From NCBI GenBank assembly GCA_028686345.1, contig JAQUCE010000002.1:42735-106734 (forward strand): a DNA stretch of 64,000 bases, in the 5' to 3' direction. Below, one piece after another: positions 1 to 64,000 of this stretch (position 1 is the first letter of the stretch; every line of letters begins with the position of its first letter). Under the pieces are notes generated by a model that was not told where the DNA came from, did not search any database, and saw only the letters and a program-made list of their open reading frames with translations. The stretch is from Kiritimatiellia bacterium. Lineage in GTDB: Bacteria; Verrucomicrobiota; Kiritimatiellia; RFP12; UBA1067. Made by a program: the position numbers and the translations under genes.

Positions 1-1201
1 CGCCAATCTGCCAGCCATCCATAACCACGAGCGAATTTCGGACAGCTTTGTCATCGCTCGCCCCCAGAATCCCCATGCACAGCGCTCCCACCGAGGTCAA
101 ACCATGCGTTCCGCTCTTTGAGATATAGCCAAAGCCTCCGTTATCACCCGCGTTGCTTTTAAAGCCTTTGACTGCCAGCTTGGCAGCCCTATCCAGCCCC
201 TCCACTTTGAGGCCCGCCAGTTTAGCCGCCTTGAGCGCCTGGGCGCACCAACCCATGTAAGAGGTGTCATCCCGGTATTTTCCTGTTGCCGAATCGATAC
301 CCGGCTCCATCTTATAGGTCCAGCCGCCGGTCGGATGCTGCCCTTTGATAATCGGAAGCAGCGCCAGCTCAGCCGACTCTTTGACATTGGGATTCCGCGT
401 CATGCCATAGGCTTCGCACATCGCATAGGTTGCGATCGGGTGCGAGTAGTAATGCTGATCCTGATTGGGATAAACTCCGGTTGTCCGATCCTGTCCTGCC
501 ATCAAAAACTCAATGGCGCGCTGAACCGTGTCGCCGAACTCCTCGGATTTGCCTGGCAGCTCGTTGTGCGCCAGGAATGTTAGAATCGCCAGCCCAGTCA
601 TGGCTGACTTATTTTTGTTCCAGCTTCCATCAGCAACCTGCGTCTTTTTCAGCCAGCGCAGCGCCTTGAGGACCGCGTCTTCAGTGTCTGTTTGGCGCCG
701 CGCGCCAACGCCGTCGCCGCGCCCGTCACCCAAACCTGAGGTCAAGTCCGTAAAGGTCGGGCCCACCTTAAAGCCCGCTAACACAACAATACTCTGGTTG
801 TCTAAAACCCTCTGGGGTGGCGGTTCAACATCCTCAAGCGCAGGGTTGAGATCAAGATTTCCAATAAAAGTCGCCTCTGGCTGGGCAACTTCTGAAGGAT
901 CACTTTTCTCGGATTTGGGTGGTTCAGTTAAGGTCTTCGGCTTCTCCTCTGGAATCCATCGCACGACCGTTGTGCTTTGTTCCTTTGGCAGCGAGCCACT
1001 CAGCATGAACAAGAGCAGTAGGGCCAGCAGCGGAAAGAAGAGCGCGCTCGCTGGCGCTGAGAGGCGCTGCCCTTCAATCAGTGCCTCTTTATACTCTTTG
1101 GAGTCTTTTGGCTGCCGGATGCCGGTGATCATCTTTTTCATGCGGCGCAAGAGCGAATCGCTCTGGTATCGCTCAGCAATCTCTTTAAGATTAGTATTCA
1201 T
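1..1201 (-). CDS. TonB-topology membrane-anchored protein with a C-terminal prenyltransferase/squalene-oxidase (QW-motif) alpha/alpha-toroid repeat domain. The C-terminal end lies beyond window coordinate 1. Paralog of 4613..6196.
   Basis: Manual minus-strand translation from ATG at 1201..1199 (AAGGTGG RBS upstream) gives MNTNLKEIAERYQSDSLLRRMKKMITG..., open to position 1. It has a single TM helix (ALFFPLLALLLLFMLSG), an acidic/Pro-rich linker, and QW motifs LRWLKKTQVADGSW and IIKGQHPTGGWTY. There is strong nucleotide similarity to the 5130-5400 region of the paralog. It is absent from the ORF track because no stop codon falls inside the window. Confidence 0.6.
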   Translation of the reverse strand, partial: MNTNLKEIAERYQSDSLLRRMKKMITGIRQPKDSKEYKEALIEGQRLSAPASALFFPLLALLLLFMLSGSLPKEQSTTVVRWIPEEKPKTLTEPPKSEKSDPSEVAQPEATFIGNLDLNPALEDVEPPPQRVLDNQSIVVLAGFKVGPTFTDLTSGLGDGRGDGVGARRQTDTEDAVLKALRWLKKTQVADGSWNKNKSAMTGLAILTFLAHNELPGKSEEFGDTVQRAIEFLMAGQDRTTGVYPNQDQHYYSHPIATYAMCEAYGMTRNPNVKESAELALLPIIKGQHPTGGWTYKMEPGIDSATGKYRDDTSYMGWCAQALKAAKLAGLKVEGLDRAAKLAVKGFKSNAGDNGGFGYISKSGTHGLTSVGALCMGILGASDDKAVRNSLVVMDGWQIG

Positions 1202-1221
1202 TTCAAACCACCTTTCATTGT

Positions 1222-1620
1222 TTATAAACTGAAAATCGACAGATTTGTCATACCATGTTTGCTGCAGATATCCAGTGCCTGGATCAGCAAAGCATGCGCA
1301 GAATCAGCGGTGCACTTGATCGTGACTGAAGCACTTTTGCTTAAAAGGGAGTACTGCTCCATCCTGCGATCCAGCTCCGCGTTACTCATCGCCCGTCCAT
1401 TAAAGGCAAACCCTTGTGGTGAGAGGGTGACCTCAATCAGATCAACTCTCGTAGCATTAGTCTCCGGAGAAGCGGGCCGAGCAGCTGTCAGTTTGGATAA
1501 AATATCATCCTGTCTGATAGCGACCAAAAAAAAGATTAATAGCTGAAACACAACATCAATCATAGGTGTCATGTCTAAACAAGGGGCCGACCCCTTGTCG
1601 CTTTTACTGTAACGTGTCAT
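1222..1620 (-). CDS. exbD: ExbD/TolR family biopolymer transport protein
   Basis: 132 aa with the N-terminal signature LDMTPMIDVVFQLLIFFLV (ExbD TM segment) and a periplasmic domain. It sits immediately upstream of the QW-repeat TonB-like gene. Confidence 0.85.
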   Translation of the reverse strand: MTRYSKSDKGSAPCLDMTPMIDVVFQLLIFFLVAIRQDDILSKLTAARPASPETNATRVDLIEVTLSPQGFAFNGRAMSNAELDRRMEQYSLLSKSASVTIKCTADSAHALLIQALDICSKHGMTNLSIFSL

Positions 1621-1740
1621 CTCGATCTCCTTTTAGTTATGCCAGTCAATCTACTATGGATCGAAATTAATATATACTCTCCCTGATTTGAGAACACTTT
1701 ATCAAAAAAAATGAGCTTTGTAAATAATTAAAAACTAAAG

Positions 1741-1917
1741 CTGCCAAAAGAGTTTGTGTGATGGCCGCGAGGTCGTCGCCTGGCTGCGAACAGTGCCGAC
1801 GAGGACATCAGCACTCTACGAACGACCTTGCAATGTAAACGTACACTTTGTCGCAAGCTTTGTCGTAAACTTTGTTGGAGTGGAATGAACGCGCCACGTT
1901 GTTTTTGAGGTGAAAAT
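1741..1917 (+). repeat. Dispersed intergenic repeat family 4 copy (related copies at 12700-12945, 14599-14880, 40449-40620 reverse-complemented, plus fragments at 36200-36290, 36660-36720, 47940-48000, 48500-48600)
   Basis: Shared blocks seen by eye, e.g. ctttgtcgcaagctttgtcgtaaactttgttggagtggaatgaacgcg...cgttgtttttgaggtgaaaa and caatcgtcggtcaacatcgtcgcacag. Confidence 0.6.
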
Positions 1918-2110
1918 GTTTTCTGCAGGCAAGATGCTTGCACTACTCCATTATCACTTTTACGGTAACGTCTCAATAACACGCTTTGGAGCAGCCTTCC
2001 TCCTCCGCCAAGGCTACGGCGCGACAAGAAAGGCTGGACAACAAACCTTATGCAGCAGCCGTTTGTTGTTCACGCTTCAGCGGGCTCTTTGTTCTCTGAC
2101 TGGTTATTGA
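1916..2110 (+). repeat. Structured ~170-nt dispersed repeat family 2 copy (candidate small RNA or MITE). Other copies are at 19640-19830 (reverse strand), 40726-40890 and 44690-44870.
   Basis: Conserved core: gcaagcaagatgcttgcactactccattatc...ggagcagccttccgtcttcgcgcttcg.agctacgccggacacggaaaggctggacaacaaaccttacg..gcagccgtttgttg. It contains nested inverted repeats: gcaagca/tgcttgc, cagccttccgt/acggaaaggctg, caacaaac/gtttgttg. Confidence 0.6.
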
Positions 2111-2235
2111 AAAACTACCTTCGCGAGTAAAGAGGTCGGACAAGCAACGTAGGTCTGATTTCGAATCGGACATCTCCGGTTGTAAACCGGAGCTACAGAA
2201 GATCGGCATACTGCAACAGGTATGTGAAAAGCGCG

Positions 2236-2360
2236 TCCTAGGGTGTAGGGTTGCTTCTCAGAAGCAATTAGCGGATGCCAGCTGGTTGTTCGCCAAAGGT
2301 GCGCCAAAGGATTTCATGATCTTTGTTTGGTTCATCCGTCTTCAGGCTTCACAAAAGCTA
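2236..2360 (+). repeat. Dispersed repeat family 3 copy (related copies at 12380-12560 and 36420-36600 reverse-complemented; fragments at 48460-48500 and 55830-55880)
   Basis: Shared string gtagggttgcttctcagaagcaattagcggatgcc.g.tggttgttcgccaaagg...atctttgtttgg.tcatccgtcttc. Confidence 0.55.
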
Positions 2361-2376
2361 CGCCCCTTATGCGTCC

Positions 2377-3051
2377 TCACACCCCAACCAGCAAGCCCTC
2401 TTGGATCTCCAGAATCCGGTCGCACAGTGCCGCGCTCTGCATGGAGTGGGTGACCATAATCAGCGCCGAGCCATTGACGCTGGAGAGTTCAAAGAGCAGA
2501 TCCATCACCTGCGAGCCGGTTTTGCTATCCAGATTGCCGGTCGGCTCATCGGCCAGCACCAGCGCCGGGTTGTTGATCAGTGCCCGCGCCAACGCGACGC
2601 GCTGTTGCTCACCGCCTGAGAGTTCCATTGGCATATGACTAACACGATCGCTCAGTCCAACACGCGCCAGCAGCTCCAGTGCGCGCGCGCGCATCTCGGA
2701 GCGAGTGATTTTGAGAACTCCGGTCATGGCGGGCAGCATTACATTCTCGGTCACATCCATTTCCGGCAGAAGGTGGTATGACTGAAAAACAAAACCGATC
2801 CGGGCGGCTCGCACCGCCGTTCTTTTACGCCGCGAGATATTATACAGCGGGATCCCGTCAATCAGCACCTCGCCGGAATCAGGGCGATCCAAGCCGCCCA
2901 GCACATGCAGCAGGGTGCTTTTGCCGGCACCGCTGCGTCCGACAACTGCGACGCGCTCGCCCTCTCTAACTGCTATCCCAGCACCCTTCAGCACACTGAC
3001 TTGCTGATGGGGTAGAGTATAGGTTTTAAATAAATTTTTCGCTTCCAGCAT
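2377..3051 (-). CDS. lolD: Lipoprotein-releasing system ATP-binding protein (LolD-like ABC ATPase)
   Basis: Walker A GRSGAGKST, ABC signature LSGGEQQRVALARAL, Walker B LVLADEPTGNLD. It is paired with an FtsX/MacB-type permease. The start was chosen at MLEAKNLFKTY rather than the upstream ORF-track Met. Confidence 0.75.
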   Translation of the reverse strand: MLEAKNLFKTYTLPHQQVSVLKGAGIAVREGERVAVVGRSGAGKSTLLHVLGGLDRPDSGEVLIDGIPLYNISRRKRTAVRAARIGFVFQSYHLLPEMDVTENVMLPAMTGVLKITRSEMRARALELLARVGLSDRVSHMPMELSGGEQQRVALARALINNPALVLADEPTGNLDSKTGSQVMDLLFELSSVNGSALIMVTHSMQSAALCDRILEIQEGLLVGV

Positions 3052-3109
3052 TGATTGCCTCTTTCCACGGCAGCGGCCCACGGCTCATCCGCCTGACATT
3101 CCCGCAACT

Positions 3110-4336
3110 CTACTCCTTACGCAGCGCAACAACAGGATCCATGCGCGCGGCTCTCCAGGCGGGCAGGAAACTGGCGACCGTGCAGAACATGATCACCGAC
3201 ATCGCCACATTCACCACCTCAGAGGGGATGATCCGCCAGGGGATGGCATTCAGCCCATAGATCGCCTTGGGAAAGACCTCCACTCCCAGCATACCCAGCC
3301 CATTCACCATGGACTGCAAGTTGTACAAAATCAGGAAGGCCGCGACGATCCCCAGCAAGGTTCCGATCAGACACTGGATCCAGCCGTAAATCACAAAGGC
3401 GCCCATGACCTGGCGCGAAGAGAAACCCAGTGCCTTGAGCAGGCCGATCTCATCGGTTTTCTGCACTGTCAGCACAATCAAGGTGTTGGTGACACAGAAA
3501 ATAGCAACGACCGTGATAAACATCAGCAGAATCACCATCATATTTTTCTCAACCGCCAAAGCATTGAAAATCTGGCGGTCGATCTCCTGCCAGGTCTGGA
3601 CTTGAAAATTGGGTGTGATATCCTCAACCCGTCCCACAACCTTGTTGAAAAACTCAAAATTGGCGGGTTGTTCGGTCTTGAGGTGGATGGAATAGACCCC
3701 TGAGCTCATACCCATCAGGTCGCGCGTCACGGCCAGCGAGGTGATAATGTAACCAGAGTCAAAGTCACGCTGCCCTGACTCGAAGATCCCTTTGACAATC
3801 AAACGGTCGGGAAAGTAGACCTCATCCGTGGAAACCAGATTCATAGGCGAGTAGACGAGCAGATCGTCGCCAACGTCCACCCCAAGTTCCTGTGCCAGAT
3901 CAGTGCCCAGTACCACGGCGTCACCGGTCACATCAAACTCACCCGCGCGCATGTGCTCCAGTTGCATAATATTTTTCGCGCGCACCGGATCCACTCCGAT
4001 CAGCACTGGGGCCACCACGCGCCGGTGATTTTCCACCAGCACCCTGGTCTCCAGTGACGGTGAGGCGGCTTTGACCCCCTCCACCAGCTCCAGCCGGCGG
4101 CAGAGGGCCTCCTCATCTTGGATGACCTTGCCCGCGAACGCACGGATGATGATATGGGGTTTGAAATCCAGGATCTTCTCCTGCCACATGTCGCCAAAAC
4201 CGGTCATCACTGCGCGCACAATAATGATAATGGCCACACCCAGCACAACACCGAGTACCGAGATCAGCGAGACTACCGATGTGACAGTGCGCTTGGGTTT
4301 CAAGTATTTCAGCGCCAAAAAAAGCGAAAAAAGCAT
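3110..4336 (-). CDS. LolC/LolE family lipoprotein-release ABC permease (FtsX-like with MacB periplasmic domain)
   Basis: 408 aa with N-terminal TM1, a large periplasmic domain, then 3 C-terminal TM helices typical of FtsX/LolCE. It is adjacent to the LolD-like ATPase. Confidence 0.75.
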   Translation of the reverse strand: MLFSLFLALKYLKPKRTVTSVVSLISVLGVVLGVAIIIIVRAVMTGFGDMWQEKILDFKPHIIIRAFAGKVIQDEEALCRRLELVEGVKAASPSLETRVLVENHRRVVAPVLIGVDPVRAKNIMQLEHMRAGEFDVTGDAVVLGTDLAQELGVDVGDDLLVYSPMNLVSTDEVYFPDRLIVKGIFESGQRDFDSGYIITSLAVTRDLMGMSSGVYSIHLKTEQPANFEFFNKVVGRVEDITPNFQVQTWQEIDRQIFNALAVEKNMMVILLMFITVVAIFCVTNTLIVLTVQKTDEIGLLKALGFSSRQVMGAFVIYGWIQCLIGTLLGIVAAFLILYNLQSMVNGLGMLGVEVFPKAIYGLNAIPWRIIPSEVVNVAMSVIMFCTVASFLPAWRAARMDPVVALRKE

Positions 4337-4420
4337 ATAAATTCTCAGTAGCGTCCCATAATCGCTTAAGCGGCTAGAAAAAACTATTAATTGTTCTTTC
4401 CCAAAAGTTGTTTATTGTGG

Positions 4421-4590
4421 CATCATTGCGGATATACTTCGCAATCATCCACCGCATAGCGGCGGATATACTTTACAATCATCCACCGCATAGCGGCGGA
4501 TATACTTTGCAATCATCCACCGCATAGCGGCGGATATACTTTGCAATCATCCACCGCATAGCGGCGGATATACTGTGCGTGGCTCTTAAA
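4421..4590. repeat. Tandem array of a 34-bp unit ATCCACCGCATAGCGGCGGATATACTTTGCAATC (4 full copies plus partials). Each unit holds the hairpin core CCGC-ATA-GCGG.
   Basis: The period-34 repeat is read directly from the sequence and is contiguous, with no unique spacers. The same 26-bp core recurs as inverted pairs at 14893-14961 and, diverged, at 51301-51375. Confidence 0.8.
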
Positions 4591-4612
4591 GGCCGAAGCA
4601 CATGCGTCCGTA

Positions 4613-6196
4613 TTACAGATTCCCGACATCAACCTCAATATCGCCGGTGTCGGTTGAGGTAGCCTCGATCTCCGCTTCAACCTGGACCGCTTCGCGGCTG
4701 GTGGTTGGCAGGTTGCGGTAGTATACCATCAATTGAAGCGCTACCAGACAGGTGTCCATCACCGGACGGTCGGTGTGCGCGTCAACGTTTTCCCACCACC
4801 CAATATCCTGATCTTTGCCGTTCATATCTTTGATCGCGTTTTTTGTAATCTTTTGGGCTTTGATATAAACCGGCTTCATCTCGGCGTTCCAATTGGCCCA
4901 GCGCTTACCGCCAGCATGAAATTTGGCTTGCGTTGCGTAGTAAAAATAGTACTGCGGGCTTCCGCCGACCTTATTCTCCTTATCAAACTCTCCGATACTC
5001 CACCCATCCATCAGATCCTGTGATTTGCGCACTGTGGTGTCGCTGCCAGCTCCCAGCAGCTGCAAACACAGCACACCCACGGCGGTCAATCCACCGCTGC
5101 CAGGCGAGGTATAACCGAACCCGCCATTCACAGCTGCATTGGCCTTAAAACCCTTAACCGAGTCCCGCATCGACTTGTCCAGCCCGTCAACATCGAGCCG
5201 CGCCAGTTTGCCTGCTTTAAGCGCCTGGGCACACCATCCCATATAAGAGGTGTCATCACGGTATTTTCCGCTCTCGGGGTCGACACCGGGGAAGAGTTTG
5301 TAGGTCCAGCCGCCAGTTGGGTGCTGTCCTTTGATAATCTGCTCCAGCGACTTTTCGGCGGCATACTTAACATTCGGATTCAGGGTCATGCCGTAGGCCT
5401 CGCACAATGCGTATGAGGCAATGGGGTGATCATAGTTGTTACCGCCGCCTGGCAGCAAACCGTTGTCGCGCTGTACCTTCATCAGATACTCCAGAGCCTT
5501 GCGCACAGTTTCGCCAAACTCCGGCGAGTCACCGGGTTTCTCTCCGTGAGCTAAGAAGGTCAGCACTCCCAGGCCGGTCATGGCGACCTTATTCTTGCTC
5601 CAGCTTCCATCTGCGTTCTGATTTTTCTTGAGCCAGCGCAGTGCCCGCATCACCGCCTCTTCGGTCTGTTTATCGCCGCCAAAACGGGCCAGTGAGGCGC
5701 CACGGGTGCCGGTATTACGTATATCGCCATAGATATTTTTAAGAATCACGGGACTTTTCACATTCATGACAGTGTCAAACTCCTGAGGCTGGGGGCTCAT
5801 GGGAGTGTCCTGCACATTCTCGACGCTCACATTCGGGGTGTCAACAGGCACGTCAATCTCGATCTGCTCCATATCTTCAGGCGGTTTCTCCAGGACTTCA
5901 ACGTCCTCCAGCTCCTGCATCTCCTCAGCCTCCATGATCTGCGTCTCAATAATCCGGTCATCGGTGACCGAAGCATTCGACAACACAACCAGCAACAGAA
6001 CCGAGAGCAGCGGCAACAGAACAGCTGAAATCGGGGCGGAGAGGCGCTGAATTTCAATCATCGCCACTTTATAAGCTCTGGAGTCACGCGGCGCTTTTAA
6101 GCCGGTGAAGAGCTTTTTCATCCGCTTGATGTAGGACTCATTGCCATACATCTCGGCGATCTCTGCGAGATTCGCATCTACCTCATTGAAATCCAT
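4613..6196 (-). CDS. TonB-topology membrane-anchored protein with a C-terminal prenyltransferase/squalene-oxidase (QW-motif) alpha/alpha-toroid repeat domain
   Basis: 527 aa with a ~50-aa cytoplasmic N-terminus, a single TM (ISAVLLPLLSVLLLVVLS), an acidic/Pro-rich linker (EEMQELEDVEVLEKPPEDMEQIEIDVPVDTPNV...PQPQEF), then QW motifs (LRWLKKNQNADGSW, IIKGQHPTGGWTY, MKVQRDNGLL). RBS AAGGGTGG lies before the ATG at 6196. Confidence 0.6.
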   Translation of the reverse strand: MDFNEVDANLAEIAEMYGNESYIKRMKKLFTGLKAPRDSRAYKVAMIEIQRLSAPISAVLLPLLSVLLLVVLSNASVTDDRIIETQIMEAEEMQELEDVEVLEKPPEDMEQIEIDVPVDTPNVSVENVQDTPMSPQPQEFDTVMNVKSPVILKNIYGDIRNTGTRGASLARFGGDKQTEEAVMRALRWLKKNQNADGSWSKNKVAMTGLGVLTFLAHGEKPGDSPEFGETVRKALEYLMKVQRDNGLLPGGGNNYDHPIASYALCEAYGMTLNPNVKYAAEKSLEQIIKGQHPTGGWTYKLFPGVDPESGKYRDDTSYMGWCAQALKAGKLARLDVDGLDKSMRDSVKGFKANAAVNGGFGYTSPGSGGLTAVGVLCLQLLGAGSDTTVRKSQDLMDGWSIGEFDKENKVGGSPQYYFYYATQAKFHAGGKRWANWNAEMKPVYIKAQKITKNAIKDMNGKDQDIGWWENVDAHTDRPVMDTCLVALQLMVYYRNLPTTSREAVQVEAEIEATSTDTGDIEVDVGNL

Positions 6197-6216
6197 AGTG
6201 TTCCACCCTTCTTTTG

Positions 6217-6621
6217 TCAGATACTAAAGATCGACAGGTTGGTCATGCCATTCTTGTTGCAGATATCCAACGACTGCACCAGAAAGGCATGCGGTGAGTC
6301 GGCGGTGCATTTAATGACAATCATCGCCGTCTTGCTCAGGTCGGCGTAACGTTTGATCCTGCGGTCAAGCTCCACTAAAGAGACAGGCCGTCCATTCAAA
6401 ATAAACCCCTGGGGCGCGACCTGGATTGTGATCAATTCGGGCTGATTCTCTTTTCGCGCTCTTGGATCCGCAGCTGGACGAGCTGCGGAAAGTTTTGACA
6501 GGATGTCCTCCTGTTTAATTGTCACAATAAAGAAAATCAACAACTGAAAGACAACATCAATCATTGGTGTCATGTCCAGTTTCGGGGTCTCTCCTTTATT
6601 TTGTTTTCTTACATAAGCCAT
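6217..6621 (-). CDS. exbD: ExbD/TolR family biopolymer transport protein
   Basis: 134 aa, LDMTPMIDVVFQLLIFFIV signature. Confidence 0.85.
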   Translation of the reverse strand: MAYVRKQNKGETPKLDMTPMIDVVFQLLIFFIVTIKQEDILSKLSAARPAADPRARKENQPELITIQVAPQGFILNGRPVSLVELDRRIKRYADLSKTAMIVIKCTADSPHAFLVQSLDICNKNGMTNLSIFSI

Positions 6622-6641
6622 CTAAAGCCTCCTGGCATTTA

Positions 6642-7139
6642 TCATTTTTTCCCTGCTTTATGCTCTTGAATAGCCACGAACGACAGCTTCCAAATTCCCA
6701 CGCCCGTGCAGATATCCATAACCTCGCGCACCTTTTCGTGCGCAGTTTTGCGGTCTGCGCGAATCAACACGGGAAACTCATTTCCGTTGCGGTTGACGCG
6801 GGCTTTTAGAATCTGTTGCAGTTGATATTTCGACAGCGTCGCATTATGGATTGAGATGCGCCCACCCCGCGCCAGCTCAATTTCGAGCGTGGTTGGCGGC
6901 ATATTATCCTGTGTCAGCGTCACGCCATGCTTGCCATCCTCCAGCATGATCTCCTCATTGCGGTCAGATGTCATTTTAAGCGTGACCACAAAGAAAATAA
7001 TCAACTGGAACACAACGTCAATCATCGGTGTCATATCCACATCGCACGTCTCGGTTGAGCTATGTCTTCTTTTGTGCATGGTTCGGTTCCTTTGTCTGCT
7101 ATAGGCAGTTAAATTCGCACTTCGCAGTCGGGCAGCCAC
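6642..7139 (-). CDS. exbD: ExbD/TolR family biopolymer transport protein (second ExbD of the operon). The true start may be the internal Met near 7079.
   Basis: VDMTPMIDVVFQLIIFFVVTLK signature. An AAGGAACC RBS precedes the internal MHKRR start. Confidence 0.8.
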   Translation of the reverse strand: MAARLRSANLTAYSRQRNRTMHKRRHSSTETCDVDMTPMIDVVFQLIIFFVVTLKMTSDRNEEIMLEDGKHGVTLTQDNMPPTTLEIELARGGRISIHNATLSKYQLQQILKARVNRNGNEFPVLIRADRKTAHEKVREVMDICTGVGIWKLSFVAIQEHKAGKK

Positions 7140-7237
7140 AAATGACAGCCCGACTGCCGCGCTTTAAAACATGGCAATCCTATGATCAATAGCCAACTGA
7201 AGCCCGGTTAAAAGGGCGGCAGCTGCCACGGACGGAT

Positions 7238-8029
7238 TTAGTCGCTAACAATCTCGACGTTGCGCAAATCCTTAATCAATTCCATGGTCATCGCCTGCAT
7301 GCGCAAGACCAAACGGTTGGCATTGTTACGGATGGCGTAATAAAAAGTGATTGAGGGAATCGCAATCGCCAGACCGGCGGCGGTAGTCCAGAGCGCCTGC
7401 GAGATGTTCATTGCCAGGGCGCCGACATCGGGGGCGCCTGTGGCCAGGGTGGAGAAACTCATGATCATGCCTTGCACGGTACCCAGCAGCCCCAACATGG
7501 GCGAGAGGTTGGAGCAGACAGAGATCCAGGTCAGACGCTGCATCAGTCGCTCAGTCTCCAGGTCAGCGGCTGCGATGATCGATTCCTGAATAATGTCGAA
7601 GCCCTCTTCCACATGCGAAAAGCCGGCGGTTAGAATATTGGCCAGTGGTCCGGGCTCGGATTCACAGGCTTGCAGGGCTTTCATCACATCACCCTCGGAC
7701 ATGCCCTCTTTCACGCGGTTGATCAGCGTCTCAGGCATGACCTTCTGCGGGCGAATCAAGACTGAACAGTCAACAATAAAGTACACTGCCGCGCCGCCGC
7801 AACCAAACAGAGCTGCCCACAACACCATTCCCAGCCATCCTGAACCCACAATCACAGCCCAGAACCCGGCGGATTTAGGCGCCTGTCTGGCCCCTGCCGC
7901 GCCTCCTTCGGCGACCAATACGCCCTCAGCGGCAGCGGCAGCTGGCGCATCTACATCTTGCGCCATGACCGGCGCACTCCCAAGCATCAACCCTGTGAAC
8001 ACTACTGCTGACAAAATCAGTCTTTTCAT
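7238..8029 (-). CDS. exbB: MotA/TolQ/ExbB proton-channel family protein with an N-terminal signal peptide and a long periplasmic N-terminus
   Basis: C-terminal LSPMLGLLGTVQGMIMSF...ALWTTAAGLAIAIPSITFYYAIRN matches the ExbB/TolQ TM2-TM3 signature. It lies directly upstream of two exbD genes. Confidence 0.85.
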   Translation of the reverse strand: MKRLILSAVVFTGLMLGSAPVMAQDVDAPAAAAAEGVLVAEGGAAGARQAPKSAGFWAVIVGSGWLGMVLWAALFGCGGAAVYFIVDCSVLIRPQKVMPETLINRVKEGMSEGDVMKALQACESEPGPLANILTAGFSHVEEGFDIIQESIIAAADLETERLMQRLTWISVCSNLSPMLGLLGTVQGMIMSFSTLATGAPDVGALAMNISQALWTTAAGLAIAIPSITFYYAIRNNANRLVLRMQAMTMELIKDLRNVEIVSD

Positions 8030-8124
8030 TGTTACCTCTTGTGTTTTTATTACTCGTGTTTTTTAAAGTTAGCTGTTGACTAACAAAACTTTTGTTTATG
8101 CCCCGTCCGGGGCACACCTGCGGT

Positions 8125-8934
8125 TTATTTGAGAGCCCACTCAGAAGAGCTGTACTCCCCTTTCAACTTTGTGCGCATCTGATCAGCGCGCGATGAATGG
8201 CCCAGTTTCTCAAAGCACTTGGCCGCCTTGTACAACGCTTCCGGCTGCGCGGCCTTGATTCCGCTGTAAAGCGTAATCACGCGCAAATAGCCATCACGCA
8301 AAGCCCTGCTGGCGCTCTCATTGGTGTCGCCATCTTTCCTGATCATATCACCACGCATAATCAGTGCAAAAGCGGAAGCGGAACGATCCGCGTTTTTCAC
8401 CGCTTGTGTAATCAGATCGTCCAATCTGGCTGTCCGGTCACCCATTAGCAGCGCTGCCCAGTAGGCGGGTGCCATATCGCCTTGATAGGCAGCCGTTGGA
8501 TCAGCGGCGATCACCCGCTCGCAGACCTTGATTGCATTAGAGGGGTCATTGTCTTTGACATAAGCCTCGGCCAGCAGACGTGTTGCCGGCCTGTCCCAGA
8601 TCAGCATGAAGTAGTCGTTGATAATCTTGTTCAGCACAGGAATGGCGGCAGCGGCGCCCTCGCCGCGCTTAAGGCTCGCTTCAATTGCGGTTAACTCCGC
8701 CGGCTTGGGGATGAGCAGCCGCGCAATCATATCCCGTTCCAGCGTCAGCTCAATATTGCCCGGGCCTGACGCACGAATGCCGTAGGCTTTGTCGCGGCTC
8801 TTCCAGGTAATCTCGCCATCCAGTCTTTTCCCGTCAGTCGTGACAATCGTGCCCTGTATGGCGGCCATCCCGGCGCCTGCTGTTAGCAGCAGGGCTGTCA
8901 AAAGAACTCTTTCAATACTTTTTCTCATACTCAT
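8125..8934 (-). CDS. Hypothetical secreted protein (signal peptide; helical, TPR-like) in the Ton-like operon
   Basis: N-terminal LLTALLLTAGAGMAA signal-like segment. No recognised catalytic motifs. It is operonic with exbB. Confidence 0.45.
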   Translation of the reverse strand: MSMRKSIERVLLTALLLTAGAGMAAIQGTIVTTDGKRLDGEITWKSRDKAYGIRASGPGNIELTLERDMIARLLIPKPAELTAIEASLKRGEGAAAAIPVLNKIINDYFMLIWDRPATRLLAEAYVKDNDPSNAIKVCERVIAADPTAAYQGDMAPAYWAALLMGDRTARLDDLITQAVKNADRSASAFALIMRGDMIRKDGDTNESASRALRDGYLRVITLYSGIKAAQPEALYKAAKCFEKLGHSSRADQMRTKLKGEYSSSEWALK

Positions 8935-8973
8935 TCCTTATTTATTCCTCAAAACTCGTTGCCATCCACTTGC

Positions 8974-11900
8974 CTACTGTCCGATTTTCGCCTGGTTGAG
9001 CCAGTTCTGCATATCAGTTGCATAGCGTCCCTGCGGGAAGAGTTTGAGATATGTTTCGCAATCCTCCACGGCCTGGTCATAGGCTTTATGCTCCAGCAAC
9101 AGGGGGGTGAAGGCAAAGTAGGCCTTCTCCAGATAGGGTGCCAGTATAGCATCACCGGGATCAAACCGGTCGATAATGGTCATAAACGCCACAATCGCGG
9201 TGCCGCGCGTCGCAGCTGCCTGGTCATCCAGCCCCAGCTTTTTCTCAGCCTCCATCTTGCGCACCAGCATGTTGCCGGTGGCCAGATCGATCTCGGCGAT
9301 CTCGGCTTTGGTCTTGCGGTAGCCCCGCACCAGCTTAAGTGAATCAACCGCCTGGTTGAAGAGGTCTTTACGCAGATCGTTGTCCGCCTCACTCCTGCCC
9401 TCTTCACTGGCCGCTTCGGCCAGCAGCATGTGGGCGTCCACCACTTGCACTAACTTCGAAAGCTCGGGATCAGCCACATACGCTGCCAACAGTTGGCGCG
9501 CCTCACGGTATTGCTTCTGGCCAATCAGCGCTTTGGCTTTGCCCAGTTTGGCCTCAGCAATCAAGGCAAACTCCTTAGACTCGTCCAGCACCTTGTTATA
9601 GGCCTCCAAAGCCAGCGCATCCTCCCGTGCCTGCAGCAGGGCGTTACCGGCCGCGTTGTACTGCCCTGGCGTGTATTTGCCTCCTCCGATGAACATCTCG
9701 CGGTATTTGGCCACGCCCTCACCGCGCAGCCCCATTTCAATCAAACTCGCTGCCAGCATTGGAACCGAGTTTTTGGCTTCGTCGGAGTCGGGGTAATTTT
9801 TGCTGAGAGCTTCAAAGGCCTTCTGGGTCTCTTCCTTGTATTGGTTCTGCTTGGCCTCATCCGTGGCGCTGCCCGCAAGGATCGTGTACAACGTGCCGAG
9901 CTGTAACTGAGCTTTAGGCGCGTATTTGCTCTTGGGGAAAATTGCGAGAAACTCCTTAAACGCGGCAGCCGCTTGGTTGCGGAACTCTGCCAGTTTGTCC
10001 TTGGGGTACTGCAGCTGTGAGAGAGCAACGCCTTTGGTGAATGTGGCCAGCTCCCGCATCTGCTGGTTGCGATCGCTCTCCTCGGCGTTCTTCTGATAGG
10101 CCTCCGGATTGGCCAGCATTTTTGCAACTGAATCAAAGCTGCTCGCAGCTTTCTCCAGTAAGCGGGCACCCTGTTGCAGGACCACTTCATCGGTCTCGTT
10201 GGTGGCTGATTTCAAAAGATATGCGCCATATGAGCGCTCAGCATCAGCTAGGCGGAACTTCGCAACCGTCAGGTTATGGCCCGGACGCTCGCCCTTCTGT
10301 AGCTCGTCAATCATAAACTCCAGCGTGCTCAACTCATTGGAGTAGTTCCCTTCAGCCTTGTAAATTTGCGTGATCCGGTTCAAGGCGTCATGATAATAGG
10401 TGGATGACTTGTACTCGGTGATCACTCTGTCGTAGTAGGCTTTAGCGCCAACGTAGTTCTCGGCTTTGAACTCACGCTCCGCAAAGCTCATTACCAACTG
10501 ACTCGCAGCATAGTGCTTGGGATAATCGCGGAAGAACAAGGCGTAAACCTCACGCTTTTTGTCATCGCGGTTATTGTTGCCGTAATAATCCCCGATCTTA
10601 CGCACCTGGTCACCAGCGGCCTTCATCAAATCCTCCTTGGTGGCAAAACGCTCGGAGAGATGCCCCACCACGGTATCAGCCATCAGCTCATCGTCGGCAC
10701 CGCCCTCAATATAGCAGATGGCAAGATTGCCGAGCGCGTTGACCGACTCCATGGACTCCGGAAACTGGTTCAATACGATCAGATACTTCTCTGCCGCCTC
10801 TTTAAACTGATTCTGGCTGAACAAAAGATTGGCGCCGGCAAACTGCATGGAGCGCACCCGCTCCATCTGCTGCGGGGTCACCTGGATGGGGATATCGACA
10901 TTGTAGCGATCTTTGATAATACTGCGGATCTCATTGGAGTGCTCGCCGGCTTCCGCCGCCCACTGGCTCTCAGGAAAGCGGATAAACACATTGATAAAGT
11001 GGTTAAAAGCACCGTTGTTAGCCCGCCGCTTGGTCCTGGCATCGCGCTCTCCCAGAAAGTAGGCCTTGATCAGCTCCTCATCCGGGGCGGGTTTCTGCAT
11101 CTCCGCCTTGGCCTCATTCAGCAGCAGTAACGCCAGCAGATAGCGGCACTCAGGCATTGGGCTCATCCGCAGCCAGCCCCGTGTGCCGTCAGGATCTTCT
11201 TCCAACAGCGAGTCGTGGATGATCTTCAGCTGCGGCATGTAATTTTCCACCAGTGCTTGCGCGCCTTTGATGTCACCACGCAACATCGCAACATGGGCCT
11301 TCATGACAATCGCTTTACCGAACCAGACATCCTGCTTCCAAAGCAGCTTGTCCGCCAGCGCCTCCGCCTCTTTCAGCATCGCTTCCTTGGCGCCCTTGTC
11401 CTTGCTTTCCGCTGAGAGCTTCAACATCAGCTCCGCCATGTCAGCATTCACATTCCGAGCTCGCCCCTCCTCCAGCTTCACGTTGGACAACAGTTTGTAA
11501 GCCTTCAGCGCCTCCGCGTCCTTGCCCAAATAAAGCAGCATCTGCGCATACTTATAAGCCGAGTCCCGATAAAAGGAGTGCATCGCTTCAGAGGGCTTGG
11601 CCACTTTTTTGAAAAACTCCTGGTAGAGCGCATCCGCCTCGGCATAGCGCTGAAAAGCGTAATACGCGTCCGCCATTGCCAGCGTCAACGCCCAGAACTC
11701 AGGGCTGTTCTTGTCAGCCATTGCGTCAATCTGCGCCTTGACCTCATCAAACTTGCCCTGCCATAGCAATCCCTGAAATTCACGCACCTTGAGCTGCGGT
11801 CCAGCTTCGGGATATGCTCTTTTAACCTCAGCAATCACCTGCTCCGCAATGTCCGGCATACGCAGTTGCTGTAGTAACTCTATATATTTGAGTTCCTCTT

Positions 11901-12012
11901 TAAGCTCTGCATCGGTCTCTGACTCCTGTGCCTTTAGCCTAGGAGTAAGGGCTAAGGCAAAGATGGCCGTGACCGATAGCAACAGAAATCTATGAAATCT
12001 TATGTAACTCAT
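8974..12012 (-). CDS. Large secreted tetratricopeptide (TPR) repeat protein, first gene of the Ton-like operon
   Basis: 1012 aa with signal peptide MSYIRFHRFLLLSVTAIFALALTPRLKAQE. Many AxxAxxxYxxA-type TPR-like helical repeats occur throughout (YYAFQRYAEADALYQEF, etc.). Confidence 0.7.
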   Translation of the reverse strand: MSYIRFHRFLLLSVTAIFALALTPRLKAQESETDAELKEELKYIELLQQLRMPDIAEQVIAEVKRAYPEAGPQLKVREFQGLLWQGKFDEVKAQIDAMADKNSPEFWALTLAMADAYYAFQRYAEADALYQEFFKKVAKPSEAMHSFYRDSAYKYAQMLLYLGKDAEALKAYKLLSNVKLEEGRARNVNADMAELMLKLSAESKDKGAKEAMLKEAEALADKLLWKQDVWFGKAIVMKAHVAMLRGDIKGAQALVENYMPQLKIIHDSLLEEDPDGTRGWLRMSPMPECRYLLALLLLNEAKAEMQKPAPDEELIKAYFLGERDARTKRRANNGAFNHFINVFIRFPESQWAAEAGEHSNEIRSIIKDRYNVDIPIQVTPQQMERVRSMQFAGANLLFSQNQFKEAAEKYLIVLNQFPESMESVNALGNLAICYIEGGADDELMADTVVGHLSERFATKEDLMKAAGDQVRKIGDYYGNNNRDDKKREVYALFFRDYPKHYAASQLVMSFAEREFKAENYVGAKAYYDRVITEYKSSTYYHDALNRITQIYKAEGNYSNELSTLEFMIDELQKGERPGHNLTVAKFRLADAERSYGAYLLKSATNETDEVVLQQGARLLEKAASSFDSVAKMLANPEAYQKNAEESDRNQQMRELATFTKGVALSQLQYPKDKLAEFRNQAAAAFKEFLAIFPKSKYAPKAQLQLGTLYTILAGSATDEAKQNQYKEETQKAFEALSKNYPDSDEAKNSVPMLAASLIEMGLRGEGVAKYREMFIGGGKYTPGQYNAAGNALLQAREDALALEAYNKVLDESKEFALIAEAKLGKAKALIGQKQYREARQLLAAYVADPELSKLVQVVDAHMLLAEAASEEGRSEADNDLRKDLFNQAVDSLKLVRGYRKTKAEIAEIDLATGNMLVRKMEAEKKLGLDDQAAATRGTAIVAFMTIIDRFDPGDAILAPYLEKAYFAFTPLLLEHKAYDQAVEDCETYLKLFPQGRYATDMQNWLNQAKIGQ

Positions 12013-12239
12013 ACTGTGCTTTATACTCTAACCGTGGCTTTTGGTCAATTTCAAATCATCACTTTTTTCTAAAAAGTGCATACAAGTGTAGTCAGCCATG
12101 GTATTTTACACCTTAATATAAGCTTACGTGGCATAGCTGCTGCCCCAAGCGCGCCGAAATAGCTGAGGTCAGCGATCTGAGATAGAGGCCGCTGCAAAAA
12201 AAGTGGGCTAACTTAAAGGCCAAAAGCATCGGGTGGCGC

Positions 12240-12950
12240 TCTGCGAGCGATATGAAAGATGGGCCGCCGCTGGTAGAGCGGCATTTTGCAGCAGACCCGT
12301 GAAAGGCTCGCCCCGGGGTGTAGTAGCCGCTCTATGAGCGGCATTTTGCAGCAGACCCGTGAAAGGCGCGCCCCGGGGTGTAGGGTTGCTTCTCAGAAGC
12401 AATTAGCGGATGCCGGGTGGTTGTTCGCCAAAGGATTTCACTATCTTTGTTTGGCTCATCCGTCTTCGTCCCGCAACCCGGCTTCGCCCTCAAGCGCTGC
12501 TGCGTCGTGGGATGGCGGAACTACGACGGACAAGTTCCGCCAACCCTACACGTTTCCACTGTGATGAAGCTTGCATGTCGTACGACAGGCGCGAGTACGC
12601 GAATGCGCGAATGCGCGAGTTAAAGAGATGGAGACTTTTATGCGACGCAACGCAGCTCCGATTTTCAATCGGACATGTCCGGCTGGAAACCGGAGCTACT
12701 GCGGTCGGACATCTCCGGTTTGCGATAGCGGCGGCGACGATGCTGGTTGACAAGCCCGCGCATGACCCCAATCGTCGGTCAACATCGTCGCACAGTATCG
12801 TCGGCCGCAGCGGCAGGGCACGGCCTCCACCGCGCCGCCTGAACGACCTTGCAGCGCAAGCGCAAACTTTGTCGTTAACTTTGTCGGAGTGGAGTGAGGT
12901 TTTTCAAAAACGTGCGTGAAAAACAACGCAGCGCACTCTCCGTCCCCTCT
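12240..12950. repeat. Mosaic repeat block: a 63-bp direct duplication (12268-12392), then a family 3 copy (12380-12560), then a family 4 copy (12700-12945)
   Basis: Direct comparison with the copies at 2236-2360, 36420-36600, 1741-1917 and 14599-14880. ORF-track ORFs inside this block (e.g. 12410..12919) are judged spurious. Confidence 0.6.
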
Positions 12951-13229
12951 GTGCCTCAATGGCTAAACAAAATTCGCGGCAAAGGGCCAAAACTCTCTCA
13001 TATCCACGCTGTTCGTCCACTTTTGCTGTGCCAACCGCTGCGAAAATTACGCAGAATCAGGGTCGTTTAACTCAATTTATCGAGTTTTAGCCGCCGAAAC
13101 TCTGGAATTTCGAACAAAATGCAAAAAAAAACCTTATTTATGAATTTCTGGTTGCAGTAAACCCCGATTTTAGGTAAATTTGATGATGTTGTTAAATCTA
13201 TTTACAGGAATAAATTCAGAGGTATTGAC

Positions 13230-14366
13230 ATGGGTAAAGCATTAAGAATACTTGTAATCATCATTTTGTTACTGAGTGTTGTCTCGTTGGTGTTCGCGCA
13301 TCTGCTTTTTGAAAAGCGAGTGCTGCTAACTGAAAGGAATCGAATTTTCGAAAACGCGGTCGTTAATCTGGCCAAAACAATCGAAAAAGAAGATGCCGCC
13401 GACTCGACTCCACCCAGCGTAGAAAAAGATATCGCCACGGTTACCGACCGTGAACTGGTAAACCCCGAAAAAGAGCCGATGCTCCAAAACTATCCCATCC
13501 AGCTGGAGCAACAGAACTTGCCCACCTTGGATTTGGATAACACCAAGATGCGTCTGCAGCTGCGCAGTTACTATGTCATCGACCCTGTAACCGGCAAATA
13601 TAAGATCGACGAGCTCAGCCAGCTTCCTGCGACAAAAGGTCCAGGCTCAATGGTCGAAGTGCTTGACAATGTCTTTGAGCGCGCCAAGGTCCAGCAGGCC
13701 AAGCTTAACAGCACCCGCGCCGAGCTGGCTAAAATGCGCGATAAGATGACCGCCGCGGTTGAAGATATCAACGCACTCAAAATCGCTGGCCGCGCCGATA
13801 AAAAAGAGATCACCGAAAAGGCCGGGCAGATTGCTTCGCTACAGGGTGAAGTCGCTGATCTGGAAACCAGAGTTGCCCGCCTGACCAATGAGAAGCGTGA
13901 ACTCGCCGCTGAATTGGCTGACAGCCGCAATGAGGTCGAAACCCTTAACGGCGAACTCGTGGCTGTCAAGGAAGACTTGGTCAAAGCGGAAGAGAAAAAT
14001 GCCGATTGGGAAAAACGCTGGAAAGGCTTGAAAAATAATCCGCTGGGCGACCCTGACGCAATTATCGTGACTGCGCTCAGCGCTGGCGACAAAGGCAAAA
14101 TCATTGAAGCCAATGATGAGCTGAAGTTCGCTATCCTTGAGTTTTCCAACGAAGCCATCACTGAGATGCTCGGCCCTGAGCGTGCCAACCAGCTCCCTCA
14201 ACTGGAGATGAATGTGCGCCGCCCTGGACACCAGAGCGCCTCTGGCGAGTTTATCACCCGCATCAAGCTGCGTCAGGTGGTGCGTGGCAAAAATCTGGTT
14301 GTAGCGGATATCCTCAGCGACTGGCAGCAGGCAACCGTGGAAAAAGGCGATGTCGTATTTTTCTAA
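13230..14366 (+). CDS. Hypothetical N-terminally membrane-anchored coiled-coil protein
   Basis: 378 aa with TM ILVIIILLLSVVSLVFAHLLF, then a long heptad-rich region (AELAKMRDKMTAAVEDINALKIAG...LETRVARLTNEKRELAAELADSRNEVETLNGEL). An AT-rich promoter-like region lies at 13100-13229. Confidence 0.55.
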   Translation: MGKALRILVIIILLLSVVSLVFAHLLFEKRVLLTERNRIFENAVVNLAKTIEKEDAADSTPPSVEKDIATVTDRELVNPEKEPMLQNYPIQLEQQNLPTLDLDNTKMRLQLRSYYVIDPVTGKYKIDELSQLPATKGPGSMVEVLDNVFERAKVQQAKLNSTRAELAKMRDKMTAAVEDINALKIAGRADKKEITEKAGQIASLQGEVADLETRVARLTNEKRELAAELADSRNEVETLNGELVAVKEDLVKAEEKNADWEKRWKGLKNNPLGDPDAIIVTALSAGDKGKIIEANDELKFAILEFSNEAITEMLGPERANQLPQLEMNVRRPGHQSASGEFITRIKLRQVVRGKNLVVADILSDWQQATVEKGDVVFF

Positions 14367-14526
14367 GTCGTTTCCCTTACTAGTGCTGGCCGCACTGCTT
14401 TTCCTGACCTTATTCGCAGGATGTATCCAGGATAGCCCGAATGATACCGATATCCCTTGGGCCGGGCCAGCGAGCTGGGAGGGCACCATGCCACTGCCCG
14501 GCAGTGTCAGAGACCGGTATCAGTAG
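14350..14526 (+). CDS. Possible small lipoprotein (58 aa) overlapping the 3' end of the upstream gene by 17 nt
   Basis: Manual translation gives MSYFSKSFPLLVLAALLFLTLFAGCIQDSPNDTDIPWAGPASWEGTMPLPGSVRDRYQ, with lipobox LFAGC. It is below the ORF-track length cutoff. Confidence 0.3.
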   Translation: MSYFSKSFPLLVLAALLFLTLFAGCIQDSPNDTDIPWAGPASWEGTMPLPGSVRDRYQ

Positions 14527-14598
14527 CCTGCCGCAGCAGCTAGTCAGGCAACCAAATGAGTTGCGCAACACGCCAATGATCAGGCGCGCAGTGTGTCA

Positions 14599-14880
14599 GC
14601 CGCACCTTCGGTTTACGATAACGGCGACAATGCTGACCGACGAGCCCCCGCATGATCCCAATCGTCGGTCAACATCGTCGCACAGCATCGTCGTTCGATG
14701 TCGCTGGCAGAGCGGCTGCTACACATGCGCTGCACTGCGGAGTGCAAGAGAAAATCAGTGCCTGTCCCCAGAAAATCCCTAATCTCAATCTTAATCATAA
14801 GCGTAAATTTTGTCGCAAGCTTTGTCGTTAACTTTGTCGGAGTGGAATGAACGCGCTACGTTGTTTTTGAGGTGAAAAAT
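14599..14880 (+). repeat. Dispersed repeat family 4 copy
   Basis: Shares cggtttacgata.cggcgac.atgctg...caatcgtcggtcaacatcgtcgcacag...tttgtcgcaagctttgtcgttaactttgtcggagtggaatgaacgcg with the other copies. Confidence 0.6.
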
Positions 14881-14892
14881 CTTAGCGGTGAA

Positions 14893-14961
14893 AAATGGGC
14901 ATCCACCGCATAGCGGCGGATATACTGAAAGCAACACAGTATATCCGCCGCTATGCGGTGG
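14893..14961. repeat. ~66-bp near-perfect palindrome built from two inverted copies of the 26-bp core ATCCACCGCATAGCGGCGGATATACT (the same core as the 4421-4590 tandem array), ~60 bp upstream of the ROK kinase gene
   Basis: Read directly: catccaccgcatagcggcggatatactg-aaagcaacac-agtatatccgccgctatgcggtggatg. Confidence 0.8.
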
Positions 14962-15019
14962 ATGATTGTGAAACAAGCCGCAATAAGGCCCGATAGACAA
15001 CTTTCAGGAAAGAATATTT

Positions 15020-16249
15020 ATGGCAACTCAATACTGCATGGGCATTGATGTCGGCGGCTCGCATATCACCCTTGATTTGGTGAATGACACCACCTTGGAA
15101 ATCCTGCCGCAAAGCACTATCCGTAAAAACCTGAATACCAACGCCGCACCAATCGAGGTGCTGAGCGTCTTTGAAGCTGCCATCCTTGAGTGCGCTGCCA
15201 TCACTGGCCAAGATGCGGTACGCGGTGTTGGCCTGGCAATCCCCGGCCCATTCAACTACAGCGAGGGCATCTGCAAAATCACGCCTGCCCAACAGAAGTA
15301 TGAGCAGATGTTCGGCATCAACTTCAGGGCCAGCCTGTGTAACGCGCTCACGCCATCCAAACCAATCATCTTCAACAACGATGCCGCCTGCTTTGCCATG
15401 GGTGAGTACTTCCGTGGCGGTGCCAAGGGATTTGAGAACGCCATTGTCGTGACCCTCGGCACTGGTTTCGGTGCATCTTTCCTGCTGCGAGGCCGACCGC
15501 AAAGTAGCGGTGTTGGGGTCACCAAGGGCGGCGAACTGTGGGATGTGCCCTACCGCGAGGGGATTGCCGATGACTATTTCTCCACCCGCTGGCTGGTGAA
15601 CGAGTGGAAAAAGCGTAGTGGCAGCGAGATCGCCGGCGGCAAGGAGCTTGCCCGGGCCGCCCTCTCCGGCAATGCCGTTGCACAGGCGCTCTTCCGTGAG
15701 TTCGGCTCCAATCTGGCGGAGTTCATCACCCCCTGGCTGAATGGGTTCAAAGCCGACGCCTTTGTGATTGGAGGCAATCTGGCCCTTGACTGGAATCTTT
15801 TTGTCCCGGCGCTTGAGGCCGGCCTCGCTGGTCAGCTCTCCAAGCTGGTCGCAATCAAGCCCTGTACCCTTGGCGAGCAGGCGCCGATCTACGGCGCCGC
15901 GCTGGCCTTGACCATGGTTGAACCAGCGGTTGCCGCGGAGCTGGACGCATCAGCTGACATTGACATTGATGCCATTCTCACAACACTCCAGTCAAATCAA
16001 CGGGTAATGATCGACGGAGCTGCCTCCACTCCCTGGAGCAGCCTGTGCCTAACACTTGATCGCGCCCTGCGCCGCAAAGGCATCAAAGCACTTTGGTTTG
16101 ATGCGAGCGCAGCGCATGGGGCGGATGGATCCATCGACGCAGAGCAGTTGGCAAATATCCGTTTCGACTCAACCGCCGCACTCAACATCCTGATCGGAAC
16201 CAATGCCGCGGAGGCGAACTGGGACAATGCCGCGAAGATCACGCTTTGA
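15020..16249 (+). CDS. ROK family sugar kinase (glucokinase/N-acetylhexosamine kinase-like) with a ~100-aa C-terminal extension
   Basis: N-terminal GIDVGGSHITLDLV (ATP-binding), LGTGFGASF, and the overall ROK fold signature. AGGAAAG RBS. Confidence 0.75.
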   Translation: MATQYCMGIDVGGSHITLDLVNDTTLEILPQSTIRKNLNTNAAPIEVLSVFEAAILECAAITGQDAVRGVGLAIPGPFNYSEGICKITPAQQKYEQMFGINFRASLCNALTPSKPIIFNNDAACFAMGEYFRGGAKGFENAIVVTLGTGFGASFLLRGRPQSSGVGVTKGGELWDVPYREGIADDYFSTRWLVNEWKKRSGSEIAGGKELARAALSGNAVAQALFREFGSNLAEFITPWLNGFKADAFVIGGNLALDWNLFVPALEAGLAGQLSKLVAIKPCTLGEQAPIYGAALALTMVEPAVAAELDASADIDIDAILTTLQSNQRVMIDGAASTPWSSLCLTLDRALRRKGIKALWFDASAAHGADGSIDAEQLANIRFDSTAALNILIGTNAAEANWDNAAKITL

Positions 16250-16311
16250 GAATTTTGGATTTTAGATTTTACATTTCAGCTCCGCGATTGCCAAGCGCCA
16301 CCACCGGCTAC

Positions 16312-16456
16312 GCCAAGCGCCACCACCGGGTTTACCCCGGTGGAGCGATGATCAGACCGAACGCACGATCGCCAAGGCCACCACCCCGCCACGCCACCAC
16401 CGCTCGCCCCGCCAAGCGCCACCACCGGGTTTACCCCGGTGGAGCGATGATCAGAG
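16312..16456. terminator. Two direct copies of a 45-bp unit (16312-16356 and 16411-16456), each holding the perfect hairpin CCACCGGG-TTTAC-CCCGGTGG. They lie between the convergent ROK and FKP-like genes and are putative bidirectional terminators.
   Basis: The palindromes are read directly. The second copy abuts/overlaps the FKP-like stop codon (16451-16453). Confidence 0.5.
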
Positions 16457-19400
16457 CACCGTCACCTTCAGCCCCTGCTGATCAATATCAAAATCAAAAA
16501 ACCGCGCCTGCTGGTTCGGTGGGTTGCGCTCAAATTTTTCCCGGATGCGGGCCGCCGCCTCCGCGCTTTTGGCAATCAAAAAGATAAAGCCGCCGCCGCC
16601 CGCTCCCGGCAGCAAGGCCGCCGCGCTCTCAGCCTCAACCATCTTAAGCAGCCCTTCAATCGGCGCATTGGTTGACCCGGGATCAATCTGCTTTTTCAGC
16701 TCCCAGTAGCGTCCCACACCCCGCGCAAATGCTTCGACATCCTGGGCATCCAACGCCTCTTTAGTCTCCAGCGCTGAGACCTTGAGCTCATGCACGGTTT
16801 GCAGCACCTTTGGATCGCGCGCCAGATACCCGCCCACCACGTTCTGCAGAATATTGCGCGCCAGGCGTTTTTGACCCGTGAAGTAGAGCAGGCAGCGGCT
16901 TTTCAGCTCACTCCCGCCCCGCATATCAAAGACGCTCCAGCGCAGGCTGACGCGCTGATCAGCCCCCGGAGCAGTACAGATTAGCTTAACGCCAGGCATA
17001 ATGCCACCCACCTGATCCTGCCACCCGCCACCGGTAGACATGCGCTGCTCCAGCATGGAGGTCATGTAAACCAGGCGGTCAGTAGAGAAGGGAACCCCCA
17101 GCACCCGCCCCAGACAGGCGAGTACTGCCGCCCCCAGAATGGAACTGGTGCCCATTCCGGAGCCCTTGGGCAGCGCTGAAAAGATGGTTAGATCCAACCC
17201 GCCACCGAGTGCCTTCAGCCGATTCTGCAACGATTCATCCGCCCGCTCAGGTACGATTCCCGCCAGCACCAGAGCGGCTTTGGCCAGTGCGGCCCAGTCG
17301 AACGGGTCATGGTGGGCCAGCACCTGCGCGCTCTGGCTCAGTTCCTGCCGCTCTCCCAGATCAATGCTGGAAAGCCGGATAATGTTGTGGGTGTTTAATT
17401 TGGCCATCACCTGTATCGGATAAAGCCCGTTTAACGTGATTGCGGCATTGAGAACTGTTCCTCCGCGCTCCGTACAGATCGGCGGGGTGTCCGACCAACC
17501 ACCGCCAAAGTCAATCCGCACCGGAGTTGTCACCCAGACCACCTGATCATGCAGAATGGCAGCCTTGTCAAAGCCTTTCAGCGGGGTGTAGCTCAACGAC
17601 ACTGACTTCGAAACCTCGGCCAGCGCGGCCTTGAGCCCCGACTCTGCGTCCACCACCCCGGCGGCCACCTCACACCCGGCCTGTGGCCACGCCTGCAATA
17701 TCATGGATGCCAGACGCAAAACCCTGGCACGCAGCAGATGCTCCGAGCCATCAAGGGCAATAATCAGATCCGCAATCTGCCGCAGCACGCTCTCCGCATC
17801 ATCGACGCATTGAATTTCATTGCAAATCACACTTGCGGCCAGGGTGTCGTCAGCCACGATGCGCTTGCTCACATTCAGCAGATTGACCTTGCGTCTGATC
17901 TGATGCCGCGCCTCCAGCAAACGTTTGTGATTCACCCGCGGCAGCAGCTCGGCCAAGCTGTGGCGGCGCCCTTTAGCACCCTGCGTGAACCCTTGGCCAG
18001 CCGCAATCCGCACCGCTTCTGACATGACATCATTCAACTCACCAATGCGCCACAGTCGCGCACTCCACATGCCGTCACCCTCATCACCGCGCCATAACTT
18101 CGACGCTGAAACTTGAGTGGCCGACAACCATTGCTCCACCGGCGCATTGAGAAACAGACAGCTCTTCTCCCCGCCATACGCGCTCTTAAAATCATCCTGG
18201 ATACCGTAAACCAGCGCGGCCCACACTTTGCCACCGACTGGAAGCGCGAGCAGGCCATGCCCGCAGGGGAGCTTGATCGCGACCTGACACCCCTCTGGCA
18301 CGCCGGTCAGAATATTATCCCCCTCCAGTGTCACGCAAAGGGGTTGCTCAGCATAAACTCCCTCCACCAGCGAGCGCCGCGCATTAAAGCGCGCGTTGAT
18401 ATAGGAGTTGAAAACAAAAGAGTATCCGCTATCATCAGCGTGCGTCACCTCAGCGCCGCTGTTGTTCATAAACCCATACTCCTGCGCGGTGCGCGAAAGT
18501 CCGGAGAACCCGGTCAATAGCTCAGCACTGCTGCCAATATGAAAAAACTCACAATACGGCAGGATATTGACATTAAAATCAATCTCACGCAAGGCCCGAT
18601 AAAGTGCGCGCATGCGTTCGCGGTGGATCTCCACAGCGGATGCTTTACTGGTAAACCGCTCGACAAAGCGCTCCTCGGAGTAGGATGGCGAGAGCCCCAT
18701 CAACAGCTCTTCATAGAGATCCAATGGCGGCGCGCTGCCATCAATCAGCTCTGCCAGCAGCCCCTTGCCCACACGCACCCCCGCGCGCCCCAACCGCACG
18801 CCGCACAGCTGCAGCAAACCGGCGGTTGTAGATGGGCCGAAGCTGACCAGCCCCGTGTCAATCGCCACATGGCCAAAGTCGTCAATCGCTGCAGCGCGAC
18901 GCAACTCATTCTCATCCGGCTTCTGCAAAAAATCCGCCACCGGCAGACACTCGGTGGTTGAGTTGCCCCCCTTGAATGCGGCGGGCACATAGACTCCATG
19001 GCGGGAGCCGCGCTCAACCGAACCGAAATATGCAATACCGGTCACACCCGGCTTTGAAAAATCGACTGAGCCATGGTCAAATGTCAGGAGCACATCACCG
19101 GAGGTCACCAGCACATGCCCCTGCTCAGGCGCGGGCAGGCGCGTGAGCGTGCGCAATATCAGGTCAAACAGAGCCAGCGGCAGAGCATTATCGGTGGTGA
19201 CAGGCACTGGGGTGAAAACCTTGCCCTGGGCTGTGTAGGCCGGTGTGCGGCGGCTATCGCCGCCTGAGTGACAGATCAGGATCCGTCGCTCTGCGAACAG
19301 TGCTTCGATTGACCTCGTCCTGCTACCGGCGCGCTGCTGCAAGCTGGTGGCCAGTTCGGCCAGGACATTGAGCGTGGCACCCAGCGAGCCCACGCGGCGC

Positions 19401-19546
19401 CCGCCAGGATCGGTAATCACCACGCACTCGGTCTGCGGGGCGATCATGTGGTTAGCGCGGCGCCAGGCCAGCTGTTCGCGGTAGCCACCGGCCTGCGCCT
19501 CATTGGCTGCTGTCAAAACTATAATATCGTAAGGTTTCATTGACAT
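16451..19546 (-). CDS. Bifunctional L-fucokinase / fucose-1-phosphate guanylyltransferase-like protein (FKP-like), with a GHMP kinase C-terminal domain
   Basis: 1031 aa. The C-terminal GHMP motif LPKGSGMGTSSILGAAVLACL is present. The N-terminal half has a nucleotidyltransferase-like layout (IIVLTAANEAQAGGY...HSGGDSRRTP). Confidence 0.65.
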   Translation of the reverse strand: MSMKPYDIIVLTAANEAQAGGYREQLAWRRANHMIAPQTECVVITDPGGRRVGSLGATLNVLAELATSLQQRAGSRTRSIEALFAERRILICHSGGDSRRTPAYTAQGKVFTPVPVTTDNALPLALFDLILRTLTRLPAPEQGHVLVTSGDVLLTFDHGSVDFSKPGVTGIAYFGSVERGSRHGVYVPAAFKGGNSTTECLPVADFLQKPDENELRRAAAIDDFGHVAIDTGLVSFGPSTTAGLLQLCGVRLGRAGVRVGKGLLAELIDGSAPPLDLYEELLMGLSPSYSEERFVERFTSKASAVEIHRERMRALYRALREIDFNVNILPYCEFFHIGSSAELLTGFSGLSRTAQEYGFMNNSGAEVTHADDSGYSFVFNSYINARFNARRSLVEGVYAEQPLCVTLEGDNILTGVPEGCQVAIKLPCGHGLLALPVGGKVWAALVYGIQDDFKSAYGGEKSCLFLNAPVEQWLSATQVSASKLWRGDEGDGMWSARLWRIGELNDVMSEAVRIAAGQGFTQGAKGRRHSLAELLPRVNHKRLLEARHQIRRKVNLLNVSKRIVADDTLAASVICNEIQCVDDAESVLRQIADLIIALDGSEHLLRARVLRLASMILQAWPQAGCEVAAGVVDAESGLKAALAEVSKSVSLSYTPLKGFDKAAILHDQVVWVTTPVRIDFGGGWSDTPPICTERGGTVLNAAITLNGLYPIQVMAKLNTHNIIRLSSIDLGERQELSQSAQVLAHHDPFDWAALAKAALVLAGIVPERADESLQNRLKALGGGLDLTIFSALPKGSGMGTSSILGAAVLACLGRVLGVPFSTDRLVYMTSMLEQRMSTGGGWQDQVGGIMPGVKLICTAPGADQRVSLRWSVFDMRGGSELKSRCLLYFTGQKRLARNILQNVVGGYLARDPKVLQTVHELKVSALETKEALDAQDVEAFARGVGRYWELKKQIDPGSTNAPIEGLLKMVEAESAAALLPGAGGGGFIFLIAKSAEAAARIREKFERNPPNQQARFFDFDIDQQGLKVTVL

Positions 19547-19639
19547 AAAGTATCACCCGCATCAGGCAAACACAACTAAAAAAGAGTAAAAGGCTTGGGC
19601 CATGTTTTAGGCGCAGGCACAAATGCGAATTAGTCGCTT

Positions 19640-19830
19640 AGGCGGGCAACCAAAAGAGTTTGTGAACAACAAAACCGCTGCGTAAGGTTTGTTGTCCAGC
19701 CTTTCCGTGTCCGGCGTAGCTGCGAAGCGCGAAGACGGAAGGCTGCTCCAAAGCGGATTATTGAAAAGTGACCCCTAAAATGATAATGGAGTAGTGCAAG
19801 CATCTTGCTTGCGGAAAGCAACGCGCCAGC
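19640..19830 (-). repeat. Structured repeat family 2 copy (reverse orientation)
   Basis: The reverse complement matches the 1916-2110 and 40726-40890 copies over ~170 nt. Confidence 0.6.
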
Positions 19831-19976
19831 TGAGTGACAAACGAGCCGCAAAGTGCGTGCCAACCGGGTGACACCCGAACCGTAAGCTGTAGGACGGCTG
19901 GCCGTGAACGCGCCGACGGACGACAGTGGAGTGCTTCGCGAATCGAATTGCCTGGCGATTGGCCTTAAACGCGTCT

Positions 19977-22900
19977 CTATCGCAGTATCATCAGCGTGCC
20001 GACCAAACGGTGGAGTGTGACAACGCCGACATCGTAATCATAGTTGATGCTCCAGCTCGACGGCAGGTCATCTGAGGTAAATGTACCGCTTAGGGCTCCG
20101 CTGCACTGCAAAATGGTGTAGGACAGCGCCGTTAATTTCTCAGGATCCTCAATCCTCAACGCAAGAGAGCTGATATCAATATTACCTTGAACATTGATGC
20201 AATCCGCACTGCCCGGGCCGGCGGTGAATGAGTAATTGCCGGCGAGTGAGGGCGAGCCGTCGAAGGTCAGAGTCCCAACCGTACCAACCCCGCCCGGTGC
20301 AACAGAGCCTGTGACAATCAGACCGTCACAATCCATGACAGTGCCAGAGCCCGCAATCGCAGCCAGTGTCTGCGGCAAGTAGCTCACATCAAACACGGCG
20401 TTGCTCTCAACAGTGGCAGAGCTGGCCGGGTTGAGACGATTGGCACCGCCGCTGAGGCGCAGCGTGCCGCCCGAGACAATGGTTTCTCCAGTGAAGCTGC
20501 TGACACCCGTGAGGGTCAGCATGCCGCTGCCGGCTTTATTAAACAGAGCCAGATCGGATATGCTGCCGCCAAAGGTGGTATCACGATTGTCAAGGCCAAC
20601 TCTCAGCTCTGCCGCGCCTGTCGCGCTGCTCAGAACATGGCCGTCACCGCGCAGCGATGCAACTGCCTGAACCGAGTCTGCCAGATCCAACACTCCGTTT
20701 TTCTCAATGACCAGAGCGGTTGTTTGCGGCAGGACATTGGTCAGCACCGTTGACTGCGTGCTGCCGAACCACTTGAGATTCAGATATCTTTCAACAACTT
20801 CACGCTGCGAGTTGCTCAATGCGGTTTTGTAAACCAGCACTTCGCCGATGTCACCAATGTAGGAGCGGTGCTCAGTCACATGGCCCCAGTAATCGCCGAC
20901 CGCGCCTGCAAATTTTCTGACAGCTACCGAAGTGGCGGCCAGTACGTGCGGCGTGCCCTGGATGTAGCTTCGGGTATTAACCCCGTTGACATAGAATGAA
21001 GCGCCGCGCGCAAAATCATTTTTATCGCCATCCTGCCACATGGCTGCACTTGCTGCACGGACACCAAAATCCGCCCCTTTGCTGCCCCAGATACCTGAGA
21101 GGTTCATCTGTCCTGTTTTGTTGTTGACGATCAGCACGGTCTGATTGTCAACAACGTTGGTGGCATAGAGACGGTTCCAGTTGCCATCAAAGCGAACGGC
21201 CCCTTTGCCGTTGATGGCATCACTTACATAGGAAGGATACTGGTTGTAGGCATCGCCAATCTCCTGCACAAAATGGTTGTTGTTGCCGCTTGAGTCAGCC
21301 CAAGCAACCACATTTGCGCCAGAGAGGGTCACTGTGTCAGGGGTGCTGGCATCCAGCTGATAGGCAAGATCGCTTCGGTAGGGAACCTTGCCAACCGAGG
21401 CTGAGAGTTTAACGGTGCCCTCTGAGATTGTGGTTGCTCCCTGGTAGCTGTTGCTGCCGCCAAGAACCAGCGTGCCTGCGCCGTCTTTGTTCAGGTCAAT
21501 GATGTTGCCGCCATCGTTGATTGAACCCCAGTAGATTGACTCTGAGCCAGCGGCAACATCAAGATTCAACGCAGCCGAGGCTGCGTTGCTATTGGTAATG
21601 CTCCCGATGCCGCTCAAAGAGTTGATCGTGATGCTCTGTCCGTTCACATCCATGATGCCGGAGATACCGACTTGCGGCGAAACCGCGTTGGAAGCGAGGA
21701 CAACAGAGCCGGCAACCACCTCAATATCGCATGCAACCGCACCTGCGAGGGTCAGTGCACCGCTACCGACTTTCTTCACTACGCCTGAGCCCTCAATCTT
21801 GTTGGTGACAGTTCGGGCCGAGCTGTTATCAAAGAGCAGCGTGCCGCAGTTCACAACATCACCGATACCGAGAGTGCCGCCTTCATCAACCTGCAGTGTC
21901 CCTTGGTTGATAACGGTGCGTCCCTGGTAGCTGTTTTGTGCGCCAAAAATAATTGTGCCCGATGGTCGGTCAGCACGATGAGTGTTAATCTCCAGGTCGC
22001 CGGTTCCGGTAATAGGCTGGGAGAAGCGTCCTGATGACGCAACTCCATCCGCGCCAACACGCGCAGTGCGCATTAACTCAACCGGGGCATCAATTACGCC
22101 CTCGTTTTCATTGAGGAATGTTACCGCACCGTGGACGTAGTAGAGAGGGCCACCCACGCCGGCCAGGTGCATGGGGTTGGTGATGGTGCCGGCAAAATTA
22201 AAGAGAAAGCAGCCGCCCACCAGGTCGCTGCCATAGATATAAAGATCACCGGAGCTGAAGCCCTGAGGGCTGGCAAGGGTTACCCGTCCATTGAGAATAT
22301 GGGTATCACCAAGATAGGTGTTGCCGGCCGGCGCAGTCAGGTTCAGGATCTCGCTGTTGCCATATCCTGCAATTGTCAGCCCGTTGTCTCCGGTAATGGT
22401 TGAGCTGATGGTATGGCCAGGCGCATTGTAGTTATCAATGTAAATAATGCCCTCTGAGCTCTGAAAGTCAAGTGTCCCCCCGAGCAACGCGCTTCTGCCG
22501 GCAGAGTCACGATTAAGGATCAGGCCAGCTGGATTGACACCATCGCCGATGGTCAGGGTTTCGCCGCTGTTAACAGTCAGGTCAGCTCCGGTCAGGCGCA
22601 GCCCATGCACATGAACGCTGCCCGTGGCAGTGTCAGCAGAGAGCGTTGCAAGTGAGGACGCGCCGCCGCCCAGCCCGGTGGTGTAAGTGGCATCAATCAA
22701 TCCATTGACCCCGTTATAATTCAGAAAAGAGCCGCTGTACCAGCTGCTGCCACCCCAGATGATACCCAGGATAGACGGAGTTACCATGCCGCTGGTTGTG
22801 TTCAAGCCGCCGTTGGCTATTATTTTTTCATTCACGCCGAAGTTTGCAGCACCCAGCCCGCCGAACGGTGCCACCAGCAGAACGCCATGGTCCACACGGT

Positions 22901-24981
22901 TTAAAGCCGAGTCAGGTGTGGCGGACGGATGGCCGATCTCCAGCGTCAGAGTTCCGGCTGTGGGTTTGTGCAAACTCAGGCTGGCCACGCCTCCGCCAAA
23001 GCTGAGCGAATCAGCGGGAGCGGCATTGGCAAATTTTTGAACCAGGAGTTCGGAGCCTGTCGACCCGGACTGGACGCGGATCTCGCCATGCTCGATATGC
23101 ACTGTATTGCTGCCCAGCGGTTGCGCGTCCTTGCTCAGGGTGCGCAGCAATCCGTCCCGCACAACTGTCTTGCCTGTGTAGCGCATATGGTTGCTCAAAT
23201 CAAGCCGCCCGATGCCGCTCTTGATTAACCCGCCGTCTTCTCTGCCGAAAACTCCGGAGTAGAGGGTTGGCTGGAAAGCATACTGTCCACTGGCAGCAAC
23301 ATCAATCCGTGCTCCGCCATCTAACACCGAGAAGGTTGAATAGAGCGGATTATCATAGGTTGTTGTATTAACTTTTGGGCGGAGTATGCCGCCGTTAAAA
23401 TTAAATTGGATGGTATTATCGACATCGCAGTTGCCAGCGTTGTTGTCTAAAGCATTGAACGCCAGAGTTCCGCCAGACAGCTCAACCCTGGAATCGCTGC
23501 CACTCGTGCCTTTGCTCATAAGCTGGATGGTACTCCCATCAACAAGGGCATTGTTGGTCAAAATCAGGTCATGCGACCAGCCATCGCTGGCCAGCCGCTG
23601 CGTGCCTTCCATTGTCACCCTGCCATCCCCGGCGACCTTCAATCCAAGGCCGCGCGGGGGATTGACAAAACGGATGTTGAGCTCTCCGCCGCTGACAACG
23701 CCATACACGCGGTTGGTGTTATTCATTCCCCTGGAGACATTAAAGTTGGCCTTTCCGCCACTCTGAGTGTACATAAAATTTCTCTGGCTATTAGCACCAA
23801 AGTCAGAGCTGAAATGCCAATCGCCTCCAGTTACGTTGAGAGCAGATAGAAGATTGTTATTGTTGTAAGCAAGATTTCTGCTGCTCCCTTGATTCAGTGT
23901 GATGGAGGTGTTTCCGCTGAGCGCACCCTCGCTGACAACACTTATCGAGGAGTCAATAAAATGGCCGCCGTTGACAACCAGGCCCAGCCCTTTGTCAACC
24001 CTGATCGCCAGATTGGAGCTGCTGCCGCCGCTAATGGTTGCGCTGCCGCTGTTGATATTCAACTGGCCGCCCTGCATATCCAGCGAGCCCAAGGCAATCT
24101 CAGAGGAGCGGTTTTTATTGATGTTGCCAAGACCGGTGATAGAGTTCGGATAGGTCATCGCATCTTTGTTCTCAATATTGAGTGCTCTGCCGCTCATGAT
24201 TGTGATGCAGCTGGAGTTGGTGATGGCACCGTTGTAGGTGGCACCGTCACCCACAGTCAGGGTGCTGCCCTTGACAATGGTCGGGCCGGCATAGGAGGTG
24301 TCGGCCAATACCGTCAAGGAGGCCGGCCCTGCTACGGTTAACCCGCCTTTGCCATTAACATCCGCTTTAATGCTGGATGTCCTGGCCGCTGTTCCCAGTG
24401 CCAGCTGAATCGGTTTGCCATCCTGAGATTCGAGCGTAATGGGATTAATACTATCCAGCCAGCCGATGCCGAAATTGACAATTCCGGGCGCAAAACCAAG
24501 CAGTGTCCCAGTGACCTCAGTATCAGAGTAACCCACCTGTTCAAGGGTGTTTGCTCCGCCCAGAACAAATGTACCCGCCGATCGCACGGTAATACTTCCG
24601 CCAGCGGTTCCGTAGGCATATCCAGAGAATGTCAGGGTTCGTCCCTGCAGCCGGCAGGGCATTGGAGCAGTGAAGTTGGTCACAACTCCCTCACCAGTGA
24701 AACAGCCGATATTGTCCGTCTTGCCATTCAAATCAACCGTATGTGAAGGGAGAGACGATCAGCATTCCAAGCGTGAAACCAGCGTTGACAACGACTGGAG
24801 CGGACACCGATCCGTTAAATGTGGCGGAGCTGCCGACACCGTCGGCAATCATGCCCGCTTCCCAGTTGGAGGAAACACTCCATGTGCCACCCGCTGTGTT
24901 GGACCAAACCCCGTCAGCGGCAAAAACCGTTGTAGAGCAGAAAAACGAAGCAAACGCTGTAGCAAACATAAGTTTTTTCAT
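19977..24981 (-). CDS. Giant secreted autotransporter-associated beta-strand-repeat / pectin-lyase-fold adhesin-like protein. It appears interrupted by a frameshift near 24731-24736: an 82-aa signal-peptide fragment (24733-24981) plus a 1584-aa body (19977-24731).
   Basis: The N-terminal fragment MKKLMFATAFASFFCSTTVFAADGVWSNTAGGTWS (signal peptide) ends at TGA. The body resumes in the +1 frame with an open upstream reading (..LNGKTDNIGCFTGEG..). Repeated GxGxLxLxGxNxYxGxTxIxxGTL units are present (e.g. DGAGTLVLGGSNSYQGATTISEGTVKL). Confidence 0.7.
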
Positions 24982-25108
24982 TGACTCAAACCTCCTGGTG
25001 CATTAATAAACCCTGATTCTAAAGCAACCCGTTATACAAATGCTATAACACGACATTAATTTACTATCTTCTGTTATTGTTGTAAAGAGAGATGTGCGAA
25101 GCCAGCAA

Positions 25109-27076
25109 TTAATGCCAGATTCGCTTCGGATTCAAAAAGAGACATCCGGGCACCCCAAGAACGTCCACGCTGTAGTCTTCAAACCCGCCGGCTGCTGGAC
25201 GCTCCAGCTTGATCCGCCATAATCCGCTCTGTGCTGTGTTGCCGTCGAAAGTAAAACGATCAAGGTCAAAGAGGCTCTCCCGCAACCAGGCAACACTGCC
25301 AGACGGATCAATCACAGAGGCCTTAACACCCTCGCCGTCATTACCGGAGACCGCAAAGGCAAAGAGTTTGACCTCTGCCGGCACTGCCACATAAAGTGTG
25401 CCTTGACTTCCAATCAGTTTCACCGGCTGAACAGTTGCATCCAGCGCAACAGGGACATTAGCCGCTTGCAGCAGGAATGAATTCTGCCCTGCGTCAAACT
25501 CCAACCTATAAAACCCGGTTTGCGGAGCGCTGAACTGAATTGTCAGCTCCTGTTTAAAAGCCAGCATCGCACTGCTTTTAAGAGTCTTTCCATCCAGCCC
25601 GCTGATCACCACCGGTTTAGTTGTCTCACCATAGCGTCCCACCTGCTGCTGCACCCCTTTGAGCACCACCTCCCTGTTAGCAGTCGCATGAAAGATGTAG
25701 CTTCCCTGACCTCGCACCCGCATCGGTTCCAAAGGGTGAAGGCCGTCTATTTCATCTTTAACATCCAACTTTTTCCAATCCACCTCCACACGCGCTACCC
25801 GCACGTTGAAACGAGGCGGAAATTTGGCCTTAACCCACTCAGGTGTCAAGGCAATCCGCTGCGTCTGGCTGCCGCAGATTACAACAACATCTCCGGTCAG
25901 GCCTGTTACGGATTCAACATCAAAAATATTGTTACGCCACCCAATCCAAGGCCGCGAAGTTGGTTGCACAACACGCAGCTCCTTGAACCGGATTCCGCCG
26001 ACAGCCGCGACATCCCCATTACGGTTGGAGAGCGTGATATCCAGTTGGTTGCTCTGACCCGCCCCGCACCCCGCAACCGCACACCTGTCAAAGGCCAGCG
26101 CCATCCCGTAATCCGGCTTGCGAGCCAGCTCGATCCCCCCCCTGACAGCATCCTTAAACTCACAATCTGAAAAAACCAACGCGCCTCTAACAGCATCCGC
26201 CTTTGAATTAGCGGTGACAACCCTGACAGCTGTACGGTCGCCAACTGATCGGCAGTTTTCTATCTGAATCGAAACCGGCTCGCTCTGCTGATTCAGGTTG
26301 GGCAGATAGAACTCATAACCATCCCCGGCGTTATTGGATGTCAGGCATCTGCGCATGACAATGTTTTTGAGGCGCTCTTTGGCGCTGTTCGGCTCAAAGT
26401 CAATACCTGCCGCGGGCGGCGTACCAGCAGTATCGCGCATAACAGTATCTTCAATCAGCAGGTTTTCCGCTGAAATCACACTGATTCCCTGGCGATAGTT
26501 CTTGTCGCAGGTCACATCTTTAATATGAATATCTTTATTGGATGGTGCTCCGGTAACGCTTCCCAGATAGATGCCGTCGCCTCCGCTCTCAGCTAGAGTC
26601 AGACCATAAACCTTGATGTTTTGGCAACCGCGAATACTCAGGACATGGCGCCACTCTGCTTTGCGATAGGGCGGGGCATCATAGTCAGCCCGCCGCATAC
26701 GCAGTGTGGCGCCCGTGCCTCGCAGGGTCACATTGCTGACACACGAGAGCAGCATCAAGGAGTCGCCCGTACCTTTGAAAGAGCCCTCTTTAGCCAGCAC
26801 CTCAACCCCGGACTCAAAAACAATCTCCTGATTGCTGACAAGTTTCAGCGGTTCGGTAATCCATGCGCTCGCTTGTCGCTCCACAATCAGCCGCGGCACG
26901 CCAGAATTTATGGCGGCCTGCAATGCAGTGGTTGAGTCGTCCGCATCAAATCCCCACCAGGAGGCGCGCGCCTCCTTCAGTTCACCTGACCTGACGCGAG
27001 CCACCTGATCCGGTGCGGCGGCATATGCTCCAGCCGCGGCAATGGCTGCGAGTAGATATGTAATTGCTTTTTTCAT
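25109..27076 (-). CDS. Secreted right-handed parallel beta-helix (pectin-lyase-fold) protein, a putative glycoside hydrolase or polysaccharide lyase
   Basis: Signal peptide MKKAITYLLAAIAAAGAYAAAP. The WWGFDADDSTTALQAAINSG opening is typical of pectate-lyase-superfamily enzymes, and repeated beta-helix motifs are present. The start was chosen at the internal Met (27076) to avoid overlap with the divergent gene. Confidence 0.65.
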   Translation of the reverse strand: MKKAITYLLAAIAAAGAYAAAPDQVARVRSGELKEARASWWGFDADDSTTALQAAINSGVPRLIVERQASAWITEPLKLVSNQEIVFESGVEVLAKEGSFKGTGDSLMLLSCVSNVTLRGTGATLRMRRADYDAPPYRKAEWRHVLSIRGCQNIKVYGLTLAESGGDGIYLGSVTGAPSNKDIHIKDVTCDKNYRQGISVISAENLLIEDTVMRDTAGTPPAAGIDFEPNSAKERLKNIVMRRCLTSNNAGDGYEFYLPNLNQQSEPVSIQIENCRSVGDRTAVRVVTANSKADAVRGALVFSDCEFKDAVRGGIELARKPDYGMALAFDRCAVAGCGAGQSNQLDITLSNRNGDVAAVGGIRFKELRVVQPTSRPWIGWRNNIFDVESVTGLTGDVVVICGSQTQRIALTPEWVKAKFPPRFNVRVARVEVDWKKLDVKDEIDGLHPLEPMRVRGQGSYIFHATANREVVLKGVQQQVGRYGETTKPVVISGLDGKTLKSSAMLAFKQELTIQFSAPQTGFYRLEFDAGQNSFLLQAANVPVALDATVQPVKLIGSQGTLYVAVPAEVKLFAFAVSGNDGEGVKASVIDPSGSVAWLRESLFDLDRFTFDGNTAQSGLWRIKLERPAAGGFEDYSVDVLGVPGCLFLNPKRIWH

Positions 27077-27283
27077 ATTTCTCTTCCCTGTTATATTGCT
27101 TGAAATATCCCTTGCCACTACTGCTTTGCAACACAGAGCCGCTTGGCCGGAGCAAAGTCTCAAATCCAACTGAGGGCTATTCTCTCAACTCCTGTCGTAA
27201 ATAACAAGAAACTTAGGCAACCTTTTTGCCAAAAATCAACTAAAGCCCTTGACATAGAGGGTCTCTTGAGTTACAAGCATTCT

Positions 27284-30200
27284 ATGGCTTTTAAATTATC
27301 TTCACTGTTTTCTCGTGCGACGCGTGATTCATCCAGGCGTACCTCAGCACGCACCCCTCGTCGGTTTGGGGGCTCTCGGCGTATGCGCCGCCCCAATTAC
27401 AGCAAACTGCGTTGGCGCGATATTTTCTCTGAAAGAGCCATCCGTTTTCTCTCCTCCTCCCTGGCAAAAGGACGGCGCGGCCGTGATCTGGCATTGGGTC
27501 GGGACGAGCCTTTGCGCGCCGAGTTGCTCAGCTTACAGCAGATCACCCCCTTTGCCAAGGAGTTGGCGCAACAGCACCAGGTGGCAGCCGGACGCGGGGC
27601 TGACAAACTCCTGCCGCAACTGGCTAAAAATCAACGCGCCTTGTACCGCTCCTACGACATTGTCGGCGCGGCGCTGGCGCAGGGACGCCAGCTCGAACCA
27701 GCGGCAGAGTGGCTGCTCGATAACTTCTTCCTCGTTGAGCAGCAGATCAACGATGCCTACCTTCACCTCCCGCGCGCCTACAGCCGCAGTCTGCCTCGTC
27801 TGACAGCTGGCGCGATGGCCGGCTTTCCCCGGGTTTACCATATGGCAATCGAACTGATCGCGCACCTGGATGGACGATTAGAGGCGAACACTGTCACCCA
27901 GTTCGTCTCCGCCTATCAGGAGATTACCCCGCTGCGTTTAAGCGAACTCTGGGCCTTTCCGATTGCCCTGCGTCTGGGGCTGATCGATAATTTGCGCCGC
28001 GTGGCAGCGCGGATCGCCCGGCGGCGGCGCGAGCGCGACGCTGGCATTGCCTGGGCCGAACGCATGATCGCCACCGCCGCCGAGCAGCCGCAACGGTTGA
28101 TCCGACTGCTGGCGGAATTTGCCGACAGCGAGACTAAACTCACCGCGCCGTTCCTGGAAGAGTTCAGCAGCCGATTACGGGGCCAAGGCATGGCACTCGC
28201 CTTTGTTCTGAACTGGGTTGAGCAAGCCCTGGCCGACAAGGGCACCAACGAACCCCAGCAGCTGCAAGCCGATAGCCATGCGCAGGCCGCAGAGCAGGTC
28301 TCCATTGCCAACAGTATCGCCAGTATGCGCTTCCTTGGCGCGCTGGATTGGAAAGAGTTTGTCGAAACCCTCAGCGTCGTGGAACATACCCTGCGCGGCG
28401 ATCCAGCCAACGCCTATTCAGAGCAGGATTTTGCCACGCGCGACCGCTACCGCCATATTATCGAACGCCTCGCCAAGCGTAGCGACCAAGATGAAGCAGC
28501 AGTCGCACGTAAAGTCGTTGAGTTGGCACAAGCGCACGCCGACCATGATGACGCGCGTAAGAGCCGGGAGTCGCACATCGGCCACTACCTGATCGGCGGC
28601 GGCGCGCAGCAGCTCACCCGGGTGCTGAAGTGCCGCGGCCTCCTCTGCGAATGCGCCTTGCGCCTGTGCACGCGTTACGCGCTGCTCCTATATCTTGGCC
28701 CGATTTTTATGATCACCGCTGCGGCCACCGCCGCCACCATACCCTGGTTTTCCAGCCTGGGCATGGCCTCGCCGCACTTTTGGCTGTTTGTGATCACAGC
28801 CGCGATCGGCGCTTCCGCGCTGGGGGTCTCGCTGGTCAACTTTTTGGCGACCCTGCTCGTCCCGCCGCGCCCGATGCCACGGCTTGATTACTCCCAGGGC
28901 ATACCCTCAGACCAGCGCTCCATCGTGGTCATCCCCTGTTTACTCAGTAACGCGGCAACCGTTGAACGGCTGTTGGAAGCGCTTGAAATCCGCTACCTCG
29001 GCAACCGCGATCCGAACATAGGCTTTGCTTTGCTCAGCGATTTCGTCGATGCCGAGAGTGAGACCATACCAGCTGACGAGGAGTTAATTGCTCTGGCCCG
29101 CGCAGGAATCGCAGCTTTGAACGAGCGCTACCAAACAGCTGAGCAGCGCGCGCTTTTTTACCTGCTCCACCGCCCGCGCGTTTGGAACCCGATCGAAAAT
29201 CAGTGGATGGGCTGGGAGCGCAAGCGCGGCAAGCTGGAGCAGTTCAACGCTTTCTTACGGGGCGAGGCGCAGGATGCGTTTTCAATCATCGACGGCTTCC
29301 GCCCATTTTTACGCGCAGTCAAATACGTGATCACCCTGGATGCCGACACCGAGTTGCCGCGCGGCGCGGCGCACCGTTTGGTGGGTGCCATGGCGCACCC
29401 CTTGAACCAGCCGCGTATCGACCCCAAAACCCGCCGCGTTGTTGAAGGCTATGGCATCTTGCAACCGCGCGCCTCGATCCGCTTGACCGATGGCCAAAGC
29501 CGCTTTGCCTCCCTTTTTTCAGGCGCGACCGGTTTGGACCCCTACACCCGTGAGGTCTCAGATGTCTACCAGGATCTCTTTGGCGAAGGCTCTTTTGTTG
29601 GCAAGGGCATCTATGATGTTGATGCCTTCCGCGAAGTGCTGGAGGGGCGTTTTCCTGAGAATCAAATCCTCAGCCACGATCTGCTGGAGAGCTGCTATGC
29701 CCGCTCAGCGCTGTTGAGCGGTGTCGAAGTCTATGAGGACTTCCCTGCCACCTATCTGGGTGAGATCAGCCGCCAGCACCGCTGGACCCGCGGCGATTGG
29801 CAGATTCTGCGCTGGCTCTTCCCGCGCCCGCCCACCAGCACGGCTCAGCGCGACTCCAACCCGCTCTCAGCCCTCAGCCGCTGGAAGATCTTCGACAACA
29901 TCCGGCGCAGCCTCGTGGCCCCCGCCTTACTGGTGTGGCTGATTGTGGGCTGGGCCGTGACACCTGACTGGTCCTGGCTTTTCACCGGTTATGTGCTGGC
30001 GATCCTGTTCTCCAGCGGCATTCTGCGTACCCTCACTAACATTGTACGCAAGCCCGAGACCAGTGAGTGGCATCTCCATTTGCGCTCTGTTGGCAGCACA
30101 TTCGGCCTCTGTTTTGCCGAGCCGCTACTCGCCTTGGCCTGCCTACCCTACGAGGCCAGCATTACCCTGGATGCCTGCTGCCGCGCCACTGGGCGCTTTG

Positions 30201-33200
30201 GCATCACCCGCCGCGGTCTCCTGCTCTGGAACCTGCCGCAAGACCAGCGTCGTAATCAACGGCGCACCCTCGCTGGATTCTTAATCGAGATGTGGCCGAC
30301 CGGCTGCTTGACGCTGGCCGGCGTGGCTGTCTGCTGGCTGGTGCCGGGCCAGCCCCTTGCCCGCCTGCCACTGATCGGCGCCTGGCTGTGCGCCCCGCTG
30401 ATCGCCTGGTGGCTCAGCCGCCCGCCCCGCGCCGCCACCCCTGAGCTGGCCCCCGCGCAAAAACAGTGGTTGCGGGCGCTTGCCCGCCGGACATGGCGCT
30501 TCTTCGAGGTCTTTGTCACCGAAGAAAACCAGTGGCTGCCACCTGATAACTATCAGGAAACACCCGCGCCCGAGATCGCCATGCGCACCTCGCCCACCAA
30601 CATGGGGCTGGCACTGACAGCCAATTTGTCGGCCTGGGACCTTGGCTACCTGTCAACAGGGCGGCTACTGGAACGCACCGAGCATATGCTGAGCGCCATG
30701 AAGCAACTGGAGCGCTATCGCGGCCACTTTTACAATTGGTATGACATCCAAAACTTGCAGCCCCTGCGTCCGCTCTATGTCTCCAGCGTGGACAGCGGTA
30801 ACCTGGCAGGCCACCTGGTTGCACTGCGGGGCGGGCTCAGTGACCTGCGACAACAACCAGCTCTCTGCCCGCGGGATCAGATCAAGGCCGGTTTGCGCGA
30901 CACCTTGAGTGTGTTGCGGCAAGAGAGCGGACGCCGCGCGCCACCACTCTTGGCGCAGGCGTTGGCAGCCGCCAAAACCGCAGTTCAGGGACTCCCGCTC
31001 GCTGATGAGAGCGACTTTCGCACACCGCTGGCAACCACCCTGCAGGTCGCCGCGCTACTCTGTAATGCCGCCGAACCTGTGGGAGGCGAGGTGCTAGCCT
31101 GGGCCAATGCGTTTATGGCGCAGTGCGAGGACCATGTTGCCGACATAGATCTGTTCGCGTCGGGCACCCGTACCCAGGCACATGCCCTCTCCCTTGAAAT
31201 GCTGGCGCAAACACCTGACGCTGACAATGCGCCGGCCCAACGCCGGGCAGTCACCCGGCTCCAGAGCATCACCAACCTGGAGCGGGTGTGCGCGGAGATG
31301 GAAGCCGCGATGGACTTCCGCTTTCTCTATGACTCGGCGCAGAACCTGTTGAGCATCGGTTATGATGTCAGTGCCCGTCACCTTGACCCCGGACGTTACG
31401 ACATGCTGGCCTCCGAGGCGCGTCTTGCCAGCTACCTGCTGGTGGCCAGTGAGCAGGCACCGGTTGACCATTGGTTCGCTCTGGGCCGGCTGCTCACACA
31501 ACACAAGCGAGCCACGGCCCTGCTATCATGGAGTGGCTCGATGTTTGAGTACCTCATGCCGGCCTTGCTGATGCCCCACTACCGCAACACGCTTTTGGAG
31601 CGCACCTGCCGGGCAACTATTGCCCGTCAGATCCACTATGGCCGTCAGCGCAACGTTCCATGGGGTATCTCTGAATCATGCTACAACGCCCGCGATGCCC
31701 GACATGTCTACCAATACCGGGCCTTTGGTGTCCCGGGTATGGGGTTAAAACGCGGTTTGGCCAATGATCTTGTGATCGCGCCTTATGCCACACTGCTGGC
31801 CCTGCCGTTCGCACCGCAAGAGGCCTATGAGAACCTGCGCCGACTGGTGAGCCAGGAGCGCGCCCTTGGCGCATATGGATTGTACGAGGCCATCGACTAC
31901 ACCCGCTCCCGTGTGCCTCACGATAAAACAAGAGAGGTCATACGCGCTTTTATGGCCCACCACCAAGGCATGGGGCTGATTGCCATGGCCAATCTGTTGG
32001 TCGGCGGACGGATGATCGAACGCTTCATGGCTGATCCCGCTATGCGTGCAACTGAACTGCTGCTCCAGGAGCGCATGCCACAGGCGCTCTCACTGCTGCA
32101 GCCATATGCCCGCGAAGCCGGAGCCGCCACCGAACCAAAGGACGATAAACCGGAAGCCGTGATGCGCGTCTTCTCCGATCCCGACACCTTGGTCCCGGAG
32201 GTTCACTTCCTCTCCAATGGCAACTACCACGTAATGGTCACCCACACGGGCGGCGGCACCAGCCGCTGGCATGATCTGGAGATCACCCGCTGGCGGGAGG
32301 ACGCAACCTGTGACAACTGGGGCTCGTTCATCTACCTGCGCGACGTCGGCTCAGCCGCCGTGTGGTCGGCGGCCTTCCAGCCAACCCGTGATCCGGGCGA
32401 GGACTATGAGGCCATTTTCACACAGGGACGCGCTGAATACCGCCGCCGCGACCATGATCTTGAGACCCACACCGAGATCTGCGTTTCGCCCGAGGACGAC
32501 GTGGAAATCCGCCGCGTGACCCTCAACAACCTGGCACGCCGTCCACGCCGCGTTGAATTGACGAGTTTCGCCGAGGTTGTCCTGGCACCCCAAAACGCCG
32601 ACTTAGCGCACCCGGCCTTCTCCAAGCTCTTCCTGCAAACCGAGGTGTTGCCGGATCGGCAGGCGATCCTATGCACACGCCGCAAACGCTCCCCTGAAGA
32701 TGTCACCCCCTGGCTCTTCCACCTGTTGATTGCGGTCGAAGCCGACCAAGCGCCGACCTTCGAGACCGACCGCGCCAACTTCATTGGCCGTGGCCGCACC
32801 GCTGCCAATCCAATTGCGATGGACGCGCCGAGAGATGAGCCAGCCCCGCTCTCCAATACCGCCGGCGCGGTACTGGACCCGATCATTGCTGTGCGCCAAC
32901 TGCTGGTCGTCCCTGTTGACCGTGTGATCACCACACACCTTGTCACCGGCGTTGCCGCAACCCGCGAAGCTGCACTGCATTTGATCGAAAAATACCAGGA
33001 CTGCCACTTTGTTGAACGCGCCTTTGAAATGGCTTGGTCCCACAGCCAGATCGTTATGCGCCAACTGGCTGTCAGCGAGGCCCAGACCCAGCTTTATGGA
33101 CGGCTGGCCAGCTCCATCATCTATGCCAACGACCACCTCCGCGCGCCAGCCAGTGTGATCGCGCAAAACCGCCTGAGCCAGCAGAGGCTGTGGCACTTCG

Positions 33201-36037
33201 GCATCTCGGGCGATCTGCCGATTCTGCTGATGCGTATCCGCGACCTTAAACGCCTCGACCGTATCCACGAGATATTGCGCGCCCACGCCTATTGGCGCAC
33301 CAAAGGAATCACCTGCGATATTGTGATCATCAATGAAGACTACTCCGGCTACCGGGCAACATTGAATGACCGCATCATCGACGCCATCAACTCCGGACCG
33401 GCCGCTGGACTGCTCGACAAACCTGGCGGCATATTTGTCCGCCGCATCGAAACCTTGTCGGAAGAGGAGCTGACCCTGCTCGCGACCGTGGCACGGGTGG
33501 TGCTCTCCGACACCGCTGAAACCTTGCACGAGCAGGTTGGCCGCATGGTCTCGACCCGACGCCTCCCAGGCCGCTTCCACCCAACACAATCGGATCTGAC
33601 TCCCGTGGTGCCAACCCCGTTGCGCACCCCTGAGAGGATCTTTGTCAACGGCCCCGGCGGTTTTACCCCTGATGGACGCGAGTATGTAATCCGCCTGGCA
33701 CCAGACGAAACCACCCCCGCGCCGTGGTGCAATGTGATTGCCAGCCCGCATATCGGCACCGTGGTGAGTGAGAGCGGCAGTATGTACACCTGGGTCGAGA
33801 ATGCGCACGAATTCCGGCTGACCCCATGGCACAACGACCCGATCAGCGACACGAGTGGCGAGGCCTTCTACCTGCGTGACGAAGCCACCGGACGCTTCTG
33901 GTCGCCGACCATGCTGCCTGCACCCGGTGTGTCAGGCACCATCTGCCGACACGGCTTTGGTTACACGGTCTTCGAATATGAGGAAGCCGGAATCGTCGCT
34001 GAAACATGGGTGTATGTGGCCATGGACGCGCCCGTGAAGTTTGTGGTGATCAAATTGCGCAATCAATCCGAGCAGCAGCGTAAGCTCTCGCTCTCCGCTT
34101 TTTATGAGCTGGTGCTGGGCGAGTGGCGCCACAGCAATGCCATGCACATTGTGACCGAGGTCGATCCCCGCAGCGGCGCGCTCTTTGCCAGTAACCCCTA
34201 CAGCCGCGAGTTCGCCAACCGCGTGGTGTTCGCCAATTGCAGCGTTACCGAAAGATCGTACACAGGCAGCCGTAACGAGTTTATCGGACGCAACGGCTCA
34301 CTTGCTGATCCGGCGGCCTTGCACCGTGAGCGCCTCTCCAATGTGACTGGCGCCGGCTTGGACCCCGCCCTTGGATTGCAGGCCTTCATCACCTTGGATG
34401 CCGGGCAGTCGCAAGAGGTGGTCTTCACCCTCGGCGCCGCCGCCTCAACCGCCGAGGCGCAGAGCTGCCTGCAGCGCTACAGCGGGCCCAACGGCGCCCG
34501 CGACGCGCTGAACGCGGTCTGGGAGCACTGGAACCACACCCTCAGCCGCGTCCATGTTGAAACCCCTGACCAGGCCACCAATGTGCTGCTCAACGGCTGG
34601 CTGCCCTACCAGGTGCTCTCATGCCGCTACTGGGGACGCAGCGGCTACTACCAATCAGGTGGAGCCTATGGTTTCCGTGATCAACTCCAGGATACCATGG
34701 CGCTGATCCATGCCGCACCATATGTGACGCGCGAACATCTGCTGCGGGCCGCCTCCCGCCAATTCGTCGAGGGCGATGTGCAACACTGGTGGCACCCCCC
34801 GCAAGGCGCGGGCGTGCGCACCCACTTCTCTGATGATTACCTGTGGCTCCCCCAGGCAGCCATGCGCTATGTCCAGGCAACAGGCGACACCGGCGTGCTG
34901 GATGAATCCATACCATTCCTCAGTGGACGCCCTGTCAGCCATGATGAGGAGGCCTACTATGAGACACCGATCCACTCGAATGAAAGCGGCACCCTCTATG
35001 AACACTGCGTACGGGCGCTGCGCAATGGACTGCGCTTCGGTGTCCACGGACTGCCTTTGATCGGCTGTGGCGACTGGAACGACGGCATGAACCTCATCGG
35101 ACGTGATGGCAAGGGCGAAAGTGTCTGGCTGGGCTGGTTCCTGTACGACAGCCTGACCCGTTTCTCCGTGCTTGCCAAGGAGCGCGGAGATAAGGATTTC
35201 GCCGCGTTTTCTCTGGAGCAGGCGGGAGCTCTGCTCCTGCGGATCGAAGACGCTGGCTGGGATGGCGCCTGGTACCGCCGCGCCTACTTTGATGACGGCA
35301 CCCCGCTCGGCTCGGCCGCCAACGAAGAGTGCCGTATTGACTCGCTCAGCCAAAGCTGGGCGGTTATCAGCGGGGCCGCACAACCGGAACGGGCGCGCCA
35401 GGGCATGGCAGAGGTCTCTGCCCAGCTGGTTGACCGTGAAGCAGGTATGATCCGGCTCTTTGCGCCGCCCTTTGACAGCAGCGACATTGAACCAGGCTAC
35501 ATCAAGGGCTATCCGCCGGGAATGCGTGAAAACGGCGGCCAGTACACGCACGGCGCGATCTGGTCGGTGATGGCGCTGGCCCTGCTCGGTGAACACAGCG
35601 AGGCGTGGGAGCTCTTCCGTATGATCAACCCGATCCTTCACAGCGATACCCCTGAAAAGGCCGCGCACTACTGCGTGGAGCCATATGTCATGGCCGCGGA
35701 TGTCTATGGTGTTGAACCCCACCGCGGCCGCGGCGGATGGTCATGGTATACAGGCGCTGCCGGCTGGATGTATCGCCTGGGCCTTGAAACACTTCTGGGG
35801 CTGGAGTTGCACAACGACCATTTATTGATCAACCCCAGGCTGCCGGAACAAGGGTGGGATCTCTACCGTATCCACTATCACCACCGCGAGACCGCATATC
35901 ACATCACCATCCGCAAGAGCACTAAGCCCTTGCAGCAGACCCGGGTGCGGATTGACGGCATCAAGCAGCCGGATGCCCGCATCCCGCTGCGCAACGACGG
36001 CGGCGAGCATCAGGTCGAGGTAATGGTTAGGGGTTAG
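27284..36037 (+). CDS. ndvB: Cyclic beta-1,2-glucan synthase (NdvB/ChvB/Cgs family): GT84 glycosyltransferase domain plus C-terminal GH94 (cellobiose-phosphorylase-like) domain. The start is uncertain; the ORF is open from 27143.
   Basis: ~2900 aa. GT84 DxD region VITLDADTELPRGAAHRLVGAMAHPLNQPRIDPKTRRVVEGYGILQPR. Multiple TM segments in the first 1000 aa. GH94 C-terminal signature NGWLPYQVLSCRYWGRSGYYQSGGAYGFRDQLQDTMALIH...WWHPP. Confidence 0.8.
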   Translation: MAFKLSSLFSRATRDSSRRTSARTPRRFGGSRRMRRPNYSKLRWRDIFSERAIRFLSSSLAKGRRGRDLALGRDEPLRAELLSLQQITPFAKELAQQHQVAAGRGADKLLPQLAKNQRALYRSYDIVGAALAQGRQLEPAAEWLLDNFFLVEQQINDAYLHLPRAYSRSLPRLTAGAMAGFPRVYHMAIELIAHLDGRLEANTVTQFVSAYQEITPLRLSELWAFPIALRLGLIDNLRRVAARIARRRRERDAGIAWAERMIATAAEQPQRLIRLLAEFADSETKLTAPFLEEFSSRLRGQGMALAFVLNWVEQALADKGTNEPQQLQADSHAQAAEQVSIANSIASMRFLGALDWKEFVETLSVVEHTLRGDPANAYSEQDFATRDRYRHIIERLAKRSDQDEAAVARKVVELAQAHADHDDARKSRESHIGHYLIGGGAQQLTRVLKCRGLLCECALRLCTRYALLLYLGPIFMITAAATAATIPWFSSLGMASPHFWLFVITAAIGASALGVSLVNFLATLLVPPRPMPRLDYSQGIPSDQRSIVVIPCLLSNAATVERLLEALEIRYLGNRDPNIGFALLSDFVDAESETIPADEELIALARAGIAALNERYQTAEQRALFYLLHRPRVWNPIENQWMGWERKRGKLEQFNAFLRGEAQDAFSIIDGFRPFLRAVKYVITLDADTELPRGAAHRLVGAMAHPLNQPRIDPKTRRVVEGYGILQPRASIRLTDGQSRFASLFSGATGLDPYTREVSDVYQDLFGEGSFVGKGIYDVDAFREVLEGRFPENQILSHDLLESCYARSALLSGVEVYEDFPATYLGEISRQHRWTRGDWQILRWLFPRPPTSTAQRDSNPLSALSRWKIFDNIRRSLVAPALLVWLIVGWAVTPDWSWLFTGYVLAILFSSGILRTLTNIVRKPETSEWHLHLRSVGSTFGLCFAEPLLALACLPYEASITLDACCRATGRFGITRRGLLLWNLPQDQRRNQRRTLAGFLIEMWPTGCLTLAGVAVCWLVPGQPLARLPLIGAWLCAPLIAWWLSRPPRAATPELAPAQKQWLRALARRTWRFFEVFVTEENQWLPPDNYQETPAPEIAMRTSPTNMGLALTANLSAWDLGYLSTGRLLERTEHMLSAMKQLERYRGHFYNWYDIQNLQPLRPLYVSSVDSGNLAGHLVALRGGLSDLRQQPALCPRDQIKAGLRDTLSVLRQESGRRAPPLLAQALAAAKTAVQGLPLADESDFRTPLATTLQVAALLCNAAEPVGGEVLAWANAFMAQCEDHVADIDLFASGTRTQAHALSLEMLAQTPDADNAPAQRRAVTRLQSITNLERVCAEMEAAMDFRFLYDSAQNLLSIGYDVSARHLDPGRYDMLASEARLASYLLVASEQAPVDHWFALGRLLTQHKRATALLSWSGSMFEYLMPALLMPHYRNTLLERTCRATIARQIHYGRQRNVPWGISESCYNARDARHVYQYRAFGVPGMGLKRGLANDLVIAPYATLLALPFAPQEAYENLRRLVSQERALGAYGLYEAIDYTRSRVPHDKTREVIRAFMAHHQGMGLIAMANLLVGGRMIERFMADPAMRATELLLQERMPQALSLLQPYAREAGAATEPKDDKPEAVMRVFSDPDTLVPEVHFLSNGNYHVMVTHTGGGTSRWHDLEITRWREDATCDNWGSFIYLRDVGSAAVWSAAFQPTRDPGEDYEAIFTQGRAEYRRRDHDLETHTEICVSPEDDVEIRRVTLNNLARRPRRVELTSFAEVVLAPQNADLAHPAFSKLFLQTEVLPDRQAILCTRRKRSPEDVTPWLFHLLIAVEADQAPTFETDRANFIGRGRTAANPIAMDAPRDEPAPLSNTAGAVLDPIIAVRQLLVVPVDRVITTHLVTGVAATREAALHLIEKYQDCHFVERAFEMAWSHSQIVMRQLAVSEAQTQLYGRLASSIIYANDHLRAPASVIAQNRLSQQRLWHFGISGDLPILLMRIRDLKRLDRIHEILRAHAYWRTKGITCDIVIINEDYSGYRATLNDRIIDAINSGPAAGLLDKPGGIFVRRIETLSEEELTLLATVARVVLSDTAETLHEQVGRMVSTRRLPGRFHPTQSDLTPVVPTPLRTPERIFVNGPGGFTPDGREYVIRLAPDETTPAPWCNVIASPHIGTVVSESGSMYTWVENAHEFRLTPWHNDPISDTSGEAFYLRDEATGRFWSPTMLPAPGVSGTICRHGFGYTVFEYEEAGIVAETWVYVAMDAPVKFVVIKLRNQSEQQRKLSLSAFYELVLGEWRHSNAMHIVTEVDPRSGALFASNPYSREFANRVVFANCSVTERSYTGSRNEFIGRNGSLADPAALHRERLSNVTGAGLDPALGLQAFITLDAGQSQEVVFTLGAAASTAEAQSCLQRYSGPNGARDALNAVWEHWNHTLSRVHVETPDQATNVLLNGWLPYQVLSCRYWGRSGYYQSGGAYGFRDQLQDTMALIHAAPYVTREHLLRAASRQFVEGDVQHWWHPPQGAGVRTHFSDDYLWLPQAAMRYVQATGDTGVLDESIPFLSGRPVSHDEEAYYETPIHSNESGTLYEHCVRALRNGLRFGVHGLPLIGCGDWNDGMNLIGRDGKGESVWLGWFLYDSLTRFSVLAKERGDKDFAAFSLEQAGALLLRIEDAGWDGAWYRRAYFDDGTPLGSAANEECRIDSLSQSWAVISGAAQPERARQGMAEVSAQLVDREAGMIRLFAPPFDSSDIEPGYIKGYPPGMRENGGQYTHGAIWSVMALALLGEHSEAWELFRMINPILHSDTPEKAAHYCVEPYVMAADVYGVEPHRGRGGWSWYTGAAGWMYRLGLETLLGLELHNDHLLINPRLPEQGWDLYRIHYHHRETAYHITIRKSTKPLQQTRVRIDGIKQPDARIPLRNDGGEHQVEVMVRG

Positions 36038-36059
36038 GGGTTAGGGGTTAGGGGTTAGA
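36025..36059 (+). repeat. Heptamer microsatellite (GGTTAGG)x5 (equivalent to TTAGGGG) overlapping the ndvB stop codon
   Basis: Read directly: ggttaggggttaggggttaggggttaggggttaga. Confidence 0.8.
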
Positions 36060-36720
36060 GGATAGGGGTGTGGTAGTCGAAGGTAGACCAAGGGCATCGA
36101 AGGTAGTCGAAAGAAGCCGCTTGCTGCAAAATGCCGCTGGTAGAGCGGCTACTACACCGAACGACAACCCGTGCATCCCGCAGTGCAGCGCATATGTAGC
36201 AGTCGCTCTACCAGCGACATTGGTTGACGATGCTGTGCGACGATGGCGGTGGACGATTGGGATCATGCGCGCTCTTCCACCAGCATCGTCGCCGCTATCG
36301 TCAACCAAAGGTGCAGCGGATCTCAGTAGGTCCGGTTTCCAACCGGACATGTCCGATTGGAAATCGGAGCTACGTTGCTCCCGCACCAACGCGCGCTTGC
36401 GCCTGCCGCGCGACATGCAAGCTTCACTCAAGTTGAAACTGTAGGGTTGGCGGAACTTGTCCGGCGTAGTTCCGCCATGCCACGGCGTAGCCTCGCTAGC
36501 GGGCGAAGCCGGGTTGCGGGACGAAGACGGATGAGCCAAACAAAGATTATGAAATCCCATGATGCGCCTTTGACAAACAACCACCTGGCATACGCAAATT
36601 GCTTCATAGAAGCAACACTACACCCTAGGGCGCGTTTTTCACGAACTAAATCATGATCCTAGTCAAGCTTCGGCCGACGATGCTGGGCGACGATGTTGGT
36701 GGACGATTGGGATCACGCTA
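36060..36720. repeat. Mosaic intergenic repeat block (family 4 fragments, family 3 copy in reverse orientation)
   Basis: 36420-36600 is the reverse complement of 12380-12560. 36200-36290 and 36660-36720 match the family 4 core gcgacgatg.tggttgacg...caatcgtcc. ORF-track ORFs here are judged spurious. Confidence 0.55.
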
Positions 36721-36726
36721 CAAGCT

Positions 36727-37743
36727 TCAAGCAAATCCATTCGGATTCATCGACTGCCAGCGCCAGGCATCCTCGCACATCTTGTTGAGGTCGCGCTCTG
36801 CCTTCCAGTTCAGCTCTGTGAGCGCCAGCGTAGGATCAGCCCAGCAGGCGGCGATATCGCCGGGGCGCCGCGGTTTAATCGTGTATGCCACCTTTTTACC
36901 GGAGGCCCGCTCAAAGGCTGTGACAACCTGCAGCACGCTGTAGCCATTGCCTGTCCCAAGGTTATAGATGGCCAGGCCGGGATCTGCGGCGAGCTTTTCA
37001 ATGGCGCGCAGATGCCCGAGTGCCAGATCAACCACGTGGATGTAATCGCGCACGCCGGTGCCGTCAATTGTGGGGTAGTCGTCCCCAAAGACCGAGAGGC
37101 ATTGCAAGCGGCCAACCGCGACCTGCGACACAAAGGGCAGGAGATTACTGGGAATGCCGGCGGGATCTTCACCGATCAGACCGCTCTCATGGGCACCGAT
37201 TGGGTTGAAGTAGCGCAGCAGCACGATGTTCCACTGTTGGTCAGCGGTGTGCACATCGCGGAAGATCTGCTCCATCATCAGCTTGGACCAGCCATACGGG
37301 TTGGTCGCCCCTGTGGTAGGGAAATCCTCGCGGATCGGCATGGCGTGTGGTTCGCCGTAAACAGTGGCCGAGGAGCTGAAAACAATGTTTTTACAGTTGT
37401 TCTCTGCCATCACCTCACAGAGTGTGATGGTGCCGGTGATGTTGTTGTGGTAGTACTTCAGCGGCTGCTCGGTGGATTCGCCGACTGCTTTCAAGGCTGC
37501 AAAGTGGATTACAGCGTCAAAGGGGCCGACTTCTCTGAAAACCTTCTGCAGCTCAAGTTTATTGCAGATATTCACTCTGAAAAAACGAACTTTCCTGTCT
37601 GTGATCTTTTCGACCCGCCGGAGGCTCTCCTCCACACTGTTGCAAAGGTTATCCACCACCACCACCTCATGCTCTGCCTGCAGCAGTTCCAACACGGTGT
37701 GACTGCCAATAAACCCTGCTCCGCCAGTAACGAGAATTTTCAT
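36727..37743 (-). CDS. galE: UDP-glucose 4-epimerase
   Basis: MKILVTGGAGFIGSHTVLELL Rossmann motif, YxxxK catalytic region, 338 aa, typical GalE length and motifs. Confidence 0.9.
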   Translation of the reverse strand: MKILVTGGAGFIGSHTVLELLQAEHEVVVVDNLCNSVEESLRRVEKITDRKVRFFRVNICNKLELQKVFREVGPFDAVIHFAALKAVGESTEQPLKYYHNNITGTITLCEVMAENNCKNIVFSSSATVYGEPHAMPIREDFPTTGATNPYGWSKLMMEQIFRDVHTADQQWNIVLLRYFNPIGAHESGLIGEDPAGIPSNLLPFVSQVAVGRLQCLSVFGDDYPTIDGTGVRDYIHVVDLALGHLRAIEKLAADPGLAIYNLGTGNGYSVLQVVTAFERASGKKVAYTIKPRRPGDIAACWADPTLALTELNWKAERDLNKMCEDAWRWQSMNPNGFA

Positions 37744-37891
37744 AAATACCTTTCAGTAGTTTGGTGTTGCAACACTAATTGGATCAAAAAATTCAATAGC
37801 CAAACAACTCCTTTAATAGCCCTTAGTTTAGGCTTTGAAGCAATCATAGTAAAGCGGCAAAATACGCATCCCGATTTTCACTAAACCGTGG

Positions 37892-40414
37892 TCACCTTGG
37901 TTTTACCCGCCGCGTGGGTTCGGCCTGCGCGGGATCTTCGGGCCAGTAGTGTCTGGGGTAGCGCCCGCGCATATCCTTGCGCACCAGCGCGTAGCTGCTT
38001 TGCCAGAAACCTTCGAGATCCTGGGTGACCTGCACCGGGCGCTGGGCCGGTGAGAGCAGGTGCATTGTCACCGGCACCCGCCCCTCCGCGATTTTCGGGG
38101 TGCTCAGCATCCCGAATACCTCTTGAATACGGACCTTGAGACAGGGTTGATCGGTTTCGTAATTGACCCGGATGCGGGAGCCGCTGGCCACTTGGATATG
38201 GGTGGGCGCCAGTTTGTCCAGCCGCCGCATATCACACCCCAGGCGGGCCAGATAACCGAGAATGATCCCGGCCATGTCCAGCCGCTGGATGTGAGCCCAG
38301 CGCGTCAGACCATCGCAGGCAGGCTTGAACCAATCCTCCAGGGTTGCCAGGAGTGCCGCGTCGGAGAGATCCGGCCACCCTTGATTGGGCAGCACCCGGC
38401 TCAAGAAGGTGACCCGCTCGCGAAGGCTCTGCGCTGCCATGGACCACGGCAGTTGGTCGATGCCTTTGCTGCGAACTCCCTCCAGCATTGCTGCTGCCAT
38501 CTGTTCAGGGTCAGGCTTCAGGCATGGGCTCTCTTTGATTGTGATGGCACCCAGCCGTGTGCGTTCGGTGGCTGCCACAGTTTCGTTACGTTTATCCCAA
38601 TGCGGGAGGGTTGTAGTTTCAAAATGGCTATGGAACAGCTCATGAACCTGAGCTTCGTCGATTGCCGCTGCCAGGCGGATACGGGTGTTGGCCCCGGCAT
38701 CGTGCAGTTCGATTGCCACCAGCCAATCCTCAGCGGCAAGTGGCTCAGCAATGTCAATGATTGCTCCCTGACCGCTTCGCAGCAGGTAAACGCCGCGGTT
38801 ATCGCGTTTACGGGCAACGCGGTCGGGGAAGGCCCAGGCCAGGAGTGAGCCGTCATCAATCCACTGATGCTTGCGATGGGCCGCGCTAACGCCGCGGCCC
38901 CACTGCTGCGCCAGCTCTCTGATTGAGCGCGCCGGGAACGAATCGGGGTTACATTCGATAAATTCGGCCAGGGCGCCCAGATCAGTGAACTCGCGCAGTC
39001 GCGCGTGTGAGCTGCGTTCACTGATCAAGGCCGCGAGGAAAGAGGCCCGCCCCACGGCGCCGTAATCCGCCGCCTCCAGAATCATATGCGCCAGCCGCGG
39101 GTGGACCGGGATGCGGGCCATGGCCCGCCCGCGGAGGGTAATGCGCAACCGGCCCGCATCCTCGGCAATGGCCTCCAGTGTGCGCAGCAGGCCCACTGCC
39201 CGCTGCCAGGCGGCGGCGGGCGGCGGTGTCATCCAGGGCAGCTCATGCGCACTGGTCATACCCCACTCCGCGCACTGCAGCACAGTGGCGGTGAGGTCGG
39301 TGTCGAGGATCTCCGGCTCTGACTCGGCCTTGAGCTGGCGATCAGCAGCCTCATCCCAGAGCCGCAGGCAGAGTCCCGGAGCAAGCCGCCCGGCTCGTCC
39401 ACGGCGTTGATCAGCGCGGTCGCGTGTGACCGGCAGGGTTTCCAGCCGCGCCATGCCCAGTCGCGGTGAGTAGCGCGGCACGCGCATGAGCCCCGCGTCA
39501 ATCACCACCCGGATGCCTTCGATGGTCAGGGATGACTCCGCGACCGATGTGGCCAACACCACCTTGCGGGTGTTCCCGCGCGGCGGGGCGATGGCGGCAT
39601 CCTGCTGTGCGCGCGGCAGGGAGGCGTAGAGCGGGTGGATCTCCACGTTATCCGGCAGGGCTTGATTCCGCAGCGCAGCACAGCACTGCTTGATCTCGCC
39701 TTCGCCTGGAAGGAACACCAGGATACTGCCACGCTCGCTCTCCAGTGTCCGCATCACGGAGGAGGCCACCTGACGGTGGAGCGCGGCAGTTGAGGGGCGC
39801 GGCAGATAAACGGTCTCCACTGGATAGAGGATGCTTTGGGCAGTGTGCACATCGGCATGGCCGATGTGGCTGGCGATGAGATCAGGCTGAAAGGTGGCGG
39901 ACATGATTACGAGCCGCAGATCCGGACGCAGCGCCTGCCGGATTTCAAGGGTGATGGCCAGCGCGGTGTCGGCGGCCAGGGAGCGTTCATGAAATTCATC
40001 GAAGATGATCACCCCGACCTCGCGCAACTCAGGGTCGGAGATCAGACGCTGAATCAGTAGTCCCTCGGTGATAATCTCAATCCTGGTGGAGCGCGAGATC
40101 TTGCGATCAAGCCGCACGTGATAGCCGATGGTCTCCCCCACTGCTTCGTCCAACTGGCGCGCCATGTAGGCGGCAGCTGCGCGGGCTGCCAGACGACGCG
40201 GTTCCAACAGCAGGATCTTGCTTCCTTTCAGCCAGCTCTGACGCAACAGGGCTGGTGCCACACGGGTGGTTTTACCGGAACCCGGGGGTGCCTGCAGCAC
40301 AACATTGCGCCCAGCCTCCAGCGAGGCGCACACCTGCGGCAGGATCTGATCAACCGGGAATTCGTCGAAGTTGGTGCTCATAGCAGGTGGGTGCAGCGTA
40401 GGGCTATCATTCAT
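37892..40414 (-). CDS. hrpB: ATP-dependent RNA helicase HrpB (DEAH-box)
   Basis: LQAPPGSGKTT (motif I), DEFHER (DEAH-like motif II), an HA2 region, and a C-terminal HrpB-specific domain. 840 aa. Confidence 0.85.
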   Translation of the reverse strand: MNDSPTLHPPAMSTNFDEFPVDQILPQVCASLEAGRNVVLQAPPGSGKTTRVAPALLRQSWLKGSKILLLEPRRLAARAAAAYMARQLDEAVGETIGYHVRLDRKISRSTRIEIITEGLLIQRLISDPELREVGVIIFDEFHERSLAADTALAITLEIRQALRPDLRLVIMSATFQPDLIASHIGHADVHTAQSILYPVETVYLPRPSTAALHRQVASSVMRTLESERGSILVFLPGEGEIKQCCAALRNQALPDNVEIHPLYASLPRAQQDAAIAPPRGNTRKVVLATSVAESSLTIEGIRVVIDAGLMRVPRYSPRLGMARLETLPVTRDRADQRRGRAGRLAPGLCLRLWDEAADRQLKAESEPEILDTDLTATVLQCAEWGMTSAHELPWMTPPPAAAWQRAVGLLRTLEAIAEDAGRLRITLRGRAMARIPVHPRLAHMILEAADYGAVGRASFLAALISERSSHARLREFTDLGALAEFIECNPDSFPARSIRELAQQWGRGVSAAHRKHQWIDDGSLLAWAFPDRVARKRDNRGVYLLRSGQGAIIDIAEPLAAEDWLVAIELHDAGANTRIRLAAAIDEAQVHELFHSHFETTTLPHWDKRNETVAATERTRLGAITIKESPCLKPDPEQMAAAMLEGVRSKGIDQLPWSMAAQSLRERVTFLSRVLPNQGWPDLSDAALLATLEDWFKPACDGLTRWAHIQRLDMAGIILGYLARLGCDMRRLDKLAPTHIQVASGSRIRVNYETDQPCLKVRIQEVFGMLSTPKIAEGRVPVTMHLLSPAQRPVQVTQDLEGFWQSSYALVRKDMRGRYPRHYWPEDPAQAEPTRRVKPR

Positions 40415-40448
40415 TTTCGTTTTCTATGCCCATTTTTCATTTCTAAGA

Positions 40449-40620
40449 TTTTTCACCTCAAAAACAACGCAGCGCGTTGATTCCACTCCGACACAGTTTG
40501 CGACAAAGTTAACGACAAAGTTTACACTTGCGCTGCAAGGTCGTTCGTGGGGCGCGGTGGAGGCAGAGCCCTACCGCTGCGGCCGACAATGCTGTGCGAC
40601 GATGTTGACCGACGATTGAG
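40449..40620 (-). repeat. Dispersed repeat family 4 copy (reverse orientation)
   Basis: Reverse complement of the 1741-1917 / 14599-14880 cores. Confidence 0.55.
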
Positions 40621-40725
40621 AGCTTGCGGGGGCCTAATCCTAATCATTATCCTAATCCCAATCCTCGTCTTTGTTGAATGAAGTACCTCAAGCTTCCAGC
40701 TTGAATGAAAATATCTTCTGCAAGC

Positions 40726-40890
40726 AAGATGCTTGCACTACTCCATTATCGCTTTTACGGTCACGTCACAATAATCCGCCCTGGAGCAGCCTTCCGTCTT
40801 CGCGCTTCGTAGCTACGCCGGACACGGAAAGGCTGGACAACAAACCTTACGGGGCAGCCGTTTGTTGCTAAAGCAGCGGTCTCTTAATCA
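40726..40890 (+). repeat. Structured repeat family 2 copy
   Basis: gcaagcaagatgcttgcactactccattatcgcttttacggtcacg...ggagcagccttccgtcttcgcgcttcgtagctacgccggacacggaaaggctggacaacaaaccttacggggcagccgtttgttg. Confidence 0.6.
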
Positions 40891-40920
40891 CAAACTCTTT
40901 CGGTTGCCCGGCTAGCTGCT

Positions 40921-42246
40921 TTAGTCCTCTTTGAGAATACCATGGCTTTTGATATCTCTCATGGGAATTGTCTGGCTGACACCTGGCGCGGTTTCAAGGC
41001 GGATCCCCTCTTCGCTGATAAATTCGATCACGCCCTTGTAGTAAGAGCGGGTGGTGGTAACCTCATAGTTGGGAATGAACTGCCGCACTAGTTTAATCTG
41101 CAGGGCGGTGGTTTGATCCTGGATGATGGTGAATGGGCGTTTCTGGGGGGCGTATCCCTGGCGGATGATCTCAACCTCGTGTTCACCTGCCATGATGTCG
41201 CCAATCGACAGCGGGTTTGAGACAGCGCTGGTGCCAGCTTTGTCAGCCTCAGTGATGCCGGCCTTTTTGCCATTCACCAGGATCGTGGCGCCTGCGGGGG
41301 CGGTGATGATGGTGAGAATGCCTGTGTTGCCGGTCAGCCGGAACTCCTCTGTGCGGGAGGTGCCCTTCTCAACCTCGATGTCGCGCGCCATCGGGGTGTG
41401 GCCAGCGAGTTCGACCCGGATGCGATAGCTTCCCGGCGTGATATCAACAAAGTTATGGGGACTTTCACCCTTGAACTCATTGCCAAGATAGACCCGGGCA
41501 CCCTCTGGGATCGTGACAATTTTCAAGGAGCCGGGCAGTGGTTCGAGTTGAATGTTGACCTGCTGCCGCTCTCCGGCAGCCAGCGCGATATCACGCAGGT
41601 GGGGGGTGTAGCCATCCTGCCTGACCTCCAGTTTGACGCTGCCGCCAGGGATGCGGTCGATCTCGCACGGAGTTCTGCCGCGTGTGATGCCGTTGATCTG
41701 CACCTCCGCGCCTGCGGGTTCGGATGTGATATTAAGGGTGCCCGAGTCAGCGACCAGCGCGACCACCTCCTTATGGGGGGTGCGGCCATTGAGGGTAAGA
41801 TCAATCTCTTTTGTCTGAAAGCCGGGCAGCGAGATTGAGAGCCGGTGGTCACCCGGACGCAAGGTGGTGACCAGCAGGGGGGTGCTTCCCAGGGAGACAC
41901 CTTTGGTCGTCACCTCAGCCCCGGCAGGCTCGGAGTCGACCAGCAGCAGCCCTAGCTCAGGTGTGAGCATCAGTTTAACATTGCGGGTTATGCCTGGCTG
42001 CAGGGTGGTGCTCTCGAAGCTGTCGCTGTATCCCTCATGGGAGGCGCGGATCAGATATCTACCGGCTGGCAGATCAGTGATGGTCAGGGGCGTTATGCCG
42101 CGTTCCCTGTGGTTGACAGTGATTTCAGCCCCCTCCGGATCAGAGTGAATTATGAGGCAGGTGGCTGGCTCCTTGGAACTCTGGGCAAAGCAGGTGGAGA
42201 GCGCAAAGAGAGTCGCGATAACGGGAAGCATTTTGTATTTAATCAT
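40921..42246 (-). CDS. Secreted PEGA-domain repeat protein
   Basis: Signal peptide MIKYKMLPVIATLFALSTCFA. Several ~70-aa repeats carry the PEGA-like cores DPEGAEITVN, EPAGAEVTTKG, EPAGAEVQING, IPEGARVYLGN, APAGATILVNG. Confidence 0.7.
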   Translation of the reverse strand: MIKYKMLPVIATLFALSTCFAQSSKEPATCLIIHSDPEGAEITVNHRERGITPLTITDLPAGRYLIRASHEGYSDSFESTTLQPGITRNVKLMLTPELGLLLVDSEPAGAEVTTKGVSLGSTPLLVTTLRPGDHRLSISLPGFQTKEIDLTLNGRTPHKEVVALVADSGTLNITSEPAGAEVQINGITRGRTPCEIDRIPGGSVKLEVRQDGYTPHLRDIALAAGERQQVNIQLEPLPGSLKIVTIPEGARVYLGNEFKGESPHNFVDITPGSYRIRVELAGHTPMARDIEVEKGTSRTEEFRLTGNTGILTIITAPAGATILVNGKKAGITEADKAGTSAVSNPLSIGDIMAGEHEVEIIRQGYAPQKRPFTIIQDQTTALQIKLVRQFIPNYEVTTTRSYYKGVIEFISEEGIRLETAPGVSQTIPMRDIKSHGILKED

Positions 42247-42317
42247 GATGTTATACCTGTTTTATCCAGCAGCTGATCGGGCTTCGGGGAAGTCCGATCA
42301 GCTATTGGAATGGGGGG

Positions 42318-43619
42318 TTAGAGTCGGTTTTCCACATCCAGCAGCTTGCGGGTCGCCTCAGCATGGCGCGGATCAGAGCGTTCGGGGATCATCTCGCGCA
42401 GGATCTTCAGCTCTGTGGCTGCGGTGTGCCACTCTTTCAGGTTGATGGCGCGGTCAGCTTTGAAGTTCTGATCCCGGTATCTTTTTTCCAGTTCAACCTC
42501 GCACTGGTCAATGTTGTCAACAATCGTCGCGTAAAAATCCGGCTTAGGGTTAACTGTATCAAGGTAGAAGACCGCCTCTTTGTAACTCTTGATGGCCTCG
42601 AAAAGGTTGCCGTGACGGACATTAAGTTCAGCAAACTTTTTATCTGCAATGGCGCGGGCCTCGATCGCGAGCTCGATCAGCTTGTCAGCGGAAAACTGAA
42701 TGGCCCAGATACCGAGTTCATTTTTGCTGAATGTTTCCAGTATTTCGCGTAAGGCTTTAAAGGCATCCGGCTCAAGCCGGTCACGAATCTGGCAGGTGTG
42801 CACATTGGTGCCCACGGCAATGGTGAGTTTCCAGAGCTTGAGTGTTCCAGGGGCCGAGGCGTAGCCTGTGTAGCTGGGGTCAAGGGTGAAAAATCCGCTG
42901 GCTTTAATTGTTTTGGTAAGGTTGGAGATCAGCTCCTGATCCAGCCGCTTCTCTTTGCGCACATGGCGGTCGCCGGCAATATCGTCGATCACAGCGCTCA
43001 ACATGTTGTCAGGGGTGATGGTCAGGCTGTACTTAAAGATATTGGCCGTGTCGGCCTCGACCTTCTCGTACTGAATCAGCAGCTCCTCGTTGCTAACAAT
43101 TGACGCGGCAACGGTTTTGCTCTTTTCTTTGCCCGGGGTCAGGATCAACGTTGCACCGATAACCAGAACCAGGATCGAACCTGCAATCCATAGCACTGGA
43201 CGCAGGGCTGATTTTTTATCATCCACTGTGTTTTCGCTGCTGCTGTTGAACCCTAGATCAATCAACACCTCCCCCTCGCCTATGAGCGCTGCTTCAACGC
43301 TGGGGATCAGATCGTCTGGCGGGTCAGCAACGACCTTGATGGTTGACTCGCCCACCTCAATCAAATCGTTGTGGTGCAGCTCTTTTTCGTCAACCGCCTC
43401 GCCATTTACCAGTGTCTCGTTGGCACTGGCCAGATCAATCACAAACAGCTTCGAGTCTCTGAGTTCGAATCTGCAGTGCGAGCGCGAGAGCAGGAGATCC
43501 TTGATCTTGATCGCGCAGGTGTTGGAGCGCCCCAGATTCATTGAGGCTTTGTTGACTGGATACTCCTGTCCCGCCCGCGGGCCGGCGGTGATTTTAAGGG
43601 TATATTTTTTTGAGTTCAT
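42318..43619 (-). CDS. FHA-domain membrane protein (N-terminal FHA, one TM helix, C-terminal TPR-like periplasmic region)
   Basis: N-terminal FHA signature (RSNTCAIKIKDLLLSRSHCRFELRDSKLFVIDLASANETLVNG). TM LWIAGSILVLVIGATLIL. Confidence 0.7.
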   Translation of the reverse strand: MNSKKYTLKITAGPRAGQEYPVNKASMNLGRSNTCAIKIKDLLLSRSHCRFELRDSKLFVIDLASANETLVNGEAVDEKELHHNDLIEVGESTIKVVADPPDDLIPSVEAALIGEGEVLIDLGFNSSSENTVDDKKSALRPVLWIAGSILVLVIGATLILTPGKEKSKTVAASIVSNEELLIQYEKVEADTANIFKYSLTITPDNMLSAVIDDIAGDRHVRKEKRLDQELISNLTKTIKASGFFTLDPSYTGYASAPGTLKLWKLTIAVGTNVHTCQIRDRLEPDAFKALREILETFSKNELGIWAIQFSADKLIELAIEARAIADKKFAELNVRHGNLFEAIKSYKEAVFYLDTVNPKPDFYATIVDNIDQCEVELEKRYRDQNFKADRAINLKEWHTAATELKILREMIPERSDPRHAEATRKLLDVENRL

Positions 43620-43622
43620 AGC

Positions 43623-44546
43623 TTAAAAGAGATGCTCCAGGGTTTGGCGCAGAATTGGGCCGAGAAGGATAATAAACACAGCGGGAAAAATGAAAAGCAT
43701 CAGGGGGCCCAGCATCTTGACCGGGGCCTCGTTGGCCAGTTTTTCCGCCCGGTCAAAGCGGCGTGACCGGATCTGGTCGGATTGAATGCGCAGGATCGGG
43801 CCAATGCCGACACCCAGTTCATCGGCTTGAATCAGCGCGTGAGTGACGGATTTCAGCTCTGCCAGGTTGACGCGCTGGGCCATGTTTTTGAGGGCAATTC
43901 GTCGGGGGATACCAACCTGAATCTCGCGCGACATGCGGATCAGCTCCTCGTTCAGCGGATCGAGTTTACGGCGCTGGCAGTTACGCTGCAACGCACTCAT
44001 GAAATCCATGCCAGCCTCAACCGAGAGGGTCAGCAGATCCAACACAAAGGGCAGCGATTTTTGAATGGAGCGGTGGCGCAGGCTCAGAGCCCGCTTCAGC
44101 CAGAAGACCGGGTAGATGTAAAAAACAATCAGCCCCAGCACTGCGAGATACAAGGTGTTGCCTGCCAGCAGCGACTCAGGATTGAGCGTATCCAGCAGCT
44201 TGAGGGTCGCAATCCAGAATGATCCGAACACAATCGGCATCAGAATCTTGAGTGCCACAAACTCGCGCCCTGAGAGCAGCCCTTCAAAACCAGCTGCAAT
44301 CAACTGGCTTTCACCTTGATCACGCGAGCCTTTAAATGACGGTCGCATGATAAAGGTGTTCAGGTTGGGCACAAACGGCAGCATCAGACGGAACATCAGC
44401 GGCAGCCGCCGCTCCTGCTGCCGCCCATCCGCTAAGGTCACATAGGTGATCTGCTTGGCAGCATTAAAGCAATACCACGCAATGCCCGCTGCGCAGAGAA
44501 ACCAGGTTGCCACAGCGCCATACCAAAAAATATCAGCCAAATTCAT
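43623..44546 (-). CDS. Type II secretion system F-domain (TadB/TadC-like) inner-membrane protein, single GspF domain
   Basis: 307 aa with a 3-TM layout and the GspF-type core LLTLSVEAGMDFMSALQR...NEELIRMSREIQVGIPRRIALKNMAQR. Confidence 0.6.
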   Translation of the reverse strand: MNLADIFWYGAVATWFLCAAGIAWYCFNAAKQITYVTLADGRQQERRLPLMFRLMLPFVPNLNTFIMRPSFKGSRDQGESQLIAAGFEGLLSGREFVALKILMPIVFGSFWIATLKLLDTLNPESLLAGNTLYLAVLGLIVFYIYPVFWLKRALSLRHRSIQKSLPFVLDLLTLSVEAGMDFMSALQRNCQRRKLDPLNEELIRMSREIQVGIPRRIALKNMAQRVNLAELKSVTHALIQADELGVGIGPILRIQSDQIRSRRFDRAEKLANEAPVKMLGPLMLFIFPAVFIILLGPILRQTLEHLF

Positions 44547-44689
44547 GTAGCAATAATATCATTATGAATATTGAGTGTCACGCGCATTCTGATAGTTTCA
44601 TCGGCATTAAAAATACAGTGATAATTCGGCTGCGCCGAATTATTCTTAATTGCTGCTCTCTCAACTCCTGTCGCGAAAAACAAGAAGTT

Positions 44690-44870
44690 CAGATACCGAT
44701 CTTCATCGCTTTGGAGCAGCCTTCCGTCTTCGCGCTTCGCAGCTACGCCGGACACGGAAAGGGTGGACAACAAACCTTACAGGGCAGCCGTTTGTTGTTC
44801 ACACTTCCCTGTCACGGCGTAAAAGCGAAGTTCGGAGCCGGAAGCGTGCTCTTTATTCTCTGGCAGGTTA
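44690..44870 (+). repeat. Structured repeat family 2 copy (lacks the 5' hairpin module)
   Basis: ggagcagccttccgtcttcgcgcttcgcagctacgccggacacggaaagggtggacaacaaaccttacagggcagccgtttgttgttcac. Confidence 0.55.
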
Positions 44871-44992
44871 TTGAGAAGTTACCTTTGTGTTAGTGCGCGA
44901 GTTAAAGAGATGGTGGTGTTGCTCCCGCACAAAAGGCACGACCTTTTTACTCGCGCACTGCTTCACTCCGCGCCAGGCGCGGATCTAGAACC

Positions 44993-45688
44993 TCAGGAGT
45001 TCCCGCCACCCTCCAGACGGGCGGCCTCGGCCAGCGAGCGGTTCATGTGGTCGCGCTCGTCAAGCCCCACACGGCGGATAAGGTCGCCGAGGCTCTTCTG
45101 GCGCGGGTAGTACTCAAACCAGATTGAGTCGACTGCCATGGAGTCAAACTCAGGGTGCTCCTGAGCGAAGAGCATATACTCGTGTTCAGCATGCGACTCA
45201 AAGGCCGCGTTCATTCTGAATGACCAGACAGGCTTGATCCAGTACATGATGCGGGTCAGATAAAAGTAGACAAAGGTCATGTGACGCGGCAACAGCCAGT
45301 GTTTAAACCAGCTGAGCTTGATCTGCTGCTGCCGACAGAGATCAGCCCACAGCAGCATGTGCCACTGTTCATTGTCCTGAGCTTCGCGCCCCATCTCAAT
45401 GTGGCGCAGAGCGTCCTTGATTTTCTGTTGATCAACCGGCCCTGTGGCGCAATGCCAGAGCGAGAGCAGCTTGTAGGCGCCGTTCTCCCAGGCCCAGTAG
45501 GGGTAGCGCGCCAGAATCTCCAGCACCAGCACCTTGGGCAGGGAGCGACCCTTGCCGTAGAGCAGATCAAAGGTCAGAAACATGATTTTAAGGGTCAGGT
45601 TGGCAGGCAGCCGCGGTGTTGCCAAGGTTTTTTCCTGCTCGGCTTTCAAATCCAGCTCTTTACCCATGGTGTAGATATCATCGGTCAT
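44993..45688 (-). CDS. Ferritin-like di-iron carboxylate protein resembling alternative oxidase / plastoquinol terminal oxidase (AOX/PTOX-like)
   Basis: Four-helix di-iron ligand pattern E...ExxH...E...ExxH: LEILARYPYWAWE, EMGREAQDNEQWHM, AFESHAEHEY, DERDHMN. The start was chosen at MTDDIY (45688) to avoid overlap with dnaX. Confidence 0.45.
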   Translation of the reverse strand: MTDDIYTMGKELDLKAEQEKTLATPRLPANLTLKIMFLTFDLLYGKGRSLPKVLVLEILARYPYWAWENGAYKLLSLWHCATGPVDQQKIKDALRHIEMGREAQDNEQWHMLLWADLCRQQQIKLSWFKHWLLPRHMTFVYFYLTRIMYWIKPVWSFRMNAAFESHAEHEYMLFAQEHPEFDSMAVDSIWFEYYPRQKSLGDLIRRVGLDERDHMNRSLAEAARLEGGGNS

Positions 45689-45731
45689 TGTGTGGTCTCT
45701 CCAGATACATTTTCCCTGTCTTAATCTTGAT

Positions 45732-47207
45732 CTACTCTTCAACATTAATGATTCGCGCGCCTTTGAGGATATCCTGGGCAAGAGCCAGAGCAGGGTCATC
45801 ATGCAGGGCTTGCGTTGCCTGGCGCAGCTCGGCCGGGCTCTTCTTGCGCTTGGCCGGCGGTGGCAGCTCCGCAGGCGCGGGTGCTGGCTCCGGCGGCGGG
45901 ATGGGTGTTGGCTCCCGCGGCGGGATGGGTGTTGGCTCCGGCGGCGGGATGGGAGTTGGTGCAGGAACTGCGGGTGGCGGTGGCGCTACCGCGGACGGCG
46001 GCACCCGGCTCGGTGCGGGATTGCCGGCAGCGGGAGCAGGGCTGGAGGGTGTCGCAGAGGCCGGGGCTGAGCCGCGCAGCTCGTTCAGCCGTCTGAGAAT
46101 GGCATCCAGCGGCACGGCCTGGGCAATACGGGCGCAGCGGATCAGGGCGAGTTCAATCAGGGTGCGCACTGAGAGCGCGTAACGCAGCCGCCCTTCGGTC
46201 TCGCCGAGTTGATCGGTAATCTGCAGCACGCGGTCGGGGTCAGCAAGTTTGGCCTGTTCAGCATAGACGGCGATCTGCTCCAAGGTGGCATCCTGGGCGG
46301 CCATCTGGTCGCCGACATGCATATAGATCAGCAGATTGCGGAAGTGCTCCATTAGCTCGACAACCAGGCGGCTCATATCCTTACCAGCGCAGTCAAAGGT
46401 ATCGATCATCTTTAGTATCCGCGGCATCTCACCTTGCAGCACCGCGCTTGAAAGTGTTTCCAGCGCCTTGCGGGAGACCAGACCAAAGACCGCCAGGACA
46501 TCCTCCTCGGTCAGCTGGTTGCCTTTGAACGAGATCAGCTGGTCCAGCGCCGAGAGCGCATCGCGCATCCCGCCCTCGGCACCGCGGGCAATGGCGAGCA
46601 GCGCATCCTCGGTGATCGTGACCCCCTCCTGGGAGCAGATGTAGTTCAGCCGTTTGACAATCGCCGCAATCTGAATCCGACGCAGATCAAAGCGTTGACA
46701 GCGCGAGATAATGGTTGGCAGCAGCTTGTGCCCCTCGGTGGTGGCAAAGATGAACTTGACATGCGCAGGCGGCTCCTCAAGGGTTTTCAGCAGTGCGTTA
46801 AAGGCCTGTGTGGTGAGCATGTGCACCTCGTCGATGATAATGATCTTGTAGGTGGCGCTCACAGGCGCGAACTGCACCTGTTCGCGCAGGGTACGCACCT
46901 GCTCCACCCCGTTGTTGGAGGCACCGTCGATCTCCAGCACATCCAGCGAGTTGCCGGCCGTGACCTCGCGGCAGATATCACAGACACCGCAGGGCGTGAC
47001 AGTGGGCCCCTGTTTGCAGTTTAAGGCCTTGGCAAAGATGCGGGCCAGCGAGGTTTTACCAATGCCGCGCGGGCCGACAAAGATATAGGCATGCGCCACG
47101 CGGTCGTTGATGATCGCGTTTTTAAGAGTTTGAGTAACATGCTCCTGCCCGACAACATCTTCAAAGAGATTCGGGCGCCATTTTCTTGCTAAAACTTTAT
47201 ATCCCAT
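45732..47207 (-). CDS. dnaX: DNA polymerase III subunit gamma/tau with a proline-rich repetitive C-terminal region
   Basis: MGYKVLARKWRP...VVGQEHV, Walker A GPRGIGKTS, the Zn module CKQGPTVTPCGVCDIC, DEVHML, and sensor motifs. C-terminal PTPIPPxE repeats are encoded by a 21-bp DNA tandem repeat (45880-45965). Confidence 0.9.
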   Translation of the reverse strand: MGYKVLARKWRPNLFEDVVGQEHVTQTLKNAIINDRVAHAYIFVGPRGIGKTSLARIFAKALNCKQGPTVTPCGVCDICREVTAGNSLDVLEIDGASNNGVEQVRTLREQVQFAPVSATYKIIIIDEVHMLTTQAFNALLKTLEEPPAHVKFIFATTEGHKLLPTIISRCQRFDLRRIQIAAIVKRLNYICSQEGVTITEDALLAIARGAEGGMRDALSALDQLISFKGNQLTEEDVLAVFGLVSRKALETLSSAVLQGEMPRILKMIDTFDCAGKDMSRLVVELMEHFRNLLIYMHVGDQMAAQDATLEQIAVYAEQAKLADPDRVLQITDQLGETEGRLRYALSVRTLIELALIRCARIAQAVPLDAILRRLNELRGSAPASATPSSPAPAAGNPAPSRVPPSAVAPPPPAVPAPTPIPPPEPTPIPPREPTPIPPPEPAPAPAELPPPAKRKKSPAELRQATQALHDDPALALAQDILKGARIINVEE

Positions 47208-47278
47208 AACACCCCGAGAGTTTACAGGGTTGGCGTTGGATATGCAAAAGAAAAAAAGTGATTTCAATTGCATATACC

Positions 47279-47292
47279 AGAACATTTGTTCT
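47279..47292. promoter_or_regulatory. Putative LexA operator (SOS box) of the GAAC-N4-GTTC type: AGAACATTTGTTCT, 12 bp upstream of the lexA ATG, in the dnaX-lexA divergent intergenic region
   Basis: The inverted half-sites AGAAC/GTTCT are read directly. Their position relative to the lexA start fits autoregulation. Confidence 0.5.
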
Positions 47293-47303
47293 ACTATATC
47301 CCC

Positions 47304-47894
47304 ATGGCACCTAAATCAAAGATCACCGCGCGAATTCCTGTACTGCAAGAGTATATGCGGCGCACAGGCAGAGCCCCGACGCTGAGGGAGCTCTGCGAGC
47401 TGTTTAATGTTAAGTCCAAAAACTCCGCCGCTTTAATGGCTCAGGGCTTTGTGGCAGCTGGCATTGTGACTAAAACCGCGAGCGGGCGGCTCTGCGCCCC
47501 GCCCCGCACAGGACGCGCGCTGCGTCTTTTAGGCAGCGTTACCGCTGGGTTTCCCTCGCCAGCTGAGGAGTCGCTGCTGGACACCGTCACGCTGGAGGAG
47601 TATCTGATCACCCGGCCGGATTCAACCTTCATGCTGCGCGTGGATGGTGATTCGATGATCGATGCCGGCATCCTGCCGGATGACATTGTGTTGATTGAAA
47701 GGGGGCGCGCCGCTGGCAACGGTGACATTGTAATTGCCTGTGTGGATGGCGAATGGACGATGAAGTACTACCATAAAACAGGGAAAGATGTGCGCCTTGA
47801 GCCGGCCAACCGCAACTACGCCACCATCCGCCCGCGGCGCTCACTCACGGTCGAGGGTGTGGTCTGCGGTGTTGTGCGCAAGCTGGGAGGGTAA
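47304..47894 (+). CDS. lexA: LexA repressor (S24 peptidase with an N-terminal winged-helix DNA-binding domain)
   Basis: N-terminal HTH-like LQEYMRRTGRAPTLRELCELF, C-terminal S24 motifs (VDGDSMIDAGILPDDIVLIE...KLGG), ~197 aa. Confidence 0.8.
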   Translation: MAPKSKITARIPVLQEYMRRTGRAPTLRELCELFNVKSKNSAALMAQGFVAAGIVTKTASGRLCAPPRTGRALRLLGSVTAGFPSPAEESLLDTVTLEEYLITRPDSTFMLRVDGDSMIDAGILPDDIVLIERGRAAGNGDIVIACVDGEWTMKYYHKTGKDVRLEPANRNYATIRPRRSLTVEGVVCGVVRKLGG

Positions 47895-48289
47895 AGCGTT
47901 GGCGCCGCTGACGCTGGGGCAACGTAGCTTTGATTTCCAACCGGGCCACTGACGTTCGGCTGCGCCTTCGGTTTACGATGGCGGCGACGATGCTGGTTGG
48001 CGTTTCCTAAGGGCGTAATTTTTAATCGTAATTCGCAGGCACTGCCACCAGGTCACCATGTCACCATGTCACCATGTCAAAAAACAGCTTGCAGCCTGGA
48101 CTGCGGAGCAACCTGCAAGAGATAAGCCGGAGATCATTTCCATACGCTCTTCGATACCGGCCCCGGCCCCGACTCCAAGTTATGGGCAAAGCGGCAGCCA
48201 AGTGACAAGCGAATCGAAGCTGTAGGGCGGCTGGCCTTGAACGCGCCGGCGGACGACAGTACAGCGCAATGCGAGCCGTAAGCTGCCAG

Positions 48290-48600
48290 GCGATTGACCT
48301 TAAACGCGCCAACCGCGGTCACGGCCCGCGGCTACAGTGCTGCGCAAGCAGAAAGCAACGCGCCAACCGCGGTCACGGCCCGCGGCTACAGTGCTGCGCA
48401 GGGCGGATTGCAAGTTGTTTGCAAACCTTGTAGTATCGGTGTAGTAGCCGCTCTATTTGTCGGGCATAGTTCCGCTTGCGGGACGACATCTGACGAGCGG
48501 CATTGGTTGACGGTGATGTGCGGCGATGCTGGTTGACGATTCTCGCATGGTGCCAATCGTCCACCAACATCGTTGCCGCTATCGTCAACCAGAGGCCTCG
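48290..48600. repeat. Intergenic repeat cluster: a 57-bp direct duplication (48302-48345 / 48359-48402) with CCGCGG palindromes, then family 3 and family 4 fragments. A caccatgt x3 microrepeat lies at 48051-48078.
   Basis: Read directly: cgcgccaaccgcggtcacggcccgcggctacagtgctgcgca occurs twice. Confidence 0.55.
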
Positions 48601-48681
48601 CCTCCATAGGTAAATATTGGTGATCTTTAGATCAGTATAAGAGATATTTTACAAAAAAATGAGTTATAGAAAGGAAGAACC

Positions 48682-49956
48682 ATGACCGAGCAGTGCACCA
48701 TGCTGCATGTTGATGCAGACGGCTTTTTCGCCTCAGTGGAGCAGTCGTTAAACCCTGCCTTGCGCGGCCGGGCGGTTGTGACCGGCGCGGAGCGCGGGAT
48801 TATTGCGGCTGCCAGCTATGAGGCCAAAGCCCTTAAGATTGGACGCGGCATGCAACTGCATGAGGCCAGGGCGCTCTGCCCCAGCCTGGTTGTGCTGCCA
48901 TCTGATTACGAGGCCTACAGCATTTACTCCCGCCGAATCTTCAATATTCTGCGCCGCTTCACCCCCTGCGTTGAGGAGTACTCGATTGACGAGGCCTTCG
49001 CCATTATCGACACAGCCCGCAGCTCTCCTGAGGAGCTCGCCGCCGCGATCCGACAAGCGGTGCGCGAAGAGCTGGGCCTGACAGTCTCGGTCGGGGTCAG
49101 CCTGACCAAAACTCTGGCAAAGCTCTGCTCGAAATTCCGCAAACCGGACAATCAGACGATCCTGCGGCACGAGCATATTCCCGTGATGCTGAAACGCACG
49201 CCCATTGATAAGGTGTGGGGCATCGGCGCGGCGAGCACGGCCAAACTCACCCGACTCGGAGTTCACAGCGCACTGGACTTTATCGGGATGGAGGAGAGCC
49301 AAGTTCGGAAGCTGCTGCACAAGCCGGGCCACGAAAGCTGGCATGAGCTGCGGGGCGCGCGCAGGTTTCGATTGGAGCAGAACCCTCAGCGCAGCTACGA
49401 CTCTATGATGAAGGGCCATACCTTCGCGCCCCCCAGTGGCGATCCGGATTTCATTTTCGCGGAGGCGCTCAACAATCTGGAGCGGGCGTTGGCAAAGCTG
49501 CGTCGCCACCAGCACCGGTGCGGCGAGATCGGCCTGTCGCTGCGCCTCAAAGATTATGATCACCGATCCGCCGCACTGCGGATTGCGCCGCTCTCGGACA
49601 GCAACGCCGCGCTGGTACCGCGCCTGCGCCAGCTCTTTAACGCGCTGTTTGAAGATGGGGCGATCTACCGCTCGACCAATGTCTGGCTGGCAGAGCTGGA
49701 GCCGCCGCACCTGCGTCAGCCCGACCTCTTTGACAACAGCGTTGCGAAGCAGGCGCGCCAGGAGCTTGACCGCAAGGTTGACCAGCTAAACCGGCAGTTT
49801 GGCGGCCAGAGTGTAAAAGCCGCGGCGCTGCTCAATCTCAAAGACAAGCCGTCCCACGCCCGTGACGCGCAACCCGAGCGCTACGGGAGGTTGTTCAAAG
49901 GGGAGAGCCGGATCCGGCACATCAACATCCCGCGGCTGACGCTGGGTGAGGGGTAG
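48682..49956 (+). CDS. Y-family translesion DNA polymerase (UmuC/DinB-like)
   Basis: LHVDADGFFASVEQ (catalytic Asp motif), EYSIDEAF, SVGVSLTKTLAKLCS, 424 aa. Confidence 0.8.
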   Translation: MTEQCTMLHVDADGFFASVEQSLNPALRGRAVVTGAERGIIAAASYEAKALKIGRGMQLHEARALCPSLVVLPSDYEAYSIYSRRIFNILRRFTPCVEEYSIDEAFAIIDTARSSPEELAAAIRQAVREELGLTVSVGVSLTKTLAKLCSKFRKPDNQTILRHEHIPVMLKRTPIDKVWGIGAASTAKLTRLGVHSALDFIGMEESQVRKLLHKPGHESWHELRGARRFRLEQNPQRSYDSMMKGHTFAPPSGDPDFIFAEALNNLERALAKLRRHQHRCGEIGLSLRLKDYDHRSAALRIAPLSDSNAALVPRLRQLFNALFEDGAIYRSTNVWLAELEPPHLRQPDLFDNSVAKQARQELDRKVDQLNRQFGGQSVKAAALLNLKDKPSHARDAQPERYGRLFKGESRIRHINIPRLTLGEG

Positions 49957-50080
49957 GGAAGCGGGAGGAGAGTGGAAACGGCTGTGAATAAATATCAGTT
50001 CTTATTGAACAGTGATCATCATTCGTGGTATTATTCAAAGGTCTTTTGTGGGATGAAATTAAGAAAAAGGAGGAGTAAAG

Positions 50081-51262
50081 ATGGATGTTCGTAAATTGGG
50101 TCTTTTCAGTGTGTGCGGCATGAGCGCAATCGTCTCCCTGGCCGGGCTGTATGGTGACACCCCGGATGCCAGGCACGCTTGGGCAGTGCATGACTGGAAT
50201 CGTCCGTTGCCAGCCAAGATTACAGCTGAGCCGGGCCAGCCGCCCTCGGATGCGGTTATTCTTTTTGACGGCAGCAATCTGGATGCCTGGGAGTCCACCA
50301 AGCGCGGGGGTGGCCCGGCCACCTGGAAGATCCTTGAGGACGGCGCAATGGAGGTGATCGGTGGAAGCGGCGGCATCAAAACCAAAGCGGCCTTCGGTGA
50401 CTGTCAGCTGCACATTGAATGGGCCTCTCCCAAGGAGGTTAAAGGCTCGGGGCAGGGGCGCGGCAACAGCGGTGTTTTTCCAATGAACAGCTATGAGGTC
50501 CAGGTGTTGGACTCCTATGAAACTGAGCTGCTGCCAGATGGCTCGAATAAAAACCCGAACTACGCGGATGGCCAGGCCTCGGCAATCTATGGTGAGAACC
50601 CGCCGCTAGTCAATGCCTGCCGCGCTCCGGGTGAGTGGCAGAGTTATGACATCATCTTTCACCAACCGATCTGGGAGGGCGATAAGCTGAAATACCCTGG
50701 GTCGATGACAGTGTTGCACAACGGTGTTCTGACACAGGATCACTGGGAGATGGAGGGGCTCTCGACCCATTGCCGCCGCCGCGCTCTGGCGCCGCATCCA
50801 ACCAAACTGCCGCTTTCACTGCAGGACCACGGCAATCCAACCCGCTTCCGTAATATCTGGATCCGCGAGATCCCCTCACGCTATGAAAACACAACCCATG
50901 GCGGACCGGCAGTCAACGAGGCCGATGTCTTAGCGCTGCGTCAGAAGACCGCCGGAGAGCTTTTCGCCAAAGCTAATCCTGCTGATTCTAACAAGAAGGG
51001 TGCGCTGGATCGTATGCTCGAGGTTATCTCCTACGATACCGCGGACCAGTATATGAAGATTGTGGACGAGCTCTCTAAGGCCTATATTGCTGAATTAGAT
51101 GCTCTGGACAGCACTGCCATTCAATCCAGGAAGGGCGATGTTCTCTCATTAAAGGGCAGTTGCGATGTACTGACCCGCAATGCAGTTGTGCCTGAAACAT
51201 TCCCGCTCAAGGTGGCTGTTTTGAGAATCATTAAAGCCAATGACTTTGACAAGAAGAAGTGA
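50081..51262 (+). CDS. Secreted DUF1080-like (3-keto-disaccharide hydrolase / LamG-like jelly-roll) domain protein with a C-terminal helical extension
   Basis: Strong RBS AAGGAGG. Signal-like N-terminus. Core GNSGVFPMNSYEVQVLDSYE resembles the DUF1080 signature. Confidence 0.55.
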   Translation: MDVRKLGLFSVCGMSAIVSLAGLYGDTPDARHAWAVHDWNRPLPAKITAEPGQPPSDAVILFDGSNLDAWESTKRGGGPATWKILEDGAMEVIGGSGGIKTKAAFGDCQLHIEWASPKEVKGSGQGRGNSGVFPMNSYEVQVLDSYETELLPDGSNKNPNYADGQASAIYGENPPLVNACRAPGEWQSYDIIFHQPIWEGDKLKYPGSMTVLHNGVLTQDHWEMEGLSTHCRRRALAPHPTKLPLSLQDHGNPTRFRNIWIREIPSRYENTTHGGPAVNEADVLALRQKTAGELFAKANPADSNKKGALDRMLEVISYDTADQYMKIVDELSKAYIAELDALDSTAIQSRKGDVLSLKGSCDVLTRNAVVPETFPLKVAVLRIIKANDFDKKK

Positions 51263-51300
51263 TGGATAAAGCAAAGCTCTGCTGCATGCAAGCGTTGAAA

Positions 51301-51375
51301 TCGGTGTAATAATCCACCGTTTAACGGCGGATTTACTTATTTGCAATATAAGTATGTCCTCCGCTATGCGGTGGA
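51301..51375. repeat. Diverged inverted pair of the ATCCACCG...GGCGGAT core element
   Basis: atccaccgtttaacggcggatttactt-atttgcaatat-aagtatgtcctccgctatgcggtggac. Confidence 0.6.
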
Positions 51376-51489
51376 CAGCAATGATTTCAAAAGGTGCACA
51401 TGATGTCTTAGCGCAGATGCGTGGAAGCTCTGAGTTGAGTGTTCCTGTCCCGTGACCGGGATCTTTTTGCTGTAATTAGATAGCAGCTT

Positions 51490-51640
51490 AATTCCAAAAA
51501 CGCGGTGGACTGCGCGGGGGAACGGTGCTGACCCTGAGGTAAAGGATGCGGCTCAGTTGCTGCTTACACAGGGCGAGAGCGGCCGCGATGTCTCAAAGGC
51601 TTTAAAGGTTGATCCAGGATGTTCCGAACCAGCCAACTAA
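51490..51640 (+). pseudogene. Possible remnant of an IS3-family transposase OrfA N-terminus (HTH region only)
   Basis: In-frame translation gives ..DPEVKDAAQLLLTQGESGRDVSKALKVDPGCSEPAN*, resembling the IS3 OrfA pattern PEFK.EAV.L....G.S...VA..LG. No downstream transposase body is present. Confidence 0.25.
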
Positions 51641-51667
51641 GGATCAGCTTGATGCTGATCCGCTTCT

Positions 51668-52464
51668 TCACCGATTCATTGTCGTGTTTGATTGCGAGGG
51701 ATGCAGTCCTGCGTTTCGCCAGTCATTGACGAGCTTTGCATCGCGGTATTCCTGGTCGGGTGATGCGTAGCAGGCATCCAGAATCAAGAGGCACCCGGGT
51801 TGTTTGGCCGCGGATAACAGGGTTGAGATTTCACTCTGGTTGTCATGGGCATAGAGCGGTCTGTGCAGGCTCCAGAGCTGGTTGTGATCATCTCTTCCGC
51901 AGGCGGCCGCTAAAACCAGTTCGCACGGGAATGCGGCCAGCGCTTTGGCTTGGGCGGTGCGCTCCGTGTCTTGCGCCAGCAGCGCGGCCATTGAAGGCGC
52001 ACCCTTGAAATTCGGCTCGTTGACGGTTTTCACCCAGTGCGCAAGATCGTCGAGGGTGACTGTCCGCAGGATCATCGGTGCGCAGCCAAGGCAGCGGACG
52101 GCTGGGCGTTGTGTCATAGCGGCGGGCAGCGTTACGCCAGCTGCTGATATCTGTCCACTGCGCAATAAAGTTTGTCCGGTTTTCGGGGATGATTTCAAAT
52201 GAATCCGGGCGGCTGGCATCCAGATGGAAGACCGGCTCTGCCGCAGGCTGGCTGTCGGTGACAAAGGGCACGGATGTTTGTAAATGACCTTCCTGCACGT
52301 CGATAGCTCCATAAAATGAGGTCGCGCCCTGCTGTCACGCGTAACACGCCCTCGCTATCCAGTATGCTGTCATTGCTCCAGACACCGCCGCCCAACACCC
52401 ACCCTCCTCCGTTCTGGCTGCCCCATGCCGCGATGATTGTTCCAATCAACGTCAAGCATGACAA
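51668..52464 (-). pseudogene. Gene of unknown function apparently disrupted by at least two frameshifts (ORF pieces 52195-52464, 51888-52298 and 51668-52312 in three different frames)
   Basis: Three overlapping minus-strand ORFs each give protein-like sequence only over part of their length (e.g. GGGWVLGGGVWSNDSILDSEGV; VPFVTDSQPAAEPVFHLDASRPDSFEIIPENRTNFIAQW; LLILDACYASPDQEYRDAKLVNDW). Confidence 0.35.
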
Positions 52465-52528
52465 TTAATTCTTTTTTGGAATAAAAAATGAGGCAGCCCA
52501 GCCGGACGCGCTTGCAGGCGGCCCGAAT

Positions 52529-53932
52529 CTAAGACGAGTGCCGCCCGTCATGCTCCGGCAGCTCAATCCCCAGCGCACGTATCCTGCGAAAAAGCGTCGT
52601 CTTGTGGATGCCCAGCTCTTTGGCCGCTGCCAGGCGGTTGCCGCCAGTGCGTTGCAGCGCCTCGCGAATGGCCCGCGTATCGAGTGCCTCGCGAGCCTCA
52701 CGCAGCCCTTTGGCGCTGGAACTAATCCGGCTGATCCCCATGCCCGTCAACGCCTCGGGCAGATGACTCAAGTCGATGCGCCCGGAGCCGCACAGGATAA
52801 AAGCGCGTTCAATGATGTTCTCCAGCTCGCGCACATTGCCGGGCCAACTGTGCGCCATCAACAACGAAAGCGCTTCGGGCGTGATACCGGCAACTGTCTT
52901 GCTCTGCAACCGGTTGAAATGATCGATGAACTGCTCCGCCAGTAGCGGGATATCCTCCTGGCGACTGCGCAGCGGCGGCAGATCAACGCGCACAACATTG
53001 ATCCTATAGTAGAGGTCCTCGCGGAATGCGCCGGTGCGGCTCTCCTCCAAGAGATCGAGGTTGGTGGCAGCAATCACCCGCACATCCGCCTTCTCGGAGC
53101 TGATTGAACCGAGCGGCTCATAAACGCGTTCCTGAAGCACGCGCAGCAGCCGCACCTGCAACGCCGGGCTGACCTCACCAATCTCATCAAGAAACAGGGT
53201 ACCCCCCTTGGCCAGCGCGAAACGTCCAGGCTTGTCTTTATTAGCGCCGGTAAAGGCGCCCGCTTTGTAACCGAAAAGCTCCGACTCCAGCAGCGTGTCC
53301 GGCAGTGCTCCGCAGCTGACAGCCACAAAGGGTCCGCGGGCCCGCGGACTGAGCGCGTGCAGTGTGCGCGCCATCAGCTCCTTGCCAGTGCCGGTCTCGC
53401 CTTGGATCAGTACCGTGCTGGGGCTCGCCGCAACCGCTGGCAGCACCTCGAACAGCTTTTTCATCACCGGGCTGTGACTAACCAGCTCGCCCACCCGCAC
53501 ACGCCCTGCCAGCTCGCGGCGCAAGGCGTCAATCTCCGAAAGGTCACGAAATGTCTCAGCGCCGCCAATCACGACACCATCCGCATCCTTGAGCACAGCG
53601 GTTGAGATGCTGATCGGAATACGATCCCCCTCGGCGGTGATTATGTAGCCGGATTTACCGATGATCGGGCGCCCTGTTTTTAGCGTCTGCTGCAGTGCGC
53701 ACCCCGCGCCGCACATACTGGAGCGGAAGACTTCGGCGCAGCGCTGGCCGATCGCCTCCTCACGCGGCACGCCGGTGATCTCCTCCGCCGCCCGGTTAAA
53801 CGAGGTCACACGCCAGTTTTCGTCCACGGTGAAAACCCCATCCGAGATACTCTCCAGAATCGCTTCAGTGACATTAAAGTCGCCGGCCCTGGCGCTCAGT
53901 TTGGAGTTCAGCGGTTTTTTTTCAGATTTCAT
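52529..53932 (-). CDS. Sigma-54-dependent transcriptional activator with an N-terminal PAS sensor domain and a C-terminal Fis-type HTH (no receiver domain)
   Basis: PAS ([27 protein letters not shown]), AAA+ Walker [15 protein letters not shown] motif, ESELFG, C-terminal [19 protein letters not shown]. Confidence 0.85.
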
Positions 53933-54543
53933 TGCCAACAGTATGCCCCTTTTTGAATTTTTCCTCAAGCCGCTTTTTTGAGGGTGATCAACCTATCTTG
54001 ATTTCTAATCGACACATAAATGCGGGCTCCGGATACCCGGGACATTGCCCCGGGCTGTGGTGAATCCGGCCCGTTGGGCCGGTAATACGAAAAATCCTAA
54101 TCAAACAACGACTGCCAGTGGTTGATCGAAAGAGCTAAGGGTTGGGATTAGGATGAGCCACTGGCAACATGTTTTTAAGGAGCAACATGCTTTCATTTAT
54201 GACCTGATAGACTACCGCATTTGAATTGTAGAATCTTTAGCTACGATCCCGGTGCCGCGGCTTTTTGCCAAAGATGCGACTGTCATTGCGTCATGGAAGC
54301 TCTTGACCCCGGTTTTAGAGGCGTGGCGGAACAACCCGGAAAATTATCCATTGCTGAGCTATCCAGCTGGCTCCGATGGCCCTGTTTGAAACAGCCTTCC
54401 TCCTGCTGGACTTTGCTGTAACGTTAATGATATGCTTAAAATTTGTTGGCCCCAATTACACCCCCTAAATAGTTGCAAAATTAACAGGTATGATTCAGCG
54501 CAGTAGCGTTGAACGCGTAGATTGTTAAGAAAAGGAATTAGAC

Positions 54544-55692
54544 ATGGATATGAGCAAACGAGAATTTATGACACGAACAGGGCTGATGGGCGTGGCTGGG
54601 CTTTCGGGTATCGCACCACCTGCTGCTTTGGGACAGAGGGGTGCGCATGGCACCTCTGTCTTTAATGTACGAGATTACGGTGCCAGGGGTGACGGCAAGA
54701 CACCAGACTCGGAGGCCATCCAAAAAGCACTCGATGCTGCCGGCACTGTCAGTGGAACCACCTACTTCCCGGCGGGCAGATATCTTTGCCACGACCTCAA
54801 AGTTGCGGCCCACACCACTGTGCTGGCTGAGCCGCAATGGGGATACCGGGGCGACGCCGGAGCGATGCTAATCCTTGATTCCGAGGAGGCGGAGTGTGTG
54901 CTCAACATCACAGGTGCTTACGGCGTGCACCTCCGGGGCCTTTTTCTGCAGGGACTTCAGGATGCCAAAAAAGCCATCCACGGCATCTTCCTCAACAACG
55001 TTGAAAAATACAGTCCGCAAGAGGACGCGATTGTCATCGACGACTGCAAGGTTGAAAAGTTCTCGGGACACGGTGTGAATCTTTTACGCATTTGGCTTTT
55101 CATCATCCGGCACAGCATCCTGCAAAGAAACAAAGGCTGTGGGGTTCAAATCACCGGCTGGGACGGCTTTGTGACTGATAACCAGTTCTCTGGAAACAAG
55201 AGCCATGGTTTCGGCTGCGAGGGCGTTGGCAGTACCGTCATGTTCACCGCGAACCGCGTAGAGTGGAATGAGGGCTGCGGGCTTTATCTCAACCGCGGAG
55301 ACACATGGAATGTAACCGGTAACTCCTTTGACCGTAACTGGGGCGCTGGCCTCTGTGCGATAAAGATGAACACGACTGCGATCACCGGCAACGTTTTTCG
55401 GCGGTGCGGAAAGGACAGCAACCTGCTGGCTGAGGGGGAGCATTCTTGCCAAGTTCGTCTGGAAGAGTGCAACGGCCTGACGTTTGTCGCTAACTCATGC
55501 GCGGCGGGCCGTGATGACGGAGCGAAGGGCAAGTACACCCCGCAGGTTGGCTTCATACTGCGCAAGCTCAGCTACTCCATTATCTCATCCAACACGCTTT
55601 TCCGAGGTTATATGGATAAAATGTTGGTGGACTTGGGAGATCATGGCAAGGATTATATCTTCACCAACAACGTTGGCTGTCCGATGACCTAG
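54544..55692 (+). CDS. Exported (Tat-like KR signal) right-handed beta-helix protein of the pectate-lyase superfamily (Pectate_lyase_3-like)
   Basis: N-terminal SKREFMTRTGLMGVAGLSG, then VRDYGARGDGKTPDSEAIQKALDAAG, typical of this family. Repeated NxxGxGxxI beta-helix turns. Confidence 0.65.
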   Translation: MDMSKREFMTRTGLMGVAGLSGIAPPAALGQRGAHGTSVFNVRDYGARGDGKTPDSEAIQKALDAAGTVSGTTYFPAGRYLCHDLKVAAHTTVLAEPQWGYRGDAGAMLILDSEEAECVLNITGAYGVHLRGLFLQGLQDAKKAIHGIFLNNVEKYSPQEDAIVIDDCKVEKFSGHGVNLLRIWLFIIRHSILQRNKGCGVQITGWDGFVTDNQFSGNKSHGFGCEGVGSTVMFTANRVEWNEGCGLYLNRGDTWNVTGNSFDRNWGAGLCAIKMNTTAITGNVFRRCGKDSNLLAEGEHSCQVRLEECNGLTFVANSCAAGRDDGAKGKYTPQVGFILRKLSYSIISSNTLFRGYMDKMLVDLGDHGKDYIFTNNVGCPMT

Positions 55693-55990
55693 GGTCATCG
55701 TGAAACATCGTGCAACGCACAGGCAGGCAACCAATTTTTGACAGGATAACAGGATTAACTTGATAAATTATCTCTCACAGAGTCGCAGAGGGCACAGAGA
55801 GCAAAAGTGTATACTCTGAGAACTCTGTGCCTTCCCCGTCATGGCGTAGTTCCGCTTGCGGGACGAAGCCTGATGCGAGAGATAGAAAACGTGCATAAAA
55901 AACAAGAATATGAATGATAGTAGTACAGAGCAGTATTATTTCTATAAACCCTGTGCATTGATCTTAAAAAACCGCTTCAGGGCACAAAAA

Positions 55991-56083
55991 AAGCCTGTAT
56001 TCATTGGGTTAAATCAACAAATACAGGCTTTAAGATGGTAGCGGGGACCGGATTTGAACCGATGACCTTCAGGTTATGAGCCT
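55991..56083. other. attL: ~93-bp direct repeat duplicating the terminator plus the 3' 48 nt of the tRNA-fMet gene. This is the left boundary of the integrated element.
   Basis: aagcctgtattcattgggttaaatcaacaaatacaggctttaagatggtagcggggaccggatttgaaccgatgaccttcaggttatgagcct matches 62694-62786 with 3 mismatches. Confidence 0.8.
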
Positions 56084-56236
56084 AACACCATACCACAGCC
56101 GCACCCCTATAAACAAAGGCTTTCGTTTTCTTGAAATATCCATTTGTGCGTTTATTTGTGTTTTGTGTTTGTGTTTTATTCCAGTTCATGCCATAGTGTA
56201 ACCATGTGTTAAACCAATAACGAAAGCGGGTTAATT

Positions 56237-57823
56237 ATGGCACTTGAAATCAGGAAAAACACCAAAGGCGACATTATAGGGCACTGGTACGGAGCTTATA
56301 CCGATGCCAACGGGAAGCGGCGAATTGTGCCACTGTCAGAACAGATACCACCGAACAGTTACCCCGGCGCAGTGAAGCAGACCGGAAGCCCATTGTTTGA
56401 AGCAAGCAGGGCACGGGCTGAAAAGGAGCTGGAAGAGATCAGAACCGAAGCAGCGCAGCGGGGACGGGTTGACCACTTGACCGAGCGGTTAATTCAGAGT
56501 AAGACAGGGCGCAAGGTTGACTATGTGAAGCTGGCAGACTTGCCGGCCAAATGGCGCAAGGTAGGACGCAGCCGAAAACCGTCTAAAGAGTGGATGCAGA
56601 ACTGTGACGGCATTTTCAGCAAGTTTGCAGAATCGGTACCATGTCAATTCTTGTATGAGGTGACCAGCGACCAGGCCGCCGTCTATCTGGAGACACTAAA
56701 GCAGCGGGTGACCCTGAAAACAGCCAACGGCACACTTCAACTATTGAAGGCCGCCTTCACTCGCTTTCTACCAACGGGAGCGGTAAACCCGTTTAATGAT
56801 CTAATCGGAGGGAGCGACCCCGACACCGTCCACCGCCGTCCCTTCACAGCTCCGGAACTTACACGGCTATTTGAAGCCGCTAGCAGTGACAGCTTTATGC
56901 ACCCCTTGATAGTTTGCGCAGCTTGCAGCGGACTCAGGCGCGGGGACGTATGCCGCCTAACATGGGATAGCGTCAACTTAACCGAAGGCGTGTTATCCAT
57001 TAAGCGAACCTCTAAGACGGGCGCGGGGGTTGAGATACCAATATTCAAGCCGTTGCGGGAAGTCCTAGAAGCCGCCTTATCAGAAAAGGACGAAGGGCAA
57101 AGGTATGTTTTCCCAGAAGCGGTTAAAATGCTGAAAGCGAACCCGGACGGATTGACATGGAGGTTTAAGAAGATAGCAGCCGCCGTAGTTTGTCCAGAAG
57201 GCGACCCAGACAGCCCACAGGCCGCAACCCTTGCCGATGTATTGCCGGAAGTCTTGAAGGCCGTAGCGGGGACGCTGGACGGCAAGCGGCGCGACAGGGT
57301 GACGGATTGCCTTGAACGGTACGCAGACGGGCAAAGCATACGCGACATTGAAAAGGAGACCGGGCGTTATCGCTCCCAGGTATCAAGCGACTTGCACCAA
57401 GCAGAAGAGATCAGCGGGTTTTTGTTTATGCCGTTGCCTGCTGGAGGGGAAAGCAGCAAGGCACTAATCAATAGAGCGACACGCGGCACAAAAAAGGGAC
57501 GGGCGCGGCGGTCTTCAACCGTTGATTGGCACTCGCTCAGGACTACATGGGTAACGCTGGCACTGTCAGCCGGGGTACCGATGGAGATATGCCGACGGGT
57601 GACAGGCCATAAAACGGTTGAGACTGTACTAACTCACTATTTCAGGCCAGGGCGCGACCACCTGAAGGCGGTATTAGGGGAAAAGCTACCGGACGTTTTA
57701 ACGGGCAATAATAACACCCTACCAGCAGCCGGGCCGGACGTTTCAGCACTTGCGGCGCAACTGGCAAATTTGACAAGTTTTGAACGGGAGAAAATAAAAG
57801 AGATATTAAATAATCAGCCTTAA
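56237..57823 (+). CDS. int: Tyrosine-type site-specific integrase (large, 528 aa)
   Basis: Catalytic R (LRRGDVCRLTWDS), HxxR (WHSLRTTWVT), H...Y (GHKTVETVLTHYF). Located next to the tRNA att site. Confidence 0.85.
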   Translation: MALEIRKNTKGDIIGHWYGAYTDANGKRRIVPLSEQIPPNSYPGAVKQTGSPLFEASRARAEKELEEIRTEAAQRGRVDHLTERLIQSKTGRKVDYVKLADLPAKWRKVGRSRKPSKEWMQNCDGIFSKFAESVPCQFLYEVTSDQAAVYLETLKQRVTLKTANGTLQLLKAAFTRFLPTGAVNPFNDLIGGSDPDTVHRRPFTAPELTRLFEAASSDSFMHPLIVCAACSGLRRGDVCRLTWDSVNLTEGVLSIKRTSKTGAGVEIPIFKPLREVLEAALSEKDEGQRYVFPEAVKMLKANPDGLTWRFKKIAAAVVCPEGDPDSPQAATLADVLPEVLKAVAGTLDGKRRDRVTDCLERYADGQSIRDIEKETGRYRSQVSSDLHQAEEISGFLFMPLPAGGESSKALINRATRGTKKGRARRSSTVDWHSLRTTWVTLALSAGVPMEICRRVTGHKTVETVLTHYFRPGRDHLKAVLGEKLPDVLTGNNNTLPAAGPDVSALAAQLANLTSFEREKIKEILNNQP

Positions 57824-58004
57824 ACCGCCTTAAGTTTTAATGCCGTTTCATCACGTAACCCTTGCATTTGCAGGGGTTTGTTTGTTTCTAGCAATAATCG
57901 GTTTGTGATCGTGTGACCCCTTCATGCCGTAGAAAGCCGCCTAAATAGCGTTCACCATTTTTACACGTTGGCTATAGGTGAACGTGTAACGGTAATGAAG
58001 CCGC

Positions 58005-58304
58005 TTGCATGAAACGAAAGGCGACCATATGACCACAGAGAACCGAATACAGGCGATACTAATAGCCGACCCCGTCAAGCTGGCACAGATTGACAGCATA
58101 CTGACAGGTACGCACACAGAAGCAGCACCAAGCGACCGCCGTTTGTTGACCAAGACGGAAGCCGCTAAAACGCTAGGCATGTCACGTCAAACGATTTGGC
58201 GCATGATTAAAGAGGGACGCTTGCCCGTGATCGAGATCCGGCGCGGACAGCACCGCATACCAAGCGCGGCACTAACTTCAATGCTTCAGGAGGTGAACCA
58301 GTGA
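58005..58304 (+). CDS. Excisionase / AlpA-like HTH DNA-binding protein
   Basis: LLTKTEAAKTLGMSRQTIWRMIKEGRLPVIEIRRGQHRI matches the Xis/AlpA (HTH_17) family pattern. It follows the integrase. Confidence 0.6.
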   Translation: MHETKGDHMTTENRIQAILIADPVKLAQIDSILTGTHTEAAPSDRRLLTKTEAAKTLGMSRQTIWRMIKEGRLPVIEIRRGQHRIPSAALTSMLQEVNQ

Positions 58305-58464
58305 AGATCGTTATTCCTCAAATTCTTTGCAAATATCGACACTTGAAAACAGCCGCTTGCCATAATCTAAAACGCTGTAGCGGTTGCAGCCGCGTTTTAC
58401 GGGAGCATGAAAAGGGCTGGACTTGCTCAGCCTGTCGCAACTCTCAGAGAGGGGCCGCGAAATG
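58301..58464 (+). CDS. Possible 54-aa Cys-rich (Zn-ribbon-like) protein translationally coupled to both neighbours
   Basis: The GTG start overlaps the xis stop (GTGA). Its TGA stop overlaps the primase ATG (ATGA). Translation gives VKIVIPQILCKYRHLKTAACHNLKRCSGCSRVLREHEKGWTCSACRNSQRGAAK, with cysteines arranged C..CxxC...CxxC. Confidence 0.3.
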
Positions 58465-60993
58465 AAGTTTTACAACTTTGACGAAATCAAGGCGCAAGCG
58501 GACTGTTCAGAGATTGCGCGCGATTTAGGGCTAATTTTGAACAGTAAGAACCGATGCGCGGCAACATGGCGCGGCGGCACGAATCCCAATTCAGTAGAAA
58601 TACAAGAAAAGAGCTTTACAGACCACGGAAGCAGTGACAAGAAAGGAGAAAAGACAGGCGGCAGCGTCATTGATTTGGTTGCAGCGGTTAAGTTCTCAGG
58701 ATGCGTACAGCAGGCGCAGCAGTATTTAGGGGAACGGCTCAGGCTCATCCCTAAGCATGACACGGCCAAAGCCAAGCCGCGCAGCAAGGCAGCGACCAGG
58801 AGCGACCACCTGAAGGCAGAAGGATACACCGAGGTTAAACGCTATAGCTACACCAGCGCAAGCGGCGAACTCATTCACCAAGTGATTAGGTTTGAACACC
58901 CGGGCAAGCTAAAACAGTTCGTTCAATGCGCAGCCAGCGGCACAGAATCGTTAAAGGGAGTCGAAACCGTTCTTTACAATCTCCCAATGATCACTAAATC
59001 TGAATGGGTTGTCATTGTTGAAGGTGAAAAGGATGCCGACACGCTTATTGAGTTAGGCATACCGGTAACTACCAACTCAGGCGGCGCAAGCACTTGGAAG
59101 GATTCTTTCAACGAGACCCTAAAAGGCAAGGATATAATCATACTCCCAGACAATGACCCAGCAGGCGCGGGACATGCTGAAAAGGTACATGCAGCCATTC
59201 ACGGAATCGCAAAGAGCGTTAAAATACTCACACTCAGCACTCAGCCTAAAGGGGATGTTACCGACTGGTTGCAGAATGAGGGCGGTACCAAAGAAAAATT
59301 ACTAAAAGCGATTGAGCAAGCGACCATAGCACCCAAGCCCGAGGCACCCAGTCTTTACGGACTCGACCCAGTCAAACAAGCAGCAAGCGGCAGCCCCTAC
59401 GAAGCTACCGACTTAGCAAATGCCGACAGATTGCGGGCCATTTTTAACGACCGGATACGCTTCAATGTAGACCGCAAAAAGTGGATAATCTGGAACGATT
59501 GCCAGTGGTTGGAAGATAAGAAGGACTATATTAACGTCTTGACCGAAAAAATGATCAAAGGCATAAAAAGAGAAGCGGACGCACTCCCGAAGCCCGCAAA
59601 AGGAGCCACCGAAGAGGAACGAAAAAAACATGATGAAGCTAGAGATGTTCTATTAAAGCATTATCACTCTTCACAATCAAAGCACCGATTGATCGCAGCG
59701 GTTGACCTTGCGCGGAGTAGACCAGGAATCCCAGTCACAGCGGATGAACTCGACACGGATATATGGAGCTTGAACGTACAGAACGGAACCATTGATCTAA
59801 AGACGGGTATTTTACGACCCCACAACAGAGACGACTTTAACACTAAAATATCGCCCGTTGCATATGACCCCGGATGTAAATGTAAACGATGGGACAAATT
59901 CCTAGATGAAATCACAGGAGGTGATAGCGATATGGCGCACTACCTTCAAAAGATTTGCGGATATGCTTTAACTGGGAGTGTAAGAGAGGAAAAGCTATTT
60001 TTCTTTTATGGTGAAGCAGGCCGGGGCAAGTCAACCTTGATTGAGGCACTCGCAGCACCTTTAAGAGACCACTCAGTGGTTATCAGATCGGAGCTGCTAA
60101 CAGAGCAAGGCAAACCACAGAGCGCAGGCGCAGCGACCCCCCATATTGCAAAACTGGAAGGCAAGAGGTTTGCGCACGGCTCAGAGTTGGCAGAAAACCA
60201 GAAGTTTAACAGCGCGCTAATTAAAAACCTCACTGGAGGTGACCGAATCACAGGAAGAGGGCTGTACGTCAATGACTCTGACTTTTTGCCACAGTTTAAG
60301 ATCTTTTTTAGCATGAACTGTTTACCGATTGTGAATGCGAGTGATACCGGATCATGGCGGCGTCTGGTTTGCATTGAGTTGAATAACAAACCAGCACAAA
60401 CGGACTTCACCTTAAAGGACTACCTACGCAATCCGAACGGCGGCGGGCCTGCTGTACTTGCATGGGCGGTTGAAGGTTGTTTACTTTGGCAGCGCGAAGG
60501 CCTAGACAATCCACCAGAAGCGATTAGAAACGCAATCGCAAGATGGCGCGGCAATTATGACCCATTAGGGCCGTTCTTTGAAACGTGTTTGAGGTTCAAC
60601 CCGAGAGCATGGACGCTATGGGCGGACATATGGGCAGCCTATCAGGAGCATGAAGCAGAATCGAAGATCGCGACTAAATATCAAGTTTCGCAAAAGGAAC
60701 TTCAGGACAGATTAAGCAAGCGCAAATGCGAACCGAACCGGCGAGGGGCTGGCAGGGGGTGGAATGGAGTGGAGCTTAAAACCTCTCAGCAAACTGGAAT
60801 ATATTCCACCATGACACCAATTCCACCATTTAGTAAACTCCCCAAGGAAATTGAAAAACCTCTTAAAAAAGGGATATTAACAGATGAAAACTCTCACTAC
60901 GTAAAAAGTTTAGGAAATGGCGTCATTGATGGAATAGGCGGCATGGGTGAAGTCATGGAGCTGGAGGAGGCCGCTTATTATGCGAGTCTTTGA
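58462..60993 (+). CDS. Primase-helicase (TOPRIM primase domain plus phage/plasmid P4-type D5-like NTPase domain). The ORF track has an alternative start at 58423.
   Basis: TOPRIM-like VIVEGEKDADTL...IILPDNDPAGAGHAEK. Walker A FFFYGEAGRGKSTLIEAL and Walker B in the C-terminal half. Confidence 0.8.
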   Translation: MKFYNFDEIKAQADCSEIARDLGLILNSKNRCAATWRGGTNPNSVEIQEKSFTDHGSSDKKGEKTGGSVIDLVAAVKFSGCVQQAQQYLGERLRLIPKHDTAKAKPRSKAATRSDHLKAEGYTEVKRYSYTSASGELIHQVIRFEHPGKLKQFVQCAASGTESLKGVETVLYNLPMITKSEWVVIVEGEKDADTLIELGIPVTTNSGGASTWKDSFNETLKGKDIIILPDNDPAGAGHAEKVHAAIHGIAKSVKILTLSTQPKGDVTDWLQNEGGTKEKLLKAIEQATIAPKPEAPSLYGLDPVKQAASGSPYEATDLANADRLRAIFNDRIRFNVDRKKWIIWNDCQWLEDKKDYINVLTEKMIKGIKREADALPKPAKGATEEERKKHDEARDVLLKHYHSSQSKHRLIAAVDLARSRPGIPVTADELDTDIWSLNVQNGTIDLKTGILRPHNRDDFNTKISPVAYDPGCKCKRWDKFLDEITGGDSDMAHYLQKICGYALTGSVREEKLFFFYGEAGRGKSTLIEALAAPLRDHSVVIRSELLTEQGKPQSAGAATPHIAKLEGKRFAHGSELAENQKFNSALIKNLTGGDRITGRGLYVNDSDFLPQFKIFFSMNCLPIVNASDTGSWRRLVCIELNNKPAQTDFTLKDYLRNPNGGGPAVLAWAVEGCLLWQREGLDNPPEAIRNAIARWRGNYDPLGPFFETCLRFNPRAWTLWADIWAAYQEHEAESKIATKYQVSQKELQDRLSKRKCEPNRRGAGRGWNGVELKTSQQTGIYSTMTPIPPFSKLPKEIEKPLKKGILTDENSHYVKSLGNGVIDGIGGMGEVMELEEAAYYASL

Positions 60994-61131
60994 CAGTCAG
61001 CCGCAAACAGCAAAAAGGTACTACCCCCAAGAACCGAAGACTAGGTAAACTAGACGATACTTGAAAAAAACATCTTGTAACGCTGTATAGAAACACTCAT
61101 ACGGAACAACAAAACGAAAGGCAAAAGAAAA

Positions 61132-61578
61132 ATGATAAAAGCTAGAAGAATACCACTTGTAAGATACGATACTTTTGAAATGGAGACATTGAAAAAGTAC
61201 ACCGCCGAAACACTGGAAGCCGTTCAAACCTTGCAGGACAAACTAAACAAGACAGACGAACAGCAAACGAAAATCAAACAGTACATGCGAAGGGTTGAAC
61301 GGCTTTTAAACCTTGCAGTGGATCAGCTTGAAATTGTAGCGGACAAAGTAGAAGCGGGCGAAATCCAGTTAGACAAAAAACTACACACTGTTCAACAAAT
61401 TATCACACACCGACAAATACAGCGGCGGCGTTTTAAACCAGGTCTTCAATTAGGAATAACCCCACGGCGTAGTAAAAACAGCAAACGAAGCGCACAGCAG
61501 GAAGCCGAAGACGCAAGGCAGGAGTTGTTTAACATTCATGAAGAACTATACCATAACCCGTACCCCTTCACGCTGTAA
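61132..61578 (+). CDS. Hypothetical coiled-coil protein within the element (positionally equivalent to packaging-redirection genes of satellites)
   Basis: 148 aa, helical/basic, no motifs recognised. An AT-rich promoter-like region lies upstream (61040-61130). Confidence 0.35.
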   Translation: MIKARRIPLVRYDTFEMETLKKYTAETLEAVQTLQDKLNKTDEQQTKIKQYMRRVERLLNLAVDQLEIVADKVEAGEIQLDKKLHTVQQIITHRQIQRRRFKPGLQLGITPRRSKNSKRSAQQEAEDARQELFNIHEELYHNPYPFTL

Positions 61579-61633
61579 GAAAAACCGAGATGACAAATGG
61601 GACAATATCAAATAGCCCGCTATCGGTTTTGAC

Positions 61634-62149
61634 TTGCGGGCCATATGTATGAGACTAACTAATAAACAAGCGCGGTTTTGTAGCGAGTATATGACCGACT
61701 TCAACGCGACCCAGGCGGCAATTAGAGCGGGATACTCACAGAAGACCGCAGCGCAGGCGGGATGTTCTTTATTAACTAATCCTAATATCAAAGAAAAAAT
61801 CACACTTACAACTAATGAAATGGCAGGAGATAACCTTGCCACAGTGAACCGAATCATTAGCGAGCTATGCGGCATTGCATTCACCCGCGTGACCGATGTA
61901 GTATCAGTTAGCGCGGGCGGGGTTGCAAGCGTAAACCCCATAGACGAATTGACCGACTCACAGCAGCGGGCTATTGAGTCAATAAGTCAAACTCAGTTCG
62001 GTGTTAAAATCAAGATGCACGACAAAGTTAGGGCCATAGAGCTATTAGGGCGGCATTTAGGTATGTGGGTTGAAAAAATAGAGATCGATACAAAAAGCCC
62101 CTTTGATGACTTTACAGATGAGGAACTAGATCAAATAATTAACGGCTGA
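61634..62149 (+). CDS. terS: Phage terminase small subunit (Terminase_2-like)
   Basis: N-terminal LTNKQARFCSEYMTDFNATQAAIRAGYSQKTAAQAGCSLLTNPNIKEKI is the characteristic TerS HTH region. Confidence 0.7.
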   Translation: MRAICMRLTNKQARFCSEYMTDFNATQAAIRAGYSQKTAAQAGCSLLTNPNIKEKITLTTNEMAGDNLATVNRIISELCGIAFTRVTDVVSVSAGGVASVNPIDELTDSQQRAIESISQTQFGVKIKMHDKVRAIELLGRHLGMWVEKIEIDTKSPFDDFTDEELDQIING

Positions 62150-62394
62150 AAGATCAAAGCATCACTTTGTAAGTAAATCTCAAACACCACAGCAAAGCGG
62201 CGTTATCTCATTGCAGGGATAGGGCCGCCTTTTTGCTTTAAAGCGTGACACTCTAACAGGCCATTTTTAAGCGATTTAAGGCCATAGCAGTTTAAAGCAT
62301 ACGAACACCCGCGCCGGAACCAGCAGCGCGACCAGCGCAGCGACTCGCATTAGAATAAATCAAAGATCAGAACTCGCAGCAAAGCGGCGATATT

Positions 62395-62625
62395 AAGCAA
62401 CTACATTTGTGTGATATTTGTGTGATTTGTGTGATTTGTGTTTGTGTGATTTGTGTTTGTGTGATTTGTGTGATTTATGTGATTTGTGTGATATTTGTGT
62501 GATTTGTGTAATGGCCATAAACCTGAAATATTCAGGTGACAGCCGTTTCAACCTTGTAAGACGGGGGTTTATGCGTTTATTTGTGTGATTTGTGTTTGTG
62601 TGATTTGTGCGTATATTTGTGTGAT
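62395..62625. repeat. Tandem array of TTTGTGTGA-type 9-bp units (two blocks, 62395-62515 and 62570-62630) just inside attR. A short related block sits at the other end of the element (56143-56180). Both ends share TGCGTTTATTTGTGT.
   Basis: Read directly. Candidate integrase arm-type sites or replication-origin iterons. Confidence 0.7.
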
Positions 62626-62693
62626 TGACCCCCGTAAACCCCTATATTCCACACTGTAACATGAAAACAGGGGATTAAACGCAGAAATAGAAA

Positions 62694-62738
62694 AAGCCCG
62701 TATTCATTGAGTCAAATCAACAAATACAGGCTTTAAGA
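62694..62738 (-). terminator. Rho-independent terminator downstream of tRNA-fMet (hairpin GCCCGTATT...AATACAGGC followed by a T-run on the tRNA strand). It is duplicated in attL, where the stem is perfect.
   Basis: Stem-loop and U-tract read directly from the minus strand. Confidence 0.6.
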
Positions 62739-62815
<77 letters not shown>

Positions 62816-62832
62816 TTATAAATTCCGGTTCT

Positions 62833-62909
62833 TGGCGCGCCTCGCAGGAGTCGAACCTGCAACCTTCTGATCCGTAGTCAGATGCTCTATCCAATTGAGC
62901 TAGAGGCGC
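62833..62909 (-). tRNA. tRNA-Arg (anticodon ACG)
   Basis: Minus strand GCGCCTCTAGCTCAATTGGATAGAGCATCTGACTACGGATCAGAAGGTTGCAGGTTCGACTCCTGCGAGGCGCGCCA. Cloverleaf with anticodon loop CTACGGA. Encoded CCA. Confidence 0.85.
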
Positions 62910-62956
62910 GTTGAACAAGGGGTAATATAGCAAAAAAGTGGCCTTGTGCGCAACGG

Positions 62957-63943
62957 TTATTTTAATATAATTTTTTCCCCCACAAAAAGACCCTCAATGA
63001 AAATATTCAGACGCTGTTCATCAACGGTGAAAACGCTCTGGTCGCCGCGCAACATCACGTAACGCAGGTTGAATTCAGCTGCGCGGCCAACCAGCAGGGT
63101 TTTTCTGACCGCGCTCTCAATATCCACATCCAGGTTGACCTCCAACCAGGGCTCTTTAAACCCGTAATATTCGTAGTCATCGACTGACATGCCGATTTTC
63201 ACTACGTTGTCCGCCCGAAAAGCGGTGAGCAGCTGTAAGACCTTTGCAAAGACCTCGCTGTTCAGCTTACCTTTAAGTTCGCCGTCTGAGGGATGCCAGG
63301 TGCCATCCGCTTCAACGTAGTCAATGCTGAGCGCGGTTGTCCCGTGCTTTTTAATGGTTACCCGGCTGATACTCCCCAGGGGCAGTGAGAGCAGTGTTTT
63401 ATCGCGCAAGCCCATCACGGCTTCGCGCTCGACCATAACCGGCGGCATGTTGCTGGCCGCCACATAAAAGAGATCGGAAGAGTCTGCGAACGACAGTTCG
63501 TAGGATGAGCCCGCTAAATCCAGCTTTTTAACGCTAACCATAGCGCTCTGATCCCCGGCCAGGAACTCGACATAGCTCCAGTCACCACTGTCTTTGCTGG
63601 ACTCCGGTTGCACTGCACTGGTTACCACGTGCTCGGCCCTCAGCGCGAGTATTTGCTGGATGGCGCGTCGCACCGCCTCCTGATCCGCAGGTTCTGAGGC
63701 GGGGGCATCAATCCGCCACAGGCCATTGGTTTGGCTCAAAACAAAAATATCTTCTCCGTGCATCAGCTGCAGCCGACTGAGAGGCTTGGTGATCTCTTCA
63801 AACACACGCATGCTCCGGAAATCAGAGGCGGTCACGCTGACAATATCCGCAAAGCTGTTGGAGACCACGCCAATCGCAGTGCTGTCGTCCAGCAGCGCAT
63901 AAACAGGCTCACCCGCCTTCTCGGATCGGCGGCCAATCACCAC
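62957..63943 (-). CDS. Hypothetical protein (may start upstream, beyond the window end)
   Basis: 328-aa ORF with protein-like composition and no recognised motifs. The reading frame appears open toward 64000. Confidence 0.4.
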   Translation of the reverse strand: MVIGRRSEKAGEPVYALLDDSTAIGVVSNSFADIVSVTASDFRSMRVFEEITKPLSRLQLMHGEDIFVLSQTNGLWRIDAPASEPADQEAVRRAIQQILALRAEHVVTSAVQPESSKDSGDWSYVEFLAGDQSAMVSVKKLDLAGSSYELSFADSSDLFYVAASNMPPVMVEREAVMGLRDKTLLSLPLGSISRVTIKKHGTTALSIDYVEADGTWHPSDGELKGKLNSEVFAKVLQLLTAFRADNVVKIGMSVDDYEYYGFKEPWLEVNLDVDIESAVRKTLLVGRAAEFNLRYVMLRGDQSVFTVDEQRLNIFIEGLFVGEKIILK

Positions 63944-64000
63944 TTTGGAGTCCGAACCGCCATCCAGTGTGTAAACCTGGATCGTGGTGCCGGTTTCATC

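Follow-up and report, generated by a model that had tools for sequence, protein, structure and literature searches.

[quoted passage not shown] A preliminary description of the window, i.e., the whole 64-kb stretch of DNA that was analysed, had placed these genes in a PVC-type context, which was borne out by the origin of the window from a Kiritimatiellae/Kiritimatiellia MAG, and had proposed an envelope or host/biofilm glycan locus. The analyses presented here indicated that cgs is very probably a stand-alone gene for a full-length Cgs/NdvB/ChvB homologue, next to which the other genes are incidental.

Domain organization and functional residues of Cgs

The open reading frame of cgs and the domains predicted within it, named according to PMC10901819, are:

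27284..36037, plus strand: cgs ORF, 2917 aa from ATG 27284
27284..28678, plus strand: NTD, cytoplasmic scaffold domain, aa 1-465, collinear with the NTD of Agrobacterium tumefaciens (Atu) Cgs from aa 109
28679..28837, plus strand: TM helices 1-2, aa 466-518 (hydropathy peaks at 466-484 and 500-518)
28961..29893, plus strand: GT84 domain, aa ~560-870 (alignments and motif positions)
29900..30418, plus strand: TM helices 3-6, aa ~873-1045 (hydropathy peaks at 873-891, 896-921, 936-954 and 999-1026)
30419..32113, plus strand: cyclase (CY) domain, GH189, aa ~1046-1610 (phmmer, Pfam PF10091)
32114..36034, plus strand: GH94 glycan phosphorylase region, aa ~1611-2917 (Pfam, alignment to 8rf9/8rf0)

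An alternative start at ATG 27383 is used in GenBank for MDD2597751.1 (P0241), a protein of 2884 aa that begins at M34 and is 100% identical to the window Cgs from residue 34 on. The limits given in the preliminary description were those of maximal TTG-started ORFs, namely 27143..36037 (+) for cgs and 25109..27169 (-) for the divergent beta-helix gene; translation probably begins at ATG 27284 or ATG 27383 in the former and at ATG 27076 in the latter. From these ATG codons the two ORFs do not overlap and are separated by about 207 bp.

Alignment of residues 109-2865 with residues 58-2792 of A. tumefaciens Cgs/ChvB (PDB 8RF0, 8rf0_A) scored 1990 bits, and the initial reading of the large protein as Cgs/NdvB/ChvB thus holds from end to end. 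The protein is a single polypeptide of the 2800-2900 aa class, collinear with characterized Cgs across all domains. Six TM helices (2 + 4), located by a simple Kyte-Doolittle scan and not by a dedicated topology predictor, bracket the GT domain as in the 6-TM layout of Atu Cgs. Pfam analysis revealed the GH94 supersandwich (E 1.8e-160), the GH94 catalytic domain (E 3e-122) and 'Glycoamylase' PF10091 (aa 1374-1574, E 3.8e-20), together with a weak match to Glyco_trans_2_3 at aa 681-909 that was below the cutoff. When the GT region alone was queried against the PDB, Cgs chains were the only matches (E 4.5e-95), and therefore this region was assigned to GT84 and not to a generic GT2.

Residue-level comparison showed that D586, R646, D686/D688 and D799 of the GT84 domain correspond to Atu D527, R586, D624/D626 and D739, respectively, and that R833-W834 and R836 correspond to Atu R773-W774 and R776. 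These residues include the DxD motif (D686-A-D688), D799 within SHDLLE, and the QHRW motif at 831-834. In the IF1-homology loop, Y754 (GLDPY754T) was aligned with Atu Y694 (GIDPY694V), the autoglucosylated primer tyrosine according to the work that also defined the roles of the GT84 residues (PMC10901819). The CY region matched, by phmmer, the cyclase of Thermoanaerobacter italicus CGS (TiCGS; 8wy1_A, E 2.3e-86) and 8rf0 (E 2e-80). In this domain, S1167/D1170 correspond to Atu S1101/D1104, the acid/base E1378 to Atu E1300 and TiCGS E1356, the nucleophile E1464 to TiCGS E1442, and E1422 to TiCGS E1400; the three glutamates lie within conserved motifs, and residue roles follow PMC10834661 and PMC10901819. 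The pair H1559-H1560 was placed by motif alone and probably represents TiCGS H1536/H1537. The GH94 region aligned to 8rf9/8rf0 with an E value of 2.6e-156, D2466 (GFRDQLQD) corresponding to Atu D2393 and D2600 (GDWNDGMN) to Atu D2528, the catalytic acid of a module described in Cgs as a length-control and scaffold unit (PMC10901819). All residues reported as important by mutagenesis or structure, with roles taken from PMC10901819 and PMC10834661, are conserved in the window Cgs. The GT84 and GH94 modules previously proposed were hence both found, the latter with its catalytic Asp, while a third catalytic module, the GH189 cyclase, had been missed.

Because the protein is homologous to the A. 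tumefaciens enzyme, a similar mechanism may be proposed. Using UDP-glucose, the GT84 domain would glucosylate a tyrosine in its own loop (Y754) and then extend the beta-1,2 chain; the GH94 phosphorylase module would trim chain length and serve as a glucan-binding scaffold; and the GH189 cyclase (nucleophile E1464, acid/base E1378) would close the chain into a ring by transglycosylation and so set it free. Likewise, we infer the nature and location of the product and also its function, most likely envelope or osmotic adaptation, as in Proteobacteria. There is hardly any probability that the protein is instead a diverged paralogue that makes another product (e.g., a linear beta-1,2-glucan) or acts chiefly as a phosphorylase. 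In its favour, the GenBank name is only "glucoamylase family protein", the Pfam GT match is below threshold, and relatives from the Atu part of the tree are ~42-43% identical to the window Cgs. However, the window Cgs retains the primer tyrosine and three intact catalytic centres, all collinear with those of the characterized enzyme, and the nucleophile and acid/base glutamates of the cyclase are conserved. The GenBank label under-annotates the protein.

Genes beside cgs

The gene divergent from cgs was described as follows:

25109..27076, minus strand: secreted right-handed beta-helix protein, 655 aa, a neighbour outside the cgs unit (Pfam, AlphaFold, Foldseek)

This protein is identical to MDD2597750.1 and comprises an N-terminal signal peptide, read directly from the sequence MKKAITYLLAAIAAAGAYAAAP, a beta-helix at aa ~60-410 and a C-terminal beta-sandwich of ~230 aa. 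Pfam detected Beta_helix only (E 2.4e-7) and the AlphaFold model reached a pLDDT of 92.4, in agreement with the secreted pectin-lyase-fold-like protein described earlier. Foldseek retrieved tailspike depolymerases, the RbmB lyase, the AlgE4 epimerase and GH28 at 9-15% identity. Matches in Pfam, NCBIfam and Foldseek were all to generic beta-helix entries, none of which placed the protein in a particular GH or PL family of CAZy, and the known beta-1,2-glucanase families GH144 and GH162 gave no match. The 2601 homologues are all named 'right-handed parallel beta-helix repeat-containing protein', and the protein belongs to a large uncharacterised family. The other neighbours are a 1584-aa PATR-repeat protein, an FKP-type fucose kinase/pyrophosphorylase and a ROK protein, as the giant adhesin-like gene, the FKP-like enzyme and the ROK kinase noted before proved to be.

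A single envelope or host/biofilm glycan locus made up of cgs and these four genes, in which the beta-helix enzyme would act on the glucan or on a similar polymer of the surface, is suggested by their adjacency, by the divergence of cgs and the beta-helix gene from a common 207-bp region, by the carbohydrate-related nature of all the products and by a beta-helix fold typical of polysaccharide-active enzymes. Comparison with other genomes, however, makes this arrangement highly unlikely as a functional unit, since neither the 90%-identical orthologue nor any of the other cgs loci examined shows this adjacency. In the closest relative, another Kiritimatiellia MAG (L001), Cgs is 90% identical at the amino acid level and 87% at the nucleotide level, and blastn showed 87% identity over 27243..36038 only, from 43 bp before the ATG to the stop codon; cgs is flanked there by a sugar-methyltransferase/GT2 cluster and mutS, unrelated to the window flanks. 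The cgs context differed in each of four further relatives with 65-71% identity (P0003, P0004, P0005, and P0009), and the beta-helix, PATR, FKP and ROK genes were not found beside cgs in L001 or in these four.

In accordance with these results, when 29 proteins of the window were compared by tblastn with 80 cgs loci of species-representative genomes, and also with the contigs of relatives, the window neighbours near cgs (ROK through T2SSF) gave no convincing match across the 80 loci, where only generic ABC, ExbB, DnaX and sigma-54 activator matches and one weak PEGA match were obtained. When the flank ORFs of 85 cgs loci were clustered all against all, no neighbour family included the window; the largest cluster was a Crp-like regulator present in 12 proteobacterial loci. 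A conserved cgs neighbourhood was thus rejected, as neither search gave a neighbour in common with the window.

The beta-helix gene showed associations of its own. In another Kiritimatiellae genome (L086/L087), the orthologues of the beta-helix and PATR genes (63% and 71% aa identity, respectively) adjoin each other with no cgs within 10 kb, while other members of the family are found close to GH16 genes, immediately beside them in L088/L089, at loci that also hold sulfatase, GH130 or rhamnosidase genes. Beta-helix orthologues therefore adjoin PATR or lie near GH16, never beside cgs, which groups the protein with PATR and with genes for polysaccharide degradation; the missing match to GH144 and GH162 further argues against action on the glucan. 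As UDP-glucose is the sole requirement of Cgs (PMC10901819), GDP-fucose salvage is irrelevant to it. The proposal of an envelope or host/biofilm glycan locus was consequently not sustained: the beta-helix, PATR giant protein, FKP and ROK genes stand beside cgs by accident of genome arrangement. As judged from these sequence comparisons, cgs is independent of its neighbouring genes in its genomic placement, which makes a functional link improbable, if only on grounds of conservation.

The absence of an ndvA/chvA-type exporter, also noted before, was confirmed: no NdvA-type exporter or modifying enzyme was detected in the 64-kb window, whose sole ABC ATPase (2377-3081) has an FtsX/MacB permease as its partner. 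When the 80 loci were screened by motif and hydropathy for ABC exporters of the TMD-NBD type, exporter-like ORFs turned up within 10 kb of cgs in two of them. By tblastn, both proteins matched only the MacB-type NBD of the window; that of L054 was a generic ABCB-type protein by PDB search, and the two are not demonstrably Cgt. Because exporters rarely adjoin cgs (2/80), their absence near the window gene says little, and delivery of the product to the periplasm is hypothetical.

Flanking DNA, distribution and origin of cgs

Two segments border the gene:

27241..27283, plus strand: conserved segment of 43 bp (alignment to the upstream DNA of L001)
36038..36726, no strand: gap of 689 bp between the convergent cgs and epimerase genes (tandem and repeat analysis)

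The upstream identity with L001 begins abruptly at AAGCCCTTGACA, the DNA beyond being unrelated. The 43-bp segment carries TTGACA-17 nt-TACAAG, a putative promoter by the sigma-70 consensus, which may not apply to the host phylum; this element stops 6 nt short of the ATG, and the segment moves with cgs. The downstream gap is composed of a (GGTTAGG)x6.4 tandem and a mosaic of intergenic repeat modules (families D5, D9, and D18; inverted pairs I3, I4, I7, and I10), and the ORF at 36048..36584 (-), with no Pfam match, is probably spurious. Repeats of this type occur in nearly all intergenic gaps of the window. The Rfam scan of the window detected tRNAs only, and no match in the cgs flanks.

Homologues of Cgs were found in many phyla, including Verrucomicrobiota, Planctomycetota and Lentisphaerota, and are common in PVC genomes. 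Searches of the literature on Kiritimatiellia and other PVC lineages for cyclic glucan synthase or GT84 found nothing, in keeping with the earlier remark on cyclic glucans being little studied in this lineage, whereas cgs itself is no rarity there. In a neighbour-joining tree (no support values), the window Cgs fell in a clade with L001 and metagenome sequences, next to other PVC branches. Its identity to Cgs of Thiobacillus, Thiohalophilus and Ectothiorhodospiraceae was 56-59%, and to other PVC sequences ~50%. The GC content of the cgs region (0.615-0.62) is seemingly high relative to its flanks, and the GC3 of cgs (0.724) lies within the range of window housekeeping genes (HrpB 0.724, DinB 0.765). 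Recent horizontal transfer was rejected, as this GC3 is typical of housekeeping genes in both the window and L001, and by GC3 and tree position cgs appears to be a native gene.

That cgs might be a recently acquired mobile cassette beside unrelated genes, possibly from sulfur-oxidising Proteobacteria, is accordingly very improbable. The confinement of the window/L001 homology to cgs plus 43 bp, the interspersed repeats that bound cgs downstream in both genomes, the closer identity to the sulfur-oxidiser proteins (56-59%) than to other PVC sequences (~50%) and the position of the sulfur-oxidiser group as sister to the Kiritimatiellia clade all speak for it. However, the supporting tree is a neighbour-joining one without support values, the repeats are not specific to cgs since they fill nearly all window gaps, and the 58% identity implies that any transfer was ancient; in addition, cgs resembles the housekeeping genes of the two host genomes in GC and GC3, and integrase, transposase and direct repeats are all absent from the flanks.

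It is unlikely that the Cgs of Kiritimatiellia and of the related Lentisphaerota would form a distinct clade, a portable promoter-plus-gene module sister to the sulfur-oxidiser Cgs and maybe independent of a Cgt/NdvA-type exporter. If true, the cyclic glucan would stay cytoplasmic or exit by some other route, and its role in these anaerobic polysaccharide degraders would differ from the proteobacterial one of periplasmic osmoprotectant or host-interaction factor. The cgs gene of the window changes little, adding no new system, mechanism or locus. Knowing that Cgs is spread over many phyla, PVC lineages included, as single stand-alone genes helps annotation, and cyclic glucans probably occur beyond the host-associated Proteobacteria.

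Comparison with known systems

The model of the beta-helix neighbour superposed on the RbmB lyase and AlgE4 with target-normalised TM-scores (TMt) of 0.73 and 0.72, and its helix is lined by the invariant acidic/polar motifs GGDGIY, NYRQGISV and GIDFEPN. It differs from RbmB, AlgE4, GH28 and the phage tailspike depolymerases by its low identity (9-15%) and its extra C-terminal beta-sandwich (~230 aa), and by sequence it falls into none of the named CAZy families.

The host of the window Cgs is an uncultured Kiritimatiellia bacterium, whereas A. tumefaciens is a plant pathogen of the Rhizobiales. The exporter gene chvA adjoins chvB, whereas cgs lies in a 64-kb window without an exporter gene. 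Compared to the Atu Cgs (8RF0/8RF9, PMC10901819), the domain order NTD - TM1-2 - GT84 - TM3-6 - CY - GH94 is the same, and Atu residues D527, R586, D624/D626, Y694, D739, R773/W774/R776, S1101, D1104, E1300, D2393 and D2528 are all conserved, while the window protein carries a basic N-terminal extension of ~50-100 aa and is slightly longer (2917 vs. about 2830 aa).

The cyclization domain of TiCGS (8WY1), founding member of GH189 (PMC10834661), matched the CY region at 2.3e-86 as a fragment and 9.5e-122 with the full-length protein. TiCGS E1442, E1356 and the pKa-tuning E1400 are kept in the motifs PWGISES, LASEAR and MFEY, whereas the counterpart of H1536/H1537 was placed by the FMAHHQGM motif and not by alignment, and aa ~1210-1320, between the conserved blocks, are not alignable to TiCGS.

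Finally, the C-terminal ~800 aa of the window Cgs matched cellobiose phosphorylases (GH94; E 1e-86), and the catalytic Asp of DWND and the RD substrate motif of the GH94 phosphorylases (those of cellobiose and chitobiose, and the 1,2-beta-oligoglucan phosphorylase LpSOGP) are kept. In contrast to these free catabolic enzymes, the GH94 module of the window is fused to a synthase, in which it would act as a length controller and scaffold (PMC10901819).

Predicted modules and catalytic residues of the large protein

Both open reading frames of the preliminary description were recovered in the ORF listing, at 27143..36037 (+) and 25109..27169 (-), limits that represent the longest TTG-initiated frames. 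The genes are divergent, with about 207 bp between them, and their likely limits are:

[quoted passage not shown]
25109..27076 (-), beta-helix gene, starting at ATG 27076 (655 aa)

The GenBank protein MDD2597751.1 starts at ATG 27383 (2884 aa) and showed 100% identity to the window protein from residue 34, while the 655-aa beta-helix protein is identical to MDD2597750.1.

Pfam analysis of the large protein revealed a GH94 supersandwich in two stretches (E 1.8e-160), a GH94 catalytic domain (E 3e-122), and a "Glycoamylase" domain (PF10091, aa 1374-1574, E 3.8e-20); a GT2 match (aa 681-909) fell below threshold. Among solved structures, aa 109-2865 aligned with residues 58-2792 of Agrobacterium tumefaciens (Atu) Cgs (8rf0_A, 1990 bits). 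The GT region alone matched only Cgs chains (E 4.5e-95), and was therefore assigned to GT84 rather than to a merely GT2-like fold. The middle region alone matched the Atu cyclase domain and the Thermoanaerobacter italicus cyclization domain (TiCGS, 8wy1), the founder of GH189, and the C-terminal region alone matched Cgs (E 2.6e-156) and cellobiose phosphorylases (~1e-64). In addition, hydropathy indicated that the GT domain is bracketed by two hydrophobic helices on its N-terminal side (aa 466-518) and about four on its C-terminal side (aa 873-1045), a pattern that matches the six-transmembrane layout of Atu Cgs.

Equivalent residues were taken from HMMER alignments, with roles from the cryo-EM and mutagenesis study of Atu Cgs (PMC10901819) and the GH189 study of the cyclase (PMC10834661). 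The numbering of 8rf0_A was taken as native because D624/D626 coincide with the DAD motif.

Table. Residues of the window Cgs (2917-aa numbering) and their equivalents
GT84 D586: Atu D527, UDP coordination
GT84 R646: Atu R586
GT84 D686/D688: Atu D624/D626, DAD
GT84 Y754: Atu Y694, autoglucosylated primer tyrosine in Atu, putative here, GLDPY
GT84 D799: Atu D739, SHDLLE
GT84 R833/W834/R836: Atu R773/W774/R776, (Q)RW motif
Cyclase S1167/D1170: Atu S1101/D1104
Cyclase E1378: Atu E1300 and TiCGS E1356, acid/base, LASEAR
Cyclase E1422: TiCGS E1400, MFEY
Cyclase E1464: TiCGS E1442, nucleophile, PWGISES
Cyclase H1559-H1560: TiCGS H1536/H1537, FMAHHQGM, placed by motif only
GH94 D2466: Atu D2393, GFRDQLQD
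GH94 D2600: Atu D2528, catalytic acid, GDWNDGMN

Judged from its sequence, the protein is thus a full Cgs in which all three catalytic modules are present. The earlier assignment as a synthase with GT84 and GH94 was confirmed, the GH94 catalytic residues being present, and was extended by the GH189 cyclase and the candidate primer tyrosine; the count of two modules did not hold, the cyclase being the third.

Genomic context of cgs and of the beta-helix gene

The context was described as PVC-type, rightly, the source being an uncultured Kiritimatiellae/Kiritimatiellia MAG. A joint envelope or host/biofilm glycan locus, proposed for cgs with the beta-helix, PATR-repeat, FKP and ROK genes, was not supported by comparison with other cgs loci. 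The closest among the genome matches listed is another Kiritimatiellia MAG (L001), whose Cgs shows 90% amino acid identity over its full length. DNA identity between the two was 87% across 27243..36038, with otherwise only short intergenic repeats in common; its sharp upstream boundary lies 43 bp before the ATG, at a putative promoter-like element (TTGACA-17 nt-TA(C/T)AAG), and its downstream end is the stop codon. In L001, cgs is flanked by a sugar nucleotidyltransferase/dehydratase/C-methyltransferase/GT2 cluster on one side and mutS on the other. Four relatives with 65-71% identity lie in four further contexts, all different: GH2 and aconitase genes; toxin-antitoxin and RACo-like genes; type IV pilus/T2SS genes; and an ABC importer with a lyxose isomerase gene.

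The cgs loci surveyed were the best 80 of at least 600 genome matches. Window neighbours within 10 kb of cgs gave no convincing tblastn match at these 80 loci in species-representative genomes, the only matches being generic ABC, ExbB, DnaX and sigma-54 activator proteins and one weak PEGA match. All-versus-all clustering of flank ORFs from 85 cgs loci revealed no family including the window. The sole recurrent, and commonest, neighbour was a Crp/Fnr-type regulator (cNMP_binding and HTH_Crp_2) in 12 of the 85 loci, all proteobacterial (L002, 25577-26377; L003, L009, L013, L020, L021, L028, L029, L043, L065, L070 and L080), which may regulate cgs in those lineages. From these comparisons, cgs appears to be a self-contained unit of gene and putative promoter with freely variable neighbours.

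As first reported, the 64-kb window holds no ndvA/chvA-type (TMD-NBD) ABC exporter; the partner of its sole ABC ATPase (2377-3081) is an FtsX/MacB-type permease. Exporter-like ORFs occurred within 10 kb of cgs at only two of the 80 loci; one of the two was examined and proved to be an ABCB-like protein of a generic kind. Non-adjacency of the exporter is therefore the rule, so that its absence from 64 kb is uninformative about the genome.

The beta-helix protein carries a Sec-type signal peptide, in agreement with its description as secreted. Its family comprises 650-670-aa proteins from Kiritimatiellia, Verrucomicrobiota, Lentisphaeria, Armatimonadota and Planctomycetota; all of the more than 2600 matches are annotated merely as beta-helix repeat proteins, with no characterised member among them. 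In a confident AlphaFold model (pLDDT 92.4, 40 homologues as input), beta-sandwich domains follow a right-handed beta-helix that spans aa ~60-410. Foldseek matches to the model were phage tailspike depolymerases, RbmB polysaccharide lyase, AlgE4 epimerase, GH28 and GH110, each with 9-15% identity, and with target-normalised TM-scores of about 0.72-0.73 for RbmB and AlgE4. "Glycanase-like" thus seems fair for the modelled fold; a specific family or substrate does not follow at such identity.

The genes that accompany the beta-helix gene elsewhere argue against a tie to cgs. In another Kiritimatiellae genome (L086/L087, 4331-11989), orthologues of the beta-helix protein (63% aa) and of the giant PATR-repeat protein (1584 aa; 71% aa) adjoin co-directionally, in swapped order relative to the window pair (19977-27076), close to a 76% orthologue of the window 3-keto-disaccharide hydrolase; this locus has no cgs. 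The adjacency in two Kiritimatiellae genomes suggests that the two proteins work together, perhaps as a glycan-active enzyme and a partner anchored at the surface. Members of the beta-helix family from other lineages have a GH16 gene close by (directly adjoining in L088/L089), at loci that also carry sulfatase, GH130 or rhamnosidase genes.

Repeats and other elements in the window

Nearly all long intergenic gaps are taken up by mosaic repeats; the modules measure 40-140 nt, lie in either orientation and are 78-99% identical to one another:

~1811-2343, 4428-4597, 12266-12886, 14596-14972, 19677-19820
36122-36718, 40426-40867, 44707-44797, 47939-48595, ~55843-55928

Many are palindromic (e.g., 36210-36311), and copies also occur immediately 3' of the cgs stop codon in L001 (18771-19082). 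The modules resemble a REP/BIME-type interspersed repeat system belonging to this lineage; no Rfam family matches them. A G-rich, telomere-like (GGTTAGG) heptamer tandem of 6.4 copies (36025-36069) overlaps the cgs stop codon (36035-36037), with only about 1.5 copies at the orthologous L001 site. The 34-nt unit GCGGATATACTTTGCAATCATCCACCGCATAGCG forms 4.4 tandem copies (96% identity, 4428-4578) upstream of gene 3110-4336 and a single inverted copy just upstream of the ROK gene (14935-14972). A diverged duplication of ~1.4 kb (repeat families D2, D8 and D11; 192-1575 versus 5178-6576, 75% nucleotide identity, spacing about 4990 bp) spans the upstream region and part of gene 4613-6196, which encodes prenyltransferase/squalene-cyclase-like repeats.

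An element of ~6.7 kb, with lower GC and strong AT skew, is integrated at a tRNA (55988-62798). It ends in 108-nt direct repeats, 93% identical, at 55988-56095 and 62691-62798; an incomplete tRNA copy (56039-56108) lies at one of them, and the intact tRNA-Met (62739-62815) overlaps the other. By gene content the element is similar to a phage satellite or PICI-like island:

56237-57823, tyrosine integrase
58423-60993, D5_N/DUF5906 primase
61634-62149, terminase small subunit

Composition, phylogeny and distribution of Cgs

The GC content of the cgs region (0.615) exceeds that of its immediate flanks, but its GC3 (0.724) equals that of core genes of the window such as HrpB and DinB; likewise, cgs GC3 in L001 matches mutS. 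Neither mobility genes nor direct repeats flank cgs in the window. Recent acquisition is not indicated. In a neighbour-joining tree without support values, the window Cgs grouped with L001 and metagenome sequences (P0003-P0016), in a clade sister to a Thiobacillus/Thiohalophilus/Ectothiorhodospiraceae group; Verrucomicrobiales branched beside it and other PVC groups were more distant. Kiritimatiellia/Victivallales Cgs share 56-59% identity with those of these sulfur-oxidising Gamma- and Betaproteobacteria (L002, L019, L038; P0018-P0028), higher than the about 50% with other PVC Cgs. Ancient inter-phylum exchange is possible, a hint that comes from the neighbour-joining tree only.

More than 4000 of 8000 candidates scored passed E 1e-10 as Cgs homologues. 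The best 80 loci include PVC members (Akkermansiaceae, Luteolibacter, Opitutia, Pirellula, Isosphaerales, Phycisphaerales, Victivallales) together with Acidobacteriota, Gemmatimonadales, Bacteroidota, Elusimicrobiota, Chloroflexaceae and many Proteobacteria; given homologues in so many phyla, the presence of cgs here is not unusual. Cyclic glucans are indeed little studied in the lineage, as had been remarked: no publication dealing with Cgs or GT84 in Kiritimatiellia or another PVC group came up in literature searches. GenBank labels MDD2597751.1 a "glucoamylase family protein" and its relatives "GH36-type glycosyl hydrolase domain-containing protein" or "cellobiose phosphorylase"; NCBIfam holds no specific Cgs model, and the family is therefore systematically under-annotated. 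The window Cgs is thus a further member of an already known family, under-annotated in GenBank.
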